From an uncultured Coriobacteriia bacterium (GTDB lineage Bacteria; Actinomycetota; Coriobacteriia; Anaerosomatales; PHET01): a stretch of 64,000 bases of DNA. Positions 1 through 64,000 of this stretch are shown piece after piece (the stretch's first letter is position 1; each line of letters begins with the position of its first letter). A model generated the notes under the pieces. It ran no database searches and was not told where the DNA came from. It worked only from the letters and a program-made list of their open reading frames with translations. The DNA lies in assembly GCA_942493275.1 (NCBI GenBank), contig OW818687.1, positions 2,369,918 through 2,433,917 of the forward strand. The letters are read 5' to 3'. The position numbers and the translations under genes are program-made.

Positions 1-960
1 GGCGATGCCCTTGTTGTCGAGCTGCAGGAGCATGGCCTCGCCCTCGACGCCCTTGATCAGCAGGGATGCGATGTTGGGCAGGCGCGGCTCTCCCAAAGTG
101 GTGGGGTCGGTGTTCTCCAGCGCGGAGGTGACTCCTTCGATGAGGCGGTCGCGCAGGGCGGCCAGGCGCGGAACCTCGGTGTCGAACTCGGCGAGCATGA
201 TCTCGAGCGCCGTCGCGAAGCCAACCGCGCCGGGGACGTTTTGCGTGCCCGAACGCTTCTTGAACTCCTGACCGCCGCCCTTGAGCAGCGGCTCGAAACG
301 CGTGCCCCGCTTGAGGTACAGAACGCCGACGCCCTTGGGACCGTAGATCTTGTGACCCGAGAAGGAGGCAGCGTCCACGCCGAGCGCGACGACGTCAACC
401 GGCGCCTTGCCCAGAGTCTGTGCGGCGTCGGTGTGCATGAGTGCGCCGCCCTCGTGGGCGATGCGGGAGAACTCGGCGATGTCTTGGAGCGTGCCGACCT
501 CGTTGTTGCCATGCATGATCGACACGAGCTTGGTGTTGGGCTTCATCGCCGCCGCGAGGTCGTCCGGATGGATGTGCCCGGTCGTACGCGGCTTGAGGTA
601 GGTGACCTCGTGGCCCTGCTTCTCGAGCCAGTGGGCCGGCTCGAGGATCGCGTGATGCTCGAACGCCGAGACAATGAGGTGCCCTCCGCCATCGGGGGCC
701 ACGCGCTGCATGATGCCGAGAAGCGCCGCGTTGTCCGACTCGGTGCCGCATCCGGTGAACAGAACCTCGTTGGCGTCCTTTGCCCCGATGCCTTTGGCGA
801 CCCGCTCGCGGGCGTCTTCGAGCGCGCGATATCCGTCACGCCCGAGCGAGTAGAGCGAGTTGGGGTTGCCGAACCGCTCGGTGAAGAACGGCAGCATGGC
901 CTCGACGACCCGCTCGTCGGTGGGCGTGGTGGCCGCGTAGTCCAGATAGATGGTGTCCAT
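1..960 (-). CDS. Cysteine desulfurase, class V PLP aminotransferase (NifS/IscS-like); C-terminus runs off the window start
   Basis: Absent from the ORF track because it has no stop in the window. Hand translation of the reverse strand gives MDTIYLDYAATTPTDERVVE (901-960), AMLPFFTERFGNPNSLYSLG (841-900) and SGHKIYGPKGVGVLYLKRGT (301-360, PLP-lysine motif). The + ORF 241..1026 is its antisense shadow. It lies directly downstream of an Rrf2 regulator. Confidence 0.85.
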   Translation of the reverse strand, partial: MDTIYLDYAATTPTDERVVEAMLPFFTERFGNPNSLYSLGRDGYRALEDARERVAKGIGAKDANEVLFTGCGTESDNAALLGIMQRVAPDGGGHLIVSAFEHHAILEPAHWLEKQGHEVTYLKPRTTGHIHPDDLAAAMKPNTKLVSIMHGNNEVGTLQDIAEFSRIAHEGGALMHTDAAQTLGKAPVDVVALGVDAASFSGHKIYGPKGVGVLYLKRGTRFEPLLKGGGQEFKKRSGTQNVPGAVGFATALEIMLAEFDTEVPRLAALRDRLIEGVTSALENTDPTTLGEPRLPNIASLLIKGVEGEAMLLQLDNKGIA

Positions 961-974
961 GGAGTGTATCTCCC

Positions 975-1412
975 CTATCCCTCGGCGGTTTGCCGGTCGA
1001 ACTTCTGTTGTGTACCCGCAAGCTGAGCGAGGCTCGTGGACGAGAAGACCTCGCGAAGTGCCACGGTCGCCTTGGCCCACACCGGAGCGGCAGCGCATGA
1101 GCCGGCTTGGATGCAGCCTTCCCCGCGCTCGCTTTCGCACATGCTTGACATCAGAGGACCCTCGAGAGCCTCGACGACGTCGAGGACGCTGATGGCCTCC
1201 GGATCCCTGGCAAGAACGAACCCGCCTTTGGCGCCGCGCACCGCTGTGACGAGTTCGGCTCGACGCAGCGACACGAGCAGTTGCTCAAGGAAACGGACCG
1301 GAACCGCGCGCCGCTCGGCGATCTCTCGAGCGCTGACCGGACCTGTGCCGAAGTTGCACGCGAGGTCGATCATGGCCAGCACTCCGTACTCACTCTTGGC
1401 CGTCAACCGCAC
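975..1412 (-). CDS. Rrf2-family transcriptional regulator (IscR/CymR-like)
   Basis: 145 aa. The N-terminus MRLTAKSEYGVLAMIDLA...PVSAREIAERRAVPVRFLEQLLVSLRRAELV is a typical Rrf2 winged helix. A Cys-rich stretch MCESERGEGCIQAGSC could bind an Fe-S cluster. GTG start at 1412 with GAGGTGA 6 nt upstream. Confidence 0.85.
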   Translation of the reverse strand: MRLTAKSEYGVLAMIDLACNFGTGPVSAREIAERRAVPVRFLEQLLVSLRRAELVTAVRGAKGGFVLARDPEAISVLDVVEALEGPLMSSMCESERGEGCIQAGSCAAAPVWAKATVALREVFSSTSLAQLAGTQQKFDRQTAEG

Positions 1413-1452
1413 GCTGTATCACCTCAATCACGACTTATTAGGTAGTGATTGC

Positions 1453-1480
1453 ATATTACCCCGCGAAGAGCCTGTGTCAA
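1453..1480 (-). promoter_or_regulatory. Putative sigma-70-type promoter of the Rrf2/cysteine desulfurase operon
   Basis: The reverse strand reads TTGACA (1480-1475), 16 nt, TAATAT (1458-1453), about 40 nt upstream of the GTG start. Near-consensus hexamers stand out against the GC-rich background. Confidence 0.5.
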
Positions 1481-1726
1481 CAGGCCGGGCCGGAACCTCT
1501 CAAAATCGGTCCGTCGCTCGAATTCGACCGCTCGACACCGCGGACCCGCCGCTTGGAGCGTGGCTCGCGCATTTCGCCGAAACGAACACCTGTCCGATTG
1601 TTTCGCAGCAAGGTGGTGGTTACGATGGGCATCCGCCCTATGGGGCGGGCACGACTGGGGGATACGGGTCCATGGTTGACAGTCACAGGGTGGCGAGAAC
1701 CCACTGGATCTTTCCCAGCCACACAC

Positions 1727-1759
1727 GAGGCCCCGACCGCATCAGGCGACCGGGGCCTC
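1727..1759 (-). terminator. GC-rich hairpin downstream of ribH (putative rib operon terminator)
   Basis: GAGGCCCCG (1727-1735) pairs with CGGGGCCTC (1751-1759), with inner CGC/GCG pairs. It lies about 20 nt after the ribH stop. There is no clear U-tract on the minus strand. Confidence 0.45.
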
Positions 1760-1779
1760 GGTTTGTTCCCTGAAGCTCG

Positions 1780-2241
1780 CTAGAGCGACTTCATGAGACT
1801 CGCCATCTCGAGCGCACCCATCGCCGCTTCCCAGCCCTTGTTGCCCGCCTTGGTGCCGGCGCGCTCCACCGCCTGCTCAATGGTGTCTGCCGTGATCACA
1901 CCGAAGAGAACCGGCACACCGGAGTCGAGCGACGCCTTGGCCACGCCCTTGGAGACCTCGGAGGCGACGAACTCGAAGTGCGGGGTGCCGCCGCGGATGA
2001 CCACGCCCAGAGCGATGACCGCGTCGTAACGACCGCTGCCGGCGAGCTTGCGAGCGACCAGCGGAATCTCAAACGCTCCCGGCACCCAGGCCACGTCGAC
2101 GTCGTCGGCCTCAACGCCGTGTCGCAGGAGCGCATCCTGCGCGCCCGAGAGCAGGCGCGATCCGAGCAGGTCGTTGAAACGGCTCACGACGATTCCGACC
2201 TTGAGGTCTTTTCCAATGAGGTTTCCTTCGAATACGGTCAT
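1780..2241 (-). CDS. ribH: 6,7-dimethyl-8-ribityllumazine synthase
   Basis: 153 aa, with [12 protein letters not shown]...[17 protein letters not shown]...[12 protein letters not shown] typical of lumazine synthase. Last gene of the rib operon. Confidence 0.95.
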
Positions 2242-3494
2242 CAGTCGTTCCCTTCATTCTCGGGCGCGTTATCGGGGAGATTGAGCGTGTGCGCCATCTT
2301 GTCCTTCTTCGTGCGCAGGTAAGCGTAGTTCGCAGGGCACGACGGGACCTCGAGCCCCACCTGCTCGGTCACCTTCAGGCCGTAGCCCTCGAGGCCGACG
2401 ATCTTGCGCGGGTTGTTGGTGAGCAGCCTGATGGACTTCAGTCCCAAGTCCACGAGTATCTGAGCGCCGATGCCGTAGTCGCGCAGGTCGGCCGGGAAGC
2501 CCAGAGCCTCGTTCGCCTCGACGGTATCGGCACCCTGCTCCTGGAGCTGGTAGGCCCGAAGCTTGTTGGCGAGGCCGATTCCTCGACCCTCGTGGCCGAC
2601 GATGTAGAGGATCACGCCGGCGCCCTCGTCCTGTACGCGCTTCATCGCCTCTTCGAGCTGGGCGCCGCAGTCGCAGCGCAGGCTGTGGAAGACGTCGCCG
2701 GTCAGGCACTCGGAGTGCACGCGCACGAGGACGTCGCCTTTTCCTGCCACGTCGCCGACGACCAGCGCCATATGTGTGCGACCGTCGACCTCGCTCTCGT
2801 AGCCGATGCCGCGAAAGACCCCGAAGCGGGTTGGCAGCGTGACTTCGGGTCCACGCTCGATCAGCTTCTCGGTTCTGCGGCGGTAGCGGATCAGGTCGGC
2901 CACGGTGATCATCTTCAGGCCGTGCTCGGCGGCGAAGCGCTCGAGCTCGGGGCGGCGCGCCATGGAGCCGTCAGGGCTGATGATCTCGCAAATGACGCCC
3001 GCGGGAGTGAGCCCCGCGAGTCTGGAGAGGTCGACGGCCGCCTCGGTGTGGCCTGCCCGCTCCAGCACTCCGCCGGGGCGCGCCCTGAGCGGGAACACGT
3101 GACCGGGCATGGAGATGTCTTCGGGAGCGGTCGACGGGTCAATGGCGGCGAGCACTGTGTTGCAGCGGTCAGCCGGCGAGATGCCGGTGGTGATCTTGCC
3201 CTTGGCACCGATGGACACGTGGAATGCGGTGCCCTGCTCGGAGGTGTTGGTCTCAGTCATGGGCGGGATCTTGAGCGTGTCGAGCCGATCACCGGTGAGA
3301 GGGAGACACACCAGACCGCGCCCGTAGGTGATCATGAAGTTGACCGCCTCCGGCGTGGCCTTCTCGGCGGCCATGACGAGGTCGCCCTCGTTCTCCCGGT
3401 CCTCGTCGTCGACGACCACGAGCATGCGGCCGGCGGCAATCTCGGCGATGCCTTCTTCGATGGTGGCGAAGGGTGACTTGTTGGGTTCGGTCAT
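2241..3494 (-). CDS. ribBA: Bifunctional 3,4-dihydroxy-2-butanone-4-phosphate synthase / GTP cyclohydrolase II
   Basis: 417 aa. N-terminal DHBP synthase motifs ([20 protein letters not shown]) and a C-terminal GCH-II region ([21 protein letters not shown]). Confidence 0.95.
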
Positions 3495-3497
3495 GGG

Positions 3498-4163
3498 CTA
3501 GCTACCCTCCGCGAATTCGCGCAGCATGTCGCCGAGGCCCCGCTTGGATGACGAGCCGGACTCCTCTGCGCCTGAGTACAGGCCCACGAAGCGCCTGACG
3601 TACTTGGCCATCATGTCGATCTCGACGTTGACCGGGGCACCGATCGCCTTCTCCCTGAGCGTGGTGATCTCCTCGGTGTGAGGAACCACCGCGGACGCGA
3701 ACGACTCACCCCGGATCTGGGCGACAGTGAGCGAGATGCCGTCGATGGCGACCGACCCCTTGGGAACGATGTACTCCATGAGGTCCCCGGGCACCTGGAA
3801 CTGGTAGACCGTGCTGTTCCCCGCCGCGTGGCGCAGCAGCAGTCGGCCGATGCCGTCCACGTGGCCGCTCACGAGGTGCCCGCCGAGCCTGTCCGAGAGG
3901 CGCAGCGCGCGCTCGAGGTTGACCTTCTGGCCCTGGGTCACGCCTGCGAGCGTCGTCTTACCCAGCGTCTCCTCGCTCACGTCGGCGACGAACGCACCAC
4001 GGATGAACTTGGCGACGGTGAGACACGAGCCGTCGACGGCAATCGAGTCACCGATGGCCATGTCGCGACCGAACTCCGGGGCGTAGATCTCGAGCTGGGC
4101 GCCGCCGGCGACCCGGTCGATGCGCGTGATGATGCCCTGGGTCTCGATGAGTCCGGTGAACAT
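3498..4163 (-). CDS. ribE: Riboflavin synthase, alpha subunit
   Basis: 221 aa. Starts MFTGLIETQG with the internal duplicated lumazine-binding repeat (GDSIAVDGSCLTV / GSVAIDGISLTV). Confidence 0.95.
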   Translation of the reverse strand: MFTGLIETQGIITRIDRVAGGAQLEIYAPEFGRDMAIGDSIAVDGSCLTVAKFIRGAFVADVSEETLGKTTLAGVTQGQKVNLERALRLSDRLGGHLVSGHVDGIGRLLLRHAAGNSTVYQFQVPGDLMEYIVPKGSVAIDGISLTVAQIRGESFASAVVPHTEEITTLREKAIGAPVNVEIDMMAKYVRRFVGLYSGAEESGSSSKRGLGDMLREFAEGS

Positions 4164-5293
4164 CAGCTTCCTTTCCTCTCGACGTCCGGAGCCTCTTCGC
4201 GAGGCCGCCAGACGGTTACTGACACGTCTCCTACGATACCCGTATCAACGGGGCTGAACAGGTGTACGAGGCTCTCGCCCACCGAGTCTCCATCGCCTGC
4301 GAACAGCGACAAGGCGCCGTCGCCCGCCATCCCGCCGGCCGTCACCACGATCAGCTCGTCGACCAGTCCTTCGCGCCACAACGCGGACAACAAGGTGGGC
4401 CCCGCCTCCACGAGCACGGTTCCCACTCCCCTGTCGCCGAGCACTCTCAGCGCGCCCGACAACCCCGCCGCGGCGTCATAGTGCGCGACCTGGACGCCGT
4501 TAGGGGCCTCAACGCCCTCCGGCAGCACGACGAGTGTGGGTGCGGCTCCGTCGGACAGCACCCTCGCGTCCGCAGGCGGAGCCGCACTTCGGCCGAGCAC
4601 GATGCGGAGCGGTTGGTTCTCGGCGGCCGTGCCGTCGGCGTCGCGCACGGTGAGTGCGGGATCATCGGCCAGCACGGTCGAGACGCCGACCATGACCGCA
4701 TCCGCCTGAGAGCGCAGCCGAGCGGTGACCTGCGAGCCGGACGGACCCGTCATCGACGAGCGGTGGCCGGGCTCAAGGGCGATGCAGCCGTCGAGCGAGA
4801 CACCTACCTTCACCGAGACGAAGGGGGTGCCGGTGGCCATACGCTTCAGCCAGCCCTCGTTGATCTCGGCGAACGGGGACGGATCGGAGGCGAACTCGAC
4901 CTCAATACCGGCGGCGCGCAGCGCGTGAGCACCCCCGCCGGCCTCGGGGTTGGGATCGGCCATGCCGATGACGACGCGGCTGACGCCGGAGGCTATCAGG
5001 GCATCGGTGCAGGGTGGCGTGCGTCCGTGATGCCGGCAGGGCTCGAGGGTGACGTAGACGTCGGCACCAGCCGCCGCCTCGCCCGCATCGGCGAGCGCGA
5101 ACACCTCGGCGTGCGGCTGGCCGGCGCGCGGGTGGAACCCCTCGCCCACGATGCGGCCGTCGCGGACGACGACGCAGCCGACGAGCGGATTGGGCCACGC
5201 GGAACCGCGGGCGCGGCACGCCAAAGCGAGCGCATGGCGCAGGAACGGGTCCTCGACCCGGGATGCGCTGTCCGAGAACAGCCGCAAGGGCAA
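4163..5293 (-). CDS. ribD: Bifunctional diaminohydroxyphosphoribosylaminopyrimidine deaminase / 5-amino-6-(5-phosphoribosylamino)uracil reductase
   Basis: 376 aa. Deaminase motifs PNPLVGCVVV, HAEVFAL and TLEPCRHHGRTPPC, then a reductase domain. Start is TTG at 5293 or, better spaced from the GGAAGG Shine-Dalgarno, the in-frame TTG at 5287. Confidence 0.9.
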   Translation of the reverse strand: MPLRLFSDSASRVEDPFLRHALALACRARGSAWPNPLVGCVVVRDGRIVGEGFHPRAGQPHAEVFALADAGEAAAGADVYVTLEPCRHHGRTPPCTDALIASGVSRVVIGMADPNPEAGGGAHALRAAGIEVEFASDPSPFAEINEGWLKRMATGTPFVSVKVGVSLDGCIALEPGHRSSMTGPSGSQVTARLRSQADAVMVGVSTVLADDPALTVRDADGTAAENQPLRIVLGRSAAPPADARVLSDGAAPTLVVLPEGVEAPNGVQVAHYDAAAGLSGALRVLGDRGVGTVLVEAGPTLLSALWREGLVDELIVVTAGGMAGDGALSLFAGDGDSVGESLVHLFSPVDTGIVGDVSVTVWRPREEAPDVERKGS

Positions 5294-5296
5294 AAC

Positions 5297-5410
5297 CTTC
5301 CTTCTCTCGTCCGGACTATACCGTCGGCTCCGGAGTCACACCGGATCGGCCCCTCTCGGGGTTCGCGGGCTGTACCGCCGGTGGGGAATCTCACCCCGCC
5401 CTGAAGAAAG
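5297..5410 (-). promoter_or_regulatory. FMN riboswitch (RFN element) in the ribD leader
   Basis: The reverse strand reads CTTTCTTCAGGGCGGGGTGAGATTCCCCACCGGCGGTACAGCCCGCGAACC...GATCCGGTGTGACTCCGGAGCCGACGGTATAGTCCGGACGAGAGAAGGAAG. This matches the conserved RFN core segments (GGGTGA-ATTCCC-ACCGGCGGT and GCCGACGGTATAGTCCGGA). P1 pairs CUUUCUUC with GAAGGAAG. Confidence 0.9.
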
Positions 5411-5420
5411 CAGTGCAATT

Positions 5421-6104
5421 CTAGCAGGCTGCGGCGGCTCCTGCCGCTGCAGCGGCGCGGATGCGCTCGATGGCCGCTTTGGGATCCGGCTCGCCGAACA
5501 CGGCGTTGCCGGCAACGAGGACGTTGGCGCCCGCCGCTGCCACGAGCGGGGCGGTCTCAACGTTTATGCCGCCGTCGACCTGGATGAGCGGGTTCACGCC
5601 GAGCTTATCGGCCATCCATGAGATCTCGGCGACCTTCTCGATACTCCGCTCGATGAACGCCTGTCCGCCAAAGCCCGGGTTGACACTCATCACGAGGATC
5701 ATATCGACCATCTCGAGGACCTCGACGAGCGTGTCGACAGACGTGCCCGGGTTCAATGAGACGGCCGGAGAGGCTCCGGCCTCGCGAATACGAGTCAACG
5801 TGCGGTGTATGTGCGGAGATGCCTCTACGTGGACCGTGAGGCTGTCTGCGCCCGCATCCAGGTACCAATCGACGACCGAATCGGCGTTGTCGATCATGAG
5901 ATGCACGTCGAGCGGAATCGTTGCCACCCGCTTGAGGGCCTTCACGACCGGCGGGCCGATGGTGAGATTCGGGACGAAATGCCCGTCCATGACGTCGACG
6001 TGGACGTAGTCGGCGCCGCCCTCTTCGATCATGCGGACCGCGTCTCCCAGCGACGCGAAGTCGGCCGAGAGGATCGAGGGGGCCATCAGAATACGGTCGG
6101 TCAT
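5421..6104 (-). CDS. rpe: Ribulose-phosphate 3-epimerase
   Basis: 227 aa, with APSILSADFASLG...HVDVMDGHFVPNLTIGP...DGGI motifs. Confidence 0.95.
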   Translation of the reverse strand: MTDRILMAPSILSADFASLGDAVRMIEEGGADYVHVDVMDGHFVPNLTIGPPVVKALKRVATIPLDVHLMIDNADSVVDWYLDAGADSLTVHVEASPHIHRTLTRIREAGASPAVSLNPGTSVDTLVEVLEMVDMILVMSVNPGFGGQAFIERSIEKVAEISWMADKLGVNPLIQVDGGINVETAPLVAAAGANVLVAGNAVFGEPDPKAAIERIRAAAAAGAAAAC

Positions 6105-6117
6105 CTCGGTCTCCGGT

Positions 6118-7134
6118 CTAGTCGCTGACGAGCCCCATGCCGTGCAGTTCGTCGCGCGCCTCGCGACCCATGAGGGTGGCTCCGGCGATGCGCGGGTCCA
6201 TTCCTTCGTACAGGACGTGCTTCACCATGTGGGTGATGGGGAGCTCGACGCCTTCGCGCTCGCCCAGCGCAGCCACCGACAGACACGCGACCGCGCCTTC
6301 GGCGACCATGTGCGTCTTGTCGTAGAAGTCCTGCATCGTGCCGCCCTCGGCGACCAACTGGCCGAGGCCGCGGTTGCGCGAGTGGCGACTCGTGCACGTG
6401 ACGATGAGGTCTCCCATGCCGGCAAGTCCCATATAGGTGAGCGGATTGGCGCCGAGCGTCTTGCCCAGCCGGCTCATCTCGGCGAGCCCGCGCGTCATCA
6501 GGGTGGCTTTGGTGTTGTCGCCGTAGCCGAGGCCATCGCACATGCCCGACGCGATCGCGACCACATTCTTGCTCGCGCCGCACAACTCAACACCCACTAC
6601 GTCGGGGTTGGTGTACACGCGAAAGAACGGCGTCATGAACGCGTCCTGGAACAACTCGCCCACCGGCTCGTGATACGCCGCGACGACCGTTGCGGACGGG
6701 ACGCCCTTGCTGACTTCCTCGGCATGGTTGGGACCGGACAGGCCAGCGATTCTGTTTCGGTTGCCGAGAACGTCTTCGAGCACCTCGGTCATGAGGAAGA
6801 GGGTGTCTTGCTCAACGCCCTTGGAGAGGATGACGACCGGAGTGTCCTTGCCGAGCGCCGGCTTCATCGCCTCGGCTGTGGAGCGCACGCCCATGCTCGG
6901 CGTGACCATGACGACCGCCTCGGCGCCCTGAAGCGCTTCCTCGACGTCGGTCGAAGCGAACACGCTCTCGGGCAGGACGACCTCGGGCAGATACATGCAG
7001 TTGCGATGCTCGGCGTTCACGCATTCGGCGATCTCGGCCTCACGCGCCCACAGTCGGACGTCGTGGCCCTTGCCTCCGAGCAGCCACGAGACCGCGGTTC
7101 CCCACGAGCCGGCACCAATGACAGATATGCGCAC
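6118..7134 (-). CDS. gpsA: NAD(P)H-dependent glycerol-3-phosphate dehydrogenase
   Basis: 338 aa. N-terminal ISVIGAGSWGTA Rossmann motif and GpsA-type C-terminal domain; adjacent to plsY. Confidence 0.93.
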   Translation of the reverse strand: MRISVIGAGSWGTAVSWLLGGKGHDVRLWAREAEIAECVNAEHRNCMYLPEVVLPESVFASTDVEEALQGAEAVVMVTPSMGVRSTAEAMKPALGKDTPVVILSKGVEQDTLFLMTEVLEDVLGNRNRIAGLSGPNHAEEVSKGVPSATVVAAYHEPVGELFQDAFMTPFFRVYTNPDVVGVELCGASKNVVAIASGMCDGLGYGDNTKATLMTRGLAEMSRLGKTLGANPLTYMGLAGMGDLIVTCTSRHSRNRGLGQLVAEGGTMQDFYDKTHMVAEGAVACLSVAALGEREGVELPITHMVKHVLYEGMDPRIAGATLMGREARDELHGMGLVSD

Positions 7135-7800
7135 CTACTCGCCGCCCTTCCCCTTGGTCGCGTCCCCTCTTCGGCTCAACGATACCCTATTCTCCTCGCC
7201 GCGGACGATGCGCACCATGTTGGCGCGGTGACGCCACAAGACGAGCGCGGCAAGGCCGAAGACCGCGACTGTGAGCGGAACATCGCCCGGGTAGAACTTC
7301 AGCACGAGCAGCGGATAGACGAGCGCGGCCACTATGGAGGCGAGCGACACCATCCGGGTCGAGACGACCACGGCGGCGAACAGCAGCAACTCAATCGTGG
7401 CAACGAGCGGGGTCAGCACGAACAGCGCGCCTGCGGAGGTCGCGACCCCCTTACCGCCCTTGAACCTGATGTAGGGCGAGTACGAATGACCGAGAACGGC
7501 GGCGGCCATGGCGAGCACGCGAGTCCACTCCCACACCAGGTGCGAGGGCTCGGTGGGTACGACGACCATGGCCAGAAACACGGCGGCCGATCCCTTGGCG
7601 GCGTCGAGCAGCAGGGTCGCGACGGCGGCGCGCGCTCCCAACAGCCTGAAGACGTTGGTGGCGCCCAGGTTTCCTGACCCGTGTGTGCGCGGGTCGATGT
7701 CGTAGAAGCGCTTGCCGATGATGAGAGCCCACGGAATACCGCCGAGCAGATACGCGGCTATAAGGGCCCCCGCACAGCGGAGCGCCACATCGGGCGACAC
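7135..7800 (-). CDS. plsY: Glycerol-3-phosphate acyltransferase PlsY
   Basis: 221 aa polytopic membrane protein with GSGNLGATNVFR and FKGGKGVAT motifs. Confidence 0.93.
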   Translation of the reverse strand: MSPDVALRCAGALIAAYLLGGIPWALIIGKRFYDIDPRTHGSGNLGATNVFRLLGARAAVATLLLDAAKGSAAVFLAMVVVPTEPSHLVWEWTRVLAMAAAVLGHSYSPYIRFKGGKGVATSAGALFVLTPLVATIELLLFAAVVVSTRMVSLASIVAALVYPLLVLKFYPGDVPLTVAVFGLAALVLWRHRANMVRIVRGEENRVSLSRRGDATKGKGGE

Positions 7801-7801
7801 G

Positions 7802-9109
7802 CTAGTCCTTCTTCCTGAACTTCAGCATGATCGGCGTGCCCTCGAAGTCGAACCTCTCACGCAAACGGTTCTCGACGTAGCGACGGAAGTTGTCGTCGAT
7901 GAGCGTCGGGTGGTTTGCGAAGAAGGTGAAGCCGGGAGGCGCGACGCGCGTCTGCGTGACGTAGTGCATCTTGAGGGTCTTGCCGTGCTTGTTGACGGTG
8001 TGACCGAAGTCGCGCATCTCGGTGAGGAGCTTGTTGAGCTGGCTCGTGGAGATCTCGCGCATGTAGTTGCCGTAAGCGGTGTCGACCGCGTCCCAGATCC
8101 GGTGGACGCCGCGACCGGTGAGAGCGCTGATACGCAGCACCGGGGCGTAGCCGACGAACATGAGCCGCTCGCCGACACGGTTGAGAAGCCACTCGCGAGC
8201 GTCCTCATCGGTCATCTCGTCCCACTTGTTGAGAAGGATGATCATGGCGCAGCCCCGCTCCTCGGCGAAACGAGCGATGCGCTGGTCCTGGTCGGTGAGG
8301 CCGATGGTCGAGTCGATGACGAGCAGCGCGACGTGCGCGCGGTCGATGGCCCTCATCGCGCGAACGAAGCCGTAGTACTCGACGTCCTCATCGATGAGCG
8401 ACTTGCGGCGGATGCCCGCCGTGTCGACGAGCCGGTACTTCGACTCCCCACGCTCCACGAGGGTGTCGATCGCGTCGCGAGTCGTGCCCGCGATCTCCGA
8501 GACGATCGCACGCTCCTTACCGGCCAGCTGGTTGAGCAGCGATGACTTGCCGGCGTTGGGGCGACCGATGATGGCGACGTCGATGATGCCGGTCTCAACC
8601 TCGGGCTCGACATCCGGAAGCACCTTGACGATCTCGTCGAGGAGGTCGCCCGTGCCATTGCCGTGCGTGGCCGAGACAGGCCACGGGGTGCCGAGTCCAA
8701 GGCCGTAGAAGTCGTACGTCTCGGTCTCCGAGCCGGGGGTGTCCACCTTGTTGACGGCGAGGAAGACCGGTCGGTCGGCGCGCTTGAGGATCTTTGCGAC
8801 CTCCTCGTCGTCGGCGACGAGTCCTGCCTTGCCGTCCACGAGCAGGACGATGGCGTCGGCCTCCTCGGCGGCCATCATGGCCTGCGAACGGATCGACACC
8901 TGGAAGTCATCGGTGGAGCCGGCTTCGATGCCGCCGGTATCGATGAGCAGGAAGTCGACGCCGTTCCAGTCGGCGCGGTGGTAGCTGCGATCGCGCGTGA
9001 CGCCGCGCGCCTCGTGAACGATGGCGTCGGCGACCTGAGTTATGCGGTTGACGAAGGTCGATTTCCCCACGTTGGGGCGACCGACGACTGCGACGATAGG
9101 AAGCGCCAT
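7802..9109 (-). CDS. der: Ribosome-associated GTPase Der (EngA), two tandem GTPase domains plus KH-like domain
   Basis: Two G1 motifs (GRPNVGKST, GRPNAGKSS). The ORF-track start at 9211 would overlap the upstream gene. ATG at 9109 gives MALPIVAVVGRPNVGKS and sits just after the upstream stop at 9117. Confidence 0.93.
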   Translation of the reverse strand: MALPIVAVVGRPNVGKSTFVNRITQVADAIVHEARGVTRDRSYHRADWNGVDFLLIDTGGIEAGSTDDFQVSIRSQAMMAAEEADAIVLLVDGKAGLVADDEEVAKILKRADRPVFLAVNKVDTPGSETETYDFYGLGLGTPWPVSATHGNGTGDLLDEIVKVLPDVEPEVETGIIDVAIIGRPNAGKSSLLNQLAGKERAIVSEIAGTTRDAIDTLVERGESKYRLVDTAGIRRKSLIDEDVEYYGFVRAMRAIDRAHVALLVIDSTIGLTDQDQRIARFAEERGCAMIILLNKWDEMTDEDAREWLLNRVGERLMFVGYAPVLRISALTGRGVHRIWDAVDTAYGNYMREISTSQLNKLLTEMRDFGHTVNKHGKTLKMHYVTQTRVAPPGFTFFANHPTLIDDNFRRYVENRLRERFDFEGTPIMLKFRKKD

Positions 9110-9116
9110 GGGCGCG

Positions 9117-10463
9117 TCACTCCTTAGAGTCGGAAGCGGGGTGATCGACCACGTCGGTGAGGCCGGCCAGCAATCCCGCGGCGTCAGAGGATACCAGACG
9201 CACGTCTGCACCGCTCTTGGCGACCACTTCTTCGAACGTCATGTCGTCGAGGGTGAGACCGTCGTCGTTGAACACGATGTCGGGCACAAGATACGCGCTG
9301 GGGCTGCCGAGACGCTCCTGATCCGCCGCGATCGCCGCAGCGATGTCGGCCCCTACGAGCAGCCCGGTGACGCTCACGTTGCCGCCGAAGAACCGGTTGG
9401 GTACCGCGAGCAGCCTGGCGTACCCGGCGGCGTCGCACGCGTTGAGCGCCCCGGCGAGTGTGGTCGCGGCCATGATGCCGGTGACAACCGTCGCGGTCTC
9501 GCCTTCGACCGGCAGCCGACACACGGTACTCGTAAGGTCCTCTCGGAGGGCCATGGCTTCGTCCACGAAAGTCCGGACGATACCGATGCCGTTCTCGTAC
9601 TGAGGGAAGCCGTCGTACCACTCGGTCGTGGGAAACGGAGCCCGCGCGTTGAGGTAGAACTCGTCGGCGAGGTGTACCCAGGTGATCTCGTCGCGCTCGC
9701 GTGACTCGAACTGCCAGCGCTGGACCTGCTGGATCACCGTGGCAGCGGCGATCTGGTCGCCGAAGCTTTCGCTGATATCGTCCTGATGCTTGGTGTAGCC
9801 GACAGGCACGATGCCGACCGAAGCGATGCCCTCACGCTCGGACAGCCACGCGAGCGTGCGGTCGAGCGCTTCGCCGTCGTTGACGCCGGGAACCAGCACG
9901 ATCTGGACGTGCAGATCGATGCCGGCCTCGACGAGCTGGTCGAAACGCTCGAGCGCGCGGTCCTCCCGCGCACACACGAGCTTGGCCCGGATGTCGGGAT
10001 CGACGCTGTGCAGCGAGACGTAGAGCGGCGAGAGTCGCTGCTCCGCGATGCGCTCTACGTCGGCGTCCCCGAGGTTGGTCAGTGTGACGAAGTTGCCGTT
10101 CAGGAACGACAGCCGGTAGTCGTCGTCGCGAACGTAGAGCGAGGGCCGCATGCCCTTGGGAAGCTGCGCCATGAAGCAGAAGGCGCAGCTGTTGCGACAG
10201 GTGTGCACGCCGTCGAAGAGGATGTCCGAGAAGTCGATGCCCCACGGCTCCCCCGTCTCGCGGTTCAGCTCGACCGTGCAAGAGGCGCCATTGCGCACGA
10301 TTTCGACCGCGACGGTATCCTCGTCGGACTCCCACTGCCAGTCGAGAATGTCGCGGATCTCCCGACCGCCGGCGGAGACGAGCTCATCGCCGGCAAGCAG
10401 GCCGGCTCGCTGGGCGGGCGAACCCGGTTGAACGGCGGCTATCACGCCACGCTTCGCGCTCAT
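9117..10463 (-). CDS. PDZ-domain radical-SAM protein (DUF512 family), function unknown
   Basis: 448 aa. N-terminal PDZ-like segment (VQPGSPAQRAGLLAGDELVS), CxxxCxxC radical-SAM motif (CRNSCAFCF), DUF512-like C-terminus. The position upstream of der is the usual one for this family. Confidence 0.75.
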   Translation of the reverse strand: MSAKRGVIAAVQPGSPAQRAGLLAGDELVSAGGREIRDILDWQWESDEDTVAVEIVRNGASCTVELNRETGEPWGIDFSDILFDGVHTCRNSCAFCFMAQLPKGMRPSLYVRDDDYRLSFLNGNFVTLTNLGDADVERIAEQRLSPLYVSLHSVDPDIRAKLVCAREDRALERFDQLVEAGIDLHVQIVLVPGVNDGEALDRTLAWLSEREGIASVGIVPVGYTKHQDDISESFGDQIAAATVIQQVQRWQFESRERDEITWVHLADEFYLNARAPFPTTEWYDGFPQYENGIGIVRTFVDEAMALREDLTSTVCRLPVEGETATVVTGIMAATTLAGALNACDAAGYARLLAVPNRFFGGNVSVTGLLVGADIAAAIAADQERLGSPSAYLVPDIVFNDDGLTLDDMTFEEVVAKSGADVRLVSSDAAGLLAGLTDVVDHPASDSKE

Positions 10464-11296
10464 GGGCGAATCGCCTCGATCGCACGAATGACGCCCTGCA
10501 TCTGCTCGTCAGGAGTCGAGGCCCCTGCGGTGACGCCCACCGACTCGACGCCGTCGAACCACGTGGTATCGATGTCCTGGGCGGTTTCGACGTGATAGGT
10601 GCGAGGGTTCACGGAGCGGCAGATCTCGACCAGGCGCGCCGTGTTGCCGGAGTTGTGCCCGCCCACCACGACGACAGCATCCACGCTCTCGGCGAGTTCC
10701 TGGGCCGAGCGCTGGCGCTTTCCGGTCGCCGAGCAGATGGTGTTGTGCACGCGCAGCTCGCGAACGCGCGGTGCAAGGGCGGCAACCACCTCGACAAGCC
10801 GCGACTCGGCCTGCGTGGTCTGAACCACGACGCCGACCCGGTTTGCGGGCAGGCGCTCGGGCAGCTCGTCGGCCGACTCGACCACGATGGCCTCACCGCC
10901 GGCGTGCGCCATGATGCCTTCGACCTCCGGGTGGTCAGCCTCGCCGATGATGACGATGGCGTAGCCCTCTTCAGCGAGTGCGCGCGCGGCCTGGTGGGCC
11001 TTGCTCACGTGGGGGCACGTGGCGTCTATAACGTCCAGCCCGCGCCTCTCGGCCTCACCGATGATGGCCGGGTCGACGCCGTGACTGCGGATGACGAGGG
11101 TGCCATCGTCGACTTCATCGAGGCAACCCGCGACTTCCACGCCTTGCGCTCGGAGAGCATCGACCGCCTGCGGGTTGTGGATGAGCGGTCCCAGGGTGTG
11201 GACCGTGGTCCCGTGCGACGCGGCCTCCTCGGCGAGTCTCAGCGCCCGTTCGACGCCGTAGCAGACGCCCGCATAGCGTGCGACCTCGACTCTCAT
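10460..11296 (-). CDS. ispH: 4-hydroxy-3-methylbut-2-enyl diphosphate reductase
   Basis: 278 aa, with GVCYGVERA, GPLIHNPQ, ATCPHVSK and HNTICSAT motifs carrying the three cluster cysteines. Confidence 0.93.
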   Translation of the reverse strand: MRVEVARYAGVCYGVERALRLAEEAASHGTTVHTLGPLIHNPQAVDALRAQGVEVAGCLDEVDDGTLVIRSHGVDPAIIGEAERRGLDVIDATCPHVSKAHQAARALAEEGYAIVIIGEADHPEVEGIMAHAGGEAIVVESADELPERLPANRVGVVVQTTQAESRLVEVVAALAPRVRELRVHNTICSATGKRQRSAQELAESVDAVVVVGGHNSGNTARLVEICRSVNPRTYHVETAQDIDTTWFDGVESVGVTAGASTPDEQMQGVIRAIEAIRP

Positions 11297-11973
11297 CGCT
11301 CGGCTCCCCTCGCCTCGTCACGGACCACTGCGATGCGGCGCATGATCTCGGCGGTCATGAGTTCCATCTTCTCCTTGCGTGTTCCCTCGAATGCATCAGG
11401 GTGAACCGGTTCGCCGTAGCGGATGGTCACCGGAGAGAGGCGCGGGTACTTCGCACCTCGGGGAAACGCGCGATCGGTACCTGCGATTCCCACGGGAACG
11501 ACCGGTACGCCGGTGCGCAGAGCAAGAAACGCCACGCCACCGTGGGCCTCGCCGAGCTCGTCGCCGCCGTCGTGGCTGCGCGTGCCCTCGGGGAACATGC
11601 CGACGAGTTCTCCGCCGGACAGCAGGTTGGATGCCGTGGTGATCATCTCGCGGTCGGCGGTACCCCTGCGGACCGGAAACGCCCAGACCCGGTCGAGGAA
11701 CCACCCCAGAGGCTTGATGTCCCACAGCTCGATCTTGGCGACGAAGTGGGCCGGTCGGCGCATGGAGCACCACAGGAGGACCGGGTCGAGGTGGCTGACG
11801 TGGTTACCGGCGAGGATGGCGCCGCCCTCGGGCACCTTCTCCCAGCCCTTCAGGTCGACCCGCCACATGGCGAGAAACACCCTGCCGACGGTCGATTGCA
11901 CGAACCGAGCGAAACGCCAGCTGGGGGCGTCAGCACCGGTGAGTGGCCGTCCCTGGAAGCGACTCTTCGTCAC
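11293..11973 (-). CDS. plsC: 1-acyl-sn-glycerol-3-phosphate acyltransferase
   Basis: 226 aa, with NHVSHLDP (HxxxxD) and FPEGTRS acyltransferase motifs. Confidence 0.85.
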   Translation of the reverse strand: MTKSRFQGRPLTGADAPSWRFARFVQSTVGRVFLAMWRVDLKGWEKVPEGGAILAGNHVSHLDPVLLWCSMRRPAHFVAKIELWDIKPLGWFLDRVWAFPVRRGTADREMITTASNLLSGGELVGMFPEGTRSHDGGDELGEAHGGVAFLALRTGVPVVPVGIAGTDRAFPRGAKYPRLSPVTIRYGEPVHPDAFEGTRKEKMELMTAEIMRRIAVVRDEARGAER

Positions 11974-12674
11974 GATCGTGCCCCGGAAGCCAGCTCGGCG
12001 ATCTCTTCGACGACCTGCTCGATGGTGAGCCCCGTCGTGTCAACCTCGACCGCGTCGTCGGCGGCGTGAAGCGGTGAAACCGCTCGCGACGAGTCCGCAT
12101 GGTCCCTACGCACGAGCGATTCACGCACGCCCGCCGGGTCGATCAGTGCACCGGTCGCCGCCTGCTGAACCGCGCGGCGTCGAGCGCGCTCCTCGGTGGA
12201 CGCGGTGAGAAACACCTTGAGCTCGGCATCGGGGAACACAACGGTCCCGATGTCACGGCCCTCGACAACGATGTCTCCCGCGGCGCCGAGCGCACGCTGC
12301 TGCGCGACCATCGCATCCCGGACCCGAGCAAGCTTCGCGACCGCGGATACGGCGTCGTCCACCCGCGGCGTGCGAATGGCGGTGGTGACGTCGGTGTCGT
12401 CGATGAATACCCGGCTGGGAAGCGCCTCGCCCGGCTCGTGTGCGAAGGTGACCGCCTGCGATTCGGCGATGCGTGTGACTCCCGCCTCGTCAGACGGCGA
12501 GACGCCGGAGGCGAGCGCCTGAAACGCGATGGCACGATACATCGCCCCGGTGTCCAGATAGTGGAAGCCGAGGCGGGTTGCGACGAGTTTTGCGACTGTG
12601 GACTTGCCGGAGCCGGCAGGCCCGTCGATGGCGATGATCATAGGTGTGTGGGTCTCCTGAGTGAGTGGTGTCAA
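11970..12674 (-). CDS. cmk: Cytidylate kinase
   Basis: 234 aa, with IIAIDGPAGSGKSTVAKLVA...YLDTGAMYRA. Confidence 0.93.
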   Translation of the reverse strand: MTPLTQETHTPMIIAIDGPAGSGKSTVAKLVATRLGFHYLDTGAMYRAIAFQALASGVSPSDEAGVTRIAESQAVTFAHEPGEALPSRVFIDDTDVTTAIRTPRVDDAVSAVAKLARVRDAMVAQQRALGAAGDIVVEGRDIGTVVFPDAELKVFLTASTEERARRRAVQQAATGALIDPAGVRESLVRRDHADSSRAVSPLHAADDAVEVDTTGLTIEQVVEEIAELASGARS

Positions 12675-12688
12675 CCGCGCAGATTGTA

Positions 12689-13999
12689 CTACGAGCGCAG
12701 TGATTCCACGTCCTCGGCAAAGCGCGGGTAGCTCACGTCGACGGCCTCAAACCGCTCGATCTGAACCGGTCCCGAGGCCACAAGTCCCGCCAATGCCCAC
12801 GTCATCGCAAGCCTGTGGTCGCCGAGTGAGTCCAGGGCGGCCGCGTGGGGTCGCGCTCCCCCGTCGACCTCGAGCCAGTCGGCACCCGAACGCACCGGCA
12901 CGCCGAGGGCGGCAAGTCCGTCGTGCACGGCAGCCAACCTGTCACTCTCCTTGACCCGGAGCTCGGCGGCGCCCTCGAAGCGCGTCGTCCCGGAGGCGAA
13001 GGCGGCGACCAAGGCCATCACCGGAACCTCGTCGACCAGCGAGGGAACCTCGTCGGCGACGATGGTCGTTGCCTGGAGAGAGCCGGTGAACGACGCCGTT
13101 ATGGTGCCGATCGGCTCGGCACCCGCCGAGGGCTCCTCGACGATGGTGATGCACGCACCCATGCGTTCGTAGACCTTGAGGAACCCGATGCGCGTCGGGT
13201 TGAGCGACACGCCGGGGACGATAACCTCGCTGCCGGGGACGATGAGGGCCGCCGACACGGGAAAGGCGGCCGACGACGGGTCTCTCGGAACAGCGACGTT
13301 CGTCGCTTTGAGAGTCTGCGGGCCGCACAGGCTGGCCTTGTTCGCACCCGGGTCGTGGTTGAGTGCGATGCCGTACGCCGGTAGCAGCCGCTCTGTGTGG
13401 TCGCGACTCGGAGCGGGCTCGGTCACGGAGACGCCGCCGCGTGCGCGGAGCCCGGCCAACATTACAGCCGTCTTGACTTGGGCCGAAGCGACGGGCGAAC
13501 GATACGCGAACGGCGCTAGTCCGTCGGTGCCCACAACGGTCACCGGGAGTGTCCCGCCGTCCGCTGTGCGAAACGAGGCGCCCATCTCGGACAGAGGTTC
13601 GGTCACGCGCCGCATGGGGCGCTTCGAGAGCGAGGCGTCGCCCGTAAGTGTCACGGTCACCGGCCACCCGGCGAGGACACCCATGAGGAGACGGGCGGTG
13701 GTGCCGGAGTTGCCGCAATCGATCGCATTGGCAGGCGTGGTCGGGCCCTTGGCGCCCCAGCCGCTTACCGTCCCAGCCAGCGAACCGTCGGCCTGCACGG
13801 TAAGGTCGACGGTTGCGCCGAGAGCGCTCACTGCCGACATAGTGGATCGGACGTCTTCCGAGTCAAGCACGCCGCTGAGCGATGACGTGCCCTCGGCCAT
13901 GGCCGAGAAGAGCACCGCACGATGCGACAGCGACTTGTCACCGGGGACGTGAACGGTCCCGCGCAAAGGGTTCGAGCCCGGGCCGAAGGAGCGCCTCAC
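12689..13999 (-). CDS. aroA: 3-phosphoshikimate 1-carboxyvinyltransferase (EPSP synthase)
   Basis: 436 aa, with VPGDKSLSHRAVLF, GNSGTTARLL and DHRLAMT motifs. Confidence 0.93.
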   Translation of the reverse strand: MRRSFGPGSNPLRGTVHVPGDKSLSHRAVLFSAMAEGTSSLSGVLDSEDVRSTMSAVSALGATVDLTVQADGSLAGTVSGWGAKGPTTPANAIDCGNSGTTARLLMGVLAGWPVTVTLTGDASLSKRPMRRVTEPLSEMGASFRTADGGTLPVTVVGTDGLAPFAYRSPVASAQVKTAVMLAGLRARGGVSVTEPAPSRDHTERLLPAYGIALNHDPGANKASLCGPQTLKATNVAVPRDPSSAAFPVSAALIVPGSEVIVPGVSLNPTRIGFLKVYERMGACITIVEEPSAGAEPIGTITASFTGSLQATTIVADEVPSLVDEVPVMALVAAFASGTTRFEGAAELRVKESDRLAAVHDGLAALGVPVRSGADWLEVDGGARPHAAALDSLGDHRLAMTWALAGLVASGPVQIERFEAVDVSYPRFAEDVESLRS

Positions 14000-15141
14000 G
14001 AGACCTCTTCTTCCTCGGCCTGGTCGAGCGGGACGAAGCGCGGCTCGTGGCCGGTTTCGTTGAGTTCCCTCTCGAGGCCGGCGAGGTCGCCCTCGTCAGT
14101 GAGCACGAGGACCAGGTAGGCCGTCGCCTCGCTCTGGTGATCGATGTCGATGCCCTCGATGTTGCAGCCGTAACGCGATACGGCCGCGGTGACCTCCGCG
14201 ACCACGCCGGGCCGGTCGATCATCGGCACGCGCAGTTCGGTGAGTTTGGTGGTCGCCGGCACCCACTGCGCCGGGAGCGACTTGCGCACGTCGGCCGCCG
14301 AGGTGAGCCACACGCGGATGGCTTCCGTATCACGAGCGCGAACCATGGCCTCGAACTCGCCGAGAACCCCGCGCAGCTCCCGCAGCCCCATGGCGAGCGC
14401 GTCGGCGTTGTCGAGGCAGATGCCGGTCCACAGGTCGGGAGAACCCGCCGCGATGCGGGTGGTGTCCTTGAAGCCGCCGGCGGCGAGCCGCAGGAGCTCC
14501 CTGCCCTCACCGGCGTGAGCGGCCGCCACGTCCACGAGCGCCGAGGCGGTGACGTGAGGCACGTGCGAGACGATGGCGACGGCCTCGTCGTGACTTCTGG
14601 GATCGACCGAGACGACCCGGGCGCCGAGTGAGCCGACAAGCGCGTGAAGATCGCGATAGGCGTCAGCGTCTACGTCGGCGCCCGGCGTAAGAATCCAGTA
14701 CGCGCCCTCGAACAGGTCGGCTCGGGCTGCCTGCACCCCGCTGCGCTCGCTGCCCGCCATAGGGTGACCGCCGATGAATCGCGCGGGCGGCTTCAGGTGC
14801 TTGCGAGCCGCGCGAACAACACCGCCCTTGGTGGACGCCACGTCGGTGACGATGCCGCGAAAGCCGGACGAGCCGAGCCGCTCGAGCCACTCCTCGGCCT
14901 TACGCGCGGGCGTGGCGATCACGACGAGATCGGCACCGTCCGGGCCGAGCCAGCGGGCAGCGGCTTCGCCCTCGGGCAGTGAGGCCTCATCGACGACGCC
15001 GTTGGCAACCGCCCAGTCGAGGTCCTCGGCGACGACGTCGATGCCGTAGACGCGCGGTGGTTGGTCCAGCCCGCGGCACGCAGCGGCAAACGACCCGCCG
15101 ATAAGGCCGACTCCCACGATGCAGACGCTGTTGAAAGCCAT
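13996..15141 (-). CDS. tyrA: Prephenate dehydrogenase with C-terminal ACT domain
   Basis: 381 aa. VCIVGVGLIGGSFA Rossmann motif, GGHPMAGSE, and an ACT-like C-terminus (LRVPMIDRPGVVAEVT). Confidence 0.88.
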   Translation of the reverse strand: MAFNSVCIVGVGLIGGSFAAACRGLDQPPRVYGIDVVAEDLDWAVANGVVDEASLPEGEAAARWLGPDGADLVVIATPARKAEEWLERLGSSGFRGIVTDVASTKGGVVRAARKHLKPPARFIGGHPMAGSERSGVQAARADLFEGAYWILTPGADVDADAYRDLHALVGSLGARVVSVDPRSHDEAVAIVSHVPHVTASALVDVAAAHAGEGRELLRLAAGGFKDTTRIAAGSPDLWTGICLDNADALAMGLRELRGVLGEFEAMVRARDTEAIRVWLTSAADVRKSLPAQWVPATTKLTELRVPMIDRPGVVAEVTAAVSRYGCNIEGIDIDHQSEATAYLVLVLTDEGDLAGLERELNETGHEPRFVPLDQAEEEEVS

Positions 15142-15169
15142 GGCGGTCGCCTCCCGGCGATACGGAACG

Positions 15170-16345
15170 CTACAGCGTGCCGAGTTGGTCGAGGGCGGCC
15201 TGGAAGGCGTCGATGGTCGCCTCGGTATCTTCGGGGGTTCCCACTCCGACGCGAAGCGCCGGAGACGTGCCGAAGTCCCGGACTATGATGCCGAATGAGA
15301 GCAGCACGTCGAACAGCTCTCGCGGACGCTCGGTGAGGACGTAGACGAAGTTCGTCTGCGACTTCTCGTAACGCACACCCAGTCGATCGAAGGCCGAGTA
15401 GAGGGCTTCACGCTGTGCGGCGTTCTCGGCCCGGCGTCGCGCGATCTCCACGGTGTCGGACAGCGAGTAGTACGCCCCGATCTGGGCAACAGTGCTGACG
15501 TTGAACGGCTCGCGCACTTTGTTCATCGCCGAGACGATCTGCTCGGGAAACACACCGTAGCCGCAGCGAACGCCGGCGAGTGAGTAGATCTTGCTGAAGG
15601 TGCGCAGCACGCAGACGGGGCGCGTGCCATCGAAGTACTCGAGACCGTTGGGATAGTCGGGGTCGGTGACGTACTCGTAGTACGCCTCGTCCACCACGAC
15701 GAGCACGTGATCCGGCACTCCATCCATGAAGCGCGTGAACGCCTCACGGTTGTAGATGGTGCCGGTCGGGTTGTTGGGGTTGCACAGGAACACGATCTTG
15801 GTCTTGTCGGTGACGGCCGCGAGCATCGCATCGAGATCGTGGACCTCACCGGCGGCCAGCGGCACCTTGACCGCGGTGGCGCCCATGAGCTGCGTCACCA
15901 TCGGGTAAACGACGAAGCTCGGCCACGCGAACACGACCTCGTCGCCCGGAACGAGGATCGCCTGCGCGATGATGCGCAGGAGCTCGTTGCTGCCGTTACC
16001 GACGACCACGTGTCGCTCGTCGACTCCGAGAAACTCAGCGATCCTGCGACGCAGGGCGCGAGCGGCGCCGTCGGGGTACCGGTTCATGCGAGGCAAAACA
16101 GCCTCCATGGCCGCAATCGCGGCCGGAACCGGACCATAGGGGTTCTCGTTGCTCGAGAGCTTGCGGATGACGTCACAGCCGCACTTCTCTCGGACGTCCG
16201 AGCTGCGAAGCCCGGGAGCGTAGGGCACCATCGGCGCCAGTTCATCACGAATGAGCGCGTCCCAGTCCACGTGACCTCCCCTGTAGTGCACCTCGCCAGG
16301 CGCGAGGTTGCCGACGATTGTCCCAACTCGCACCAGCCGCGACAA
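15170..16345 (-). CDS. hisC: Histidinol-phosphate / aromatic aminotransferase (class II PLP)
   Basis: 391 aa, with LSSNENPYGP, NPNNPTG and RTFSKIYSLAGVRCGY (PLP lysine). Its position next to tyrA/aroA suggests an aromatic role. The true start may lie downstream of 16345. Confidence 0.85.
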   Translation of the reverse strand: MSRLVRVGTIVGNLAPGEVHYRGGHVDWDALIRDELAPMVPYAPGLRSSDVREKCGCDVIRKLSSNENPYGPVPAAIAAMEAVLPRMNRYPDGAARALRRRIAEFLGVDERHVVVGNGSNELLRIIAQAILVPGDEVVFAWPSFVVYPMVTQLMGATAVKVPLAAGEVHDLDAMLAAVTDKTKIVFLCNPNNPTGTIYNREAFTRFMDGVPDHVLVVVDEAYYEYVTDPDYPNGLEYFDGTRPVCVLRTFSKIYSLAGVRCGYGVFPEQIVSAMNKVREPFNVSTVAQIGAYYSLSDTVEIARRRAENAAQREALYSAFDRLGVRYEKSQTNFVYVLTERPRELFDVLLSFGIIVRDFGTSPALRVGVGTPEDTEATIDAFQAALDQLGTL

Positions 16346-16354
16346 CCCCGCGAC

Positions 16355-16951
16355 TCAGCCCTGCACGAACTCCTCGACCATGCCGTGCCCATCCACCACG
16401 CGCACCGTGGCCATCTGGGCGTTCTTGATATGGAAGGCCCAGATGTCGGGGGACTCGAGCCCGAGCAGGTGCACGAGCGAGGCCCGAAACACGCCGCCGT
16501 GGGTCACGATCACGGCGCGACCGGGGGAAGCGACGATCTCGTCGCACACCGCAGCAGAGCGTCGCTCGATCTGTGAACGCGACTCACCGCCCGGCGCAAC
16601 CGGATTCGTGCTGCTTCGATAGTCGAAGCTCAGTCCCGCCTCGGCGATCTCCTCGTAGGTCATCCCCTCGACCGAACCAAAATCGAGCTCCACGAGCCTG
16701 TCGTCCACGCGGAGTTCAACCCCCGCTGTCCGAGATGCCCTCTCGGCGACGGTCAGCGCCCGCTCCAGGGGACTCGAGTAGATCACGTCGGGCGAAAACC
16801 GCGCGATCTTTCGCGGCAGCCGGGCCGCCTGACGCTTACCCACCGCGGTGTAGGGCGAAGAACCGCGCCCCACGAACCGACCGAGGACGTTTGCCTCGGT
16901 CTCCGGGTGACGGACGATGAGAATCGTGGTCTCGCGCATCAGACACCCCAC
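16355..16951 (-). CDS. cobC: Histidine-phosphatase family protein, probable alpha-ribazole phosphatase
   Basis: 198 aa. LIVRHPETEAN (RHG-type motif) and VIVTHGG. The function is assigned from its position immediately after cobS/cobT/cobU. Confidence 0.6.
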   Translation of the reverse strand: MGCLMRETTILIVRHPETEANVLGRFVGRGSSPYTAVGKRQAARLPRKIARFSPDVIYSSPLERALTVAERASRTAGVELRVDDRLVELDFGSVEGMTYEEIAEAGLSFDYRSSTNPVAPGGESRSQIERRSAAVCDEIVASPGRAVIVTHGGVFRASLVHLLGLESPDIWAFHIKNAQMATVRVVDGHGMVEEFVQG

Positions 16952-17709
16952 ATAAGCGCGGCGGAAGCCAGTGCAAGCGCCTCGCAGATGAGAACGCTCG
17001 CACCCATGATGTCCCCCGTCACGCCACCCACCTCACGAGAGAGCACGTGCGGGACGACAAGCGCCGCAAAGACCACCGCGACAACCCACGCGACTCCTAC
17101 CGCACCGACGCCGAGCCACATCAAGGCCCCCACGAGGCCGACGACTACGATGGCGGGCACCGTAGCAAGGACGCCGGGTCGGCACATCACGGTTCGGCCG
17201 AGCCCGTCGGGACGAGCTGGCGTGCCGAGCCACGCGGCAAAGGTCGCGCCGAGGCGCGCAAGTGCGGGGGCGCACAGCAGCGCGACGACTCCCGTGCCGG
17301 GAGCGAGGGATCCGACCGACGTCACCTCGAGCAGCGACACCAGCGCGATCGCAGTGGCGCCGAACGCTCCGGTCGAACTGTCCTTCATGATCTCGAGCCG
17401 GCGCTGGGCGGTGGAGCCTCCCCAGAGCCCGTCGGCCACGTCGGCGAGTCCGTCCCAGTGCAGGAACCGGGTCATCAGCGCCCACGCGAGGACGATGACC
17501 GCGCCCAGAACCAGCGCGGCTCTCCCGTTCCATCCGACCAGCATGGCCGCCTGCACCACGCACCAACCCACTGCGCCGATCAACAGGCCGACAGCGGGGA
17601 ACCATCCCGCGACGCCGTTGGGCTCGTCAGGTTCGACGCGCGCCGAGGTCGGCAGCACCGTCAGGAGCGACAGTGCAAGTGCCGCATCCCTGATCGGTCG
17701 GGAACTCAC
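16939..17709 (-). CDS. cobS: Adenosylcobinamide-GDP ribazoletransferase (cobalamin synthase)
   Basis: 256 aa polytopic membrane protein with LHWDGLADVADG and GVTGDIMGA motifs. Confidence 0.88.
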   Translation of the reverse strand: MSSRPIRDAALALSLLTVLPTSARVEPDEPNGVAGWFPAVGLLIGAVGWCVVQAAMLVGWNGRAALVLGAVIVLAWALMTRFLHWDGLADVADGLWGGSTAQRRLEIMKDSSTGAFGATAIALVSLLEVTSVGSLAPGTGVVALLCAPALARLGATFAAWLGTPARPDGLGRTVMCRPGVLATVPAIVVVGLVGALMWLGVGAVGVAWVVAVVFAALVVPHVLSREVGGVTGDIMGASVLICEALALASAALMWGV

Positions 17710-17713
17710 CGTG

Positions 17714-18796
17714 TCAGCCTTCCGAGCCGCTCACGCCGGCCTCGGCGAACGTCGCCATGCCGGACAGCATCTCGCAGGCGGCGTCGATGAGCGCGAACGC
17801 GAGGACAGCACCGGTCCCCTCGCCCAGCCGCATGTCGAGGTCGAATAGCGGCTTGACTCCCAGCGTGCCGAGAACCGCAGCGTGTCCCGGCTCGACCGAA
17901 AGGTGGCTGGGCACGAGGTAATCACTGCACGCGGGGCACAGAGCGACCGCAGCCAGGGCGGCCGAGCTCGATATGAACCCGTCAATGACAACGCAGGTCC
18001 TTCGCGCAGCCGCGCCGATCATGACACCGGCCAACGCAGCGATCTCCAGACCGCCGACGGCCGCGAACTTGCCGAGAGCATCGAGCTCGTCCACGGCGTT
18101 GACACTCAGTGCTCGTTCGACGACCCCGATCTTGTGTCGGACTCCGGCGTCGTCGAGCCCCGTCCCTCTGCCCACGACGGCCGCGATCTCGGTTCCCGCA
18201 AACGCGGCGGTCAGTGCGGATGCGGCTGTGGTGTTGCCGATACCCATCTCGCCGGTGCCAATGAGGTTGTATCCCGCGTCAACAAGACCCGTGGCCGCCT
18301 CAACGCCCACCATTATCGCCTCGGCGCACTGCTCTCTCGTCATCGCCGGGCCCTGGGCCATGTTCGCTGTGCCGGGGGCGATCTTGCGATGGACGACTCC
18401 GGGGAACAGGCTCACGTCGCGGACCACGCCGACGTCGTAGATGACGACATCGGCTCCGACCGAACGCGCGAACTGGTTGATCGCCGCTCCGCCTGCGACG
18501 AAGTTGGCGACCATCTGCCACGTCACGTCCTGCGGGAACTGGGAGATCCCTTCAGCGACGACCCCATGGTCGGCCGCCGCAACCACGACCGCCTTGCGGC
18601 TGACCGAGGGGTGGTCCGTACACTGGATCCGCGCAACGCGCGCAGCAATCTCCTCCACGCGACCCAACGACCTCGGAGGCTTGGTGAGTTGGTCGAGCCG
18701 AGCCCAGGCTCGTTCCTCGGCCGCCGGATCGGTGGGGGCCACCGAGGCTACAACGGCCTCAAGTCGTAGCTGTGCGGTCTTCTCGTTGTCAGTCAC
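17714..18796 (-). CDS. cobT: Nicotinate-nucleotide--dimethylbenzimidazole phosphoribosyltransferase
   Basis: KPPRSLGRVEEIA, GEMGIGNTT and GEGTGA motifs. The ORF-track start at 18844 overlaps cobU by 34 nt. GTG at 18796 is preceded by GAGGAGAAGC and is preferred. Confidence 0.88.
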   Translation of the reverse strand: MTDNEKTAQLRLEAVVASVAPTDPAAEERAWARLDQLTKPPRSLGRVEEIAARVARIQCTDHPSVSRKAVVVAAADHGVVAEGISQFPQDVTWQMVANFVAGGAAINQFARSVGADVVIYDVGVVRDVSLFPGVVHRKIAPGTANMAQGPAMTREQCAEAIMVGVEAATGLVDAGYNLIGTGEMGIGNTTAASALTAAFAGTEIAAVVGRGTGLDDAGVRHKIGVVERALSVNAVDELDALGKFAAVGGLEIAALAGVMIGAAARRTCVVIDGFISSSAALAAVALCPACSDYLVPSHLSVEPGHAAVLGTLGVKPLFDLDMRLGEGTGAVLAFALIDAACEMLSGMATFAEAGVSGSEG

Positions 18797-18810
18797 GCTT
18801 CTCCTCGTCG

Positions 18811-19413
18811 TCAGTCTTCGGGCCAGCGGACATCCGCTGGACACGCGGTCAGGTCGATCAAACTACCCGCGACGCATAGGCACGCCGCATCGGACGCTCG
18901 CACCAGCCGTCTGTTGGCAATGCCGAGGAGGTCTCGGAAGAGCCGGGCGCTCGCGTACGCGGGAACTATCCCGTCTCCGACCTCGTTGGTCACGACGATG
19001 CAGTCACCCGGTCGGGCGATGATGAAGTCGACGCACCTGTCGAACACGTCGCTTACGCACTCGGCGTACCCGTCCGGCAGTCCCTCAGCCGGCGCGTCGC
19101 CGAGATCGTCGTTGCGATAGCAGAACTCCATGCATAGGCCCAACAAGGTTCCCAGGCAGTCGATGACCATGAGGGAGTCGAGCGGCACACGCTCGGGCCA
19201 ACCACGGGGGTCGAGGACCTCGACGGTTTCGAAGCCCTGCGGCCTCTGGGCCTTGTGACGCGCGATCCTGTCCGCAAACTCCGCGTCAGAAGACGTGCGG
19301 CCAAAGACCACCACAGTGACCGGCGAGCCCTCGGCGGCGCGAGACTGGGCCAGACGCTGTGCGGCGCTGCTCTTACCCGAGCGCGCGCCCCCGGTGAACG
19401 TCACGAGCGCCAC
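18811..19413 (-). CDS. cobU: Bifunctional adenosylcobinamide kinase / adenosylcobinamide-phosphate guanylyltransferase
   Basis: 200 aa. P-loop TGGARSGKSSAAQ and CobU/CobP-length protein at the head of the cobUTSC block. Confidence 0.85.
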   Translation of the reverse strand: MALVTFTGGARSGKSSAAQRLAQSRAAEGSPVTVVVFGRTSSDAEFADRIARHKAQRPQGFETVEVLDPRGWPERVPLDSLMVIDCLGTLLGLCMEFCYRNDDLGDAPAEGLPDGYAECVSDVFDRCVDFIIARPGDCIVVTNEVGDGIVPAYASARLFRDLLGIANRRLVRASDAACLCVAGSLIDLTACPADVRWPED

Positions 19414-20177
19414 TACTCATCACTCCCCACGGTCGCCGCGCGAAGCTCGGCGATCTCCGCGACGGTCAGCAGCCTCCAGGCGCCGGGCTTGAGAGTGCCG
19501 AGCACCACCGGCCCGAAACTCTCACGCTCCAGCTCCAAGACCGGGTGGGAAACCGCCGAGAACATCCGACGCACCTGCCGCTTCCGGCCCTCCTTGATGG
19601 TGATCTCCATCAGAGTCGCCGAGCCTTTGCGTTCAACGGTCCGTACCTCGGCAGGAGCCGTCATGCCGTCGTCCAGAGCGACACCCGTACGCAGCGTCTT
19701 CACGTCGACCACGTCAGGTTTGCCGTCCACGAGAGCAAGGTAGGTCTTGGGAACCTTCCAGCGCGGGTGAAGCAGGCGGTGAGCGAGTTCACCATCAGTG
19801 GTGAACAGCAACAGCCCGGTCGAGTCAAAGTCGAGCCGCCCCACCGGGAAGAGCCCCGGATAGTCGCCCACGGGGACGAGTTCGGCTACCGTCGGCCTAC
19901 CCTGCGGGTCGCTCATGGTGGTCATGACGCCGCGCGGCTTGTTGAGGGCGAGGTAGACGGGCCCGAACGACGCCTCCACCACCTTACCGTCAACCGTGAC
20001 AGTGTCCGTGGCGGGGTCGACCTTCGTGCCGAGTTCACGGGCGACCTCGCCGTTGACGGCGACCCGCCCCGCGGTCATCAGGTCCTCACTCCCCCTGCGG
20101 GAGGCGACGCCAGCTCGCGCGAGATAGCGCTGGAGGCGCATCGGGACCACCCGTTCATTGCCTTCCGAGTGCTCCAC
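19413..20177 (-). CDS. rluB: Pseudouridine synthase, RsuA/RluB family with N-terminal S4 domain
   Basis: 254 aa. S4 segment MRLQRYLARAGVASRR and catalytic GRLDFDSTGLLLFTTDG. Confidence 0.88.
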   Translation of the reverse strand: MEHSEGNERVVPMRLQRYLARAGVASRRGSEDLMTAGRVAVNGEVARELGTKVDPATDTVTVDGKVVEASFGPVYLALNKPRGVMTTMSDPQGRPTVAELVPVGDYPGLFPVGRLDFDSTGLLLFTTDGELAHRLLHPRWKVPKTYLALVDGKPDVVDVKTLRTGVALDDGMTAPAEVRTVERKGSATLMEITIKEGRKRQVRRMFSAVSHPVLELERESFGPVVLGTLKPGAWRLLTVAEIAELRAATVGSDE

Positions 20178-20828
20178 CTAGTCGATCGTCTCCAGCGAGT
20201 CATCGTCCTCGGCGAGGGGCGCCTGCTCCTCGGGCTCCTCGATGAAGTCAGGGTTCTGCTCCCCTCCCGAGAGCCGCTCGCGAATCGCGCGCTCGGTGAT
20301 CGGGTCGGGCGAGAACTCTTCGACGGGCGGAAGCTCACTGAGGTCTTTGAGCCCGAACTTCTCAAGGAAGGTGCGCCCGGTACCGTAGAGGATTGCGTTG
20401 CCCTGGTTGCGATCCCGCCCGACCTCCTTGACGAGGCCCTTCTCAAGCAGAGAGGACACCACGCCCTCCGAGTTCACACCCCGAATGGCGTTGACGCCGC
20501 CGCGCGTGACCGGCTGGTGGTACGCGATGACCGCGAGCGCCTCGAGGGCGGCTTGGGACAGCTTGCGGGTGTCCCAGGACAGCACGTAGTCCTCGATGAC
20601 GTCGTGATAGGCGGGGTGGGTGTACATACGCCAGCCACCGGCCACCTCGCGCAGCTGGAAGCCCCGCTCGCTCTCGCGGTACTCCTCGGCGAGATCGGCG
20701 AGCGCGGCCTCGACGTCGCCGGGCGACGCCTCGACCACGCGCGCGAGCCGCGCTGCAGACACCGGCTCGTCGCTAACGAACAGGAGCGCCTCAAGGGCGC
20801 CTCGGATTCTCGCTTCAGTCATCGGCAC
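20178..20828 (-). CDS. scpB: Segregation and condensation protein B
   Basis: 216 aa, with EALLFVSDEPVS...AGGWRMYT...EALAVIAYHQPVTR typical of ScpB. Confidence 0.9.
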   Translation of the reverse strand: MPMTEARIRGALEALLFVSDEPVSAARLARVVEASPGDVEAALADLAEEYRESERGFQLREVAGGWRMYTHPAYHDVIEDYVLSWDTRKLSQAALEALAVIAYHQPVTRGGVNAIRGVNSEGVVSSLLEKGLVKEVGRDRNQGNAILYGTGRTFLEKFGLKDLSELPPVEEFSPDPITERAIRERLSGGEQNPDFIEEPEEQAPLAEDDDSLETID

Positions 20829-21600
20829 GGTCCTCCTCCAGGATTCCGCGCGCAGCGGCCTCCTCGGCAGTCAGCATTGAAACGGTGATGTCACCGAAGA
20901 TGGCGTCTTGGACGATGTCGGCCAGCCCCCGCTTGTACAGCTCGAGGATCGCGAGGAACGTGACGACCACGAGTTCGGGAGAGGCGTCCTCGCCCACGAG
21001 TTCCGAGAATCGCGTTGTTCCGACGTTCTTGAGCGTGCGCTTGACGCTCTCGACGTGCAGCTCGAGGGATATCGGCATGCTGGCGACGTGCTCGGCCTCG
21101 AGCAAGAAGACCTCGCGCTTGTGCATCAGGTCGGCGAGCATGACCGCGAGGCCCCGCAAGGTGATTCCCTCGAGGTAGTCCGGCATCAGCGTCAGGAAAT
21201 GTGGCTCGAGACCGGCCTGACGCGGATGCATCCGTCCCTCGGACTCCATCCGTGCGTTGAGCTCCGCAGCGGCGTTCTTGAACTGCTTGTACGCCAGCAG
21301 GCGCGCCACGAGGATGTCGCGTGCTTCCTCGGGACTCAGGTCATCGAGTTCATCGCCAACGTAGGCGTCTTGCTTGGGCAACAGCGACGCGGCCTTGATC
21401 TCGAGCAGCGTCGCCGCGAGTAGCAGAAATTCGCTTGCAACGTCCAGGTCGAGATCGGCCATGCGGTCGATATGTGCCAGGTACTGGTCGGCGACCTCGG
21501 AGATCGAGATCGCGCTCACGTCCACCTTCTGGCGCGACACAAGGTGCAGCAACAGGTCGAACGGTCCCTCGAATACGTCTGTTTTGACCGTGTATCCCAC
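20815..21600 (-). CDS. scpA: Segregation and condensation protein A
   Basis: FEGPFDLLLHLV kleisin N-terminus. The long ORF 20815..21924 overlaps trpS. GTG at 21600 (VGYTVKTDVFEGPFDLL) lies 4 nt after the trpS stop. Confidence 0.88.
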   Translation of the reverse strand: MGYTVKTDVFEGPFDLLLHLVSRQKVDVSAISISEVADQYLAHIDRMADLDLDVASEFLLLAATLLEIKAASLLPKQDAYVGDELDDLSPEEARDILVARLLAYKQFKNAAAELNARMESEGRMHPRQAGLEPHFLTLMPDYLEGITLRGLAVMLADLMHKREVFLLEAEHVASMPISLELHVESVKRTLKNVGTTRFSELVGEDASPELVVVTFLAILELYKRGLADIVQDAIFGDITVSMLTAEEAAARGILEEDRADD

Positions 21601-21604
21601 GCGA

Positions 21605-22678
21605 CTACTCGTCGAGGAACGACGGGTGGGACTCGTCCAGCACCGCGTTCGGGTCGCGCTTCTCGATACCGGCGGACAGCTCGGTACGCGGATCGAGGCC
21701 GATGAGCTCGCGGCACGTGGCGACCACCCCGCCAGTGACCGGTCTGGCCTTGGCCGCACCTGCCGCCAACACTTCGGCAGCGTAGCCGGGGGTCGCGGCA
21801 AGCTCGGCACGACGCTCCTGGAACGGGGCCAGGTACGCGACAAGGTCGTCGGCGAGCTTGCGCTTGTGAGCGACGCAGCCACACTCGGCAACGCGGCAGC
21901 AGCGGTCCCACTCGGCAATCTCACCGGCGTCGGCGATCAGCTTGTGCACCTGGTGAAGCGGGCAGATGTCCGGATCGCCCGGATCGGTCTTGAGCTTGCG
22001 CGCCGGATCGGTCATGAAGCTCATGACCTTCTTGCGGACGTCGTCCTCCGGGTCACTGATGAAGATGCTGTTGCCGTAGGACTTCGACATCTTGCGCCCG
22101 TCGGTACCGGGGACTCGCGCGCCCTCGGTCGCGATGATCGCCTTTGGCTCGACGAGGAAATCGCCGTAAGTGTTGTTGAAGCGGCGGACGATCTCACGCG
22201 TCAGTTCGAGGTGCGGAAGCTGGTCCTCGCCCACCGGGACGGCATCCGCGAGAACGATTGCTATGTCGGCCGCCTGGAGCGCCGGGTACAGGAAGAACCC
22301 GACGTTGCCCAGGTCCTTGGTGGTGATCTGTGCGCGCTGCTCCTTGTAGCTGGGAGTGCGCTCAAGCCACGGCATCGGAAGCACCATGCTGAAGAAGAGC
22401 ATCAGCTCCGCGACTTCTGGCACGTCGCTTTGGCGGTAGATGGTGCACTTCTCCGGATCGAGGCCGGCGGCACACCAGTCGAGCACCATCTCCTCGGTGA
22501 ACGCGGCGACGCTCGTGGGGTCCTGCCAGTCGCTCGTGAGCGCGTGGTAGTCCGCGATGAAGTAGTACGCGTCGTAGTCGTGCTGCATCTGCAGCATGTT
22601 CTGCAGGTTTCCGAACCAATGGCCCAGGTGGAGCTTGCCGGTGGGCCGATAGCCGGTGAGCGTGCGCTTCTTGGTCAT
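21605..22678 (-). CDS. trpS: Tryptophan--tRNA ligase
   Basis: 357 aa, class I motifs GKLHLGH (HIGH) and KMSKS. Contains a Cys cluster (C239, C260, C261, C266, C268); see findings. Confidence 0.93.
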   Translation of the reverse strand: MTKKRTLTGYRPTGKLHLGHWFGNLQNMLQMQHDYDAYYFIADYHALTSDWQDPTSVAAFTEEMVLDWCAAGLDPEKCTIYRQSDVPEVAELMLFFSMVLPMPWLERTPSYKEQRAQITTKDLGNVGFFLYPALQAADIAIVLADAVPVGEDQLPHLELTREIVRRFNNTYGDFLVEPKAIIATEGARVPGTDGRKMSKSYGNSIFISDPEDDVRKKVMSFMTDPARKLKTDPGDPDICPLHQVHKLIADAGEIAEWDRCCRVAECGCVAHKRKLADDLVAYLAPFQERRAELAATPGYAAEVLAAGAAKARPVTGGVVATCRELIGLDPRTELSAGIEKRDPNAVLDESHPSFLDE

Positions 22679-22754
22679 GGAACCCCTCAGATACGTCCGT
22701 GTGCGGTGCGGTTCATTCTAACCCAGGGCCACCTCGGGAGCGGCGCCAATCGGC

Positions 22755-23405
22755 CTACAGTCCGAGAAACAGCCTGAGCACCGGCTGAACCGTCAGCGCG
22801 AGGTACCCGCTGAACGCACCCGGGACGATCCACGAGAATCCGATGAGGATGAGGAATCCGTAGCGCTCCAGCGAGTGGTACATGTCGCGGAGACGGTCCG
22901 GCAGGAAGAACTGCAGCACACGCGACCCGTCCAGCGGCGGAATCGGAATCAGGTTGAAGAACGCGAGCACGAGGTTGGCCTGAGCGAAGAACAGCAGCAA
23001 GCCGGCAGCCGTCGCGTTGAAAGCGAAGCCACTCCCGTCCGAGAAGCCCATCGCGACGCGCAGGATGATGCACGACAACGCCGAGAGCGCGATGTTGGTG
23101 AGCGGTCCGGCGATTCCGGTAAGGAGCATGCCAAGGCGCTGATCCTTGAACCGGTACGGATTGATGGGGACCGGCTTGGCCCATCCAAAGAAGTACGACC
23201 CTCCGGAGATGATCAGCATCGCGATCGGCAGAATGACAGTACCGACCGGATCGACGTGAACGAGCGGGTTAAGCGACAGTCGCCCGGCCCTCTTGGCGGT
23301 CGGGTCCCCGAGCAGATACGCGACGTAGCCGTGCGAAACCTCGTGCAGGATGATCGCGGGAAACACGATCGCGAACTGCAGTGCCAGCTCAATGATGGTG
23401 CTCAC
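22755..23405 (-). CDS. Site-2 protease family (M50) membrane metalloprotease
   Basis: 216 aa polytopic protein with an HEVSHGYVA (HExxH) motif and a downstream NLIPIPPLDG. Confidence 0.85.
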   Translation of the reverse strand: MSTIIELALQFAIVFPAIILHEVSHGYVAYLLGDPTAKRAGRLSLNPLVHVDPVGTVILPIAMLIISGGSYFFGWAKPVPINPYRFKDQRLGMLLTGIAGPLTNIALSALSCIILRVAMGFSDGSGFAFNATAAGLLLFFAQANLVLAFFNLIPIPPLDGSRVLQFFLPDRLRDMYHSLERYGFLILIGFSWIVPGAFSGYLALTVQPVLRLFLGL

Positions 23406-26038
23406 GTGTGCTCCCGGTGATTGCCGATGATCCCTGCCTTGTGTGCGAGCCTGCGCAGGTTCGCGAGCTCGGCCTCCCGTCCGACCACCCGGCCATCGAG
23501 CCTGTCGTCACGGGCTCGCGAAAGTATATCCGAGAAGACCTCGGAGGGCTCGGCTCCCAGCTCGAGCAAGTCGCGTCCGGTCACCGCGGGTCGGATGCGC
23601 GACACGACGCGCTCGAAGTGCTCGAGCCGCTCGCGCGCGACCGAGTCACCGCGGGTCCACAGGACGACGCGGGCCTCGACAGGCAGCGCGCTCAGGAGGT
23701 GGTAGAGCCGGCTGTCTCGCATGCCTCGGCCATCCTGAAGGGTCGTCAGAACCGGCTGCCCGCGCTCGGCCAGCGCGAACGACGCGGCGGCAAGCTCCCG
23801 GGAGATGCGGAAATGCCGGATCCACCGCAGACAGCCGGAACTGCTGCCAGAAGTGGCCATCGTCGCGATAAGGGCCGCCTGGCGTCGTGGTTCGCGCGCT
23901 GACAGACCCTCGTAGTAGACGAGCGCTTCCTCGGTGGCCCGCACCGCGTCCACGACGTCCGAGTACGATGAATCGTCCGGCAGCAGGGAGCCCAGCGCAC
24001 CCAGCTCCTCCAGCCGAGCGAGGCACCGCCACGGCTCCGCCTCGTCGAGCATCGCGAGGAGTTCTTGCCGCAGACGGGCCCCGGACACGTCTCCAAGCAG
24101 TTCCATCTCGATGGCCTTGCGCGCGTAGGCCTCGGTCGCCGGCTCCATGTGGAAGCCGTATCGGGTTTCGAACCTTGCGGCCCTGAGCACCCGGGTCGGA
24201 TCCTCGACGAAGGAGAGCCCGTGGAGCACGCGCACAACCCGCTTCTCGAGGTCCCGAAGGCCGCCGAAGGGGTCTGCGATCTCACCAAAGCACCCGGGGG
24301 TCACACACGCGGCCATGGCGTTGATGGTGAAGTCGCGACGGAACAGGTCTTGCCGTAGTGACGAGCGCTCGACGGTGGGAAGAGCACCGGGGCGTGCGTA
24401 GTACTCGGTTCGGCTCGATGCGATGTCGATGTGGAACGAGCGGTCGAACACCAGCACCGCGGTCCCGAATCGCCGGTGCACCGTCACACGTACCCCGAGC
24501 GTCTTCGCGGCATCCTCGGCAAACGCGATGCCGTCGCCTTCGACCACTACGTCGAGGTCGAGGTTCGGCCGTCCGAGCACCATGTCGCGAACGAACCCGC
24601 CCACGACGTGCGCACCTTCTCCCCTCTCGGAAGCCAGAGCGCCGAGCCGCGAGAGCGCGTGGGCGGCAGCGTCGGGCAGCAACGTGGCGACGCCGGCGAC
24701 GAACGCGGTGCGGGCCTCCGGGTGCGCACGGGGCATCCTGCGATCGAGGTAGCTCTCTCCGTGTTCGGCCCGCAAGACGTCCTTCCGGGTAACGATGCCG
24801 ACGAGTCGGCCATGCTCGACGACCGGCACGCGACCGATGCCTCGGGTCGCCAAGAGCCGTTCGAGTCCGACCAGATCGAGTTCCGGCGAGACGGTGACGA
24901 TATCGCGGCCCATGAAACCGGTCACCGGCGCGTGGTCCAGTCCGTGCCGCGCGGCCTTGTCGACATCCTTGCGCGTAACGATCCCTGCCAGTCCGCCGTC
25001 CTCGATGACGGGGAGTCCACCATGCCCCCATCGAGCCATCAGCTCGCCGGCCTCCCGCATCGTCGCGGAGATGCTGACCGTGCGCACGTGTTCGCTCATG
25101 ACGTCGCGTGCGCGAAGAGGAGGATGCACGTGAGCCTCCAGCGCCTCGCGGACCCGCACGAGAGCCTCACCGACCGCCATGTCCCTGAAGCCCGCTGAGG
25201 CGGCCTGAGCGTGGCCCCCACCGCCCAATCGCGCCATGACCGCGCCGACGTCGACCTCTGCGAGCCTCGAGCGGGCGACGATCTGTAGGCGGTCCGGCAT
25301 CCGCACGACCGCGATCGCGACCCGGTATCCCATGTCTTCTACGACGTAGTGGGTCAGAACACTAGCCGAGTCGACGTACTGGTCCGCCTCGGCCCATCCC
25401 ACCGCGACGGGCTGCCCGTTGACGTCCCAGACCTCGAGAGTCGCTTGCAGCTGCGACAGCAGAAGCTGCTGCGCGGGGTCCAGAGTGCGGGCCAGGAACT
25501 GGTTCAGGACCTCCATGTCCGCGCCGGTCGCCATCAGGTAGGCGGCCGCGTCGGCGTCATAGGCCGTGGCACCGGGATAGGTCAGCGACCCCGTGTCTTC
25601 GTGAATGCCGAGAAGGAAGAGGCTCGCCTCAAGTGGTGCGATTGCGATACCTCGCGACTTGAGCTCGTGCACGAGGATCGACGTCGTGGCGCCCACGTCC
25701 ATCGAGCGGTCATCCTCGATCGCAAGGTCGCCTTCTTGGGGCGGGTGATGGTCATACACCACGACCTCGACTCCATCACGACGTACGACCTCGCCGAGCT
25801 CTCCGATCCGATCGGGGTCCCGAGTATCGACGATCACGATGCTGTCTATCGCGTCGAGGTCGAGGCCGCGCAGGTCAACGAAGTCGAGGAAGTCCTCGTG
25901 GAGGTTGTGAAACGCCCTGACGTTGGCGTTCTGGCTCCCGAGGTACACGCCCCTAGCACCAGGGAAGAGCTTGGTCGCAGCGACAGTCGACGCGTATGCG
26001 TCGAAGTCAGGGTTGGCGTGTCCGACGACGACCCTCAT
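23402..26038 (-). CDS. DHH/DHHA1 phosphoesterase - CBS pair - tRNA nucleotidyltransferase (CCA-adding / poly(A) polymerase family) fusion
   Basis: 878 aa from ATG 26038 (MRVVVGHANPDFDAY). DHH motifs are DFDAY, IVDT, YDHH and GIHEDTG, and GGGGH marks DHHA1. Two CBS motifs follow. The nucleotidyltransferase head has GGFVRD, DLDVVV and RRDFTINA. The ORF-track start 26338 overlaps deoA and is rejected. Confidence 0.85.
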   Translation of the reverse strand: MRVVVGHANPDFDAYASTVAATKLFPGARGVYLGSQNANVRAFHNLHEDFLDFVDLRGLDLDAIDSIVIVDTRDPDRIGELGEVVRRDGVEVVVYDHHPPQEGDLAIEDDRSMDVGATTSILVHELKSRGIAIAPLEASLFLLGIHEDTGSLTYPGATAYDADAAAYLMATGADMEVLNQFLARTLDPAQQLLLSQLQATLEVWDVNGQPVAVGWAEADQYVDSASVLTHYVVEDMGYRVAIAVVRMPDRLQIVARSRLAEVDVGAVMARLGGGGHAQAASAGFRDMAVGEALVRVREALEAHVHPPLRARDVMSEHVRTVSISATMREAGELMARWGHGGLPVIEDGGLAGIVTRKDVDKAARHGLDHAPVTGFMGRDIVTVSPELDLVGLERLLATRGIGRVPVVEHGRLVGIVTRKDVLRAEHGESYLDRRMPRAHPEARTAFVAGVATLLPDAAAHALSRLGALASERGEGAHVVGGFVRDMVLGRPNLDLDVVVEGDGIAFAEDAAKTLGVRVTVHRRFGTAVLVFDRSFHIDIASSRTEYYARPGALPTVERSSLRQDLFRRDFTINAMAACVTPGCFGEIADPFGGLRDLEKRVVRVLHGLSFVEDPTRVLRAARFETRYGFHMEPATEAYARKAIEMELLGDVSGARLRQELLAMLDEAEPWRCLARLEELGALGSLLPDDSSYSDVVDAVRATEEALVYYEGLSAREPRRQAALIATMATSGSSSGCLRWIRHFRISRELAAASFALAERGQPVLTTLQDGRGMRDSRLYHLLSALPVEARVVLWTRGDSVARERLEHFERVVSRIRPAVTGRDLLELGAEPSEVFSDILSRARDDRLDGRVVGREAELANLRRLAHKAGIIGNHREHT

Positions 26039-26045
26039 CGAGCGC

Positions 26046-27356
26046 CTACAACTCGTGGAAAAGCGCCGGCGGTTCGACGGACTGCTCGGAGAACGTGACG
26101 GCCGCGCGGAAGCGCTCCTCGGCCGGGCCGAACAGATCGCGGCTTTGGGCATACATCGTGCACAACAGGGTGTCGGGCTCCACCCGCGACCCGACGCGCA
26201 CCGCCATCTGGAGACCCGCGCCGAAGTCGATGACGTCGTCCTTGGTCGCCCTACCGGCACCCAGAAGCATCGCCGAGCGACCGATTCCCTCGGCATCGAA
26301 GGCGGCAACATACCCGGACTCTGCTGCACGCACCTCAAGAACCTCCGGCGACAGGGTCAGCACGGAGGGATCGGCTGCTACCGCCGGATCGCCACCCTGC
26401 GCGATGACCCATTCCCGGAACTTGTCGAGCGCGCGCCCGTCTTCGATGACGGCCTCACACATAGCGCGCCCTGCGTCTTCATCAGCTGCGACCGCTCCCA
26501 TGACAAGCATCTTCGCGCCGAGGGCCAGACACAACTCGGTCAGCTCGGCCGGACCTTCGCCCCTCAGGGTATCGATGGCCTCTCGGACCTCAAGGGAATT
26601 GCCGACAGCCATCCCAAGTGGCTGATCCATATCGCTCATGACGCAGACGACGCTACGGCCCAGCTCGCGACCGACTCGAGTGAGCTCGTCGGCCAGGGCC
26701 CGCGCATCATGCTCGTTCTTCATGAACGCGCCGGAGCCGACCTTGACGTCGAGCAGAATCGCGTCAGCTCCACCCGCGACCTTCTTGCTGATGATCGAGC
26801 CGACGATCAGAGGTATCGAAGGGACGGTGGCTGTCACGTCCCTCAACGCGTAGATCTTCTTGTCTGCGGGATCGACGTCGGGGGACTGCGCGATGACGGC
26901 GATGCCGATATCGCGCACCTGCGCGAGGAACGCATCCGGCGACAGCTCAACGCTGAATCCGCGGATGGACTCGAGCTTGTCGAGCGTGCCCCCCGTGTGT
27001 CCGAGCCCCCGGCCGCTCATCTTCGCGACAGGGACTCCGCACGCTGCAACGAGAGGCGCGAGAACGAGCGTCGTGGTGTCGGCGACACCGCCCGTGGAGT
27101 GCTTGTCGACTTTCACCCCCGGAATCGAAGACAGGTCGACCTCACGACCGGATGCCACCATCGCTGCCGTGAGACTGACGGTCTCGGACTGGCTGAGGCC
27201 GTTGAGGTATGCCGCCATGAGCCACGCGGCCATCTGGTAGTCGGGCATCTCCCCCGAGGTGTAGCCGGCGACGATACGCTCGATCTGAGGCGCCGAATGC
27301 TCCAGGCCGTCGCGCTTCAGCTCGATGAGCTCTTCGAATGTCCAGTCGGACTTCAT
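26046..27356 (-). CDS. deoA: Thymidine / pyrimidine-nucleoside phosphorylase
   Basis: 436 aa, with YQMAAWLMA, VDKHSTGGVADTTTL and SGRGLGHTGGTLDKLE. Confidence 0.92.
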   Translation of the reverse strand: MKSDWTFEELIELKRDGLEHSAPQIERIVAGYTSGEMPDYQMAAWLMAAYLNGLSQSETVSLTAAMVASGREVDLSSIPGVKVDKHSTGGVADTTTLVLAPLVAACGVPVAKMSGRGLGHTGGTLDKLESIRGFSVELSPDAFLAQVRDIGIAVIAQSPDVDPADKKIYALRDVTATVPSIPLIVGSIISKKVAGGADAILLDVKVGSGAFMKNEHDARALADELTRVGRELGRSVVCVMSDMDQPLGMAVGNSLEVREAIDTLRGEGPAELTELCLALGAKMLVMGAVAADEDAGRAMCEAVIEDGRALDKFREWVIAQGGDPAVAADPSVLTLSPEVLEVRAAESGYVAAFDAEGIGRSAMLLGAGRATKDDVIDFGAGLQMAVRVGSRVEPDTLLCTMYAQSRDLFGPAEERFRAAVTFSEQSVEPPALFHEL

Positions 27357-28549
27357 GCGCCGCGCACCTCGGACAGGAAGCTCTCGCCGCGGCCGCAGGC
27401 TCCCGAAAGCCCGTAGAAGTCGAGAACGGTCTCGCCGATGTCGCTGAAGGTCTTCCGGATTCCCAGGTCCACTCCGCGCTCGTTGCCTTTCACGCAGGCG
27501 ATGAGCGGGGTGTATTCGCGGCTGTGGTCAGTGGAATCCGACGTGGGGTCACACCCGTGATCGGCCGTCAGGATGAACAAGTCACCCTCGACCATCGCAT
27601 CGAGGAGCTCGGGCATCCGCGCGTCGACGGCCTCAAGGCCGCGCGCGTATCCGTCGACGTCGTTACGGTGACCCCAGATCATGTCGAAGTCCACGAGGTT
27701 GGCGAAGACGAACCCGGCGTCCGAGTCATCCCTGACGCGCTTCAGCAGGTTGTCGAACCCGTGCATGTTGTTCTCGGAATGCGGCGATTCGCAGATGCCG
27801 CGCCACGCGAAGATCTCACCGATCTTGCCGATGCCGTAACTGAGAATGCCGGCCTCCTGCAAACGGTCGAGCACGGTCGGCTCGAACGGCTCGACGGCGA
27901 AGTCGCGGCGGCGGTGGGTCCGCTGATAGACGCCCGCGGCATCCGGGCCGATGAACGGACGCGCGATGATACGGCCCACCGCGTGGTCACCGACGCATAC
28001 CTTCTCGCGCGCGATCGAGCAGAGCCGGTAGAGCTCCTCGATCGGGATGACGTCCTCGTGCGCGGCGATCTGAAAGACACTGTCGGCCGAGGTGTAGACG
28101 ATCGGGTTTCCGGTGCGAACGTGTTCGTCGCCGAGGTCCTGGATGATGACGGTGCCGCTCGCCGGGTAGTTGCCCAGCCAGCCGAGTCCCGTCTCGCGCT
28201 CCCACACATCCATCACTTCCGGCGGGAAACCGTCCGGGTAGGTCGGGAACGCGTGCGTGAGCTGAAGCCCCATCATCTCCCAATGGCCGGTGGTGGTGTC
28301 CTTGCCGGCGCTCGCCTCGGCATTCCGGCCCCAGGAAGCCGTTGTGACCTCGACCGGGGGCACGCCGAGGATCTCGGTGATGTTGCCCAACCCCATCGCG
28401 CCGAGGTGAGGCATCGTGAGCCCTCCTGCCGCGCGTGACGTGTTGCCGAGCGTGTTCGCGCCCTCGTCGCCGTACTCGGAGGCATCAGGAAGTTCGCCGG
28501 CTCCCACGCTGTCAAGCACCAGCACGATCGCACGCGGTGCGCGCGCCAT
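27353..28549 (-). CDS. deoB: Phosphopentomutase
   Basis: 398 aa, with VLVLDSVGAGELPDA...TADHGCDPT motifs of the alkaline-phosphatase superfamily enzyme DeoB. Confidence 0.92.
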   Translation of the reverse strand: MARAPRAIVLVLDSVGAGELPDASEYGDEGANTLGNTSRAAGGLTMPHLGAMGLGNITEILGVPPVEVTTASWGRNAEASAGKDTTTGHWEMMGLQLTHAFPTYPDGFPPEVMDVWERETGLGWLGNYPASGTVIIQDLGDEHVRTGNPIVYTSADSVFQIAAHEDVIPIEELYRLCSIAREKVCVGDHAVGRIIARPFIGPDAAGVYQRTHRRRDFAVEPFEPTVLDRLQEAGILSYGIGKIGEIFAWRGICESPHSENNMHGFDNLLKRVRDDSDAGFVFANLVDFDMIWGHRNDVDGYARGLEAVDARMPELLDAMVEGDLFILTADHGCDPTSDSTDHSREYTPLIACVKGNERGVDLGIRKTFSDIGETVLDFYGLSGACGRGESFLSEVRGA

Positions 28550-30214
28550 CTAGACCACCACCCTGTCGACTTCCTGAAGGCTCGTGATTCCGGCCTTGAC
28601 CTTGTTGAGCGCGTCACGCCGCAGCGGGCGCATACCCCGACCCAGGGCCGCGTCGCGCAACTCATCGGCGGGCGCCTGCTGAACAAACAGGCGGGAGATG
28701 TGACTGTCGAACTCCATGACCTCGAACAAGCCGATTCGACCCCGGTAGCCCGTCTTCCCGCATTCCCCGCAGCCAACCGCCTCGTAGACGACCAGGTCCG
28801 GGATCTCATCGGCCCGGAACCCTGCAGCCAGCAGCGTGTCGGGCGAGATGTCCGCCGGACGCTTGCAGCTGTCGCATAGCTTGCGTGCGAGCCTCTGAGC
28901 GACGGCGCCGACGATCGCCGAGGAAGTGATGTAGGGCGGCACGCCCATGTCGGTAAGCCGCGTGAGGGCACTAGGGGCGTCGTTGGTGTGTATGGAGGTG
29001 AGCACGAGGTGTCCGGTAAGGGCCGCGCGAACCGCGATCTCAGCGGTCTCGGGGTCTCTGACTTCTCCGACCATCACGACGTCGGGATCCGAGCGAAGAA
29101 TGGTTCTGAGCCCCGCGGCGAAGGTCAATCCGACGCGATTGTTGACCGCCATTTGGGTAACGCCGTCCATGCGGTATTCGATGGGGTCCTCTACCGAGAC
29201 GACCTTGCGTCCCGGATCGTTGAGCTCCTTGAGCAAGGCGTACAGAGTCGTCGACTTACCGGAACCGGTGGGGCCGGACACGAACAACGCGCCGTAGGGA
29301 TGCGCGAGCATCTTGCGGAGCTTCGCGAGGTTCTCGGGGTCGAGTCCCACGTCCTCCACCGAGTGGAACGCGACTTCTCTGTCGAGGATTCGGATGGTGA
29401 CGGCTTCGCCATTAGGCGTCGGCAGCGTCGCCACTCGCAGGTCAAGCGGCTTGTCATCAACCCTGATCGCGATCCGCCCGTCCTGGGGACGCCGCCGCTC
29501 GGTGATATCCATGTCGCCCATCACCTTGAGGCGCGACAACAGTTCAGCCTGGGACGACTTGGGGAGTCTGGCGGCCTCTCTCAGCACGCCGTCTACGCGA
29601 TACCTGATTCGCAGCTCCCGTTCACCGGGCTCGAAGTGCACGTCACTCGCCTTCTCGAGCACGGCCTCGCGGAGCACCTGGTTCACGATACGGATGACCG
29701 GCACGTCAACGTCGCCATCGTCTCCGGTGGCTTCCGTAAGCGGTGTGACCTCGTCTTGCTCGAGTTCTTGAAGCGCGTCCGCACCTGCGACGTACTTCTC
29801 GATCGCGAACCGCACCTGACTTGCGGCCGCCACCACGACGTCGACCTTGAGACCGGTCGTCAGCTCGGCCTCATCGACGGCCTCCACGTCCAGCGGATCG
29901 GCCATCGCGAGCGTAAGGCGATCACCCAGAACCGCAATCGGAATCACGTGTCTGCGTCGCACCATTCTCAGCGGCAGCATCAACGCGGCCTGGCGGTCGA
30001 TGGGAATCGACGCGAGGTTGACGTGTTCGAGGCCCTTCTGATCGGCTAGTGCCGCAGCAATCTGGTCCTCGGTGACCAGAAGTTCTCGGACGAGGACCTC
30101 GCCGATCTTGCCGCCGGACTCGGCCTGCACGTCGAGGGCCGCCTCCAGTTGCGCATCGGTGATGAGTCCTGCATGGACCAGCAGCTCGCCGAGCCGCTCG
30201 CGAGTGTAGGGCAC
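28550..30214 (-). CDS. Type II secretion / type IV pilus ATPase (GspE/PilB/MshE family) with N-terminal MshEN domain
   Basis: 554 aa. Walker A GPTGSGKSTTLYA, Asp/His boxes, a tetracysteine CDSC...CGEC, and two N-terminal tandem RLGxxLLxxGLI...Q motifs. No pilC/pilM/pilin genes are adjacent. Confidence 0.88.
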   Translation of the reverse strand: MPYTRERLGELLVHAGLITDAQLEAALDVQAESGGKIGEVLVRELLVTEDQIAAALADQKGLEHVNLASIPIDRQAALMLPLRMVRRRHVIPIAVLGDRLTLAMADPLDVEAVDEAELTTGLKVDVVVAAASQVRFAIEKYVAGADALQELEQDEVTPLTEATGDDGDVDVPVIRIVNQVLREAVLEKASDVHFEPGERELRIRYRVDGVLREAARLPKSSQAELLSRLKVMGDMDITERRRPQDGRIAIRVDDKPLDLRVATLPTPNGEAVTIRILDREVAFHSVEDVGLDPENLAKLRKMLAHPYGALFVSGPTGSGKSTTLYALLKELNDPGRKVVSVEDPIEYRMDGVTQMAVNNRVGLTFAAGLRTILRSDPDVVMVGEVRDPETAEIAVRAALTGHLVLTSIHTNDAPSALTRLTDMGVPPYITSSAIVGAVAQRLARKLCDSCKRPADISPDTLLAAGFRADEIPDLVVYEAVGCGECGKTGYRGRIGLFEVMEFDSHISRLFVQQAPADELRDAALGRGMRPLRRDALNKVKAGITSLQEVDRVVV

Positions 30215-30263
30215 GCTGCTCCCCCCGTTGGGATGCCTGACCGGTTAGAAGACGCTGATGGAG

Positions 30264-30548
30264 TTATGCCCGAGAACGTAGGACGCTCAGCACCCACTCG
30301 AGCACGAGAAGCACGACGACGGTGATGCCCGCCTCGGCATCGAACACGCCGCCGTAAGGTGTCTTGATGGGCTCGATGCCCAGAGGGATGACCAGGGGGT
30401 CGGTCAGTGCGACGACCGCTTCGGCCCACCCCTGAGCGGCGAGCTGCCCGAAGAACAGGACGACGAGCCTGATAGTCAACGCCACGGCGATGACGACCAG
30501 AATGTCCATGATGATCGTGAGCAGAGTGCGAGCGGGGTTCTTGGCCAC
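30264..30548 (-). CDS. Small membrane protein, YggT-like
   Basis: 94 aa with two hydrophobic helices and a central LTDPLVIPL...P motif resembling the YggT family. The assignment is tentative. Confidence 0.45.
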   Translation of the reverse strand: MAKNPARTLLTIIMDILVVIAVALTIRLVVLFFGQLAAQGWAEAVVALTDPLVIPLGIEPIKTPYGGVFDAEAGITVVVLLVLEWVLSVLRSRA

Positions 30549-30624
30549 GAGACCCTCCGGAATCGGAATCGATATCCGTCAGATTATGGCCCGATAAGGT
30601 GGTGAAACGCCAGCGCCAGAAGGC

Positions 30625-30897
30625 TTAGCGCAGCGCGTCGGAGACGATGCGGGAGATCATCTTCGAGGCGATCTCGCGCGAATCAGGGCATCCGGCCCCG
30701 AGCCTGCACGTAGCCTCGGCTACCCGATCCTCACGCGTGTCCGGCGCACTCTGTACTGCAGCGCGGACACGATCGAGGAACTCGTGTTCCACCGTGGGTC
30801 GGACGAGCGCCGTCGCATGAGTGGCACCGCGAAGGTCCTGGGCCGCGAGCCGTGCTTGTTCGTCTGAGATGATCATACCGAGGGTATCGGCTCGCAC
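30625..30897 (-). CDS. Small FlgM-like protein (possible anti-sigma factor)
   Basis: The C-terminus REDRVAEATCRLGAGCPDSREIASKMISRIVSDAL resembles the FlgM C-terminal helix pattern (R.EKV..L...I..G.Y.VD...IA.KMI). The start is uncertain: GTG 30897 has AAGGTG 6 nt upstream, while ATG 30876 has none. The N-terminal part of the 147-aa track ORF looks non-coding. Confidence 0.35.
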   Translation of the reverse strand: MRADTLGMIISDEQARLAAQDLRGATHATALVRPTVEHEFLDRVRAAVQSAPDTREDRVAEATCRLGAGCPDSREIASKMISRIVSDALR

Positions 30898-31092
30898 GAC
30901 CGGCACCTTTACCCGTGCAAGATGCAGGTTCCGTGGAGCCTGTGACGCTGAACACACTGCGTGAAATACCCCGAGAAAAGGGCGAGCCCCAAGGCCGGCA
31001 CCTTGAGGCTCAGGGGTAAGGGGTTGCATTCGCATGCAACACATCGCGTAGCGTATCACTCGCCTCACAAACGTGCAATATTTCTTGTAATG

Positions 31093-32568
31093 TTACCTGA
31101 GGGTCAATCCGGCCAGCGCAGCACCCACGCCGACGATGAACGGCGCCACGCCCATAGCGAGGACGGCGATGGCGAACAGGGCGGCTCCACTTCCCCCTGC
31201 CGGTACAGCAGGCTCATCGCCCTGGACCGAATCGAAGTAAAGCGATCGCAGGACGGAACCGTAGTAGCCGAGCGAAACGACGGCACCCACGACGCCGACG
31301 ACCACCAGCACCGCATAGATCGAGGCCACGACTGGGTAGTCCGCAGCAAACGCCGAGGCGGCGAAGACCGCGGCCGCAAGGGACTGGAACTTGCCCCAGA
31401 AGCCCACGAACGGCGGGATGCCCGCGAGTGAAGCCATGATCCCCACCAGCGACACACCCAGAAGCTTGCTCGTGCGACCGAGACCGGCCAGCCCGGTGAT
31501 CGATCCGTCCCAGTCGGGACGCACCGTGCGGAATGCACCGATTGCGAGATATGCGCCGGTCGTCGCCACCGCGTAGGCGGTCACCTGGAGGATGGCGGCG
31601 GTGGCATTCAGTGCGGCCAACGCGAGCAACGAGTAGCCGACCTGTGCGATGCCCGCATATGCGAGCATGCGGGCATACGACGTCTGACGCAGCGCAGTGA
31701 ACGAACCAACGATGATCGAGATGGCGGCAAGGGCCGCGATGACCGGGAGCACATCTGAGCCAGTCGTGCCGAGCGGAACCTCGGGGCTCAGTCCCGCGGA
31801 CGCAAACGATGAAACGACGAGCACCAGCGCGGTCACGGACGCGAGCTTCACCGCTCCCGCAAGGAATGCCGATGATCCGAAAGGCGCGGTCTGGTACGCG
31901 TCCGGCGCCCACGAGTGGAAAGGCGCGACACCGGACTTGAACGCCATGGCTGCCAGGAGCATCAGTGCTCCGACGGTCGCTGCGCCAGAGCCGCCGAGCG
32001 CGCCCGACAAGGCGACGTAGATATCCTGATAGCCGCCCGTGGGCGCGACGAAAGCGAGCGTCGCGGCGAGGCCGGCAACGTAGACCGCGCTTGCTACGGC
32101 TCCCTGGATCAGGTACTTCATGGCCGCTTCGGACGACTCCGCGGTGCGCGCGATGGATACCAGAGCGTAGCCGCAGATCGCGGTAGTCTCGATTGCGAGA
32201 AGCAGAGTGACGAGGTCTCTGGACGCCACAGCCAGCCCCGCACCAAGCGCCGCCAGACCTATGAGCGCCGATGCGCTGACCGAGCGACCGCGGGAGTCAC
32301 CGCCGAACATGATCGCGGAACCGGCGAGCAAGAACACAAAGCCCGGAATCGCCGAGAAGCCCTGACCCGCTGCGAAGCCACCCAGCGCCACGCCGACCGG
32401 CACCGTCCAGCCGGCGTACATGCCGACACCACCCGCCGCAAGCAGGCCCGCGCCGGTGATCAGAGTGGCGATGCGCGGACGCCCCGCCACGTCGAGAATC
32501 AGTGCGAGGACGACAGACGCTGCCGCAAGAGCAAACGAGATCGCGAACGCCGAGGCGGTCGTCATCAC
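31093..32568 (-). CDS. nuoN: NADH-quinone oxidoreductase subunit N
   Basis: 491 aa polytopic antiporter-like subunit, last gene of the nuo operon. Confidence 0.88.
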   Translation of the reverse strand: MMTTASAFAISFALAAASVVLALILDVAGRPRIATLITGAGLLAAGGVGMYAGWTVPVGVALGGFAAGQGFSAIPGFVFLLAGSAIMFGGDSRGRSVSASALIGLAALGAGLAVASRDLVTLLLAIETTAICGYALVSIARTAESSEAAMKYLIQGAVASAVYVAGLAATLAFVAPTGGYQDIYVALSGALGGSGAATVGALMLLAAMAFKSGVAPFHSWAPDAYQTAPFGSSAFLAGAVKLASVTALVLVVSSFASAGLSPEVPLGTTGSDVLPVIAALAAISIIVGSFTALRQTSYARMLAYAGIAQVGYSLLALAALNATAAILQVTAYAVATTGAYLAIGAFRTVRPDWDGSITGLAGLGRTSKLLGVSLVGIMASLAGIPPFVGFWGKFQSLAAAVFAASAFAADYPVVASIYAVLVVVGVVGAVVSLGYYGSVLRSLYFDSVQGDEPAVPAGGSGAALFAIAVLAMGVAPFIVGVGAALAGLTLR

Positions 32569-34001
32569 AACCCGCCCCCCGTCAGCGCCGCTAGCACCTG
32601 CATCGAGGACGTGACGACGTCGGTCACGAGCGCCGGACGGACGCCAACAATCACGATTCCTAGTGCGAACGCGGCTCCGGCCGTCATCTCAAGCGCACCC
32701 AGGTCGCCGAGCGAGTCGAACCCGCCGATCGGACCCTGCACGGTCGCACGGACCGCACGCAGGTTGTATGCGGCAGCCAGGACGATCCCGAGCCCCACGA
32801 CAAGGACCCACCAGCCGAACGTGCCGAAGGCGGCGAGCGACGTCACGTACTCACCCGGGAAGCCCGAAAGTCCGGGAAGGCCGGCCGAGGCCAGGGACCC
32901 GAAGACAAACAGCACGGCCCACCGGGGCGCCACTGACCCCAGCCCACCGAACCGCGAGAGATCACGTGTATGGGCGCGCCCGTAGAGCGCGCCGACGAGG
33001 AAGAACAGCAGCCCGGCAACAAGCCCGTGGCTGACCATCGTGACCATCGCAGCGGAAAGCGACTCTGCGGTCGCGACCGCGATAGCCAGAAGCACGAATC
33101 CCATGTGGGCGACCGATGAGTAGGCCACGAGCCGCTTGAGGTCGGTCTGAACGAGTGCGCACGCGGCGCCCCAGACGATGCCCACAACGGCGAGAACCGC
33201 CAACACCCCCCGAGCTGCCTCAAACCCCGCGGGCGCTATCGGCATCGCGACGCGCATCATCCCGAACCCGGCCATCTTGAGCAGGACGCCGGCGAGAAGG
33301 ATCGAGCCTGCGGTAGGGGCTTCGGTGTGAGCATCGGCTAGCCAGGTATGCAGCGGAATCGCGGGGAGCTTCACGAGGAAACCGATCGCAAGCAGCCAGA
33401 ATGCGAGGTCGGGTGAGGGTATCTCGGAGGCGTTTGCGGCGATGCCGTTGATGTTCAGTGAGCCTGCGGTCGTGGCTACATAGATGAGCCCCGCCAGCAG
33501 AACCGCTCCGCCGGCGAACGTGTAGATCAGGAACTTCATCGCCGCGGCGCGGGCCTGCGAAGACCCCCATCCGCCGATGAGCAGAAACATCGGGATGAGG
33601 ACGGTCTCCCACGCGACGTAGAAGAGCACGACGTTCTCTGCGAGGAAGACAGCGGTCACGCCGGCCTGCACCACTAGAAGGAGCGCGTGGTGCCAGCCGG
33701 GACGATCCTCGACGTCCCACGAAGCGACCGACGCCATGACTCCGATGAATACGGTGAGCGCAACCAGAGGGAATGAGAGTCCGTCGATCGCCAGTGCCCA
33801 GATCCCCGAGCCGCTTCCGACGCCGAGGACCCGACCACCGCTTACCGCGTCCGTGCCCGCGAGGATGACGAGCGGTACCGCCATCGCAAGCGGGGCGAGA
33901 AGTGAGAACCAGCGGGGAGCCCGGGGCGCGCGATCGCCGATGAGCATCGACAGAACAGCCGCGCCGAGCGGCAGGAAGACCAGCAGGTCGACCGAGATCA
34001 C
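32565..34001 (-). CDS. nuoM: NADH-quinone oxidoreductase subunit M
   Basis: 478 aa antiporter-like subunit with WLADAHTEAPTAGS and YSSVAHMGF motifs. Confidence 0.9.
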   Translation of the reverse strand: MISVDLLVFLPLGAAVLSMLIGDRAPRAPRWFSLLAPLAMAVPLVILAGTDAVSGGRVLGVGSGSGIWALAIDGLSFPLVALTVFIGVMASVASWDVEDRPGWHHALLLVVQAGVTAVFLAENVVLFYVAWETVLIPMFLLIGGWGSSQARAAAMKFLIYTFAGGAVLLAGLIYVATTAGSLNINGIAANASEIPSPDLAFWLLAIGFLVKLPAIPLHTWLADAHTEAPTAGSILLAGVLLKMAGFGMMRVAMPIAPAGFEAARGVLAVLAVVGIVWGAACALVQTDLKRLVAYSSVAHMGFVLLAIAVATAESLSAAMVTMVSHGLVAGLLFFLVGALYGRAHTRDLSRFGGLGSVAPRWAVLFVFGSLASAGLPGLSGFPGEYVTSLAAFGTFGWWVLVVGLGIVLAAAYNLRAVRATVQGPIGGFDSLGDLGALEMTAGAAFALGIVIVGVRPALVTDVVTSSMQVLAALTGGGL

Positions 34002-34002
34002 G

Positions 34003-35862
34003 CTACCACCTCCCCATCCATACAGAAGCGACCAGCATCAGTGCAATCGCGACCACCATGACTCCCGCGTACGACTGCGCGTCGCCGGACTGCAGACGGC
34101 TGAACCCGCCGCCTAGCGCATGCGAAAGCCGTGCGAGCCCCATTGGCACGCCGTCAGCGATCATCCGGTCACCCCAGGCCCACAGGGCGCGGGACAGCCA
34201 GCGAGTCGGGCGAACAATCGTACGGTCGACGAACCCGTCCCACCCGAATGCGGCGGCCATAGCCCGCCACACGGAACCCGCTGCGTGCGCGGCGCGAACA
34301 TCGGCCTCGCGTGAAGCGAAGATGGTCCAGCCCGCCACGCCACCGATGGCGACGGCGGCAACCGCGGCCAGAGTCACCATCAGCACCGCGGGTTCCGGTT
34401 CGTGCCCAAGGGCCGTAGCCAAGCCGTCTCCGAAGAAGCCGAGGCCCACAGCGGGGACAGCCAGCAGCATCAGCGGGCCGGTCATCGACGCAGCCGACTC
34501 GTGGGCGTGAAGCCCGGGGGCGGCGTCTCCGAAGAACGCCAGGCGGGTGCTGCGGGCTACATACAGGGCGGTGAGTGCGGCGGTGACGAGAAGCAGGACT
34601 CCCACGCCGGGTGCCTCGTGCAACACTACCTCGATGATCTGATCCTTACTGAAGAAGCCCGAGAACAGCGGCACTCCCGCAAGAGCCGCGGAGCCGGCTA
34701 TCCACGCGATGAACGTGACCCGCATGGACTTTCGCAGTCCGCCCATCTCGTGAAGGTCCTGAGTGCCCGTCCCGTGTATCACCGAGCCGGACGTGAGGAA
34801 GAGCAGCGCCTTGAACGACGCATGTGTGACCAGATGGAAGAACGCCGGTACCCATGCACCCGCGCCGAGCGCCGCGAACATAAACCCGAGCTGGCTGATT
34901 GTGGAGTACGCGAGCACCTTCTTGATGTCGCGCTGTGCGACAGCGGCGAGCGCGGCGCCAAAGGCGGAGATCCCGCCGGCGGCCAGCAGCACGAGTCGGC
35001 CTTCGGGAGCCATCTCGAACAGGGGCCAGACGCGAGCGACCAGGAAGACACCGGCCGCCACCATGGTCGCCGCATGGATGAGCGCCGAGACTGGCGTGGG
35101 GCCCTCCATCGCATCCGGAAGCCACGCGTGCAGCGGGAACTGAGCCGACTTGCCAAGAGCACCGACGGCCAGGCATATCGCCGCGGCGGACGCCGTGGCA
35201 TAGGGCACAGCGCCCAGCCCGCCGAGAACCTCGGTGTAACTGTCGGCGCCGGTAGCGTTCCACAGCAAAGCGATGCCGAGAAGCAGTCCCACGTCGCCGA
35301 CCCGTGTGGTGAGAAACGCCTTGATAGCAGCGGCAGCCGCCGTTGGCTTGGAGTACCAAAAGCCGATGAGCAGATACGAACAGGCGCCGACCAGTTCCCA
35401 GCCGACGAACAGTGTTGTGAACGAGGCGGCGATGACGAGAAGGTTCATCGAGCCGGTGAACAGGGACAGGAGCGCAAAGTAGCGCACCCAGCCGGCGTCA
35501 TCCTTCATGTAGCCGGTCGAGAACACCACGACGCACGCGGCAACGACACCGACGACAACGAGCATGATCGCCGTCAGCGAGTCGACGCTCCACGAGATCG
35601 CGAACACCGACTCCCCCACCCGGAACCACGGGACCGAGCCCGCGGCCACGACGGCACTCGTGTTCCAGCCGTCTGCGTGCGCCGAACCGTTCGCGAGCGT
35701 CTGCGCAAGCGCCGCGGCACCGTAGCCGGCAGTCAGCAGCGGCCCCAGCAAGGTCAACCACGGAGCGACAGGGCGACTGAGGCGGACCGAGGCACCCAGC
35801 AGCAGCGCGAGAGCGAACGGCACCATCACCAGCAGCCACGGTGCAGAGATGAAGGAGCTCAT
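34003..35862 (-). CDS. nuoL: NADH-quinone oxidoreductase subunit L
   Basis: 619 aa, with GKSAQFPLHAWLPDAMEGPTPVSALIHAATMV and a C-terminal lateral-helix extension. Confidence 0.92.
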   Translation of the reverse strand: MSSFISAPWLLVMVPFALALLLGASVRLSRPVAPWLTLLGPLLTAGYGAAALAQTLANGSAHADGWNTSAVVAAGSVPWFRVGESVFAISWSVDSLTAIMLVVVGVVAACVVVFSTGYMKDDAGWVRYFALLSLFTGSMNLLVIAASFTTLFVGWELVGACSYLLIGFWYSKPTAAAAAIKAFLTTRVGDVGLLLGIALLWNATGADSYTEVLGGLGAVPYATASAAAICLAVGALGKSAQFPLHAWLPDAMEGPTPVSALIHAATMVAAGVFLVARVWPLFEMAPEGRLVLLAAGGISAFGAALAAVAQRDIKKVLAYSTISQLGFMFAALGAGAWVPAFFHLVTHASFKALLFLTSGSVIHGTGTQDLHEMGGLRKSMRVTFIAWIAGSAALAGVPLFSGFFSKDQIIEVVLHEAPGVGVLLLVTAALTALYVARSTRLAFFGDAAPGLHAHESAASMTGPLMLLAVPAVGLGFFGDGLATALGHEPEPAVLMVTLAAVAAVAIGGVAGWTIFASREADVRAAHAAGSVWRAMAAAFGWDGFVDRTIVRPTRWLSRALWAWGDRMIADGVPMGLARLSHALGGGFSRLQSGDAQSYAGVMVVAIALMLVASVWMGRW

Positions 35863-36161
35863 CAGCCCTTCACCTCCGTGAGCTCGTCGAGACGCACCTT
35901 GCGGGTGCGCTGGGCGACCGCGACGAGCAGAGCAAGGCCAACCGCGGCTTCTGCCGCAGCAAGAACCAGGACCAGCAATGCAAGCGCCTCGGACCGCGCA
36001 TCGGCTCCGGCCGCAGACCAGACCGGGAGCCCGACGAGCATCAGAATCGATGCGCCCATCAGCACTTCGATTGACGCCAGCACAGCGATGATGTCCCTAC
36101 GCGTCAGCACGCCGTACAGGCCGAGACCGAACAGAGCCGAGGACAGGATCAGCAGGCTCAC
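35862..36161 (-). CDS. nuoK: NADH-quinone oxidoreductase subunit K
   Basis: 99 aa, three TM helices, with GLYGVLTRRD...IEVLMGA typical of NuoK. Confidence 0.9.
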   Translation of the reverse strand: MSLLILSSALFGLGLYGVLTRRDIIAVLASIEVLMGASILMLVGLPVWSAAGADARSEALALLVLVLAAAEAAVGLALLVAVAQRTRKVRLDELTEVKG

Positions 36162-36643
36162 TCGCGCTCCCCTCCCGTCACCGCAACGACCGCGACAAGC
36201 GCGGCCAGAAGCAGCAGCCCGGCGAGCTCGAAGGGGACGAGCAGATCGCCGAGAAGCAGCGCCGCGACTGCGTCAGGAGAAGAACCTGCCGCCGAGGGGG
36301 TCTGAAGCGCCGGACGAAGAAGCATCACGAGCATCCCGGCGACACCGGCGGAGCCGACCCCCGCGAGAAGGTCGTGACGGCTCGTGAGGGTGGGACGGCC
36401 GGGCTCGGAGCGGTGGACCAGCATGATCGCGAACAACACCAGGACGAGGACGCCACCCACGTACAGGAAGATCTGCGCGAGGGCCAGCAACCCGAACCCC
36501 AGCCATGCGAACAGCCCCGCCAGGGCGGCAAGGAACGCTCCAAGCCCCAGGGCCAGTCGCATGACATCAGTGGTGAATAGCACGGTGAGGGCACCCACGA
36601 GAGCAAGACCCCCCAGCGCCCAGAACACGACGTCGGCACTCAT
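36158..36643 (-). CDS. nuoJ: NADH-quinone oxidoreductase subunit J
   Basis: 161 aa membrane subunit (LAQIFLYVGGVLVLVLF), in operon position between I and K. Confidence 0.85.
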   Translation of the reverse strand: MSADVVFWALGGLALVGALTVLFTTDVMRLALGLGAFLAALAGLFAWLGFGLLALAQIFLYVGGVLVLVLFAIMLVHRSEPGRPTLTSRHDLLAGVGSAGVAGMLVMLLRPALQTPSAAGSSPDAVAALLLGDLLVPFELAGLLLLAALVAVVAVTGGERE

Positions 36644-38778
36644 CGGCGCTCACCCGCTTCTTCGGGATTGGGCGGGCTGCTTTCACTACTGGGATGTCTC
36701 GTGCCATCTGGCCCCGCCAGACAGGCGACTCCAGACGCGGACCCGGCCGGAGCGTCAGCGCCCGTAGCACGGGTGCCCTCGGCGGGCCTCACCATCTCGT
36801 CCTTGTCGAACAGCGTGAGTGCCCTGGAGTAGAACGACAGCTCGTACTGACCGGTATGCTGGAGAGCGTCGGTCGGGCACTGCTCGGCGCACAAGCCGCA
36901 GAAGCAGCACTTCGACAGGTCGAGGTCGTAGCGCGTGACACATCGGGCACCGGGGTCGTCGACTCGTTCGACACGTATCGCGAAGTCGGGACAGGTGCGG
37001 GCGCAGAAGGTGCAGCCCACGCAGACCTCAGACGAGCAGCGCAGGCACCGTGCAGCCTCAGCAAGTCCCTCGAGCTGCGTGAACCCGAGCTCGACTTGAC
37101 GGAAATCGCGCGCGCGGTCGTCACCCTTCGCCATCGGCATCTTCGCGCGCCTGCGGGTCGACTCAACACCTGCGAGCGTCGCGGGCTGATACCGGGGATA
37201 CACGGGAACCGGACGGTACACGCGGCCCTCGCCAAGGTCCCGGTCTTCAAGGTAGCGGTGTATGGACTCCGCGGCCTCGTGGCCGCTGGCGACCGAGGCG
37301 ATGGCTGAGCCCGGGCCGGTTACGACTTCGCCGCAGGCGAAGACACCGGGGACGGCCGTGGTCATGAACGTTCCATCGACCGGCAGCAAGCCGCGATCGG
37401 TCAGCATGAGGTCCGAACCGCCGACGAGCTGCCCGAGATCGGGCGCCTGACCGATTGCGAAGACGACGACGTCGGCATACAGCTCGGTGAACTCCTCGGC
37501 GAACTTGGGGGCGAAGCGACCCTGAGCATCGAAGACGGACAGGCAGCTTTGCAGTCGCATGCCCGCGACCTTGCCGTTTTCAACGATGACGCTGTCAGGA
37601 CCCCACGAGCAGTTCGCGATGACCCCCTCATCGAGGGCCTCCTCGATCTCCCAAGGGTGCGCGGGAAGTTCGTCCATCGACTCGAGTGACGACAGCGTGA
37701 CCTCAGTAGCCCCGACCCGCAGCGCGACTCGAGCGCAGTCGACCGCGACGTTGCCACCGCCCACCACCAGTACGCGCTTGCCCTTGACCCCCGCGTCGCC
37801 CTTCCAGTTGCCGGCACGGAGGAACTCGAGCGCGCCGTGCACACCCTTGGCGTCAGCGCCCGGTATCGGCAGGATCCGGCTCACCTGCAGGCCCGCTGCG
37901 ACAAGCACCGCGTCGTACTCGCCGATGAGGTGGTCGATGGGAACGTCCACGCCGATCTCGACGTTGGTGTACAAACTCATGCCCATCCGCACGAGGTCGT
38001 CGATCTCGTTCGCGAGCACGTCACGAGGCAGACGGTACGCGGGAACGCCGGAGAGCAACGCGCCGCCCGGGCGGTCGTACTTCTCGTACGCGTGGACCTC
38101 GTAGCCGAGCTTCATGAGGTCGTAGGCGGCTGCCAGGCCGCTCGGTCCGCTGCCGATGACCGCGATGCGCTCGTCGCGCGTGACCGGCAGCTTCCGGACG
38201 CGCTCGTCGCGCAGCGGCTGGTACGCCTCGTACGCCATGCGGTGCAGCGGCCTGATGGCGATCGGCTCGTCGTAGTAGTTGCGCTTACACGCGGTCTCGC
38301 ACGGGTGGTGACATATCCGGCCGAGTACCCCGGGCATGATGTTGCGATCGCGCACGAGCTCATATGCCTCTGCAGGCCGCTTATCCGCCAGGTAGTACGA
38401 CTGACCACGGGCGTCGACGTTCGCGGGGCAGTTGCCGACGCACGGCGGGAGCCGATCAGCTTCGTAGAGGCCATCGATGAGGCCGTTGTACTCGGGTGAC
38501 GGCGACGTTATCGGCGGGACATCTTCGCGTCCGAGAACCCCTGTGAGCCGGAGCGCACCCCGCCAGCGGGGCGACAGCGTGATCTTCTCGGCAGGGTACT
38601 TGAGGGTCTCCGGGGTCATCCGCGAATAGCGGGCGGTGATGCCCAGGCCGGTCGCTATGCTCTTCCAGCGCTCGAAGAAGCCCTTGATGCCGGGGCTGAA
38701 GTCGTCGGTGACGCTCACCTTCACGCGGACGGACTCGGGAGTCCGGTCCGGCACCGTGTGCTTGATCCTCACAGCCAT
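36640..38778 (-). CDS. nuoI: NuoI (2x[4Fe-4S] subunit) with an internal ~500-aa GltD/NfnB-like NAD(P)H-FAD-FeS oxidoreductase insert
   Basis: 712 aa from ATG 38778, which overlaps the nuoH stop by 10 nt. The ends are NuoI-like (LKYPAEKITLSPRWRG; CVGCTFCARTCP; CCFCGLCAEQCP). The middle is GltD-like (CVGNCP, GRICHHPCETACKR, IAVIGSGPSGLAAAYDL, VLVVGGGNVAVDCA, GVFACGEVV). Confidence 0.85.
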   Translation of the reverse strand: MAVRIKHTVPDRTPESVRVKVSVTDDFSPGIKGFFERWKSIATGLGITARYSRMTPETLKYPAEKITLSPRWRGALRLTGVLGREDVPPITSPSPEYNGLIDGLYEADRLPPCVGNCPANVDARGQSYYLADKRPAEAYELVRDRNIMPGVLGRICHHPCETACKRNYYDEPIAIRPLHRMAYEAYQPLRDERVRKLPVTRDERIAVIGSGPSGLAAAYDLMKLGYEVHAYEKYDRPGGALLSGVPAYRLPRDVLANEIDDLVRMGMSLYTNVEIGVDVPIDHLIGEYDAVLVAAGLQVSRILPIPGADAKGVHGALEFLRAGNWKGDAGVKGKRVLVVGGGNVAVDCARVALRVGATEVTLSSLESMDELPAHPWEIEEALDEGVIANCSWGPDSVIVENGKVAGMRLQSCLSVFDAQGRFAPKFAEEFTELYADVVVFAIGQAPDLGQLVGGSDLMLTDRGLLPVDGTFMTTAVPGVFACGEVVTGPGSAIASVASGHEAAESIHRYLEDRDLGEGRVYRPVPVYPRYQPATLAGVESTRRRAKMPMAKGDDRARDFRQVELGFTQLEGLAEAARCLRCSSEVCVGCTFCARTCPDFAIRVERVDDPGARCVTRYDLDLSKCCFCGLCAEQCPTDALQHTGQYELSFYSRALTLFDKDEMVRPAEGTRATGADAPAGSASGVACLAGPDGTRHPSSESSPPNPEEAGERR

Positions 38779-39722
38779 ACCGACGCCACCACCCCGGCGA
38801 GCACGAGCTGCCCGATAGCCATCGGCGTGAGGACCTTCCACGCGAACGACATCAGCTGATCGGAGCGCATGCGCGGAAACGTCCACTTCACCCAGATCAT
38901 GGCTGTGGCTATGAAGGCCGTGAGCGCGACGAACACGATCGCACCGACGGGACCGGGGATACCCAGTCCGCCGCCGAAGAAGGTCGCAGCGCCGAACAGA
39001 GAGGCGGCGACGATGCCGCCGTACTCGGCCATCATGAAGATCGCCCAGCGGATCCCGGAGTAGTCGGCGAAGTAGCCCGCCACCAGTTCTGATTCCGCCT
39101 CCGGCAGGTCAAACGGCCCACGGTTGATCTCGGCGATCGAGGCGATGAAGTACACGAGGAAGCCGACAGCCATCAGCGCGAGCCACCACCAGCGCCATTC
39201 GCTGCGGATGTCGGCGGCCGAGAGCGAGCCCGCGAGGATGCACATCGACAGCACCGTGAGCGTTCTCGGCAGTTCGTAGCTGACCATCTGAGCTGCGGCA
39301 CGAACGCCGCCGATGGTGGCGTAGGTGTTGCGGCTCGACCATCCGGCCAGCAGGATTCCCAGGACCGAGATGCCGGGAACGGCGAGGAAGAACAGCGCAC
39401 CGGCGCGGATGTCGAAGGGCGCCCATCCCGCAGCGTAGGGCACAACGACGAGCGAGGCTGCGACCGGAACGAAGACGAGCAGCGGTGCCCACTTGAACGG
39501 GGTGACATCAGCCTGAGCAGGCGTGATGTCCTCCTTGAGCACGAGCTTCACGGTGTCGGCCAGCGTCTGGAGCAGACCCGCGGGACCGGCCTCCTGGGGG
39601 CCGAAGCGCATCTGGATGCGAGCTGAGACTTTGCGCTCCCACCACACGCCGATAAGCGCGGCGATCGCGATGAGCATCGCGGCAGCGAGTCCCCACAGGG
39701 CGCCGAGTCCGAAGCTGCTCAT
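38769..39722 (-). CDS. nuoH: NADH-quinone oxidoreductase subunit H
   Basis: 317 aa from ATG 39722 (MSSFGLGALW...WWERKVSARIQMRFGP). The ATGA overlap with the nuoD stop fixes the start; the track start 40031 is rejected. Confidence 0.92.
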   Translation of the reverse strand: MSSFGLGALWGLAAAMLIAIAALIGVWWERKVSARIQMRFGPQEAGPAGLLQTLADTVKLVLKEDITPAQADVTPFKWAPLLVFVPVAASLVVVPYAAGWAPFDIRAGALFFLAVPGISVLGILLAGWSSRNTYATIGGVRAAAQMVSYELPRTLTVLSMCILAGSLSAADIRSEWRWWWLALMAVGFLVYFIASIAEINRGPFDLPEAESELVAGYFADYSGIRWAIFMMAEYGGIVAASLFGAATFFGGGLGIPGPVGAIVFVALTAFIATAMIWVKWTFPRMRSDQLMSFAWKVLTPMAIGQLVLAGVVASVWL

Positions 39723-40864
39723 CGGTCGATCTCCCCAAAGACGGGGTCGAGCGAGCCGAGAACGACCACGAGGTCGGACAGCGTGTGACCGACTGCGAGC
39801 TGAGGCAGCAGAGCCATGTTGCAGAAGGCCGGAGAGCGCACCTTCATCCGGTACGGCCTTACGGAGCCGTCGGAGACCAGATACACGCCGAGCGAACCTC
39901 GTGCGCTCTCGATGTGGTCGTACGCGTCGCCGGGAGGCGGTGCGATGAGTCGCTGGAGTCCCTCGGACTTCACGAACCCGCCGGGCATCTGTGCGATCGC
40001 CTGCTCGATGATGCGACAGGACTCGTAGCACTCAAAGAGCCTGCATCGGCCGCGGTCGTAAGCGTCACCCCGCTCGCCGACGACGACGTCGAAGTCCATC
40101 CGCGGGTAGACCGAATAGGGATCGTGCTTGCGGAGGTCCCAGTTGACCCCGGAACCGCGGGCGGTGGGGCCGGATGCGCCCCATGCCACAGCGTCCTCGG
40201 CGGAAAGCACTCCGATTCCCTTGAGACGACCGCGGGCGATCGCGTTTTGGAAGAACAGGGAGTCGAGGTCCGCCAGGCCCGACCGGTGTGAGTCCGTGAA
40301 GCGGAGCACCGCGTCGGTCCAGCCCTCGGGTGCATCCATCGACACTCCGCCGGGCCGGACGTAGTTGTAGGTGAGGCGCGCGCCGCACAAGTCCTCGAAG
40401 AGCTCGACGACCCTCTCCCGCTGGTCGAACGCGTAGATGAACGCCGAGAAGGCGCCCGTATCGGCCGCGGACGCCCCGATGCCCATCATGTGGCTGGCGA
40501 TGCGCTGCAGCTCGCACACGATCACTCGGAGATACTCACCACGCTCGGGCACGCGGATTCCCGCGAGCCTCTCGACCGCGCGGCAGTACGCCCAGTTCGC
40601 GTACATGGAGCCGACGTAGTCGAGACGATCGGTGAGCGGCACGACCTGCAGGTACGTGCGGTTCTCGGCCATCTTCTCGATGCCGCGATGGAGGTAGCCG
40701 ATGACGGGCTGGGCCTTGACCACGACGTCGCCGTCGAGGTGAACGATGACCCTGCCGACGCCGTGGGTGGAGGGATGTGACGGGCCGACGTTGACGACCA
40801 GCTCCTCAACGGGCAACCCGTCGTCGGAGTGAGTCATCGAACGCGATTCGATCTCGACCGTCAT
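39719..40864 (-). CDS. nuoD: NADH-quinone oxidoreductase subunit D
   Basis: 381 aa, with GPSHPSTHGV, GYLHRGIEK and a C-terminal VLGSLDPVFGEIDR. Confidence 0.95.
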   Translation of the reverse strand: MTVEIESRSMTHSDDGLPVEELVVNVGPSHPSTHGVGRVIVHLDGDVVVKAQPVIGYLHRGIEKMAENRTYLQVVPLTDRLDYVGSMYANWAYCRAVERLAGIRVPERGEYLRVIVCELQRIASHMMGIGASAADTGAFSAFIYAFDQRERVVELFEDLCGARLTYNYVRPGGVSMDAPEGWTDAVLRFTDSHRSGLADLDSLFFQNAIARGRLKGIGVLSAEDAVAWGASGPTARGSGVNWDLRKHDPYSVYPRMDFDVVVGERGDAYDRGRCRLFECYESCRIIEQAIAQMPGGFVKSEGLQRLIAPPPGDAYDHIESARGSLGVYLVSDGSVRPYRMKVRSPAFCNMALLPQLAVGHTLSDLVVVLGSLDPVFGEIDR

Positions 40865-40874
40865 GTCCCTCCTC

Positions 40875-41336
40875 TCAGATGTAGTCAGGGCGCCTGATCA
40901 GGCGCGGATCGTCGTAGTCCTTGCGGAGCGGATGGCCCTCGAAGTCATCGGGCAGAACGATTCGCCGAAGATCCGGATGACCCTCGAAGACGATTCCGAA
41001 AAGATCGAAGACCTCTCGTTCCTGCCAGTCGGCGGCAGGCCATACGTCGAACAACGAGTCCACGCGAGGGTCTTCTCGGCTGACCTTGGTCTTTACAAAC
41101 AGCGCCGATGAGAGCGATCGGGACTGGAGGCGATACACGAGTGTGAAGAATTCGCCCCGGTCCACCGCGGTCACCATGCCGAGACGGTCGAAGCCGATGT
41201 CCCTCAGCTCTCGTGCGATCTCGAGCAGCTTGTCGCGGTTCACGCCGATGACGGCATCTCCGAACTCGAGCGAGAACAGCGGAGCAAGAACCGGTGAGAG
41301 CTCGGCGAGTCTGTGCTGCAGCTCATCGTGGTTCAT
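40875..41336 (-). CDS. nuoC: NADH-quinone oxidoreductase subunit C
   Basis: 153 aa, with WPAADWQEREVFDLFGIVFEGHPDLRRI typical of the 30-kDa subunit. Confidence 0.92.
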   Translation of the reverse strand: MNHDELQHRLAELSPVLAPLFSLEFGDAVIGVNRDKLLEIARELRDIGFDRLGMVTAVDRGEFFTLVYRLQSRSLSSALFVKTKVSREDPRVDSLFDVWPAADWQEREVFDLFGIVFEGHPDLRRIVLPDDFEGHPLRKDYDDPRLIRRPDYI

Positions 41337-41890
41337 TCGGCGTCACCATCCTCCCCCGGACGGGGAAGCTTCACGGCGTGCTCGCGGCGCTTTCCGGGCG
41401 CGATCGACTCGGTCTTCACGAGCTCGCGCAACTGGAGCACGCCGTCTTGCAGCGCCTCCGGACGCGGAGGGCAGCCGGAGATGTAGACGTCGACCGGAAG
41501 GAACTCGTCGGCACCGCGCACGACCGAGTAGGTGTCGTAGTAGAAGATGCCGCCCGATACGGTGCAGTTGCCCATGGCGATGACCCACTTGGGATCCGGC
41601 ATCTGGTCGTAGAGACGCCGCACCGCCGGCTTCATCTTCTCGGTGATGGTCCCCGCAAGGATCATGACGTCGGTGTGACGCGGATCGGGGCGCGGAAACG
41701 TGCCCATGCGATCGAAGTCGAACTTGTTGAAGGATGCGGCGATGAGCTCCATCGCGCAGCACGCCGTGCCCATGGGCATGGCCCAGAGGGACTGCCCGCG
41801 CGACCAATCGACGAGCGCGTCCACCGAGGTGAGGAGCACGCCGCCAGGTGTGCGGTCGAGGGCCGAGCCGATCCGATCTACGATCGCCAC
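41333..41890 (-). CDS. nuoB: NADH-quinone oxidoreductase subunit B
   Basis: 185 aa, with GTACCAMEL, ILAGTIT, MGNCTVSGG and GCPPRPE (N2 cluster ligands). Confidence 0.95.
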   Translation of the reverse strand: MAIVDRIGSALDRTPGGVLLTSVDALVDWSRGQSLWAMPMGTACCAMELIAASFNKFDFDRMGTFPRPDPRHTDVMILAGTITEKMKPAVRRLYDQMPDPKWVIAMGNCTVSGGIFYYDTYSVVRGADEFLPVDVYISGCPPRPEALQDGVLQLRELVKTESIAPGKRREHAVKLPRPGEDGDAE

Positions 41891-42246
41891 TCGAGCGCCC
41901 CCTTACGCCACGCGTACGCGAGCCCGAGCGCCAGGAACGCCACGAACGCGACAACCTCGGCGAGCGCGACCACGCTGCCGCGCAGACCGCTTGCGACCGC
42001 GAAGAGCAAGACCGCCTCGGCGTCGAAGAGCACGAACAGCATGGCGATCGTCGAGAACCGCATGCGGTTGGGCGCCCAAGGGTCGCCAGCCTGTTCCATG
42101 CCGCACTCGAAGGGAGTGAGCTTCTCGGAATCCGGATTGTGGGGAGCCAGCAGCTTGTTGGCAAGGAAGACCACGCCGATGAAACCCGTCGTCGCCGTGG
42201 CGAGTCCGAGTACGAAGAGTACAGCTTGGGCCCCAGCCCCCTGCAT
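41878..42246 (-). CDS. nuoA: NADH-quinone oxidoreductase subunit A
   Basis: 122 aa, three TM helices, with LTPFECGME...FVLFDAE motifs. First gene of the operon. Confidence 0.9.
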   Translation of the reverse strand: MQGAGAQAVLFVLGLATATTGFIGVVFLANKLLAPHNPDSEKLTPFECGMEQAGDPWAPNRMRFSTIAMLFVLFDAEAVLLFAVASGLRGSVVALAEVVAFVAFLALGLAYAWRKGALEWRS

Positions 42247-42352
42247 CGGTGCTCCCTCGCGCTGCCTTCCTGTCGCTCTCTTGATGATCGACAGGTCCGG
42301 TTAGACAGTAATCCGAGTGTCGCGCGACCACCCCAGACGGTCGCGCTCGGAC

Positions 42353-42417
42353 AGTGTAGCCGAGCCTCCAGAACTTTGTAAAGATTGTTACAAAGTCCCG
42401 AATTGCAGTTACAAAGT
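42353..42417 (-). promoter_or_regulatory. Putative nuo promoter overlapped by an AT-rich palindromic operator (Rex- or CRP/FNR-type geometry) plus an extra half-site
   Basis: Perfect inverted repeat ACTTTGTAA-N6-TTACAAAGT at 42373-42396, and a third copy GTTACAAAGT at 42408-42417. The reverse strand reads TTTACA (42382-42377), 18 nt, TACACT (42358-42353), about 110 nt upstream of nuoA. Confidence 0.45.
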
Positions 42418-42452
42418 GCAGGTCACAGGGTTACCCGTTGGCAAGATACCCG

Positions 42453-44477
42453 TCAGTCCGACGTCTCAGACTCGAGGCGCTGGATCTCCTCGGAGAGGGT
42501 CAGCCACTCTTCCTCGAGACCCGGAAGCCGCTTCTTGAGCTCCGTGTACTCCGCCAGAGCCTTGTCGAATACGCCCTTGTCGGCATAGATGTCCGGGTCG
42601 GCCATCGCCTCGACAAGTTCGTCGTGACGGGCCTGCGCCTGAGCGAGCTCCTTCTCGACCGCCTGAAGTCGACTGCGCCCGTCCTTGGTCGCACGATACG
42701 CACGGTTGCGCGCGTCCGCCTCGGCACGCTTCTGCTCTTTGGTCTTTGGGCCGGCGACGGGGACCGCGGGTTCGGGTGACGTGACCTGGGGCCCGTGTAC
42801 CCTCCGTGGTCCTTTGCCACGATCCGCGCGCTCGGTGGGAGCGGGCGTAACCGCCTTCGGCTCGGGCTCGCTCCCCTGCTCGCGCTTCCAGAGGTAGTAG
42901 TCGTAGTCACCGTCGAACACGGTCACCCGGCCGTCTCGGACCTCAACGATCTTGGTCGCGATGGCCCGGATAAGGTGTCGGTCGTGCGTGATCAGAGCGA
43001 TGGTGCCCTCGTAACGCTGGAGCGCCTGCTCCAAGACGTCGCTCGAGGCGATGTCGAGGTGGTTTGTGGGCTCGTCGAGACACAGGAATGGCGCGGGAGC
43101 CACGAGCATCTTGGCAAGCGCGAGACGCCCCTTCTCGCCACCAGAGAGGACCTTGACGCGCTTCTCGACGTCATTGCCGTTGAAGAGGAACGCGCCGAGC
43201 AGCCCGCGCACTTCGGACTGCGTCCATCCGGGGGCCGCCGAGTCGAGCTCCTGGTACACCGAGTTCTCGAGACCGAGAGCCTGCAACTGATGCTGCGCGA
43301 AGTAGGCGACCTCGACACCCGTACCAAGTCGGCGCGTGCCGTTGTCCGGCGGAAGGACACCTGCCAGCATCTTGAGCAGCGTCGACTTGCCGGCGCCGTT
43401 GGGGCCCACAAGCGCGACTTTGTCACCCCGGTAGAGCGCGAAATCGAGCCCGTCATAGACCACGTTGTCGCCATAGGCCTTCGCCACCTCTTCAAGCGCG
43501 ATGACGAGCTCGCCCGTTCGCGGAGGCTGAGGAAAGCGGAAACGAACCTTCTTGCGCTCGTCGGGGGGCTGGATGCGCTCCATCTTCTCGAGCTTCTTGA
43601 CGCGGTCCTGCGCCTGCTTGGCCTTGGTGTTCTTGTAGCGGAATCGCTCGACGAACTTCTCCATGTGAGCGATCTCGCGCTGCTGCGCTTCGTATGCGGT
43701 GATCAGTTGTTCGCGGGCGAGCTCGCGCGCCTTCTCGAAGTCCGAGTACGACCCGCTGTAGAGCGTCAGCTCCCCGCGGTCTATCTCGGCGACGTGGTCC
43801 ACGAGGCCATCCATGAACGCGCGGTCGTGGCTGACCACGATGATTCCGCCGTCATATGCCTTGAGCCACGACTCGAGCCACGCCACCGACTCGATGTCGA
43901 GGTGGTTGGTGGGCTCGTCGAGAAGCAGCAGATCGGGACGCCGAAGCAGCAGCTTCGCGAGGGCGAGCCTCATCAGCCAGCCGCCCGACAGCTCATCGCA
44001 CGTGCGCTCGTAGTCCACCTCGGCGAATCCGAGGCCCGAGAGGACCGCTCGCGCGTCGGCCTCTATCCCATAGCCGCCAAGGTGCTCGAACCGGGACTGA
44101 AGGCGTCCATATTCGGAGAGGAGTCGTTCCTGCTCGGGGCCCTCATCGGCGGCAGCGATCTCATCGGAAAGAAGGCCGAGCCGGTGCTCGAGGGTGGTGA
44201 CGTGCTCTGCGGCGGTGAGCGCCTCAGCGAGCACCGTGCGGTCGTGCATCTCGATGGCTTCCTGCTCCAGGTAGCCGATGACCGCACCCTTGGCGAAGAC
44301 GACCGAGCCGCTATCGGCATCCTGGCGCTTGGCGATGATCTCAAGCAGCGTTGTCTTTCCGGCTCCGTTAGGGCCGACGAAAGCCATTCTGTCGCGCGCA
44401 CCAACGCGAAGCGACACATCCTTGAACAGGACGCGCGCTCCGAAGGACTTGGATACGTTGTCGAGGGAGACGATCAC
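42453..44477 (-). CDS. ABC-F family ATPase (two ABC domains, no TM domain, C-terminal coiled coil)
   Basis: 674 aa. Two Walker A motifs ([24 protein letters not shown]), two LSGG signatures, an inter-domain linker, and a K/E/A-rich C-terminal tail. Confidence 0.9.
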
Positions 44478-44514
44478 AGCGGTTCAGTCTAACACCGCAT
44501 TCGCGGCGCGGAAG

Positions 44515-45264
44515 TCACTCCGATGCCGCCGCGGGTCTCGTGAGGTGGAGGTACAGCTGCTGGCCGCGCTCGTCGGTCTGCCCCATCGGGTAGACGCAGA
44601 CCAGAAACTCACCCAGTGCGGGCTCGAACACGATGCGCTCCACCGGTCCGTCACACCGCACGCTTTGGACGAGCGGACACGAGTGAGGCGATTCACCGCT
44701 CTCGTGCATTGCGACGCGGCAGTCCACCGCGCAATCGCCGATGCCCTGCTCGGTGGTCTCCCAAAACGACTGGTTGCCCAGCACGACCCTGTGGTCGGCG
44801 GTGAGCACCATCGAGGGGTACGGGATGCTGTCGAGCACCGACTGGACGCCGAGAAGTCGCACGCGCTCGGATCCACGCTCCCCGCGGTAGGCGTCGATGG
44901 CCTCCGAGATGGTGGTGCGCAGATTGCCCGGCGCAAACGGCTTCACGACAACGGCGTCGACACCAGCCGCAAGCGCCTCCCGCTCCACGGAGGCTTCCTG
45001 CTCATCGACGAGGAGAATCATCGGCGACGAGGCGTAGTCGTCCCGACGACGGAGCTCTCGGACGAGCTCAAGTCCGGACATAGTGCTGAGGCCCTGGTCG
45101 ATCACACAGGCGTCGAACCTCTCGTTGCAGGCCAGCTCGAGCGCGTCACGGGCGCTGGAACGGTCGGTGACGGCGAAACCCGAGACGCCGCCCAGAGCGA
45201 CCGCGGTGAGAGTCCGCAACACCGGAGACTCGTCGACTATGAGTATGCGCGCGCCGTATCGCAT
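44515..45264 (-). CDS. Response regulator: receiver domain plus C-terminal PAS-like domain
   Basis: 249 aa from ATG 45264 (MRYGARILIVDES...). Acidic pocket DE, putative phospho-acceptor in ACVIDQGL, conserved K in VVKPF. The C-terminal ~120 aa is Cys/His-containing and PAS-like. The track start 45495 overlaps the upstream gene. Confidence 0.75.
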   Translation of the reverse strand: MRYGARILIVDESPVLRTLTAVALGGVSGFAVTDRSSARDALELACNERFDACVIDQGLSTMSGLELVRELRRRDDYASSPMILLVDEQEASVEREALAAGVDAVVVKPFAPGNLRTTISEAIDAYRGERGSERVRLLGVQSVLDSIPYPSMVLTADHRVVLGNQSFWETTEQGIGDCAVDCRVAMHESGESPHSCPLVQSVRCDGPVERIVFEPALGEFLVCVYPMGQTDERGQQLYLHLTRPAAASE

Positions 45265-45281
45265 CGTGGTCACACCCTTTG

Positions 45282-46775
45282 CTACTGCAGGTCGTTGGCT
45301 CCCGTGTCGACAGGAACCGCGATCGCAAGACGATCCACCGGCACGAGCTGGTACCCGTTGCTGGCGAAGAAGTCCTCCTGATCCATGAGTGAAGACTCTA
45401 GCAACCAGACGCGCTTCCGGGAGGATATTGCCGTGTCCAGATGCTCGAGACCCTCGGCCTTCTTGGATTCGCCGTTGAGGCCATCGAGATCGCATCGATC
45501 GAACAGCTCAGGGCCGTTCGATTCTCCCTTGAGGTAGTGATTCACGAGTACCACGGCGTAGTACTGACCTATCCCGACCTCGCCCGACTGGGCGGATCCC
45601 GCGCACTCCAGCACGGCCGCCTTGTAACTCTCGAGGTCGGCGCTCAGTTGACTAACCTCCCGATAGCTCGACACTCCGGTGAAGACCAGCGCTGCAGCCA
45701 GTACGACCACTGCCGATACTGCCACGGCACGCCTGGTCCGCCATGACGCGATAAGCCACGAGAATCCGACACCGCTGAGCACCGCCAGCATGGAGTAAAA
45801 CGGCATCTGCACCGGGACGTCGCTGTACCTCTCGCCAAGTAGGAACGTCGCGAGCCACAGGAGGAACAGTCCCGCCAAGAAGGGCCAGTACCTTCGCCTG
45901 AGGCCGAGGACGACCACACCCGTCAGCGCGAACGCGAGCGCAAACGAGAACCCGCCGATCTGCTCGGCCTCCTTCGCGAGTGCCGACAGCAGCGTCAGGT
46001 CGGGGGCGATCGCTCCGATATGGCCCGGGCCGTAGAAGTAACCTTCGGTGTGCGGGAGCACGGCGGCCGCCAGCACGGCTCCCGCAACCCCCACCCAGAG
46101 CAGGACGAAGCGTCGAGTAGGCCTCAGGAGCACGAGGAAGGGCACCGCCAAACCCGTGGATGGAGTCACCAGGCACGCAGACGCGAACGCGAGCCCTGCG
46201 AGAACCGGCCTGTCCATCAGAATCAGATAGACGGTCAACAGGAAGAAGCACAGCTGCATCACGTAGAGCTCGGCGTAGACGGCGTTCTCCAGAAACAGGT
46301 ACGTGGTCGCAAGGACCGCGGCGGATCCAATCCCGGCGCTTACCCGCCGCACAAGCAGTTGGGCAATGGCACACACAAGTCCAACGCACGCCGCTGCAAA
46401 CAGCGCACTCATGAGGTTGAGCGCGATGTCCATCGGCAGTGGCACCACGCGAGTGAATGCGATGCCGATGAGGTTGTAGCCCATGTGGTAAGGCTGCTCG
46501 AACGCTCTTCCGCCCGCGATTCGCTCAGCGTAGATGGGCGCATCGCCGAAGTTCAGCGCGTTTGGAACCAGCGACGCGAAGACCGCGAATGCGACCAGCG
46601 CGGACCCTAACGACGTGAGCGTGGCAGTACGGGTGGGCCGTGACGGAAGTGACCCCAGGAACGACTCTCTGGCACGCAGGAACTCATCCCAGAGGACTCG
46701 AGTACCTGAGCGTTTTGACGGTGCGTCTGAGCCAGAAGCAGGCATCCAACTCCCCCGAGATCGCAGCATGCTCAC
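45282..46775 (-). CDS. Polytopic membrane protein, probable GT-C-fold glycosyltransferase (DUF2723/PMT-like) with soluble C-terminal domain
   Basis: 497 aa with at least 10 predicted TM helices, a first-loop FGDAPIYAE motif reminiscent of the GT-C acidic loop, and a ~110-aa hydrophilic C-terminus. The function is inferred only from topology and the adjacent GT2 gene. GC is lower than in core genes. Confidence 0.45.
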   Translation of the reverse strand: MSMLRSRGSWMPASGSDAPSKRSGTRVLWDEFLRARESFLGSLPSRPTRTATLTSLGSALVAFAVFASLVPNALNFGDAPIYAERIAGGRAFEQPYHMGYNLIGIAFTRVVPLPMDIALNLMSALFAAACVGLVCAIAQLLVRRVSAGIGSAAVLATTYLFLENAVYAELYVMQLCFFLLTVYLILMDRPVLAGLAFASACLVTPSTGLAVPFLVLLRPTRRFVLLWVGVAGAVLAAAVLPHTEGYFYGPGHIGAIAPDLTLLSALAKEAEQIGGFSFALAFALTGVVVLGLRRRYWPFLAGLFLLWLATFLLGERYSDVPVQMPFYSMLAVLSGVGFSWLIASWRTRRAVAVSAVVVLAAALVFTGVSSYREVSQLSADLESYKAAVLECAGSAQSGEVGIGQYYAVVLVNHYLKGESNGPELFDRCDLDGLNGESKKAEGLEHLDTAISSRKRVWLLESSLMDQEDFFASNGYQLVPVDRLAIAVPVDTGANDLQ

Positions 46776-46890
46776 TCGGTCACATCAGTGCACCGAGGTC
46801 GTGCCGCTCCCCTCGCGGCGCTAAGCAATCGCAATGTTCACCCAGAGGCGCCGAGTTGTCCAGCGCGGGAGCCCCGGCAGGCTGCAAGCT

Positions 46891-47895
46891 TCACTCGAAG
46901 GCGCGCTGCACGATCAGGGACCTGACGTAGTCGGCGGTCTCTTGAGCACCGGGAGAGCCCATAACGCTCAGGAGCAGGGCCTGAAGAAGTAGCTGGAAGC
47001 CAAGGATCATCGGTACGACGGCAATCATTACCGTGCCTGCAGTCGCCGGTGTGCCCTCAGCGATGGATAGCCACCAGTGGTAGGCACCGAAAGCGACCCC
47101 TGACATCGTCAATAGCACGCCCAATATCGTCAACACGGCAATGGCCCCGAAGTCCGTCAGCAGGTGCTTGCGCCAGAATCGTCTGATTCCGTTGCCTAGA
47201 AGCCGAGGAGGAAAACTCACCGCAACTGAGCCGACACTCACGTAGGACGTCTCACTCCCGTAGCGTGTTGAAACCGGTACATCAACAACACGAGCATTGA
47301 CCGCGTTCAGACGGATCAACATGTCATTCTCGAAGAAGTAGTCCGTCGCAAGTTGGTCCAGATCGAAGAGCCGCAGAAACGGAGCGCGAATGGCCGTGTA
47401 GCCGCACTGCGAATCGAAGACATGCCAATATCCGCTTGCCGACTTCGTCAGCACTGAGAGCAAAGAGTTGCCGAAGCCGCGAACGCGTGGCATGCCCAGC
47501 GTGGCGTTGCGAAAGTAGAATCGATTGCCTTTGGTGTAGTCCGCAATTCCCAACTCAATCGGGGCAACAATCCTCGATAGCTCGTCAGGCGACATCTGGC
47601 CATCGGCGTCCATCTTCACGACACAATCGGCACCCAAATCCAGTGCCATGCGATACCCGCTGACCATGGCCCCGCCGACGCCCCGATTGTGCGGGTGTGT
47701 CACCAGCGCGACACGCTTATCGTCAAGCGATTCGACAACTGAAGCGGTGTCGTCAGTGCTCGCGTCGTTCACGACAATCACATGATCAACCCAGGCAGGT
47801 ATCGCGGCAATAACGCGGCCTATATGCGCGCCTTCATTGAACGCGGGCAGAACGACAGCCGTGGTCAGACTCACTGGCGCCGACGGAGTGTGCAC
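46891..47895 (-). CDS. GT2-family polyprenyl-phosphate glycosyltransferase (GtrB/ArnC/Dpm1-like) with two C-terminal TM helices
   Basis: 334 aa, with VVLPAFNEGAHIG, VVNDASTDDT, NRGVGGA and KMDADGQ (DxD-type) motifs. GTG start with GAGGAG 6 nt upstream. Noticeably AT-richer. Confidence 0.85.
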   Translation of the reverse strand: MHTPSAPVSLTTAVVLPAFNEGAHIGRVIAAIPAWVDHVIVVNDASTDDTASVVESLDDKRVALVTHPHNRGVGGAMVSGYRMALDLGADCVVKMDADGQMSPDELSRIVAPIELGIADYTKGNRFYFRNATLGMPRVRGFGNSLLSVLTKSASGYWHVFDSQCGYTAIRAPFLRLFDLDQLATDYFFENDMLIRLNAVNARVVDVPVSTRYGSETSYVSVGSVAVSFPPRLLGNGIRRFWRKHLLTDFGAIAVLTILGVLLTMSGVAFGAYHWWLSIAEGTPATAGTVMIAVVPMILGFQLLLQALLLSVMGSPGAQETADYVRSLIVQRAFE

Positions 47896-47955
47896 GCCGT
47901 ACTCCTCATGCTCAACGAAAAGATCAGGCCGAGATGGATGGTATCAGAGGGGTCT

Positions 47956-48033
47956 ACCACCCAAAACGCCCCTTCGAGTATCTCCGGAGAGATCCCAAAG
48001 GGGCGTTGATGGTTGATGGTGGGCGATAGTGGA
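47956..48033. repeat. Direct repeat copy A: duplicated tRNA-Val 3' end (17 nt, 1 mismatch) plus duplicated tRNA terminator hairpin (distal att-like junction)
   Basis: Copy A is accacCCaaaacgccccttcgagtatctccggagagaTcccaaaggggcgtt...gatggtgggcgataGtgga. Copy B (50632-50711) is accacTGaaaacgccccttcgagtatctccggagagaCcccaaaggggcgtt...gatggtgggcgataCtgga. Confidence 0.8.
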
Positions 48034-48161
48034 CGGTCTTGTTACCCGTTTCTGGAGAGACGCGGGCTAACGTGTGTGTTGCAGGCGTCTGTGCCCCTAG
48101 CGGGTCGATTCAACCCCTTGGCGCTCTGTTCGATGCCTCTGCTGGATGGCTGTGCGCTTGC

Positions 48162-49397
48162 TCAGCCTGCGAGAAATACCGACGGATTGGCAATTCGGAT
48201 GTAGCTCGACATCCGCGGGTCAGAGAACTGATAGACCCCTTTGGAGCAGCGGTGAAGAATCGCTGAGTAGTCATCTGCGACCAGCTTCTGAAGGTAGTTG
48301 TTGAGCGAGCCTTGCGTAATTGGCGCGCCAGTCAGCTTCTCCACACCGGCACGCAACTCCTCCGCGCGAAACTCGGTCTTGTCCAACATGGCCGCGGCCT
48401 CCAATACGTGACGGTACATGTCCGTCCCATAGGAGCGAACCGCGTGTGCGTATTGCCGGAGCAGAGTGCCCTCCGCATCCTCGACAGCCAGGTTCATCGC
48501 CGACTCGAGGCACTTACGATCCACGATGGTCAGGTCGTTTGCTACGGCCTCCTCCGCGCACTTAAGTGCGAGCAGATGGGTGAAGTGTGGGTAGCCGGAG
48601 CTCAGTTTGACAATCTCTTTGGTGACTGTGGCATCGAAATCAAGTCCGACTTTCTCAGCCCCCTCCACGACGATCAGTTCTAGCTCATCCGCATTCATGC
48701 GGGGCAGACGCGTCTCCTTCAGACAGCGTTGGACGGACTCGTGGCCGCCGGTGAGCTCCTCTGCCGTCTGCGCGATGCCCACAACGAGGACCTTGAAGTT
48801 CGAACCGTTGTCGCTAAGAAGCTTGATCAGTTCCGCCAAGTTGCCCTTGTCCCCAGCCGTGGCAATCCGATCCGCTTCGTCGATGTACAGCAAGCCCTCG
48901 CGGTCTTTCAAAGCATCGGCCACGACTGACGGGGAAAATTGCTGCACGGAGTAGGTCTTCTCTGTCGCCCGCTCGCTGCCAATCTCTGCAGCGGCCACGG
49001 GGATCATGAGTCCGCCCTTACCGTGCTCTTTGTGCACCGTCTTCTTCGAAGTGAGGTCGACTTCAATCCCGAAATCGGCGAGCACCGGCGCGAGTACGGT
49101 CTCAAAAGTGTCGCTGGAGTCGCACCGCTTGGTGTACAGCTTGCCACTAATGACCTGCTTGATAAGAAGTTCGGTTGCGACATTTGCCAATGAGCTCTTC
49201 CCCACGCCGCGTTCTCCGTACAGGAGGGCATGCTGACCAGGCGTGTTGATCTGCTCAAGTATCTTGCCGACCTCCTTCTGGCGACCGAAGAAGAGTTCGA
49301 CCGCCTGTACCGGTCTATGGGGCGTGAAGACCTCTCGGACGCCGGACTTTCGGATCTTGGTCTCGCGCGCAATTCCAAACAGGTCAGGCTTGCCCAC
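48162..49397 (-). CDS. AAA+ ATPase (ORC/Cdc6-like or archaeal-ATPase-like) with C-terminal winged-helix-like domain
   Basis: 411 aa. FFGRQKEVGKILEQI...ALLYGERGVGKSSLAN (Walker A), LLYIDEADR (Walker B), and a C-terminal ...LQKLVADDYSAILHRCSKGVYQFSDPRMSSYIRI. GTG start preceded by GGAGGAG. Confidence 0.7.
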   Translation of the reverse strand: MGKPDLFGIARETKIRKSGVREVFTPHRPVQAVELFFGRQKEVGKILEQINTPGQHALLYGERGVGKSSLANVATELLIKQVISGKLYTKRCDSSDTFETVLAPVLADFGIEVDLTSKKTVHKEHGKGGLMIPVAAAEIGSERATEKTYSVQQFSPSVVADALKDREGLLYIDEADRIATAGDKGNLAELIKLLSDNGSNFKVLVVGIAQTAEELTGGHESVQRCLKETRLPRMNADELELIVVEGAEKVGLDFDATVTKEIVKLSSGYPHFTHLLALKCAEEAVANDLTIVDRKCLESAMNLAVEDAEGTLLRQYAHAVRSYGTDMYRHVLEAAAMLDKTEFRAEELRAGVEKLTGAPITQGSLNNYLQKLVADDYSAILHRCSKGVYQFSDPRMSSYIRIANPSVFLAG

Positions 49398-49500
49398 ATC
49401 TCCTCCTATGTCCGTCTAAAGTCGGCGCGCTTAGCTGCGCGAAGTGCCTGACGCTCCTGCACGTCAGGTTTAAGCGCTTGCCAGGCATCGCCTTTGAGTC

Positions 49501-49920
49501 CTAGCCGGCAATATCAAGCGAATCCGGCTGAGATTCATCCAAGTCCATACCGTCATCCGCAGGCATTCGCGCCTTGATTCGCGCGACCACCGACCGAGTC
49601 GATTCCCACGACTTCCACCAGAGCACGAGTAGCACCACGCCCGCGACAGAGGAGACGAGTGTGGCCAGCACGAAGACGTCGAACGTCCGGTTGTCGGAAA
49701 TCGTTGTCGTCTTCAACGCAATCAGAAGAGCAAGCGCCATCGAGAGGAAGAAGATGGCGAAGTTCAAGAAGAGGCTGCCGTTGCCGCCTGTGGTTAGGTC
49801 GTTCAGCTCAGACTCAGTGACTTCGTACAGAGACAGCGAATCAACACGCGCGCGACGCACGCGAACCTCACCCACACCACTGTCATTCGGATTCGTCATC
49901 AGAGATTCTTCTTCAGCCAC
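49501..49920 (-). CDS. Small membrane protein with two TM helices (hypothetical)
   Basis: 139 aa. A ~45-aa N-terminal soluble part, two hydrophobic helices (LFLNFAIFFLSMALALLIAL; VFVLATLVSSVAGVVLLVLWW) and an acidic C-terminal tail. Its start overlaps the upstream 88-aa gene by 22 nt. Confidence 0.6.
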   Translation of the reverse strand: MAEEESLMTNPNDSGVGEVRVRRARVDSLSLYEVTESELNDLTTGGNGSLFLNFAIFFLSMALALLIALKTTTISDNRTFDVFVLATLVSSVAGVVLLVLWWKSWESTRSVVARIKARMPADDGMDLDESQPDSLDIAG

Positions 49921-50165
49921 TCATTCGAACACATGACATTTCGCCACGCTGCAGCGGTACCGGACTTGACCACGAAGAGGCGGCTCCCTTCAGGGAGGAA
50001 CCGCTCGAGGTTGTCGCGTATCGACTTCTGGCCGTCTGCGGACACGATCGCCCACGTGGATTCGGTGACATGCGCCCAAGTGCCATAGGCTTTGATGGCC
50101 GTGAACAGGTCCTCGTAGTCTCCGCCGTCTGCCATGTCGTACGAAATGATGTAGCAGTCCTTCAT
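49899..50165 (-). CDS. Small soluble protein, predicted beta-alpha-beta-beta-alpha-beta (ferredoxin-like, Cas2/VapD-reminiscent) fold; hypothetical
   Basis: 88 aa: MKDCYIISYDMADGGDYEDLFTAIKAYGTWAHVTESTWAIVSADGQKSIRDNLERFLPEGSRLFVVKSG. The alternation of hydrophobic strands and amphipathic helices is read by eye. ATG preceded by GAGAGGAG; a TAATAT box and a GAGACaGTCTC palindrome lie upstream. Confidence 0.55.
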   Translation of the reverse strand: MKDCYIISYDMADGGDYEDLFTAIKAYGTWAHVTESTWAIVSADGQKSIRDNLERFLPEGSRLFVVKSGTAAAWRNVMCSNEWLKKNL

Positions 50166-50631
50166 TGGCGCTCGGAGCTCCTCTCGTGAGACTGTCTCAA
50201 TATTAGCGCAGGAACCCGAAGCCGACTCCCATGCGTATGCCCAACGTCTCTGCGCGGAGCCTGCGGCGTAGACGCCCGTCAGGAGGATTCTACCTTCTGG
50301 CCGTCAGGTTGACGCCAGTACCAGGCCTCGCGCGGCAGTTCCAGTGTCGATCCGTCCGGTCGATTGCTCGTTAACCGCAGACCGCCGTACACGGCCACGG
50401 CAAACAACCAGTGGCACGCGACCGTGAACTCCGATGCCGCGACCCACAGATCGTACTGCTCCAGTGAGCAGGAAACGCAGCGAGCTCGACCCGGTACAGC
50501 AGGTCAGAGATGCAGCGCTCACCTCGTCCCGCGCCCGGATCGCGTTCCAAGAAGCCGCCGATCACGACAAGCGAGAGGTCGTCCAGACCGTACTTTGGAA
50601 CCGGGGTGTGAAGGACGGCGACCTAAGCCCC

Positions 50632-50711
50632 CACCACTGAAAACGCCCCTTCGAGTATCTCCGGAGAGACCCCAAAGGGGCGTTCTGTTACAGATGGTGG
50701 GCGATACTGGA
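50632..50711. repeat. Direct repeat copy B: genuine tRNA-Val 3' end plus its terminator (proximal att-like junction)
   Basis: See copy A. It overlaps tRNA positions 59-75 (50695-50711) and the hairpin at 50641-50683. Confidence 0.8.
50637..50683 (-). terminator. Rho-independent terminator of tRNA-Val
   Basis: The reverse strand reads AACGCCCCTTtggggtctctccggagatactcgAAGGGGCGTTTTC: a 10-bp stem, an inner TCTCCGGAGA palindrome, and a trailing T-run. Confidence 0.75.
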
Positions 50712-50769
50712 TTTGAACCAGTGACTTCCACCGTGTGAAGGTGGCACTCTCCCGCTGAGTTAATCGCCC
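50695..50769 (-). tRNA. tRNA-Val (anticodon CAC), CCA encoded
   Basis: Hand-folded 75-nt cloverleaf. Acceptor GGGCGAT/ATCGCCC, D stem ACTC/GAGT, anticodon stem CCACC/GGTGG with loop TTCACAC, T stem ACTGG/CCAGT with loop TTCAAAT, discriminator A, 3' CCA. Confidence 0.95.
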
Positions 50770-50799
50770 GTACGCCGCCATGAGCGGCAAGTGGATAGT

Positions 50800-51777
50800 T
50801 TAGTGGTACCCGTCCGGGTGGGCAAGGTGCCATCGCCACGCATCTGCGACTATCTCGGCCAGCTCCCCATGTTCCGGGCTCCATCCGAGGACCTCTCCCG
50901 CTCGTACCGCCGATGCGACGAGTCTCGCGGGATCACCGGCACGGCGAGGCCCGATGTCGATCGCGACCTGTCGGCTGGTAACCTCGGCGCACGCCTGCAC
51001 GACCTCTCGATTGCTGAAGCCCTGCCCGTTCCCGAGGTTGAACACCCCGCCCTCGAATCCGTCGTTCAGACGCTCGAGCGCGATTCGGTGTGCTCGCGCG
51101 AGGTCCACCACGTGCACGTAGTCGCGCAAGCACGTGCCGTCCGGCGTCGCGTAGTCGCCCCCAAAGACCTCGAACGACGACTCGCCGTCACGCATCCGCT
51201 GCAGCACCCTCGGAATCAGATGAGTCTCGGGATCGTGCGCCTCACCGAGAGACCCGTCGGGCCACGCGCCAGCGACGTTGAAGTAGCGGAATCGGACGGA
51301 TCTCACGCCGCGCTCACGAAACTCGTCCAGCCGGCGCTCGAAGGCGAGCTTGCTCTCCCCGTAGGCGTTCACCGGCCGAGTGGGAGCCTCCTCGGTGATG
51401 GGCACCGACTCAGGCTCGCCGTAGACCGCTGCGGTAGACGAGAACACGATCGCCGTCACCCCGTGCTCGATCATCGCCTCCAGCAGGACGACGGGTTCCT
51501 CGGCGTTGTTTCGGATGTACTTCTGGGGGTCGGCCTGTGATTCGGCGACCTCGATGTAGCCGGCGAGATGCATGACAGCGTCACACCCCGGCAGGCACTC
51601 TTCGAGAACGCTTCTGTCCCCCACCGAGCCGACGACCAGGTCAGCGCGAGGGTCCACGGCAGCCTCCCAGCCGCGTTCCAGAGTGTCGAGGACGACGCAC
51701 TGGTGCCCCGCATCGAGCAGCGATCGGGTTGTGATCGAACCGATGTAGCCGGCCCCGCCGGTGACGAGAATCCTCAT
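50800..51777 (-). CDS. galE: UDP-glucose 4-epimerase
   Basis: 325 aa from ATG 51777 (MRILVTGGAGYIGS). Extended SDR with the YGESK catalytic motif. The track start 52044 overlaps the upstream gene. Confidence 0.9.
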   Translation of the reverse strand: MRILVTGGAGYIGSITTRSLLDAGHQCVVLDTLERGWEAAVDPRADLVVGSVGDRSVLEECLPGCDAVMHLAGYIEVAESQADPQKYIRNNAEEPVVLLEAMIEHGVTAIVFSSTAAVYGEPESVPITEEAPTRPVNAYGESKLAFERRLDEFRERGVRSVRFRYFNVAGAWPDGSLGEAHDPETHLIPRVLQRMRDGESSFEVFGGDYATPDGTCLRDYVHVVDLARAHRIALERLNDGFEGGVFNLGNGQGFSNREVVQACAEVTSRQVAIDIGPRRAGDPARLVASAVRAGEVLGWSPEHGELAEIVADAWRWHLAHPDGYH

Positions 51778-51815
51778 GTGACCTCCCGCATACAGACTAC
51801 CTGAAGGCCCGGTGA

Positions 51816-52904
51816 TCAGCGGAGAGGCACGATGCCGCGTCGAAGCGCTCGGCAGACCCTGGACGACACCGCTGAGTCCCATCGGCGCGGCGAGAGCCAC
51901 GTGCCGTGTTCGCCTAGCGCCGAGGCTATCGCGTCGCGGATGGGAGCTGGAGACGCGGCGACCATCCGATTCGCGCCGGCCTCCGTCGTCGCGGTGTGCT
52001 CGGTGCACTCTCGCACCGTCAGACACGGCGTCCCAATGACGCACGCCTCCTCCTGAAGCCCGCCGGAGTCAGTGACGACGACGGCGGCGTCACGGACCAG
52101 AGCGAGCATGTCTCGGTAGGGAACCGCCTCGACCACGTCGACCCCGGGTCCAACCGAGATGCCGTGGGCCTCGACCGCTCGAGTCAAACCCTGTGTGTCG
52201 GGGACCAACGACGGCAACTCAGTCATGGCCAGCCCATCCAGGATGCCCTTGAGCCTCTCGGCGCTGGACAGGTTCTCGGGCCGGTGAAAGGACGCGAGGA
52301 TGTACCGGCGTGGCGTGAGCCCTCTCGCAGAGACGGCTTCGTGACCGATGGAATCGATGCTGCGCAAGACGGACTCGGCCAGCATGTTTCCCACGAAGTG
52401 GATTCGTTCGGGATCTATGCCCTCATCCTGAAGGTTCTCTAGCGCGATCTCGGTCGGAGACAGGTGCATCGACGCAACACGCGAGATGAGCACCCGGTTC
52501 ACTTCTTCGGGAATCCCCAGGTCTCCGCAGCGCAGACCCGCCTCGAGATGCACGACCGGGATGCCTGACTTGACCGCCGAGATGGCCGCCGCAAGTGAGG
52601 TGGTGACGTCACCGACGACCATGATGGCGTCAGGCTTCTCGGTGGCAAAGAGCTGCTCGAACGCGACCATGGCCTTGCCCGCGAGCGAGGCGTCTGTGCC
52701 GCTGCCGACGTCAAGGCACCATCGGGGTTCCGGCAGTTCGACCCCGTAGAAGGAGACGGCACCCTTTCGATCCTCGGGATGGTATGCCTCTCGGGATCCC
52801 GAGAACACGATTTCGGCCTGAACACCCGATGCGACGAGAACCGGAATGAGCGGCCCAACCTTGACCACGTTCGGCCTGGCTCCGACCACCACCATCAGTC
52901 GCAC
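51816..52904 (-). CDS. wecB: UDP-N-acetylglucosamine 2-epimerase (non-hydrolysing), paralog 1
   Basis: 362 aa, with VGARPNVVKVGPL, VVGDVTTSLAAA, HLEAGLR and FHRPEN motifs. Confidence 0.88.
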   Translation of the reverse strand: MRLMVVVGARPNVVKVGPLIPVLVASGVQAEIVFSGSREAYHPEDRKGAVSFYGVELPEPRWCLDVGSGTDASLAGKAMVAFEQLFATEKPDAIMVVGDVTTSLAAAISAVKSGIPVVHLEAGLRCGDLGIPEEVNRVLISRVASMHLSPTEIALENLQDEGIDPERIHFVGNMLAESVLRSIDSIGHEAVSARGLTPRRYILASFHRPENLSSAERLKGILDGLAMTELPSLVPDTQGLTRAVEAHGISVGPGVDVVEAVPYRDMLALVRDAAVVVTDSGGLQEEACVIGTPCLTVRECTEHTATTEAGANRMVAASPAPIRDAIASALGEHGTWLSPRRWDSAVSSRVCRALRRGIVPLR

Positions 52905-52951
52905 CGAATACCTCCTCGCGCAGTTGCGTCACAAGGGTTGTACCCGAGTGT

Positions 52952-54034
52952 CTACTCGGCGAGCGGCACGATCCCGGACTGCAGCGCCGTCACGACCCTC
53001 TCGGCGACTCGGTCGTCCCACCGGTCTGGATGCTCCCAATCGCGGCCCGAAGCGAGCCCAGCCGCCACGCCTTCGAGGATCTCGGCAGACGATGCTGAGA
53101 CGAGACGGTTCGACCCGATCTCGACGGTTACCTGACGCTCGGTGTTGCGCCGAACGGTGACACAGGGAGTCCCCAACATGCAGGTCTCCTCCTGCACGCC
53201 GCCCGAATCGGTGACGACGATGGCGGCGTCACGCTGGAGCGCGAGCATGTCCAGATAGCCGACAGGGTCCACCAGCTGAACGGACGAGCCCTCAGACAGG
53301 CCGGCCTCGGCGAGCTTGGGCCGGGTGCGCGGATGGACCGGGAAGATCGCCGGCATTCCGATGCCCTTGAGTCCAGATGCGATCTCCTCAAGACGATCAG
53401 GATGATCGGTATTCTCGGGCCGATGGATGGTCACAAGCGCGTACTGACCGGGAGTCTGGCCGTAACGACCGCATACCTCGCGATCGCGAATGCGCTCCAC
53501 ATTGCGGAGCACGGACTCGGCCATGATGTTGCCGACGAAGTGGATGCGCGAGCGATCGACGGCCTCGGCGACGAGGTTCGCCTCCGCAGCCTCGTTGGGC
53601 GTCAGCAGCATCGACGAGAGCTGGTCGGTCACGAGGCGGTTGATCTCCTCGGGCATGGACATGTCGCCCGAGCGAAGTCCCGCCTCGAGGTGCACGACCG
53701 GTATCCCGATCTTGGACGCCGCCAGCGCGCCGGCCAGGGTCGAATTGACGTCGCCTACCACCAGCAGCGCATCCGGCCTCTCGGCGACCAGGAGCTCCTC
53801 GAGTGCCATCATCGCCCGGCCCGTCTGTACGGCGTGCGTTCCCGAACCGATGCCGAGGAACCACGCGGGCTCCGGCAGCTCCAGATCGGCGAAGAACACG
53901 TCCGACATCGACGCGTCGTAATGCTGACCCGTGTGCGCGATGCTCGCGTCAATGCCGGCGGCAGCGAGTGCGGGCATGAGCGGACCGACCTTGATGAAGT
54001 TGGGGCGAGCTCCGACGACGACGATCAGACGCAT
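52952..54034 (-). CDS. wecB: UDP-N-acetylglucosamine 2-epimerase (non-hydrolysing), paralog 2
   Basis: 360 aa, collinear with paralog 1 (VGARPNFIKVGPL, VVGDVNSTLAGA, HLEAGLR, IHRPEN). The two are clearly diverged rather than recent copies. Confidence 0.88.
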   Translation of the reverse strand: MRLIVVVGARPNFIKVGPLMPALAAAGIDASIAHTGQHYDASMSDVFFADLELPEPAWFLGIGSGTHAVQTGRAMMALEELLVAERPDALLVVGDVNSTLAGALAASKIGIPVVHLEAGLRSGDMSMPEEINRLVTDQLSSMLLTPNEAAEANLVAEAVDRSRIHFVGNIMAESVLRNVERIRDREVCGRYGQTPGQYALVTIHRPENTDHPDRLEEIASGLKGIGMPAIFPVHPRTRPKLAEAGLSEGSSVQLVDPVGYLDMLALQRDAAIVVTDSGGVQEETCMLGTPCVTVRRNTERQVTVEIGSNRLVSASSAEILEGVAAGLASGRDWEHPDRWDDRVAERVVTALQSGIVPLAE

Positions 54035-54055
54035 GAAAACCTCCTTGACGGACGC

Positions 54056-55585
54056 CTAGTAGGCGCCGCGGGCGAACAGGACCGCCGGCAAGGTCCTGAG
54101 GATCAACTGAATATCGAGCCCCACAGACCAGTTCTCGATGTAGAACAGGTCGAGGCGAACCATCTCATCAAAGGTCAGACTACTGCGGCCCGAGACCTGC
54201 CACAGCCCGGTCATGCCAGGGGTGACCTCGAGTCGACGCCAGTCGTGGCGAGTGTAGCGCTCAACCTCCAGCGGCAGCGGCGGACGCGGTCCCACCAGCG
54301 ACATCTCGCCCTTCAACACGTTTATGAGCTGCGGAAACTCGTCGAGCGAGAACTTGCGCAGCCACTTCCCAACCGGTGTGACACGCGGGTCGTTCTTCAT
54401 CTTGAAGAGCGGACCGGACGCCTCGTTCTGAGCCTGAAGGTCAGCAAGACGCTGGTCTGCATCCCTATACATCGACCTGAACTTGAGCATCTGAAAACGC
54501 GTCCCGTTGCGCCCGACGCGTGGCTGACCGTACAGCACAGGGCCGGGACTACCCAACTTGATCAGCAAGGCGATCAGCACCCAGACAGGCAGGCCGATAA
54601 GAACGATGGCGCCGGCAAGGGCGAGGTCGAATACGCGCTTCGTGAGCCGCTTGGAGCGACTGAGCGAGATGCCCTTCACCGTGATGAGCGGCACACCCGC
54701 GACCTCGCTCACCAGAATCCGGCTCGTCAGGACCTCAAAGAGACCCGACGAGATGTGCACGTCAACGTCCACGTCGCGCAGTTCCGCAATCATGCGCGCC
54801 AGCACATCATGATCGAATGCCGAGGAAGCGATGATCACCGTGTCGATCTCGTGCGACTGGAGGATCTGGATGATGTCCCTCGCGGTTCCGAGCACCGGCA
54901 CGTTCTCGGAGCAGTAGTCGAGATCGAGCTTCTCGGCCAGTGATGATGCGAGACAGCCGACCGGCACGAGGCCGGCGGCGCGGTTCGCTCTGAGCACGCG
55001 AATTATGTCGGATGACTCAGCGTTGCTGCCGACGACGAGTGTGGGCTGCGTCACCATGCCCCGACGGCGCATCAGGTAGATGACCGCGTGGATGAGACCC
55101 CTTCCGAACGCCACCAAGATGATCGACAGCACCCAGGTGAGCAGCGTCCAGCCTCGCGAGAGGCCGGGGGTCTTCGCGAGATACGTGCCGAAGATCACTA
55201 CAACGACGCCCATCGACAGCGAACGAGCAATCGAACCTATCTCCGCCCCGCCCCACGACCACCGGTCGGGATCGTAGAGCCCGCCGAGGACCATCATGCC
55301 TATCCAGAGGGGGGCAACGATAAGCGACAGCTGCAGAAACGACATATCGACGACGAACGCTTCGGTCTGCTCGAACGCCACATCGATGGTCACCGACCCG
55401 AACCACAACCAACTGGCGATGAGGCCCGCGAGAAGGATCGAAACGAAGTCGCTGATGATGAGTGCTGCGACCAGTATGCGACGCCTGCGTCGGCGGGACG
55501 GAGTCTCGCGCTGCACCACACCGATTGAGTCGTTCGCGTCCAGGGTGCTCTCCGTTGTCGTCGCGTGTCGTTGGTGACGCGACAA
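54056..55585 (-). CDS. Polyprenyl-phosphate hexose-1-phosphate transferase (WbaP/exopolysaccharide priming sugar transferase family)
   Basis: 509 aa. N-terminal TM helices, a central CoA-binding-like domain, and a C-terminal bacterial sugar transferase domain ([22 protein letters not shown]...[21 protein letters not shown]). Confidence 0.9.
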
Positions 55586-55715
55586 GTATAGACGAGAGGC
55601 TCATGCATCATGAGTATCGCGCCGATTACATATACGAAGGTACACGTGTGCCCGCGAGCGGCTCGGTGATTGCAGTCGCCCGCGCGCGCAACGCGCATTA
55701 TGAAGGGGCTAACAA

Positions 55716-58700
55716 ATGAGTAGGCGTTCCGTGGTTCGGAGCAAGTGGACGACCGTCACCTGGTATGCGATGGCGGTGACTGCGCTTGTCGCAATCGCAG
55801 CCGTTATCCCGGCGACCGCGCATGCAGCGTACGTCCCAACCACGCGCGACCAGATGATCTTCGAGCGCTACGTGGTCCAGGGTCAGGGCGACTACCCACA
55901 GGCGATCACGGTGTCGCCCTTTGGTGATGTCTACTACACCCACTCGGACTACTGGGACGGCCTCGACGCGAGCAACAGTGTCCACGGCGTGACCTCTGAG
56001 GGCATCGAGTTCTTCAATGTGGGTGCGAGCGACTACAGCCAGTTCATGTGGCCGGACGGCCTCGCCCTAACCCCCGACGGTGACCTCGTAGTTGCCGATA
56101 CCAGCGAGACAGGCGACGGGGACCACAACCGTCTCAGGATGTTCGATACTTCAACCGGTTCCCTCATCCGCAATGTCGGCGGTCCCGGTACCGGGCCCCT
56201 CGGCTTCAACATGCCCTACGGTGTGGCAGTCAGCGACAGCGGACACGTCTACGTCGCAGACACCGGCAACAACCGGATTCAGATCATCGACGCCGCTACG
56301 GGCTCCTTCGAGTCTATGTGGTCCGTTCCCACCACCGTGGGCACCTCCCCCGATGGTCTTGCCTTCGACCCCGACGGCAACCTGTGGGTGGTTCTCACCG
56401 GCAACAACCGCGTGGCGAAGTTCTCGCCGACAGGCACTCTGCTCGACACCATCGACTCGTGGCAGGAGGTCGACGAGCAAGGCGACCCGACGGGCACCGG
56501 TACCTTCTGGGGCCCCAAGGACGTGGCTGTCGACCACTTCGGCGTCGTCTACGTGGCCGACACGGAGAACTCACGTGTCGTCCGTTTCGACTCTGAGGGC
56601 GGATGGCTCGCCACCCTCTACGGTGCCGATACTCCCGAGGCGGCGTTCTCCTACCCCACCGACGTCGACTGCGACGTCTTCGGCAATCTGTACGTCGCCG
56701 ATGCGTTCAACGATGCGGTCTACAAGATGAGCCTCGTCATGGCCGACCCCGACACGGTCCCGCCGGTGACGACGTCCAACGTCACGTCGGTGTGGCAGAA
56801 GGGCCCCGTCAACGTGACCCTCTCGGCCACGGACGCATCCCTGTCGGTTGAAGCGACCTACTACTCCATCGACGGCAGCGAGCCGTCGGTCCTCTACACG
56901 GGCCCGTTCCAGATCACGGCCGAGGGCACCACCCAGCTGCAGTACTACTCGGTGGACACCGCCGAGAACTCCGAGTTGGTCAAGTCGCAGGACGTGAGGA
57001 TCGACAACACGAATCCTGCGGCTGCCATCTCCCTGAACCAAGTCACCTACGGATACGAAACCACCGTGACGATGTCTGCGACTGACTCGCTCTCGGGCGT
57101 CAAGAACATCGTCTACATCCTGGACAACGGTACTCCCAAGTTCTACACCGGCCAGTTCAAGGTCATGGGCATCGGACTGCACTTCATCGACTACTGGAGC
57201 GTCGACAACGCAGGCAACGTCGAGCCGTTCAAGCACGCCTGGTGCAGCATCGAGGCGCCCGACGCCAACCCCCCCGTGTCGTACTCCGATGCGCCTTCCG
57301 GCTGGGTCAACCAGAACGTCTCGGTTGAGATCACCGCAACCGACGACGTGTCCGGCGTCGACGACATCTACTACTCGAGGGACGGCTCCAACCCGACAGT
57401 CCCGTACACCGGACCACTGACGTTCAACGCGGAGGGCATCAACGTCCTCAAGTACCACGCTATCGACCTGCGCGGAAACGCCGAGACTGTCCACACCGAC
57501 AACATCAAGATCGACAAGTCCGTGCCGACCGCTTCCAGTGACGCGGTCGCAAGCTACGTCGACAGCGCCACCATCAACTTCCAGGCGTCGGACTCGGTCT
57601 CTGGCGTTCTCGACTTCGTCTACCGATTCAACGACGGCGCGTGGCAGCATGGATACACGTTCAACACCACCCAGTGGGGTAACCATCGTGTCACGTGGTA
57701 CGCCACCGACCAGGCGGGCAACACGTCTTCCCAGCGGACGGACTACTTCACCGTTCTGCAGCCTGACAACGAGCCTCCTATCACCGGTGACGACATCCCC
57801 AGCTCATGGGTCAGAGGTCCTGTCTCGATCAACTTCGACGCACACGACGTCATCTCGTCGGTCGCGGCGACCTACTACTCGTTCGACGGCTCGTACCCCA
57901 CCAACGTCTACGACCCGCCGCTGACCTACAACGTCGAGGGCGAGCACGAGGTGAAGTTCTACTCGGAGGACTCCCGCGGCAACAAGGAACCGGTTACCAC
58001 CAAGACGGTGCGTATCGACAACACTCCCCCGGTTTCCACGAGTGATGTCGAAGAGTTCTACATGGGCACCGCCCACATCACCTTCACCGCTTCCGACTCG
58101 CTGTCCTCGGTGAACTACCTCTACTACCGTCTCGACGGCGGCACGTGGACTCAGGGACGCTCCGGCGACGTGCTGACCACCAGCGCCATCGGGAATCACA
58201 CGCTCGAGTACTACGCCGTAGACACGCCTGGCAACCGGGAGACGACACAGACCGCGAACTTCCGTCTGGTTCCGCCGGATACCGAGCCCCCCGTCACCAC
58301 CATGATTGCGCCGACCGGCTGGGTGAAGGGGCCCGTGCAAGTCGAGTTCTCCGCATACGACACGACGTCGACCATAACCGGTACCTACTACTCGCTCACC
58401 GGTGGAACGCCGATCAGCGCCTACACAGGCCCGATCACCGTCTTCGCCGAGGGGACCACCTACATCACGTACCGCTCAGTCGACGAGTGGTCGAACTGGG
58501 AAGACATCAAGTCCGGAGAGGTCAAGATCGACAACACCGCTCCTTTGACCAGCACTGATGCGACGTCCTCCTATGTCGACCAGGCCATCGTCACGTTCTC
58601 TCCGTCGGACCCCTTGTCCGGGGCCAAGACGACCTATTACAAGATCGACGGCGGCGCGTGGCAGCAGGGCTCCTCGGCCTACGTGACCGGCTACTACTAC

Positions 58701-61700
58701 CACACGGTCTACTACTACACGGTGGACAATGCGGGCAACGTCGAGCCGACGAAGTCCGCGACGTTCCGCATCAACCGATCCGACCGCTACTACGACGAGG
58801 ACGACAGCCTCATCCTCTATCGCGGCAACTGGAATGACATCAATGGCACCGGCGTCACCAATGGGACCACCGACCCCAACGGCTCGGTCTGGTACTACGT
58901 TCAGGCCGACCGGGTCTGGTACTACGCGGACATAGCTCCGAACGCTGGTATCGCGAGACTGTCAATCGACAACGGCCCCTGGATCGACATCGATCTCTAC
59001 AACGGCTGGCTGCGGTCCAACGAGATTGCCTGGTATTCGGGCGACCTCGAGTACGACTATCACCTGATTCGCATCGAGTACACGGGCCGCAAGAACCCGC
59101 TCTCGAGCGGCTACGGCATCAACCTGGCGCAAGCGCGCGTCCAGGGCACGATGTACCCGGTGCCGGACTCCCAGGCCCCGGTTACCACATCGAACGTCAA
59201 CGGCGACTGGCAGAAGGGCCCGGTGAGCGTGAGCCTCACGTCCACCGACGCCACCACGGGCGTAGCGTCGACCTACTACTCGACGGACGGCTCGAACCCG
59301 TCCCTGACGTACTCCGCTCCGGTGAGCCTGACGAATCAGGGCACTACGGTGTTCAAGTTCTACTCGGTGGACAAACGCGGCAATGCCGAGGCCGTTCACA
59401 CCGAGTACGTGAAGATCGACAATACGGCGCCGGTCACGACAAGCAACGCCGCCAGCGCCTACGTGGGCGCCGCGACGATCACGCTTTCTCCGACTGACTC
59501 CCACTCCGGCGTCGCTTCGACGTTCTGGCGGGTAGACGGCGGGGCGTGGCAGACCGGACTCACCGCCAGCGTGGCCAACGCTCCGGGCGATCACCTGGTC
59601 GAGTGGTACTCAGTAGACGCTCTCGGCAACACCGAGACGGTCAAGAGCGCGTCGGTGGCGATCTGCACACGGTACGAGCAGGATGCGTCGGCGATTGTGT
59701 ATCGCGGGTCCGGATGGAGCACCGCTGGTAACGCGGCACGCTCCGGTGGCAGCTGGGCGTACACGAATGCAGCAGGCTCCTCGGCGTACTTCGTTGTTCA
59801 GGGAACCGGTCTCGATCTTGTGGCGTCGACCGGCCCCACCTACGGAATCGCACGCATCGTCGTTGACGGCGGGACTCCCGTGAACGCCGATCTGTACTCG
59901 TCCACCAACAAGCACCAGATCCGAGTCGCGCAGATTCGCGGTCTCTCAGCAGGTACCCACCGAGTCCGCATCGAGTGGACGGGCACCAAGAACGCCTCAT
60001 CGAGTGGTACGGGAATCGGCATCGACGCGATCGATTCAGTCGGCACGATCACGCCTGACGTGACGGCCCCGGTCTCCACCAGCGACATCGTCGAGGGCTG
60101 GCGCAACACCTCCTCGACCGTCACCCTGAGCGCCATCGACACCGACAGCTACGTGGCGTCGATCAACTATCGGATCAACGGAGGCGCACCCACGGTCTAC
60201 TCGGCACCCTTCTCGGTCACGGCCGAGGGCGACCATACCGTCGAGTTCTGGGCGGTCGATGGCGCGGGCAACGCCGAGACGCCCACCACCAAGCATGTCC
60301 GTATCGACCGCACGCTTCCCGCCGGTTCCCATAACGCCGACAGCGCATGGCAGCAAGGGCCCGTCGACGTCGAGCTCACAGCGACCGACGACCGCTCGGC
60401 CGTGGCTTCGGTGCTCTACAGCACCGACGGCAGCGTGCCGCATCTTGTGTACACCGACGCAATCACCGTGAGCGCTGAGGGTGAGACGACCATCCGCTTC
60501 AGCGTGACCGACAACGCCGGCAACTCGGTCGAGCCTGCGTCCGCACTCGTTCGCGTCGACAACACCGCCCCGACGACCGGCGACAACGCTCCTGACGAGT
60601 GGGTCGGCGGTCCCGTGGACGTGACCCTCACCCCGAGTGACGCGCGGTCCGGCGTCGCGACCACCACCTACACCATCGACGGCGGCGCGCCGCAGACCTA
60701 CACGGGCACGTTCACCCTCTCCGATGAGGGCGACCACACCCTGCAGTACTGGTCGATCGACCATGCGGACAACCTCGAATCCACGACCACGAAGCACGTC
60801 CGGATCGATGACAGCGCGCCGGTGACAACCGACGACGCCCCGGCAGGCTGGGTCGACGGACCGGTCAGCGTCACGCTCGAGGCCACCGACACCGTCTCAG
60901 GCCTTGAGCTCACCGAGTATCGCCTCGACGGCGGTGCGTGGAGCGCCTACGACGCACCCGTCCAGATCAGCGCCGAGGGAACCACCACCCTCGAGTACCG
61001 TTCGGTCGACGTGAAGGGCAACAGCGAGAACATCAACTCCGCGACTGTGAGGATCGACGACAGCGCGCCGGTGACAACCGACGACGCACCCGCAGGCTGG
61101 GTCGACGGACCGGTCAGCGTCACGCTCGAGGCCACCGACACCGTCTCAGGCCTTGAGCTCACCGAGTACCGCCTGAACGGCGGTGCGTGGAGCGCCTACG
61201 ACGCACCCGTCCAGATCAGCGCCGAGGGAACCACCACGCTCGAGTACCGCTCGGTCGACGTGAAGGGCAACACCGAGCAGATCAACACCGCGACTGTGAG
61301 GATCGATGACAGCGCGCCGGTGACAACCGACGACGCCCCGGCAGGCTGGGTCGACGGACCGGTCAGCGTCACGCTCGAGGCGACCGACACCGTCTCAGGC
61401 CTCGAGCTCACCGAGTATCGCCTCGACGGCGGTGCGTGGAGCGCCTACGACGCACCCGTCCAGATCAGCGCCGAGGGAACCACCACCCTCGAGTACCGTT
61501 CGGTCGACGTGAAGGGCAACAGCGAGAACATCAACTCCGCGACTGTGAAGATCGATGACAGCGCGCCGGTGACGTCTGATGACGCACCCGCAGGCTGGGT
61601 CAACGGGCCGGTCAGCGTCACGCTCGAGGCCACCGACGCCGTCTCAGGCCTCGAGCTCACCGAGTACCGTCTCGACGGCGGTGCGTGGAGCGCCTACGAC

Positions 61701-64000
61701 GCACCCGTCCAGATCAGCGCCGAGGGAACCACCACGCTCGAGTACCGTTCGGTCGACGTGAAGGGCAACAGCGAGCAGGTCAACTCCGCGACCGTCACGA
61801 TCGACGACAGCGCCCCGGTGATCTCAGACAACGCCGCCGCACGCTACTTCGGCTCCGCCACCGTCACCCTGACGGTCTCAGACGCGCTCTCGGGTGTGGC
61901 CGATACCGAGTACCGCATCAACGGTGGCACCTGGACGTCGGGCACGAGCCTCACGATCCCCGAGACGGGCATCATCGTTCTCGAGTATCGCTCCACCGAC
62001 GTCGCGGGCAACGTCTCTGACACCACGACCAGAGAGTTCGTGGTGGTCAACCGCACGGAGAACGATGCGGCCATGGTGAGCTACACCGAGGCGTGGACCA
62101 GAAACACGCTCGCGGGCGCCTCGGGCGGCACCTATCAGACCACGACCGCCAACAACGCGACGGCAAACATCTCGTTCAACGGCAGGCGCATCGACCTGAT
62201 CGGCATCAAGGCGCCGTTCCTGGGCATCGCCAACGTCATCGTCGACGGCGGGGCCCAGATACCGGTCGACTGCTACAACCCCACGCAGCTCAACAACACG
62301 GTGGTGTGGAGTTCAGGCGAGCTCTCAGACGGCCCCCACACCCTGCGCGTGGAGTACACCGGCACCAAGAACCCGGCCGCGACAAACACGCGCGTGAGCA
62401 TCGACGCGTTCGACATCGTCGGATCGGCCGCGATGCGCCGCTACGAGCAAGACGACATCCTGGCCGCGTACTACGGGTCGTGGTCGACAAACAACCTGGC
62501 GAGCGCCTCGGGCACCACGTATCAGACCACCATCGCATCCGGCTCGTCGGCAGACATCGCCTTCAACGGCAAGCGCGTCGACCTGATCGGCATCAAGGCG
62601 CCGTTCCTGGGCATCGCCAACGTCATCGTCGACGGCGGGGCCCCGATACCGGTCGACTGCTACAACACCACGCAGCTCAACAACACGGTGCTGTGGAGCT
62701 CAGGCGAGCTCACAGACGGCCGCCACACGGTGCGCGTGGAGTACACCGGCACCAAGAACCCGGCCGCGAGCAACACCCGCGTGAGCATCGACGCGTTCGA
62801 CGTCGTGGGCTACCTCACTCCCCTGCGCTACGAGCAGAACAGTGCCTGGGCGAGCTACGTGGGCACCTGGACCGAGAACACGTACTCCGACGCCTCCGGC
62901 GGCACCTACAAGACCACCGTGGCAGCCGGCTCGGCCGCCAACATCGCCTTCGAGGGAACCGGCATCGACCTGATCGGCATCAAGGCGCCGTTCCTGGGCA
63001 TCGCCAACGTCATCCTCGACGGCGGCGAGCCGATCCCGGTCGACCAGTACGGCGCGGTGCAGAACCACCGCCAGGTCCTGTGGTCGGTGCGCAACCTCCC
63101 CTACGGGCGCCACACCGTCCGCGTCGAGTACACCGGGACCAAGAACCCGGCTTCGACCACGGCGCGCGTGAGCCTCGATGCCTACGACGTCACCGGGCAC
63201 CTCGGCCTGCGGCGCTACGCCGACTCCGACACCAACCTGGCCTACACCGGCACGTGGGCGACCAACTCCTACGCCGGCGCACTCGACAACTCATACCGCA
63301 CCACCATCACGTCAGGGACCGCGGCCCACATCGCCTTCAGCGGCAAGCGCATCGACCTGCTCGGCATCAAGGCGCCGTTCCTGGGCATCGCCAACGTCAT
63401 CATCGACGACGGCGCACCCATCCCGGTGGACTTCTACAACGCCACCCAGCTCGACCGCCAGGTGATCTGGAGCTCGGGCACGCTCACCGACGGCCCGCAC
63501 ACCCTGCGCATCGTGTGCACGGGTACCAAGAACCCCGCGGCCTCCTCGGTCAGAGTCAACCTCGACGGCCTCGACGTGGTCGGAGAGATGCGTGAGTCCG
63601 ATAAGGTCGCTCCTGTCACCGTGGATGACGCGCCCACCGGCTGGAGCAAGGACGACGTCAGCGTGAGGCTCACTGCGACTGACGCCTTGTCGGCTGTTGC
63701 CACTACGTACTACAAGCTCAACGGCGCCACGCCCGCCGTCTACACCACGCCCATCCTCGTCACTGAATCAGGGCTCAATTCGATTGAGTACTGGTCCGTG
63801 GACAGCCGTGGCAACGTCGAGCAGTCTCGTTCAACCTCAGTTCAAATCGACAAGTCGGCACCCGTTGTCAACATCAACGCGCCGAGCGGCTGGGTAGGCT
63901 CGCCGGCCATGGTGACGTTGGATGCGCTGGACAGCCAGAGCGGGCCGGATACCATCCTCTACTCGCTTGACGCATCCGCACCCAGCATTGCCTATGAAGG
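55716..64000 (+). CDS. Giant secreted/cell-surface repeat protein: signal peptide, NHL-repeat beta-propeller, at least 20 Ig-like ~80-aa domains and 6 CBM-like ~129-aa modules; 3' end beyond window
   Basis: Not in the ORF track because it has no stop; no other + strand ORF is listed in its frame. ATG at 55716 with GAAGGGG upstream. The N-terminus is MSRRSVVRSKWTTVTWYAMAVTALVAIAAVIPATAHA/AY. NHL motifs are YVADTGNNRIQ, LTGNNRVAKF, YVADTENSRVVRF and YVADAFNDAVYKM. These are followed by recurring D.TAP.T...GW..GPV.V.L.A.D..SGV....Y..DGG.W units. Confidence 0.9.
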   Translation, partial: MSRRSVVRSKWTTVTWYAMAVTALVAIAAVIPATAHAAYVPTTRDQMIFERYVVQGQGDYPQAITVSPFGDVYYTHSDYWDGLDASNSVHGVTSEGIEFFNVGASDYSQFMWPDGLALTPDGDLVVADTSETGDGDHNRLRMFDTSTGSLIRNVGGPGTGPLGFNMPYGVAVSDSGHVYVADTGNNRIQIIDAATGSFESMWSVPTTVGTSPDGLAFDPDGNLWVVLTGNNRVAKFSPTGTLLDTIDSWQEVDEQGDPTGTGTFWGPKDVAVDHFGVVYVADTENSRVVRFDSEGGWLATLYGADTPEAAFSYPTDVDCDVFGNLYVADAFNDAVYKMSLVMADPDTVPPVTTSNVTSVWQKGPVNVTLSATDASLSVEATYYSIDGSEPSVLYTGPFQITAEGTTQLQYYSVDTAENSELVKSQDVRIDNTNPAAAISLNQVTYGYETTVTMSATDSLSGVKNIVYILDNGTPKFYTGQFKVMGIGLHFIDYWSVDNAGNVEPFKHAWCSIEAPDANPPVSYSDAPSGWVNQNVSVEITATDDVSGVDDIYYSRDGSNPTVPYTGPLTFNAEGINVLKYHAIDLRGNAETVHTDNIKIDKSVPTASSDAVASYVDSATINFQASDSVSGVLDFVYRFNDGAWQHGYTFNTTQWGNHRVTWYATDQAGNTSSQRTDYFTVLQPDNEPPITGDDIPSSWVRGPVSINFDAHDVISSVAATYYSFDGSYPTNVYDPPLTYNVEGEHEVKFYSEDSRGNKEPVTTKTVRIDNTPPVSTSDVEEFYMGTAHITFTASDSLSSVNYLYYRLDGGTWTQGRSGDVLTTSAIGNHTLEYYAVDTPGNRETTQTANFRLVPPDTEPPVTTMIAPTGWVKGPVQVEFSAYDTTSTITGTYYSLTGGTPISAYTGPITVFAEGTTYITYRSVDEWSNWEDIKSGEVKIDNTAPLTSTDATSSYVDQAIVTFSPSDPLSGAKTTYYKIDGGAWQQGSSAYVTGYYYHTVYYYTVDNAGNVEPTKSATFRINRSDRYYDEDDSLILYRGNWNDINGTGVTNGTTDPNGSVWYYVQADRVWYYADIAPNAGIARLSIDNGPWIDIDLYNGWLRSNEIAWYSGDLEYDYHLIRIEYTGRKNPLSSGYGINLAQARVQGTMYPVPDSQAPVTTSNVNGDWQKGPVSVSLTSTDATTGVASTYYSTDGSNPSLTYSAPVSLTNQGTTVFKFYSVDKRGNAEAVHTEYVKIDNTAPVTTSNAASAYVGAATITLSPTDSHSGVASTFWRVDGGAWQTGLTASVANAPGDHLVEWYSVDALGNTETVKSASVAICTRYEQDASAIVYRGSGWSTAGNAARSGGSWAYTNAAGSSAYFVVQGTGLDLVASTGPTYGIARIVVDGGTPVNADLYSSTNKHQIRVAQIRGLSAGTHRVRIEWTGTKNASSSGTGIGIDAIDSVGTITPDVTAPVSTSDIVEGWRNTSSTVTLSAIDTDSYVASINYRINGGAPTVYSAPFSVTAEGDHTVEFWAVDGAGNAETPTTKHVRIDRTLPAGSHNADSAWQQGPVDVELTATDDRSAVASVLYSTDGSVPHLVYTDAITVSAEGETTIRFSVTDNAGNSVEPASALVRVDNTAPTTGDNAPDEWVGGPVDVTLTPSDARSGVATTTYTIDGGAPQTYTGTFTLSDEGDHTLQYWSIDHADNLESTTTKHVRIDDSAPVTTDDAPAGWVDGPVSVTLEATDTVSGLELTEYRLDGGAWSAYDAPVQISAEGTTTLEYRSVDVKGNSENINSATVRIDDSAPVTTDDAPAGWVDGPVSVTLEATDTVSGLELTEYRLNGGAWSAYDAPVQISAEGTTTLEYRSVDVKGNTEQINTATVRIDDSAPVTTDDAPAGWVDGPVSVTLEATDTVSGLELTEYRLDGGAWSAYDAPVQISAEGTTTLEYRSVDVKGNSENINSATVKIDDSAPVTSDDAPAGWVNGPVSVTLEATDAVSGLELTEYRLDGGAWSAYDAPVQISAEGTTTLEYRSVDVKGNSEQVNSATVTIDDSAPVISDNAAARYFGSATVTLTVSDALSGVADTEYRINGGTWTSGTSLTIPETGIIVLEYRSTDVAGNVSDTTTREFVVVNRTENDAAMVSYTEAWTRNTLAGASGGTYQTTTANNATANISFNGRRIDLIGIKAPFLGIANVIVDGGAQIPVDCYNPTQLNNTVVWSSGELSDGPHTLRVEYTGTKNPAATNTRVSIDAFDIVGSAAMRRYEQDDILAAYYGSWSTNNLASASGTTYQTTIASGSSADIAFNGKRVDLIGIKAPFLGIANVIVDGGAPIPVDCYNTTQLNNTVLWSSGELTDGRHTVRVEYTGTKNPAASNTRVSIDAFDVVGYLTPLRYEQNSAWASYVGTWTENTYSDASGGTYKTTVAAGSAANIAFEGTGIDLIGIKAPFLGIANVILDGGEPIPVDQYGAVQNHRQVLWSVRNLPYGRHTVRVEYTGTKNPASTTARVSLDAYDVTGHLGLRRYADSDTNLAYTGTWATNSYAGALDNSYRTTITSGTAAHIAFSGKRIDLLGIKAPFLGIANVIIDDGAPIPVDFYNATQLDRQVIWSSGTLTDGPHTLRIVCTGTKNPAASSVRVNLDGLDVVGEMRESDKVAPVTVDDAPTGWSKDDVSVRLTATDALSAVATTYYKLNGATPAVYTTPILVTESGLNSIEYWSVDSRGNVEQSRSTSVQIDKSAPVVNINAPSGWVGSPAMVTLDALDSQSGPDTILYSLDASAPSIAYE
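60807..61802 (+). repeat. Four tandem 249-bp (83-aa) near-identical coding repeats inside the giant gene
   Basis: Unit starts at 60807, 61056, 61305 and 61554; the next, diverged domain starts at 61803. By my reading units 1 and 3 differ at only 3 of 249 nt, and unit 2 differs at about a dozen positions. Confidence 0.9.
62052..63599 (+). repeat. Four tandem 387-bp (129-aa) CBM-like module repeats inside the giant gene
   Basis: The anchor tcgacctg...ggcatcaaggcgccgttcctgggcatcgccaacgtcatc recurs at 62191, 62578, 62965 and 63352, a period of 387. Each unit reads RYEQD..Y.G.W......ASGG.Y.TT...G..A.I.F.G..IDLIGIKAPFLGIANVI.DGG.PIPVD.Y......V.WSSG.L.DG.HT.RVEYTGTKNPA...RVS.DA.DV.G. Confidence 0.85.

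Follow-up and report, generated by a model that had tools for sequence, protein, structure and literature searches.

The window analysed here is a 64-kb (64,000-nucleotide) stretch of DNA from an uncultured Coriobacteriia bacterium. It carries an operon of 11 genes on the minus strand, nuoABCDH-I*-JKLMN, in which an uninterrupted reading frame of 712 amino acids, nuoI*, is flanked by nuoH and nuoJ. From nuoA to nuoN, the genes are:

41878..42246, minus strand: nuoA; tblastn finds orthologues at the same position in related loci, and Oxidored_q4 occurs there in homologous operons
41333..41890, minus strand: nuoB; Oxidored_q6, with the N2 cysteine ligands present in ACCAME, GNCT and GCPP
40875..41336, minus strand: nuoC; Complex1_30kDa
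39719..40864, minus strand: nuoD; Complex1_49kDa (E 1e-90), with the quinone-site residues His34 and Tyr83 and without NiFe cysteine ligands
38769..39722, minus strand: nuoH, 317 aa from the ATG at 39722 (start checked); NADHdh (E 3e-97)
36640..38778, minus strand: nuoI*, NuoI with an inserted NfnB/GltD-type flavin/FeS cassette; continuous reading frame, Pfam, NCBIfam and PDB matches, 15 cysteines in 120/120 homologues
36158..36643, minus strand: nuoJ; Oxidored_q3
35862..36161, minus strand: nuoK; Oxidored_q2
34003..35862, minus strand: nuoL; Proton_antipo_N and Proton_antipo_M
32565..34001, minus strand: nuoM; Proton_antipo_M
31093..32568, minus strand: nuoN; assigned by tblastn orthology to the last gene of related operons, without a Pfam scan

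The nuoI* ATG at position 38778 gives an 8-nt overlap with the nuoH stop codon, and the nuoI* stop codon overlaps the ATG of nuoJ (ATGA). A longer frame with a GTG start, extending to 38886, reaches 118 nt into nuoH and is unlikely to mark the true start. An assembly chimera was excluded by comparison with 120 full-length homologues of 68-100% identity, which come from many independent assemblies and have the same architecture. This architecture recurs in more than 100 independent assemblies. Public annotations describe the protein as 'FAD-dependent oxidoreductase' or 'glutamate synthase beta subunit-like'.

Both ends of the protein were identified as NuoI. The NCBIfam NuoI model TIGR01971 gives a split match, with profile positions 1-36 corresponding to residues 44-79 (E 5e-5 when searched alone) and positions 40-121, the latter being the end of the model, to residues 582-662 (E 2e-20). 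Among PDB chains, residues 37-78 align to NDUFS8 26-67 (E 2e-5) and to Nqo9 4-44, and residues 579-666 align to the NuoI chains NDUFS8, Nqo9 and NuoI with E values down to 3e-20. In the N-terminal segment Y61, P62, R73 and G74 are invariant in the homologue alignment. For the C-terminal domain NuoI models rank above generic ferredoxin models (72.6 bits against NuoI, 29 bits against PRK12771), and the NuoI-specific stretch that follows the second cysteine motif is present and matches the model to its end. The whole protein scores below the curated TIGR01971 cut-off (89.3 against 113.05 bits), as it does for all PRK05888 equivalog models, because the match is split by an insert of about 500 residues. 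Our results show that residues 37-78 and 579-666 are NuoI, while residues ~111-583 are an NfnB/GltD-type module for FAD and two [4Fe-4S] clusters. The parts of the protein are:

38689..38778, minus strand: N-terminal extension, aa 1-30; variable or absent in two homologue alignments, pLDDT ~30, no assigned function
38539..38688, minus strand: NuoI N-terminal segment, aa 31-80; a helix (31-53), then YPAEK...SPRWRG
38449..38538, minus strand: variable linker from the NuoI segment to the cassette, aa 81-110; length varies, missing in the homologues P0123 and P0126
38209..38448, minus strand: FeS/helical domain of the cassette, aa 111-190; C113xxxC117P, C156xxxC160xxxC164 and H179, Fer4_20, aligns to StnC 96-172
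37243..38181, minus strand: Rossmann domains for FAD (G209SGPSG214) and, putatively, NAD(H) (G340GGNVAVD347), aa 200-512; Pyr_redox_2, aligns to NfnB, GltD and DPD chains, pLDDT >90
37681..37689, minus strand: S364-L365-E366, at the position of the YRR motif for the NADPH 2'-phosphate, from alignment to YRR-bearing structures
37030..37242, minus strand: permuted segment, aa 513-583 (…DFRQVELGF…EAARC578LRC581); the canonical NfnB N-terminus, now behind the flavin domains
36775..37029, minus strand: NuoI 2x[4Fe-4S] ferredoxin domain, aa 584-668; C586/589/592/596 and C624/627/630/634, then the NuoI-specific C-terminal stretch
36640..36774, minus strand: variable low-complexity C-terminal tail, aa 669-712, with the stop codon; not conserved in two homologue alignments, pLDDT <50

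Pfam places Fer4_20 at residues 111-184 (profile positions 30-106 only), Pyr_redox_2 at 204-499 and Fer4_7 at 586-638, and the NCBIfam model NF009410 (PRK12771, 'NAD(P)-binding protein') matches residues 107-640 with 438 bits. The AF2 model of NuoI* is confident (pLDDT 86.9, pTM 0.84), the predicted FeS parts included.

The canonical linear order of an NfnB-type protein, with EAxRCxxCxxxxCxxxCP first, is not met in the cassette. Instead, residues 111-511 match NfnB 46-460 and residues 543-583 match NfnB 4-44 (4ylf_B); the latter also align to NfnL 7-48 (5jca_L, 5vj7_A). The insert is thus a circular permutant of NfnB, which explains why EAARCLRC is found at the far junction with NuoI and implies that the two ends of the cassette meet in space. 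On either side the cassette borders host FeS-protein sequence, and it has a trailing EAxRCxxC, as in the StnC, Bfu-type NfnA and HdrA fusions.

The 120 closest homologues show no variation in any of the 15 cysteines, which include both CxxCxxCxxxCP motifs (C586/589/592/596; C624/627/630/634), in H179 and R249, or in either glycine-rich nucleotide-binding motif. The cysteines are also kept in relatives of 35-50% identity. The helical domain offers seven cysteines (C113, C117, C156, C160, C164, C578, C581) and H179 for two [4Fe-4S] clusters. H179 aligns with K170 of StnC, a ligand of the proximal cluster, and with a glutamate of NfnB. The assignment of ligands to clusters is inferred from alignment only.

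These results bear on most of what the original prediction had claimed. The 712-aa frame between nuoH and nuoJ, NuoI-like at both ends, was confirmed by the reading frame and by Pfam, NCBIfam and PDB matches; the minus strand had not been stated. The quoted motifs are all present, some with numbers off by one (FFERWKS starts at 34, and EAARCLRC occupies 574-581). The claim that a complete GltD/NfnB-like unit interrupts NuoI in an operon without nuoEFG held, and so did the claim that the join is not a simple end-to-end fusion, which is now resolved as a circularly permuted NfnB-type cassette. The profile searches it had proposed returned Fer4_20, Pyr_redox_2, Fer4_7 and the split TIGR01971 match, a chimera was ruled out by the 120 homologues, the continuous frame speaks against a frameshift, and the invariance of the cysteines and glycines speaks against degenerate cofactor motifs.

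With respect to the nucleotide, S364-L365-E366 align to the YRR of 9n5u_A, 9bov_A, 8oh5_C, 5vj7_A and 5jca_L. YRR binds the NADPH 2'-phosphate, and its presence or absence distinguishes NADPH from NADH according to a rule derived from DsrL (PMC7596348). The motif is x-L-E in 120/120 close homologues, and more distant NuoI-fusion relatives retain YRR. While the absence of the NADPH motif is shown, the NADH preference predicted from the replacement of YRR by S-L-E in the lineage of the window is inferred from the motif rule and one characterised relative, without biochemical evidence.

The fusion is not confined to this genome. It was found in ~59 species-level Coriobacteriia loci, one Elusimicrobia MAG and ~12 diverged lineages. 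In the loci examined the fused gene is always beside nuo genes, either between nuoH and nuoJ, a position fixed in more than 60 operons, or after nuoD; one diverged lineage has the order nuoBCD-I*. No other nuoI was found in the operons carrying the fusion. In P0228 the cassette occupies a different site in NuoI, which implies an independent insertion. The architecture is widespread in uncultured lineages and across phyla, and it appears to have arisen more than once. As separate observations, P0228 adjoins an rnf operon, and at the locus L084 a StnC-like gene lies beside nuoA.

As for other electron inputs, no NuoE, NuoF or NuoG domain was found in the genes that were scanned within these 64 kb; the search did not extend to the remainder of the 2.5-Mb contig. 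NuoD reads …PSHPSTHG… and …LDPVFGEIDR and has no vestigial NiFe cysteines. The operon does not qualify as Mbx or mbx-like, which would call for Mrp-type antiporter subunits and vestigial NiFe cysteines in NuoD; its genes include those for NuoA, H, J, K, L, M and N. Cultivated relatives (Anaerosomatales) lack NuoEFG, and because of this the paper describing them inferred ferredoxin as the donor. These isolates are H2/formate-oxidising anaerobes with Wood-Ljungdahl-type autotrophy, and they have neither complex II nor complex III. Since quinones were 'not detected' in the two cultivated Anaerosomatales, the acceptor of the NuoI* complex is uncertain and quinone is an inference; a fused NuoI in those isolates has not been established.

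We propose that in NuoI* a single polypeptide takes the place of the NuoEFG input module and that this 11-subunit complex I oxidises NADH itself. We assign this reading a probability of roughly 0.62; the function is inferred, and there is no biochemical evidence. On this reading the gene encodes the NuoI of a genuine 11-subunit complex I, and the cassette would act from its insertion point after the N-terminal NuoI segment and ahead of the first cluster motif. NADH would pass a hydride to the cassette FAD, which would release single electrons to a proximal cluster (C117, C156, C160 and probably H179) and onward to a distal cluster (C113, C164, C578, C581). From there electrons would reach N6a (C586, C589, C592, C634), N6b (C596, C624, C627, C630), N2 in NuoB and the quinone site in NuoD/NuoH, where their delivery would be coupled to the pumping of protons by NuoL/M/N. 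In this way a single chain would do the work of NuoE, NuoF and NuoG. C581, the putative last ligand of the distal cluster, lies five residues before C586, the first cysteine of the first NuoI motif, and with this spacing the chain itself would force the distal and NuoI clusters close together, although no cluster distances have been measured. The downstream path is intact, with the N2 cysteine ligands in NuoB and the quinone-site histidine and tyrosine in NuoD. There is precedent in StnC and Bfu-type NfnA, which carry the same cassette in a NuoG-like host; in StnC the cassette FAD is non-bifurcating, and electrons from NADPH enter a linear chain of FeS clusters. Electron-transfer competence, the direction of flow and assembly into the Q-module, with NuoB/D on one side and the electron input on the other, remain inferred. 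The built-in electron-input module of the original prediction is accordingly the best-supported explanation of the locus, as an inference.

The alternative that survives best is the same wiring in reverse, in which electrons from menaquinol (driven by the pmf) or another donor leave through the cassette and reduce NAD(P)+. This is possible. Degli Esposti (2015; PMC4758237) takes a gltD-related subunit of mbx-like operons as a site of NAD(P)+ reduction, the cultivated H2/formate-oxidising, Wood-Ljungdahl-type autotrophic relatives need reduced pyridine nucleotides, and YRR, the NADPH motif, persists in part of the family, as would suit an anabolic reductant. Complex I and GltD-type modules are, moreover, reversible. 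Against this, the operon is of the nuo type with a quinone-site NuoD and not of the mbx type, the lineage of the window has the NADH-type motif, and the isolates, lacking complexes II and III, have no known quinol source. Nothing in the sequence sets a direction.

A second alternative, which we consider unlikely, is that the cassette FAD bifurcates or confurcates electrons as in NfnB of NfnAB, with NAD(P)H and ferredoxin or another partner serving as two donors or acceptors at once. In its favour, the cassette is a homologue of NfnB, which has a bifurcating FAD, R249 (R201 of NfnB, R239 of StnC) is invariant, the nearest relatives of the cassette (Moorella-type HdrA, StnC, NfnA) belong to bifurcating complexes, and the neighbours of P0228 and L084 would fit. 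However, only a single electron exit is visible, through two clusters to N6a, and no gene for an NfnA/PyrK-like [2Fe-2S]-FAD partner was found in any operon examined. In addition, the same cassette has lost bifurcation in StnC, and where NfnB has Glu as fourth ligand to the proximal cluster, the putative ligand here is His or Lys.

That NuoI* is not a working complex I subunit at all (a DsrL/PRK12771-like soluble oxidoreductase displacing nuoI, a degenerate structural insert, or an assembly or frameshift artefact) is very unlikely: the NF009410 match shows that soluble proteins already combined such a cassette with a ferredoxin domain at the C-terminus and the public label agrees, but both terminal stretches are NuoI-specific, the C-terminal one also by the bit scores given above, the gene keeps its place between nuoH and nuoJ, which are translationally coupled, none of the cofactor motifs varies, the operons contain no other nuoI, and the independent assemblies agree.

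A bolder form of the input-module reading, slightly more likely than not, is that there exists a family of 11-subunit complex I enzymes in which NuoEFG was replaced by a non-homologous FAD and 2x[4Fe-4S] module within NuoI, through at least two insertions of a circularly permuted NfnB-type cassette at two NuoI sites, with NADH-type (x-L-E) and NADPH-type (YRR) variants.

What donates electrons to complex I-like enzymes of 11 subunits has been an unsettled question since at least 2011; a search for partner proteins by Moparthi and Hägerhäll was unsuccessful, and a 2024 paper still poses the question as open. If our proposal is true, NuoI* answers, for these microbes, what feeds electrons into a "headless" complex I, and the question becomes directly testable for the NuoI-fusion family since the donor module is encoded in the operon. 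Annotations and metabolic models would then need correcting, and wherever ferredoxin has been assigned as the donor of 'NuoEFG-less' complexes in these lineages, the assignment would be wrong. Of the self-sufficient NAD(P)H:quinone proton pumps known, the NuoI-fusion complexes would be the smallest, and for structural work and engineering an NADH:quinone pump of five clusters and 11 polypeptides would offer an attractive minimal system. The fusions would also present a clean case of convergent modular evolution, with a permuted flavin cassette whose ends meet placed in NuoG-like, HdrA and NuoI hosts, in NuoI twice and at different sites.

Compared with canonical NuoI/Nqo9/NDUFS8 (TYKY), NuoI* shares the N-terminal helix and YP..E…PR(F/W)RG segment, the two CxxCxxCxxxCP motifs, the C-terminal stretch and the nuoH-nuoJ gene position, but has ~500 additional residues at profile positions 36-40. 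Canonical NuoI takes electrons from cluster N5 of NuoG, whereas the nuoI* operon has no nuoG.

The best sequence and fold matches are StnC (PDB 8oh5), from the StnABC transhydrogenase of Sporomusa ovata, and NfnA of the Bfu-type NfnABC (9bov, 9n5u). Like NuoI*, they carry the permuted NfnB/GltD cassette with trailing EAxRCxxC centrally within an FeS electron-transfer protein. Their host, however, is a NuoG/FdhF-like soluble protein of a bifurcating HydBC-type complex instead of NuoI in a membrane nuo operon, and they keep YRR (NADPH) and the Lys ligand where NuoI* has S-L-E and His. The closest cassette outside Nuo is that of Moorella-type HdrA in the methylene-THF reductase MetFV-HdrABC-MvhD (42-45% identity over aa 65/104-601), which has the trailing EAxRCxxC and, as in NuoI*, x-L-E replacing YRR. 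A purified M. thermoacetica complex of the MetFV-HdrABC-MvhD type oxidises NADH. Unlike NuoI*, the host there is HdrA, in a soluble complex encoded in a Wood-Ljungdahl gene cluster. DsrL/PRK12771-type proteins resemble NuoI* in having a GltD-like cassette followed by a C-terminal 2x[4Fe-4S] dicluster ferredoxin domain, but they are soluble and lack the NuoI N-terminal segment and C-terminal stretch. The example examined adjoins metV/metF and acs genes.

The original prediction knew of no characterised complex I with this architecture. One sentence in PMC4758237, the only precedent found in the literature, says that in the mbx-like operons of Thermotoga and Magnetococcus the place of NuoI is taken by a gltD-related flavoprotein. 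In both cases a GltD-related flavoprotein stands in the NuoI position, but the operons of PMC4758237 are mbx-like, with Mrp antiporters and a NuoD with vestigial NiFe cysteines, whereas the nuoI* operon is of the nuoA-N type with a quinone-site NuoD. Their flavoprotein was read as an NAD(P)+-reducing outlet, and its membership in the same family as NuoI* is not established.

The NuoEFG N-module of the 14-subunit complex I would be functionally alike, passing electrons from NADH through a flavin and an FeS chain to N6a, but it is not homologous. NuoEFG uses FMN in NuoF and five or six clusters in three subunits; the NuoI* cassette has a two-Rossmann GltD fold for FAD and, as inferred, two [4Fe-4S] clusters, in one polypeptide. 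Other 11-subunit cores without NuoEFG are fed by FpoF (F420H2 dehydrogenase) or by ferredoxin via NdhS/NdhO (cyanobacterial NDH-1). Those routes rely on separate subunits or diffusible donors with other cofactors and substrates, whereas in NuoI* the module is inserted within NuoI itself.

The nuoI* gene, which encodes a NuoI with an inserted NfnB/GltD-type flavin/FeS cassette, lies on the same strand as nuoA, B, C, D and H upstream and nuoJ, K, L, M and N downstream. The next gene upstream of the nuo genes encodes an ABC-F ATPase, and housekeeping genes are found downstream.

36640-38778, minus strand: nuoI*, 712 aa

At its 5' end, nuoI* starts with an ATG that overlaps the stop of nuoH by 8 nt; at its 3' end, the nuoI* stop and the nuoJ start share an ATGA. 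Such overlapping starts and stops are the usual sign of translational coupling, which we consider likely within this operon, an inference from sequence alone. An alternative longer ORF with a GTG start extends to 38886, 118 nt inside nuoH, and is unlikely to represent the true start. NuoB retains the Cys ligands of cluster N2. In NuoD, both the His and the Tyr of the quinone site are present (H34 and Y83, which we read as the counterparts of H38 and Y87 of Thermus), and NiFe Cys ligands are absent. Therefore, the operon encodes a true complex I core and not an Mbx or Ech relative. No NuoE, NuoF or NuoG domains were found among the genes scanned across the 64-kb window, the only part of the genome visible. 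The original prediction of a 712-aa ORF with NuoI ends between nuoH and nuoJ, in an operon lacking nuoE/F/G, thus held, the latter for the genes scanned and the former on the minus strand.

The protein is NuoI at both ends. At the N-terminal end, residues 37-78 can be aligned with NDUFS8 26-67 and Nqo9 4-44 (E 2e-5), and the NuoI model TIGR01971 is matched over its positions 1-36. At the C-terminal end, residues 579-666 can be aligned with NuoI chains, including their C-terminal stretch (E 3e-20), and TIGR01971 is matched over positions 40-121 of 121 (E 2e-20). These two flanking matches place the insert at TIGR01971 positions 36-40, after the PR(W)RG segment and ahead of the first CxxCxxCxxxCP motif. 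The central part of the protein is a full GltD/NfnB-type unit with Pfam matches to Fer4_20 (111-184) and Pyr_redox_2 (204-499). The best PDB sequence matches were 9bov_A (E 4.5e-89) and 8oh5_C (E 5.3e-83), followed by NfnB/NfnL, GltD and DPD. The GltD-like core and NuoI ends that had been predicted were accordingly confirmed by the Pfam, TIGR01971 and PDB searches.

The Coriobacteriia proteins also carry an N-terminal extension of ~30 aa (…PDRTP..V…VSVTDDFSPG; window 38689-38778, minus strand) and a C-terminal tail (window 36640-36774, minus strand), which in many Coriobacteriia members ends in a conserved 'DS(S/A)P.NPED' motif. Neither segment has a counterpart in NuoI or NfnB.

The Fer4_20 profile was matched at positions 30-106 only, and the domain lacks its beginning at the expected position. 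Residues 111-511 correspond in alignment to NfnB (4ylf_B) 46-460, and residues 543-583 ("RRAKMPMAKGDDRARDFRQVELGFTQLEGLAEAARCLRC"), located behind the flavin domains, align to NfnB 4-44 and NfnL 7-48. From these alignments it follows that the NfnB-type N-terminus, with the first two Cys of C1xxC2xxxxC3xxxC4P, has been relocated to the end of the module, and that the cassette is a circular permutant of an NfnB-type module. This accounts for the EAARCLRC motif at the distal junction, from which it had been concluded, correctly, that the join is not a simple end-to-end fusion. The chain enters the cassette at C3 (C113), and its exit directly follows C2 (C581). C2 and C3 of the canonical protein lie at a distance of four residues and ligate one cluster, so the ends of the cassette would meet in space. 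Judged from sequence alone, such a module would be ideal for insertion into a host protein.

Fifteen Cys are retained in all NuoI-fusion members, including the diverged clusters. By homology with DPD, NfnB and StnC, the alignment suggests C117, C156, C160 and H179 as putative ligands of the proximal cluster, and C113, C164, C578 and C581 as those of the distal cluster. H179 aligns with K170 of StnC, a ligand of the FAD-proximal cluster, and with a Glu of NfnB. The remaining eight invariant Cys are the N6a/N6b set. The first NuoI cluster motif opens with C586, which we take to contribute to N6a by homology with Thermus Nqo9; C581 is five residues N-terminal to it. Because these two Cys are so close in the chain, the exit cluster of the cassette would be held beside the cluster that is fed by NuoG in canonical complex I, the distances being inferred.

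A shared role for C586, in which it would count both as the GltD motif's third Cys and as the Cys that opens the NuoI motif (CxxCxxxxC spacing), was rejected as unnecessary: by homology that ligand is C113, and the Cys add up to exactly 7 + 8.

An AlphaFold model based on a shallow alignment (35 sequences, 68-100% identity) had a pLDDT of 58.5; every FeS part stayed under 50, and this model was set aside. A diverse alignment of 66 sequences yielded a model with a pLDDT of 86.9 and a pTM of 0.84, for which Foldseek ranked 8oh5_C, 9bov_A and 9n5u_A first, followed by NfnL/NfnB, GltD and DPD.

The 2'-phosphate of NADPH is bound in NfnB by Y310-R311-R312. In DsrL enzymes, YRR indicates NADP(H), and S/T, then L/V…, then F/E/H… indicates NAD(H). 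Alignments with five NADPH-using chains place S364-L365-E366 of NuoI* at the YRR position; YRR is absent, and S/A/C-L-E occupies this position in all 120 closest homologues. NAD-type sites classically have an acidic residue at the end of the second β-strand. The Moorella-type HdrA cassette has C-L-E here, and an M. thermoacetica complex of this type oxidises NADH. Since S-L-E replaces YRR and the relative with C-L-E oxidises NADH, use of NADH is predicted for the window lineage, on the basis of a motif rule and one characterised relative and without direct demonstration. The diverged NuoI-fusion proteins P0126, P0127, P0129, P0150, P0159 and P0165 retain YRR, from which NADPH use is predicted. 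At the His179 position a Lys, as in StnC, is found in P0129, P0150, P0159, P0165 and the diverged P0228, and His in the window group.

In a scan of one genome collection, the full-length protein was present in ~59 species-level Coriobacteriia loci (58-85% identity in the best segment), each of them in the gene order nuoA-B-C-D-(H)-I*-(J)-K-L-M-N. One Elusimicrobia MAG encodes, at the same operon position, an orthologue of 643 aa (49% identity). When 1.84 billion cluster representatives were searched exhaustively, about a dozen further 50%-identity clusters with NuoI ends (35-51% identity) emerged; six of the six diverged clusters looked up are nuo-embedded, and one further cluster has the split layout nuoB-C-D-I* / nuoA-H-J. 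Every named source of homologues is a MAG or metagenome, and "FAD-dependent oxidoreductase" is among the labels. In a homologue search seeded with the diverged member P0129, all labels were those of MAGs (Anaerolineae, Actinobacteria, Firmicutes, Ca. Aquicultor, Ca. Subteraquimicrobiales).

In P0228 (locus L088, 9001-10902), the cassette is located between NuoI Cys motifs 1 and 2 and not before motif 1, with the NuoI chain resuming just ahead of motif 2. The cassette thus entered NuoI at a second point, and this structural evidence points to two or more independent insertions. In a neighbour-joining tree of the cassette, the NuoI-type cassettes fall into three or four separate groups; the tree is rough, without support values and with star-like deep branches, and was not relied on, although it agrees with independent insertion.

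Several loci show further features. At L088, an rnfCDGEAB-apbE cluster adjoins the nuo operon in back-to-back orientation. At L084 (132-4301), the gene immediately upstream of nuoA encodes a 1,389-aa StnC/NfnA-like protein (Fer2_4, Fer4_20, Pyr_redox_2 and molybdopterin domains), so that this genome has two cassette copies side by side in different hosts. At L089 (200-7000), nuoB-C-D-I* is on one strand and nuoA-H-J is divergent on the other, and NuoD is unusually long (475 aa). At L050 (1-21941; Elusimicrobia UBA5214), many extra NuoL/M-like antiporter genes flank the operon on both sides, among them one of 906 aa with a long C-terminal extension, which may point to an enlarged pumping module. 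Only in the nanopore-derived MFD MAGs (L019, L054-L059, L068) were the nuoI*, nuoD, nuoL and nuoM matches split into several frames, probably by indel sequencing errors rather than as real pseudogenes.

Elsewhere in the window, an FMN riboswitch (RF00050, 115.5 bits; 5295-5412, minus strand) lies directly upstream of four co-directional ORFs of 376, 221, 417 and 153 aa (1780-5293, minus strand). They might form a riboflavin biosynthesis operon, a resemblance in appearance only, without Pfam basis. For the three long ORFs listed below, Pfam gave no match with E ≤ 1e-5. They are located within or close to a region of polysaccharide biosynthesis (epimerases, glycosyltransferases, sugar transferase) and the gene of a STAND NTPase (48162-49397).

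45282-46775, minus strand: ORF, 497 aa
56571-57686, minus strand: ORF, 371 aa
62093-63595, plus strand: ORF, 500 aa
50695-50769, minus strand: tRNA-Val (CAC); the window has no other tRNA gene

We consider it likely (probability ~0.6) that the cassette of NuoI* is a built-in NADH input for complex I, a function that is inferred. In this view, NADH would reduce the FAD of the cassette, and electrons would pass to the proximal [4Fe-4S] cluster (3 Cys + His), the distal [4Fe-4S] cluster, N6a, N6b, N2 and finally quinone; NuoH/J/K/A and NuoL/M/N would pump protons. Both the direction of flow and the acceptor are inferred. Both cultivated Anaerosomatales have 11-gene nuo operons and lack NuoEFG and complexes II and III (PMC9686372), and the authors of that paper guessed ferredoxin to be the donor. 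In both organisms quinones were 'not detected' despite the operons, leaving the electron acceptor of their complex I unexplained; whether their NuoI is fused is not established.

A less likely reading is that electrons physiologically flow in reverse, or that the cassette is an outlet where NAD(P)+ is reduced; such an outlet has been suggested in the literature for mbx-like operons. A bifurcating or confurcating cassette flavin is disfavoured by the single exit path for electrons, the lack of an NfnA-like partner in any operon examined and the StnC precedent, in which this cassette has lost bifurcation. That NuoI* is a non-complex-I or degenerate protein is likewise disfavoured, by its NuoI-specific ends and invariant cofactor motifs.

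The electron donor of the 11-subunit complex I is an acknowledged open question, to which a built-in NADH input in NuoI* would be a concrete, testable answer; the finding would also correct current annotations. In the full-text literature searched, no GltD/NfnB insert in the NuoI of a nuo operon is described, the sole related statement being a remark from 2015 on mbx-like operons, nor did the literature searched describe the circular permutation, the NADH/NADPH variants or the two NuoI insertion sites.

Taken singly, the components have known counterparts: complex I, an NfnB-like cassette and a domain insertion as in StnC. The nearest non-Nuo sequence relatives are the HdrA proteins of Moorella/Neomoorella (1,480-1,520 aa; 42-45% identity over aa 65/104-601), which are encoded within an hdrCBA-mvhD-metVF cluster and have the same trailing segment, "EEAKRCLNC". 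A soluble form of ~700 aa (cassette, ferredoxin and MvhD-like domain) is encoded next to metV/metF and acs genes; its NCBIfam counterpart is PRK12771, a model that also matches NuoI* aa 107-640. In NfnA of the Caldicellulosiruptor NfnABC, the FAD sits in a "middle NfnB-like domain". In StnC, the GltD-like domain (aa 102-565) is located inside a NuoG-like protein, a host different from that of NuoI*, and its non-bifurcating FAD passes electrons from NADPH to a linear cluster chain. The cassette is thus a known plug-in, found here in a new host, NuoI.

Follow-up and report, generated by a model that had tools for sequence, protein, structure and literature searches.

Results of our analysis indicate that the region from about position 48017 to 50711 of the window (the whole 64-kb stretch of DNA analysed here) is very probably the remnant of a small element of the large serine recombinase (LSR) type, which inserts in tRNA 3' ends and whose LSR was later destroyed. 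It is a 2.7-kb foreign insert directly behind a tRNA-Val gene, inside a polysaccharide-synthesis cluster. The element is derived from LSR elements but is no functional member of them. We call it decayed because its LSR is reduced to the last ~90 codons with an in-frame stop; it is an ordinary genomic island, probably immobile, whose integrase is of a less common type. Among the options of the preliminary description, which comprised a decayed island, a satellite mobilised in trans and an unusual duplication, the first is favoured.

Target tRNA, direct repeats and composition of the island

The tRNA-Val(CAC) gene reported in the preliminary description is called by both ARAGORN and Rfam (Table 1), and was the sole match of the Rfam scan. 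It is the integration target and the attB side of the tRNA-proximal junction; its identical 71-nt sequence is present in 38 species-representative genomes of at least five phyla. The direct repeat of about 80 nt was found again, with only two copies within the window (50632-50711 and 47956-48033). In a repeat search it resolved into a block of 52 nt (47956-48007 vs. 50633-50684, 94% identity) and a block of 19 nt (48015-48033 vs. 50693-50711, 95% identity), with the variable linker noticed before, of 7-8 nt and unrelated in both copies, between them. Since there are exactly two copies of the 43-nt hairpin and two of the 17-nt tRNA-end motif in 64 kb (expected numbers, 0.00 and 0.02), the repeat is no dispersed terminator family within the window, a possibility that had been raised against the integration reading. 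A third repeat copy that would bound an older element including the neighbouring GT2 gene was sought in addition and was not found. The reading of the direct repeats as attL and attR, left by site-specific integration at a tRNA 3' end, is supported by the related loci.

The repeats enclose, as described previously, three genes, all on the minus strand. The GC content of the island (48034-50631) is 0.590 and places it in the lowest 3% of 2.6-kb windows by GC (window mean 0.651, sd 0.022); the reported drop in GC is therefore present, although the first estimate of 50-55% was too low and the drop extends beyond the island. GC is lowest in a stretch around the GT2 gene (GC 0.581, GC3 0.675), which lies outside the repeats, so the shift in composition does not coincide with them. 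With the adjoining GT2 gene equally GC-poor, the GC argument for foreign origin is weaker than first stated. The spacer between the cargo genes and the recombinase remnant, whose open reading frames had no match in Pfam, PHROG, PADLOC or NCBIfam, presumably holds the scar left by the deletion as well as the promoter region for the cargo. Neither tblastn nor tblastx matched LSR elements upstream of 50446, and tblastx of the island against ~60 tRNA-Val and LSR loci revealed no further remnants of an element core there. In a distant blastn comparison of the island with phages only the tRNA was matched.

Table 1. Positions of the features of the island and its junctions in the window
Feature	Position	Strand	Remarks
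LSR 3'-tail fragment and 9-nt linker	47937..48016	+	reads DGIRGVYHPKRPFEYLRRDPKGA…; tblastn
Distal 43-nt hairpin copy	47965..48007		one C/T difference; -40.1 kcal/mol, z = -6.5
Core TGGTGGGC, distal	48017..48024		second copy
Element-borne attachment arm ('P arm')	48025..48046		GATAGTGGACGGTCTTGTTACC
411-aa nSTAND1/AAA P-loop ATPase	48162..49397	-	Pfam nSTAND1 E 1.5e-13; phrog_6841 E 3.5e-71
~133-139-aa two-TM membrane protein	49501..49920	-	partner of the 88-aa gene
88-aa protein, Cas2/GhoS-like ferredoxin fold	49899..50165	-	phrog_1090 E 1.8e-18; AF2; Foldseek
Spacer without recognisable gene	50166..50445		GC 0.627
LSR pseudogene remnant	50446..50721	+	last ~88-94 codons; tblastn
Proximal 43-nt imperfect palindrome	50642..50684		minus strand, terminator-like; plus strand, encodes KRPFEYLRRDPKGAF
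Core TGGTGGGC, proximal	50695..50702		tRNA positions 69-76, GCCCACCA
tRNA-Val(CAC)	50695..50769	-	ARAGORN; Rfam tRNA 67.1 bits; intact, CCA encoded

Remnant of a large serine recombinase

While the island had been described as lacking any recombinase, tblastn aligned an LSR pseudogene at its tRNA-proximal end, with 36-49% identity to the LSR homologues P0126-P0133 (E 1e-10 to 1e-18). Only the C-terminal ~90 residues that follow the coiled coil are retained; the N-terminal ~370 codons, with the Resolvase, Recombinase, zinc ribbon and coiled-coil regions, are missing, and an in-frame TGA is present at 50638-50640. No other LSR homologue was detected by tblastn within the 64-kb window, and no similarity to tyrosine recombinases was found in any frame of 47900-50800. 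As the sequence at the position expected for an integrase is LSR-derived, we assigned the element to an LSR instead of a tyrosine integrase.

The supposed terminator hairpin of the tRNA is, when read on the plus strand, the C-terminus of the LSR. In intact LSRs this C-terminus (…YQLKRPFEYLRRDPKGAF…WWAILDLNQ*) is encoded jointly by the hairpin and by the tRNA 3' end in antisense; seven homologous proteins with Resolvase/Recombinase/Zn-ribbon domains have the tail motif. Five of the seven end in WWAILDLNQ*, which corresponds to antisense tRNA-Val; of the other two, P0128 ends in a variant and P0131 extends into tRNA-Val(GAC). Because the stop codon lies inside the antisense tRNA, the extreme C-terminus of the LSR would be rebuilt at each integration. 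The conservation of the encoded peptide in LSRs of different hosts and tRNAs indicates that the hairpin originates from the element.

The proximal hairpin has a predicted folding energy of -46.1 kcal/mol (z = -7.1) on the tRNA-sense strand. With the UUUU after it, it is a putative terminator of Rho-independent type behind tRNA-Val; a simple terminator scan did not call it, its stem and loop being beyond the limits of the scan. In 24 tails of the family, compensatory changes were found in 7 of 15 pairs, and none of 500 shuffles reached the observed values. A scan of viral contigs for the hairpin gave no match. The distal tail fragment matches the last ~23 residues of LSRs (tblastn E 0.001-0.009 alone, and 1.4e-5 combined for P0127). 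In our interpretation it is what remained of a previous insertion by a member of this family, or else a tRNA terminator that arose from an LSR tail and was moved to its present place by the later integration.

Core, element arm and junctions

Three parts make up the far repeat: first the LSR tail fragment, then the core TGGTGGGC of 8 bp, and last a conserved arm (GTGGACGGTCTTG…). The 17 nt that had been taken for a copy of the tRNA 3' end do recur there, but they are not a displaced tRNA end: comparison of junctions identifies them as the core followed by the first 9 nt of the conserved, tRNA-resembling arm that is borne by the element. After the core, this arm is also found in L063 (CATCGTGGACGGTCTTGGAACC), L139, both junctions of L019, the distal junctions of L053 and L057, L027 and L026. 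Altogether, it is conserved in at least nine independent elements, and it occurs at attP-like as well as distal junctions. The far copy in the window is identical to the arm of L063 in 13 of 13 positions (GTGGACGGTCTTG), the arm region reads WWAITDGLVT in P0127 vs. WWAIVDGLVT in the window, and another motif, CTAACG, is shared ~40 nt inward of the arm. The base right after the core is a G, as in the tRNA, in the far copy of the window vs. a C in nine other arms; this G is a point against the explanation preferred by us.

The core is the sole sequence common to all proximal and distal junctions (L019, L053, L057, L139, L054, L063, L027, and L026). The far junction of L019 consists of the short native terminator of the host, such as is present at the virgin sites L018 and L046, followed by the core and the element arm, and the two junctions of L019 have only the core in common. 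For this reason the crossover is placed within or at the core, where these alignments suggest that it would occur; the crossover dinucleotides that could be proposed on the right side of the core do not agree with the GATAG of the window. In L139, L054, and L063 the tail of the LSR gene runs directly into the core and the arm, in an attP-like manner, and in L027 at least the LSR 3' end has the same arrangement of tail, core and arm. The putative attP is thus located immediately next to the integrase gene and appears to share a short identity with attB at the crossover.

Related elements in other genomes

In MAGs of related Coriobacteriia and Actinomycetes, and also in metagenomes, the clade is represented by intact LSR genes that are convergent with tRNA-Val. 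Close relatives of the source genome are absent from the collections, where all of the tested proteins that were found form singleton clusters at 90% identity and exact-sequence look-ups of the ATPase, GT2 and P0001 of the window gave no contig. More distant MAGs carry at tRNA-Val virgin sites (L018 and L046), occupied sites (L041 and L042) or, as in the window, decayed LSR remnants (L022 and L019). The occupied sites show GalE-tRNA-Val synteny with an LSR converging on the tRNA. The full Resolvase, Recombinase and Zn_ribbon_recom architecture is present in P0128-P0133 and in the LSR of L053, and the sequences of intact LSRs match the structures of TP901-1 and A118 integrases. A convergent tRNA is located at the LSR 3' end in 43 of 58 loci with LSR homologues, and the clade spans at least ten tRNA isoacceptor families.

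Both ends were seen in three complete elements, L053 (~4 kb), L057 (~3.7 kb) and L058 (7.3 kb, at tRNA-Phe). The distal junctions of the first two contain older tails of 75-95 nt with a different hairpin variant, while the repeat of L058 is 30 nt long and consists of tRNA sequence only. The sole conserved neighbour of the LSR in L053 and L049 is a protein of 339-343 aa with weak matches to Rep-like proteins (Phage_CRI, E 5e-4).

Proposed history of the island and alternative explanations

According to the history proposed here, an intact element carries its LSR gene at the end abutting the tRNA and convergent with it, the last ~25 codons of the gene being supplied by the GC-rich palindrome, by a short linker after it and by the tRNA 3' end read in antisense. 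When the element is free or in tandem, the LSR tail would be followed by the 8-bp core and then by the conserved element arm of ~22-45 nt. Recombination within or at the core would join the LSR tail and hairpin to the tRNA, which would restore an intact tRNA with a new hairpin and U-run and put the element arm at the far end. Later decay would then have introduced the in-frame stop and removed ~370 N-terminal codons and any other core genes, leaving three cargo genes and both junctions. The ~80-nt repeat of the window is unlike the outcome of one integration into a virgin site, as exemplified by L019. Since the far junction of L019 has only the 8-bp core and the short native terminator, the far hairpin of the window is most simply the tail of an earlier element: on arrival of the present one, the tRNA may already have had such a tail of the same family, which would account for the second hairpin. 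The long repeat thus probably reflects re-integration beside an older LSR tail. The junctions of L026 and L027 and the second junction of L019 do not fit a simple tandem accretion.

Alternatively, a single integration could have generated the long identity of ~80 nt, provided that the 43-nt hairpin was already the resident terminator and that attP and attB shared the tRNA end, the linker and the hairpin; at the time of insertion an older element would then not be required. The hairpin directly follows tRNA-Val in all three closest relatives (L022, L041, and L042), the distal tails of the window, L053 and L057 are alike in length (75-95 nt), and the L058 repeat of tRNA sequence alone also fits. 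However, in these three relatives the hairpin is always joined to an LSR or its remnant, its peptide is conserved in LSRs across hosts and tRNAs, the two window copies have unrelated linkers, the distal hairpin of L053 and L057 is another variant than the proximal one, and the insertion in the virgin site of L019 duplicates the core only; we consider a single integration of this kind unlikely. Somewhat less likely still is that the island remains mobilisable in cis, as a satellite or CIME that an intact LSR of the same clade, encoded elsewhere in the 2.5-Mb genome or brought in by another element, still excises and re-integrates. Both junctions are well kept (core and arm at 48017-48046; tail, hairpin and core at 50642-50702), the two hairpins differ by 1 nt while the linkers differ completely, and mobilisation together with neighbours has been proposed for Dehalococcoides ssrA islands without integration modules (PMC3146451). 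Nevertheless, the window encodes no second LSR homologue, and the function as a terminator explains the conservation of the hairpin equally well, given that the proximal hairpin is 100% identical to that of L042 while the adjoining GalE protein is just 68% identical.

The absence of an intact mobility gene and the extension of the GC shift past the interval would also agree with no mobile element at all, i.e., with the tRNA 3' end and terminator having been duplicated locally and unrelated genes having entered between the copies by illegitimate or homologous recombination. The LSR pseudogene is located exactly at the tRNA-proximal end, though, the far copy runs on into the arm that other elements conserve, and the same architecture occurs with intact LSRs in L053 and L057. 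The pseudogene and the arm led us to reject the unusual duplication considered in the preliminary description, and the local-duplication scenario as a whole is highly improbable. A target in the tRNA 3' end combined with direct repeats is the textbook signature of tyrosine integrases, and both features would fit a classical island of this type that has lost its integrase gene. With LSR sequence at the place of the integrase and no similarity to tyrosine recombinases in the region searched, this origin is highly improbable.

The decayed LSR island resembles several known systems in part. The ssrA islands of Dehalococcoides encode DsiB, a CcrB-like large serine recombinase (McMurdie et al. 2011, PMC3146451). 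Similarly to the elements described here, they have a serine integrase at the island end beside a small stable-RNA gene, insertion in the 3' part of this gene, the RNA 3' end directly repeated at the far boundary, tandem or remnant islands and variable cargo, and some of them have no integration module. In contrast, their target is tmRNA and not a tRNA (Val here, other tRNAs elsewhere in the clade), and their repeat is 20 bp instead of ~80 nt including an LSR tail and hairpin. Neither the window nor L053 has a small serine recombinase (DsiA-like), ParB or RecF module, and nothing in the window resembles their six-gene module next to attL (DsiB, DsiA, RecF-like, ParB-like, Mom-like …). With the large serine integrases of phages and ICEs (A118, TP901-1, phiC31, Bxb1; SCCmec CcrAB) the clade shares the Resolvase-Recombinase-Zn-ribbon organization of intact members, a short inferred core and an attP next to the integrase gene. 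Serine-recombinase elements are usually found inserted in protein genes, with very short repeats at their ends (IME review, PMC5704250), whereas the clade described here targets tRNA 3' ends and the tRNA is restored. Tyrosine-integrase islands and prophages at tRNA genes (P4, pSAM2, Islander-type) are similar in their tRNA 3'-end target, the replacement 3' end supplied by the element, the integrase abutting the tRNA, the direct repeat at the far end and the frequency of integrase-less decayed examples; they differ in the recombinase family, and the crossover identity is only ~8 bp here, with the rest of the repeat of other origin.

A pseudogene of 90 codons and an arm of 22 nt were enough to assign an island without a recognised recombinase to its mobility family. 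The results account for a small foreign insert in a polysaccharide-synthesis cluster, the cargo of which, probable defence or addiction genes, is now fixed in place, and they point to a sizeable, apparently little-described LSR clade that inserts at tRNA 3' ends. With ~75-95 nt each, the remnants of older tails in the window, in L053 and in L057 are similar in length, a regularity that random deletion does not predict. In view of it, the long repeat could be part of the mechanism and no leftover. Tentatively, as a reading that is possible rather than probable, the clade may represent a distinct tRNA-targeting system in which the 3' coding end of the recombinase is the attachment site, a portable hairpin of conserved structure replaces the tRNA terminator, and the tail of 75-95 nt stays after element loss as a domesticated terminator and preferred landing pad. 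If so, it would be clear why long repeats recur in the window, L053 and L057, and the clade could supply natural serine integrases with universally conserved attB sites; serine integrases with attB in tRNA genes would suit genome engineering, as tRNA sequences are conserved across phyla.

Cargo genes

None of the cargo genes was found in the ~90 LSR loci examined, and so the cargo is tied to the LSR element family by position alone. Judged by gene neighbourhood and fold only, its most likely role is phage defence or that of an addiction module. The 88-aa protein has 174 homologues (56-79% identity) across phyla, some of which were named Cas2 by their sources, and weak Cas2 matches in PADLOC (E 2e-3); one search for its relatives gave no match. 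Its AF2 model (pLDDT 83.6) was matched by Foldseek to Cas2 (8d3l_E, E 2.9e-4, TM 0.63) and GhoS (2llz, E 1.1e-3). By conserved gene order, the gene is the first of a two-gene module: in L140-L143, its homologue is followed by a gene for a protein of 132-135 aa that is 44-54% identical to the two-TM protein. The two-TM gene likely has its true start at the ATG at 49899, in overlap with the stop codon of the gene before it, and the 139-aa form is absent from the protein collection. The predicted fold of the 88-aa protein and the operon with a small two-TM protein may resemble the GhoS/GhoT type V toxin-antitoxin system and stand-alone Cas2-like proteins; there is, however, no sequence similarity to GhoS/GhoT, and the membrane partner has ~133 aa here vs. 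57 aa there. We regard this model-based resemblance as a lead only.

The stand-alone nSTAND1 ATPase is a candidate defence gene. Its homologues (54-73% identity, several phyla) are located in defence islands, where they adjoin genes of GmrSD, Mrr, an AAA_15/21 protein (L001) and BREX (L006), and it weakly matches the candidate PDC-S59 of PADLOC (E 2.6e-5); a PDB sequence search with the ATPase returned nothing useful. A single three-gene system of the 88-aa protein, the membrane protein and the ATPase was considered and rejected, as the ATPase homologues have other neighbours and the pair of the 88-aa and two-TM genes is found without the ATPase.

Repeats and base composition beside tRNA-Val

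The direct repeat beside tRNA-Val(CAC), described as a hairpin together with the 17-nt 3' end of the tRNA, is confirmed by our analysis: the palindrome and the 17-nt motif each occur exactly twice in the 64 kb, while shuffled sequences give 0.00-0.02. The linkers between the two motifs have 7-8 nt and are unrelated in the two copies. Three genes, all on the minus strand, lie between the repeat copies. The reported GC drop in this interval is real (0.590 vs. 0.651 in the window, within the lowest 3% of 2.6-kb windows), but it does not coincide with the repeats, as the trough extends leftwards beyond the far copy across the GT2 glycosyltransferase gene (GC 0.581, GC3 0.675). The location of this gene (46891-47895, minus strand) in the GC-poorest stretch of the window (~46200-48600) suggests its separate horizontal origin inside the polysaccharide cluster; a third repeat copy bounding it was not found in the window. 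The cluster, which is interrupted by the tRNA and the island, includes the GalE gene upstream of tRNA-Val and, upstream of GalE, two tandem paralogous UDP-GlcNAc 2-epimerase-like genes (51816-54034, minus strand; 362 and 360 aa).

Features of the island in the window and of three related elements (locus coordinates)
Feature	Position	Strand	Length	Remarks
tRNA-Val(CAC)	50695-50769	minus		
Imperfect palindrome, near copy	50642-50684		43 nt	directly downstream of tRNA-Val
Imperfect palindrome, far copy	47965-48007		43 nt	
Last 17 nt of tRNA-Val, far recurrence	48017-48033		17 nt	
ATPase gene	48162-49397	minus		Pfam nSTAND1, E 1.5e-13; phrog_6841, E 3.5e-71
88-aa gene and overlapping two-TM gene (~133 aa)	49501-50165	minus		two-gene module
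L053 element	intact LSR 8554-10005; far copy 5978-6071		~4 kb	tRNA-Val(GAC); both ends on contig
L057 element			~3.7 kb	both ends on contig
L058 element			7.3 kb	tRNA-Phe; 30-nt repeat; both ends on contig

A recombinase remnant in the island

A scan of species-representative genomes with the tRNA-Val sequence revealed the identical tRNA in 38 loci from several phyla, followed by almost the same hairpin in three of them, in the Coriobacteriia MAGs L022, L041, and L042. A related hairpin follows the tRNA in the Actinomycetes MAG L019. The GalE gene is directly upstream of the tRNA, like in the window, in L022 (72% identity to the window GalE), L042 (68%), and L019. No relative of the source genome with more than 90% protein identity was found in the collections.

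In L041, a 275-aa ORF, cut off by the contig start, is convergent with the tRNA gene and ends with …SIASYQLKHPFEVLRRDLKGAFCNEWWAILDLNQ*; the codons of its C-terminus are thus supplied by the hairpin, the linker, and the opposite strand of the tRNA 3' end. The L041 protein and its homologues contain Resolvase, Recombinase, and Zn_ribbon_recom domains, match the structures of TP901-1 and A118 serine integrases, and are large serine recombinases (LSRs). A tblastn comparison of these LSRs with the window gave one strong match (50446-50721, plus strand), which covers the last ~88-94 LSR residues with 36-49% identity (E 1e-10 to 1e-18). The far copy (47937-48005) aligns with the last ~23 residues (DG…Y..KRPFEYLRRDPKGA), and no LSR similarity was detected by tblastn elsewhere in the window. 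Therefore, the island, initially described as lacking any recombinase, does hold recombinase sequence, in the form of an LSR pseudogene with ~370 N-terminal codons missing. An in-frame TGA (50638-50640) in this remnant is followed by the reading …*KRPFEYLRRDPKGAFCYRWWAILDLNQ. Comparable decayed LSR remnants are present beside the same tRNA in L022 and L019.

The island of the window is a decayed member of an already known kind of element. Its closest described analogue is represented by the Dehalococcoides ssrA islands. They use a CcrB-like serine recombinase at the tmRNA-adjacent end, and their repeat covers 20 bp of the RNA 3' end; tandem islands occur, and some islands are devoid of integration modules (PMC3146451). 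According to reviews, elements with serine recombinases usually insert within genes and have very short repeats (PMC5704250), and hence the tRNA-targeting LSR clade is less familiar. Large island databases probably hold cases of tRNA-targeting LSRs.

The LSR clade in metagenomes

Metagenomes scanned with the LSR alignment yielded 80 loci (L050-L129), 58 of which extend 200 nt or more beyond the LSR and were used for the tRNA count. A convergent tRNA gene abuts or overlaps the LSR 3' end in 43 of these 58 loci; the tRNAs at LSR 3' ends are those for Ser, Val, Gln, Ala, Asn, Leu, Phe, Met, Arg, and Asp. In more distant members of the clade, the peptide YQLKxPF has been kept, but the GC-rich hairpin has been lost.

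Intact elements contain a gene of 339-343 codons directly upstream of the LSR gene (L053 7514-8545; L049 3465-4484; L048 2782-3810). Its product resembles initiators of rolling-circle replication weakly and below threshold (Phage_CRI with E 5e-4 and Rep_trans with E 2.5e-3), which hints that these elements replicate after excision. In L048, the LSR gene is split by an IS3-family insertion (3823-6608), whose rve and HTH_Tnp_1 genes lie between a 99-aa Resolvase fragment and a 438-aa remainder, which is another inactivation route.

Core, arm, and origin of the far hairpin

In three related loci (L139, L054, and L063), the LSR tail runs directly into the 8-bp core TGGTGGGC, followed by a conserved element-borne arm with the consensus CATCGTGGACGGTCTTGGAACC; such an order is attP-like or that of tandem elements. 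L027 has the same tail-core-arm order, at least for the LSR 3' end. The far copy in the window reads TGGTGGGC-GATAGTGGACGGTCTTGTTACC and is identical to L063 at 13/13 positions over GTGGACGGTCTTG. Another motif in common is CTAACG, ~40 nt into the arm. Thus, the far motif regarded in the preliminary description as 17 nt of the tRNA consists of the 8-bp core and the start of a tRNA-resembling element arm.

In two loci of the MAG group that includes L019 (L018 and L046), a short native hairpin comes after tRNA-Val, without LSR sequence. The far junction of L019 comprises this same native hairpin, TGGTGGGC, and the element arm, in that order, which indicates that one integration into a virgin site duplicates just the 8-bp core, corresponding to tRNA positions 69-76. 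Duplication of a mere 8 bp fits a serine recombinase, which requires little identity. The tRNA-proximal hairpin is, judging from these sequences, element-borne.

Because only the core is duplicated at the virgin site of L019, the far hairpin in the window would have been present downstream of the tRNA before the present element came. We are inclined towards serial integration, in which far hairpins would be tails left by previous members of this element family. This gains support from L053 and L057, where the far hairpin differs in its sequence variant from the near one, being L051-like in L053 and window-like in L057. The same mismatch speaks against the formation of the long repeat in a single integration event via a long segment of identity, which we consider less probable, even though it is favoured by the older tails of the window, L053, and L057 being alike in length (75-95 nt).

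Several related loci fall outside the simple model. L019 has two far junctions (464-508 and 990-1040), 450 nt apart, one composed of tail, core, and arm and the other of native hairpin, core, and arm; simple tandem accretion predicts them in the reverse order, and the second junction is not explained by the model. A ~0.9-kb segment beside tRNA-Val in L026 (~5800-6900) and L027 (~5480-6600) is bounded on the tRNA side by a short GC hairpin and TGGTGGGC; its far boundary consists of a hairpin or an LSR tail, then TGGTGGGC and the element arm. No recombinase was found inside this segment, which may be a mini non-autonomous element.

Structure and possible function of the hairpin

Folded as RNA of the tRNA-sense strand, the near hairpin, which has UUUU after it, reaches -46.1 kcal/mol (z = -7.1), and the far one -40.1 kcal/mol; a consensus terminator scan called neither copy. 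Across 24 tails, pairing is retained in 93.6% of cells and falls to 35-58% in slid controls, compensatory double changes occur in 7 of the 15 hairpin pairs, and the observed values were reached by none of 500 shuffles. Selection thus acts on the hairpin as a structure and not just on its peptide. The hairpins of the window and L042 are identical, though the adjacent GalE products are only 68% identical. The higher stability on the tRNA-sense strand results from G·U pairs. As the most economical function, the hairpin would terminate transcription of both the tRNA and the LSR gene, which converge on it; the element would bring it along since integration cuts the tRNA gene off from the native terminator. 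A putative role in recombinase binding is also possible.

Cargo genes

The three enclosed genes are absent from the ~90 LSR loci examined, indicating that the cargo is variable; we infer its putative defence or addiction function. The ATPase matches weakly the PADLOC candidate PDC-S59 and has hundreds of homologues (50-73% identity) in unrelated phyla, with neighbours such as GmrSD, Mrr, and an AAA_15/21 protein (L001) or BREX and an HNH protein (L006). Its nSTAND1/phrog_6841 family, for which no solved relative was found, is encoded by a stand-alone gene recurrent within defence islands. The genes of the 88-aa and two-TM proteins form a tightly coupled module that occurs independently of the ATPase across many phyla (44-79% identity), including L140 (5001-5667) and L143 (146-821). 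The module recalls by its architecture the GhoS/GhoT type V toxin-antitoxin pair, and the resemblance of the 88-aa structure model (pLDDT 83.6) to Cas2 and to the type V antitoxin GhoS provides a lead that it might be a GhoS/GhoT-like pair.

Follow-up and report, generated by a model that had tools for sequence, protein, structure and literature searches.

Two independent mobile modules, a coupled small-protein/membrane-protein gene pair and a solo AAA+ ATPase gene, lie side by side in a tRNA-Val islet

At the 3′ end of a tRNA-Val gene, the window (the whole stretch of DNA analyzed, 64 kb long) carries a low-GC islet of 2.7 kb with the following features:

50695 to 50769, minus strand: tRNA-Val(CAC), the gene targeted by islet integration (ARAGORN; Rfam tRNA model, 67 bits).
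50633 to 50711, no strand assigned: tRNA-proximal att-like repeat (repeat families D1 and D5, pairwise alignment).
50166 to 50632, no strand assigned: segment of 467 nt separating the 88-aa gene from the tRNA-side repeat (ORF list).
49899 to 50165, minus strand: gene for an 88-aa protein with a modeled Cas2/GhoS-type fold, the upstream gene of a pair (phrog_1090 family, 1.8e-18).
49501 to 49920, minus strand: gene for a two-transmembrane (2-TM) protein of 139 aa, read from a GTG at 49920, the second gene of the pair, proposed to encode its effector or toxin.
49447 to 49468, minus strand: hairpin CCTGACG-N8-CGTCAGG, in the 103-nt spacer (49398-49500) that leads from the pair to the ATPase gene.
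48162 to 49397, minus strand: gene for a solo 411-aa ATPase (nSTAND1-type AAA+ domain, lid, and C-terminal winged helix), an independent module (phrog_6841 family).
47956 to 48033, no strand assigned: distal att-like repeat at the far end of the islet, a duplicated tRNA 3′ end plus hairpin.

The islet is tRNA-linked, as the initial annotation had suggested, and horizontally acquired, with tRNA-Val(CAC), direct repeats of 78 nt, and low-GC cargo (57-58% in the three genes vs. 65% in the window). The tRNA-proximal repeat consists of the last ~19 nt of tRNA-Val and a 52-nt palindromic hairpin downstream of it; by pairwise alignment, the two repeats are ~94% identical in two blocks, with 8 divergent nt between them. 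The islet has no integrase of its own, since neither the ORF list nor tblastn with phage integrases revealed an integrase ORF or remnant in the islet or in the 64-kb window. An Rfam search at the islet returned the tRNA only. The 467-nt segment next to the tRNA-side repeat has a host-like GC content of 63%; no convincing ORF or integrase remnant was seen in it, and Rfam gave no match. The 88-aa gene is flanked by the 2-TM gene on one side and by a non-coding stretch and the tRNA on the other.

The three ORFs (88, 139, and 411 aa) are co-oriented on the minus strand, just as first described. The first two had been reported to overlap by 22 nt, and their tight coupling is upheld, although the 22-nt figure applies only to the longest ORF with its GTG start; the NCBI gene call for the 2-TM protein is 132 aa long and begins with the ATG at 49899, where its start overlaps the stop of the 88-aa gene by 1 nt (UGAUG). 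The ATPase gene has a strong Shine-Dalgarno sequence of its own (AGGAGGAG). The hairpin noted in the 103-nt spacer does exist and forms an 8-pair stem in RNA folding (spacer fold z = -1.9), but its occurrence is no more than chance and it is not conserved: perfect 7-bp stems with 3-10-nt loops number 55 in the window and 52 ± 10 in shuffles, so that ~0.09 such stems are expected per 103 nt, and a comparable hairpin lies downstream of the 2-TM gene in only 10 of 52 homologous loci. No U-tract follows the stem, and a terminator scan did not detect the hairpin.

The initial annotation had treated the three genes as one cassette, a reading to be given up if they did not occur together elsewhere. 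They do not: of the more than 170 homologous loci, 79 + 4 of them seeded from the ATPase, not one contains the trio, and neither do the phage and plasmid copies. Within 6 kb on either side of the ATPase gene, homologues of the 88-aa or 2-TM genes were absent from all 79 genomic loci; they were also missing beside the ATPase in its two closest relatives (73 and 65% identity), in two actinophages, and in P2-like prophages. Conversely, no ATPase was found near the pair in 78 metagenomic loci seeded from the 88-aa gene or in 11 seeded from 2-TM homologues, the latter being a small sample (7 proteins) that overlaps the former. The closest relatives of the 88-aa gene (75-76% identity) have no ATPase nearby, and no third conserved gene was found alongside the pair in its loci. 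The trio is therefore not a single cassette but two adjacent mobile modules, each independent of the other; what survives of the earlier grouping is the coupled 88-aa/2-TM unit, while the ATPase does not belong to it.

Could the three genes nonetheless act locally as one defense or abortive-infection system, in which the ATPase would sense or switch, the 2-TM protein would be the effector, and the 88-aa protein would serve as an adaptor? Their adjacency within one islet, common orientation, and similar GC content (57-58%) would be in keeping with this, as would a weak similarity over 38 nt (74%; repeat family D2) between the region upstream of the pair and that upstream of the ATPase gene. However, each module is widespread without the other, even among its nearest relatives (88-aa protein, 75-76% identity; ATPase, 73%), the ATPase gene is set apart by its spacer and its own Shine-Dalgarno sequence, and no family of membrane proteins recurs as a partner of the ATPase. 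We regard joint action as highly improbable. A defense or abortive-infection role for each module separately is plausible from the genomic contexts. The trio proteins could not be matched to a named defense system, in agreement with the first reading: PADLOC-DB v2 gave no convincing match for any of the three, the best being PDC-S59 for the ATPase (2.6e-5; a candidate family, similar at the AAA level only), followed by mad8 and IetA (~1e-3), with only weak Cas2 models for the 88-aa protein (0.002-0.05) and noise for the 2-TM protein.

The alpha/beta fold first predicted for the 88-aa protein is borne out by an AF2 model (pLDDT 91.2) with the topology b-a-b-b-a-b, which is that of a Cas2-type ferredoxin fold. 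The first-ranked Foldseek match of this model is GhoS (2llz, E = 2.5e-3, probability 1.00), followed by Cas2 structures, while its TM-score is 0.47 to GhoS vs. 0.57-0.65 to Cas2. Alignment of the family with E. coli GhoS by hhalign gave E = 4.8e-5 (probability 68%, 53 columns); in a PDB search with the family profile, the best sequence match was Cas2 7mi4_E at 0.005, and YjdK reached only E = 1.4. These comparisons of sequence and model suggest a distant link to GhoS, which has been described as an RNase antitoxin homologous to Cas2 (PMC4010927, PMC7438911). The family shows an invariant Asp (D10) where beta-1 ends, and the catalytic Asp of both Cas2 and VapD lies at that position (PMC12737573).

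The family comprises 3,156 clusters at 50% identity, nearly all of them stand-alone proteins of ~88 aa, and is found in many bacterial phyla, phages, and plasmids. The gene occurs solo on plasmids and in 28 phage records, and copies lie in lysogeny/moron regions of Staphylococcus, Mannheimia, Clostridium, and Enterococcus phages. Some database entries of the family are named Cas2. The 88-aa protein scores 12.6 bits against Pfam Cas2, below the gathering score of 23.8; no CRISPR-like array, cas1, or 88-aa paralogue was found in the window, and in a set of 120 flanking proteins from homologous loci, Cas1 was not one of the families that occurred frequently. Because it falls below the Pfam cut-off, lacks cas1 or CRISPR, and usually has a 2-TM partner, the name Cas2 on phage copies is misleading, and many such annotations in temperate phage genomes are probably misassigned.

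That usual partner is encoded directly downstream in 55 of 70 evaluable loci, mostly with junctions of -59 to +13 nt; the 88-aa and 2-TM genes are thus a conserved, coupled unit. The 2-TM family combines a conserved cytoplasmic N-terminal motif, two transmembrane helices, already noted in the first reading and conserved in 47 homologues, and a W..R..IK.R tail. It matches no curated family above threshold; the weak sub-threshold matches to Holin-X (21 of 47 members) and SLATT (3 of 47) could be explained by composition alone, and no homology to GhoT was detected (hhalign probability 0.4%). Partners are swapped on both sides of this widespread pair. Downstream of the 88-aa gene, the 2-TM gene can be replaced by one for a PIN_8 protein of 574 aa (on small ColE1-type plasmids, where a PD-T4-5/AbiD-like gene adjoins it) or by genes for a 207-aa protein and a multi-TM protein. 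When seven 2-TM homologues were looked up, six had the 88-aa gene directly upstream and the seventh had a different small coupled partner, DUF1883, so that the 2-TM gene was never seen without a small upstream partner. This asymmetry, with the 2-TM gene never alone and the 88-aa gene often alone or with other partners, is what antitoxin/toxin logic predicts. Neighbors of the pair include TA, defense, and mobile genes (ThsB-TIR, Gp49, GmrSD, IS200/IS66, integrase, and IS110). Together, these observations point to a TA-like or abortive-infection module with a membrane effector.

The translationally coupled bicistron, 88-aa gene first and 2-TM gene second, would in this case encode a membrane-damaging effector, the 2-TM protein, preceded by its cognate neutralizer. 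The 88-aa protein may neutralize the effector by cleaving its mRNA, in the way GhoS acts on ghoT (type V logic, in which the antitoxin is not labile), or may instead bind the conserved cytoplasmic N-terminal segment of the effector (type II logic). Loss of the 88-aa protein along with the element, or its inhibition during phage infection, would then free the effector, leading to depolarization and growth arrest. An extension of the type V option would make the 88-aa family as a whole a GhoS-related RNase, acting as a general type V antitoxin or regulator of swappable downstream effectors (2-TM, PIN_8, and others) via mRNA cleavage, with solo phage copies serving as counter-defense antitoxin mimics. 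We hold this broader proposal to be unlikely.

TA operons usually place the antitoxin gene before the toxin gene. The small-gene-first order of the pair fits that layout, which argues against a reversed polarity, where the toxin would be the 88-aa protein, as a nuclease of the VapD/Cas2 kind, and the 2-TM protein would provide immunity, anchoring, or export. The proteins encoded downstream (2-TM, PIN_8) also resemble effectors and not antitoxins, and the 2-TM protein, never alone, is once paired with a different small upstream protein. On the other hand, the fold is that of the Cas2/VapD superfamily, and its invariant Asp sits where Cas2 and VapD have their catalytic Asp (PMC12737573), and VapD-like proteins are toxins that have varied antitoxins and may stand alone (PMC11980593). 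The frequent solo 88-aa genes of phages and plasmids, with no candidate antitoxin nearby, speak against a toxin, but since stand-alone VapD toxins exist, they are no proof of non-toxicity. The top 50 Foldseek matches of the 88-aa model include GhoS and Cas2 but no VapD structure. On balance, a reversed polarity seems quite unlikely to us.

A similarly low probability is given to the pair being a phage-derived membrane function, either holin-like or for superinfection exclusion, with a small cytoplasmic regulator, instead of an addiction or abortive-infection module. Such an origin would account for the membership of the 88-aa family in a PHROG, its presence in phage lysogeny/moron regions, the position of the pair after genes for a 5-hmdU DNA kinase and a radical-SAM protein on phage-like contigs, and the weak Holin-X matches. 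Most pair loci, however, lie among housekeeping, IS, TA, or defense genes with no phage structural or lysis genes nearby, no endolysin is adjacent, and the phage copies of the 88-aa gene that were inspected lack the 2-TM gene.

The second module, the ATPase, was first described as ORC/Cdc6-like or archaeal-ATPase-like with a winged helix and distinct from the ATPases of Septu, Gabija, PARIS, and Lamassu, and this description stands. It matches phrog_6841 over its full length (3.5e-71) and Pfam nSTAND1 (PF20703) at 1.5e-13 and 51.6 bits, above the gathering score of 27.1. By Pfam and AF2, the protein consists of a 35-aa N-terminal tail, an AAA+ domain, a lid, and a winged helix. The Walker A (GERGVGKSS) and Walker B (LLYIDEADR) motifs are present as annotated, and their core residues G61, K67, D173, and E174 are invariant in 54 homologues. 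The winged helix is modeled at residues 327-391 as H-H-H-b-b (AF2 pLDDT 88), and the ATPase also has a beta-hairpin insertion. In Foldseek searches, the model matches SSO1545, PAB2304, and Cdc6/Orc1 at ~1e-10, with E-values of 2e-10 to 9e-9 over ~420 columns for 1fnn, 2qby, and 2v1u. No recognizable effector domain was found in the protein.

The genomic surroundings of the ATPase gene are diverse. Across 79 loci, no conserved neighbor was found; the immediate neighbors are mostly housekeeping or unrelated genes with few defense genes, and many copies are single genes beside housekeeping genes with no element around them. A recurrent membrane partner is likewise absent, transmembrane segments being found in 8 of 65 upstream and 8 of 65 downstream ORFs. 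Genes flanking the closest relatives are either GmrSD, Mrr, and an AAA_15/21 ATPase or BREX and an HNH nuclease. In Salmonella and in four E. coli genomes (only 4 of 5,426), the P2 gpA-gpQ hotspot carries a homologue, named “nSTAND1 domain-containing NTPase” by PGAP in E. coli, as its only cargo. Another is gp30 of mycobacteriophage Kevin1, an orpham in Kevin1 in the variable region of cluster N, and a distant homologue on Y. pestis pMT1 adjoins parAB. The P2 hotspot, the Kevin1 variable region, and the islands with BREX, GmrSD, or Mrr make the ATPase a candidate single-gene defense factor.

Some of the same data could suit a replication, partition, or mobility factor of the element, such as an ORC/Cdc6-like initiator or loader: the best structural matches include Cdc6/Orc1, RFC, and RuvB, the pMT1 homologue lies beside parAB, and since the islet has no integrase, another maintenance function is imaginable. 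We assign this possibility a low probability. The protein scores 20.8 bits against the NCBIfam orc1/cdc6 model (TIGR02928; cut-off 181.3) and falls far below the cut-offs of the RuvB and RFC models; in P2-like phages, its gene sits in the accessory hotspot and not among the replication genes, and its rarity in E. coli, its orpham status in Kevin1, and the many single copies next to housekeeping genes with no surrounding element also argue against such a function.

Overall, we think it fairly probable that two independent horizontally acquired modules, a TA-like or abortive-infection pair and a single-gene anti-phage or anti-MGE ATPase, met in one tRNA-Val islet. The solo AAA+ ATPase, of nSTAND1, ORC-Cdc6, or archaeal-ATPase type and with its own ribosome-binding site, would then work as an ATP-dependent, nucleic-acid-binding switch. 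Sharing one small islet is not enough to make neighboring genes a system; the analysis corrects a grouping that was attractive but mistaken and brings out two uncharacterized, widely distributed modules. With the pair, the GhoST-like combination of a Cas2-fold protein and a membrane effector would reach far beyond enterobacteria, and were the general type V antitoxin reading true, type V TA would be a large, modular, phage-relevant class and not a single enterobacterial curiosity. If the ATPase does protect against phages, its mechanism would be new, that of a minimal STAND-type protein in validated defense hotspots. Both modules are small, and natural homologues exist in E. coli.

Among known systems, the E. 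coli type V TA system GhoS/GhoT resembles the pair in gene arrangement, with the gene for a small Cas2-fold protein first and a 2-TM gene directly downstream on the same strand, and the beta-1 “YVVSFD” and beta2-beta3-alpha2 segments of GhoS align to the 88-aa family. However, a 14-residue insertion of GhoS is missing from the family; it includes R28, reported as the most important residue of GhoS (PMC4010927). The 2-TM protein is not homologous to GhoT; it is longer (132-139 aa vs. 57 aa), and its cytoplasmic N-terminal domain is conserved. The pair genes overlap or abut, whereas a gap of 27 nt separates ghoS and ghoT, and members of the 88-aa family occur across many phyla and phages with changing partners. 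Cas2 shares with the 88-aa protein the modeled fold (TM-scores of 0.55-0.65) and the beta-1 “Y-D” motif with its invariant Asp, but the usual partner is a 2-TM protein instead of Cas1 and the Pfam score is below the cut-off. The VapD toxins of type II TA systems (VapXD, VapYD, and VapWD) belong to the same Cas2/VapD superfamily and are likewise encoded by small solo or paired genes on mobile elements (PMC11980593); their partners are the SH3 proteins VapX and VapY or the VapD-like VapW, while those of the 88-aa protein are downstream membrane or PIN_8 proteins.

For the ATPase, the NTPase module, above the Pfam threshold, is shared with nSTAND1/STAND NTPases (Avs/AVAST-like, NLR-like), nSTAND1 having been defined in counter-invader systems (PMC8195603). 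STAND proteins of conflict systems are tripartite, with an effector or adaptor at the N-terminus, the NTPase in the middle, and sensor repeats at the C-terminus (PMC8195603, PMC10907252), whereas this protein has neither an N-terminal effector nor a C-terminal repeat or lectin sensor; with 411 aa and only NTPase, lid, and winged helix, it is a minimal STAND form. The archaeal ATPase_2 proteins (SSO1545, PAB2304) and Orc1/Cdc6 share the AAA+/lid/winged-helix architecture and are the best full-length structural matches, but sequence identity is only 11-18%, and the ATPase genes occupy accessory hotspots and defense islands, not replication origins. Finally, the P2 gpA-gpQ locus is an experimentally supported defense hotspot with old, tin, and others as cargo (Rousset et al., 2022, PMC9122126). 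The ATPase is not among the systems named or tested in that study or in a 2026 follow-up preprint, yet in P2-like prophages of Salmonella and E. coli, a homologue with 34% identity is the only sizeable gene at this locus.

The locus comprises two separate, uncharacterised, horizontally mobile modules inside an integrase-less tRNA-Val islet: a pair formed by an 88-aa gene and a gene for a protein with two transmembrane helices (2-TM), and a solo ATPase gene. The three ORFs proposed in the initial annotation are real and all lie on the minus strand, in the following setting:

50165..49899, minus strand: 88-aa ORF (ORF call)
49920..49501, minus strand: 139-aa 2-TM ORF, longest form, GTG start (ORF call)
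49447-49468: hairpin CCTGACG-N8-CGTCAGG, inside the 103-nt spacer between the 2-TM and ATPase ORFs
49397..48162, minus strand: 411-aa ATPase ORF (ORF call)
50695-50769: tRNA-Val(CAC), beside the three-gene islet
47956-48033 and 50633-50711: att-like 78-nt repeats bounding the islet (48034-50632)

The 22-nt overlap described earlier between the first two genes applies to the longest 2-TM ORF, with its GTG start, but not to the NCBI product (P0241), a 132-aa protein starting at the ATG at 49899, where the junction CTC-TGA-TG leaves a 1-nt UGAUG overlap. The two genes are tightly coupled whichever 2-TM start is used, and most junctions at homologous loci fall between -59 and +13 nt. The spacer hairpin is present as claimed but is unremarkable by frequency, fold and conservation: perfect 7-bp stems with 3-10-nt loops number 55 in the window vs 52 +/- 10 in shuffled sequence, the 103-nt spacer folds with z = -1.9, and a comparable hairpin lies 3′ of the 2-TM gene at 10 of 52 homologous loci. 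Two copies of a 38-nt direct repeat (74% identity) lie 5′ of the ATPase gene (49454-49491) and 5′ of the 88-aa gene (50294-50331), each containing CGTCAGG; the repeat could be a common promoter or operator element, or could have arisen by chance.

The proposal that the three genes form a single defence cassette is refuted by a criterion that the initial annotation set for itself, since they were not found together at other loci. Among 79 genomic loci chosen from the ATPase homologue alignment, covering many bacterial phyla and some archaea, none carried an 88-aa or 139-aa homologue within 6 kb either side of the ATPase gene; these homologues were also absent near its two closest placeable relatives (73% and 65% identity) and from the actinophages Kevin1 and Cashline and the P2-like prophages that encode an ATPase homologue. 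Reciprocally, no ATPase homologue was found when the 88-aa family (78 metagenomic loci) or 2-TM homologues (11 loci) served as seeds. At the 79 loci, the ATPase gene is not accompanied by a conserved neighbour of whatever type or by a recurrent non-homologous membrane partner, with transmembrane segments in 8/65 upstream and 8/65 downstream ORFs. In the window, the ATPase gene has its own Shine-Dalgarno sequence, AGGAGGAG.

The final ~19 nt of the tRNA-Val gene and a 52-nt palindrome downstream of it are duplicated at 47956-48033, the two blocks of the repeat (tRNA 3′ end and hairpin) being set apart by 8 divergent nt. The GC content of the three genes is 57-58%, vs 65% for the window. No integrase was found in the 2.7-kb islet or across the 64-kb window, and the islet is a decayed island or else relies on mobilisation in trans. 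Just beyond the distal repeat, a glycosyltransferase-like gene (46891-47895) has a GC content of 58%, as low as that of the islet genes, and the envelope-polysaccharide genes flanking the islet may also have been horizontally acquired. Further along the window, two tandem repeat arrays (60802-61821, 249 nt x 4.1, 93% match; 62112-63535, 387 nt x 3.7, 76% match) probably encode domains repeated within a large surface protein.

In PHROGs, the 88-aa protein matches phrog_1090. Its family comprises 3,156 clusters at 50% identity, of which 557 lie at E <= 1e-10, and the members are nearly all stand-alone proteins of ~88 aa. AlphaFold confidently predicts a ferredoxin-like b-a-b-b-a-b fold (pLDDT 91.2), for which Foldseek ranks GhoS (YjdK) first in the PDB, followed by several Cas2 structures with TM-scores of 0.55-0.65. 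The family profile can be aligned with E. coli GhoS (E = 4.8e-5, probability 68%), pairing the beta-1 segments 'YVVSFD' and 'YIISYD' and a beta2-beta3-alpha2 stretch, while its best PDB sequence match is Cas2. The Asp closing beta-1 is invariant in the family.

A 2-TM homologue (28-55% identity) lies directly 3′ of the 88-aa gene at 55 of the 70 evaluable loci seeded with the 88-aa family, mostly overlapping it or within 13 nt, and no third conserved gene accompanies the pair at these loci. In the 2-TM protein, the cytoplasmic N terminus carries the conserved motif R-x-R-V-D-S-L-x-L-Y-E-V-T-E-x-E-L, and there are two transmembrane helices and a basic juxtamembrane tail. It has no curated family match; among weak matches, an actinobacterial holin family was commonest (21/47 members), with SLATT in just 3/47. 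When seven 2-TM homologues were looked up independently, six had the 88-aa gene directly upstream and one a DUF1883 gene, so the 2-TM protein was never found without a small coupled upstream partner. In the latter case (loci L181/L182, 2723-3372), the 2-TM homologue (47% identity) and a 93-aa DUF1883 protein, not related to the 88-aa protein, are coupled through genes that overlap by 4 nt, and the two genes are inserted between pfk and hisB. No plasmid homologues of the 2-TM protein were found, and the pair is not covered by any PADLOC model.

The 88-aa gene is also found in settings that lack the 2-TM gene. In temperate phages of Staphylococcus, Mannheimia and Enterococcus it stands by itself within lysogeny or moron regions, often under the label 'Cas2'; such solo genes are annotated 'CRISPR-associated endonuclease Cas2' in a Staphylococcus phage StB20-like record (L003, 2992-3255) and 27 other phage records. 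Neither cas1 nor a CRISPR array lies beside them, and the label is probably a systematic mis-annotation. On gut contigs, the 88-aa gene precedes genes for a 207-aa and a multi-TM protein, with the 2-TM gene absent. Four gut metagenome loci (L116, L118, L120, L156; 1237-6410) share a conserved operon that encodes proteins of 227, 306 and 363 aa, the 88-aa homologue, the 207-aa protein and a 310-aa multi-TM protein, and ends with a dTDP-sugar epimerase gene; its uncharacterised proteins have no Pfam or PADLOC matches. On small plasmids of ColE1 type from Klebsiella and Rahnella, a PD-T4-5/AbiD-like gene, the 88-aa gene and a 574-aa PIN_8 gene follow in order, in what looks like a compact defence or toxin-antitoxin (TA) cluster; in Rahnella pHW114B the PIN_8 gene is broken into two ORFs:

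L176 (Klebsiella pC51_006), 1715-4504: PD-T4-5/AbiD-like, 88-aa and PIN_8 cluster
L175 (Rahnella pHW114B), 1739-4615: PD-T4-5/AbiD-like, 88-aa and PIN_8 cluster

The neighbours of the pair itself are those of the usual accessory genome: IS200, IS66 and IS110 elements, a tyrosine integrase, ThsB-TIR, Gp49/HigB-type toxins, GmrSD and phage DNA-hypermodification genes. In three contigs (L128, L130, L159; 468-4673), genes for a 5-hmdU DNA kinase, a radical-SAM/SPASM enzyme and a 502-aa uncharacterised protein directly precede the pair. This is a thymidine hypermodification cluster of phage type, and the contigs are therefore probably phages carrying the pair as a moron. At L167/L168 (4768-5949), a 76%-identical pair is directly followed by a gene for a 393-aa protein with weak similarity to TIR effectors and nucleoside 2-deoxyribosyltransferases (PADLOC 1.8e-6); ThsB-type TIR proteins flank two further pair loci.

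The pair can be read as a candidate TA-like or abortive-infection module whose effector would be the membrane protein, because its gene order is antitoxin-first, because the 88-aa protein has a GhoS/Cas2 fold and a holin-like partner, and because the association is asymmetric, the 2-TM protein being partnered in every homologue looked up while the 88-aa protein occurs alone or with other effector-like genes. The 88-aa protein would neutralise the effector at the mRNA level, as in type V systems, or alternatively by binding the conserved N-terminal segment of the 2-TM protein, as in type II. The N-terminal motif of the DUF1883-paired copy is unlike that of 88-aa-paired copies, which weakly hints at interaction between the proteins.

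The ATPase belongs to nSTAND1 in Pfam (above the gathering score) and matches phrog_6841 in PHROGs over its full length; the Walker A and B motifs noted earlier are confirmed, and their core residues do not vary among 54 homologues. In its AlphaFold model (pLDDT 88), a long beta-hairpin (residues 115-149, with a disordered tip) is inserted in the AAA+ core, which is accompanied by a helical lid and, at the C terminus, a winged helix. Structurally the ATPase comes closest to the archaeal ATPases SSO1545 and PAB2304 and to Cdc6/Orc1, so the initial description of an ORC/Cdc6- or archaeal-ATPase-like protein with a winged helix was correct. Scores against the orc1/cdc6, RuvB and RFC family models are far under the cut-offs. 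Clues to function come mainly from genomic context. The 73%-identical relative is flanked on one side by an AAA_15/21 ATPase gene and on the other by those for GmrSD and Mrr, and the 65%-identical one adjoins an HNH nuclease and BrxA, BrxB and BrxC. Kevin1 encodes its ATPase homologue, the orpham gp30, in the central variable region of cluster N, a region flagged by the authors describing it for prophage-mediated defence. Between gpA and gpQ, a Salmonella P2-like element carries a single sizeable gene, which encodes a 34%-identical homologue; this interval is the P2 defence hotspot, which houses old and tin (PMC9122126). The same arrangement occurs in 4 of 5,426 E. coli genomes, and the E. coli protein (WP_019842449.1) has the PGAP name 'nSTAND1 domain-containing NTPase'. 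Neither that study nor a 2026 follow-up preprint includes the gene among those tested. One argument against a defence role is that the immediate neighbours over the 79 loci are mostly ordinary genes. A distant homologue (28% identity) on Y. pestis pMT1 (L179, 4959-6350), conserved on pMT1/pFra plasmids and carried by 63 Yersinia plasmid records, adjoins parAB and a RelE/Phd TA pair, and the parAB neighbourhood likewise counts against defence. Overall, the case for a defence role is about evenly balanced; a natural guess is that the ATPase would act as an ATP-dependent nucleic-acid-binding switch. Both modules are small and testable, with natural homologues in E. coli, Klebsiella and Salmonella.

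Compared with STAND conflict proteins as defined in PMC8195603, the ATPase is not a canonical member, because effector and sensor domains are both missing; it is nSTAND1/ORC-like in minimal form and turns up repeatedly in defence hotspots. For the pair, a recent census of VapD-like TA systems names neither membrane partners nor GhoS (PMC11980593), and the closest parallel by fold rank of the 88-aa protein is the type V GhoS/GhoT system, in which GhoS is a Cas2-like endoribonuclease antitoxin and the toxin GhoT harms the membrane (PMC4010927, PMC7438911). In E. coli, the 57-aa ghoT begins 27 nt after ghoS. The 2-TM protein has no homology to GhoT, and the pair is a new version of the GhoST-type arrangement, notable for partner swapping.
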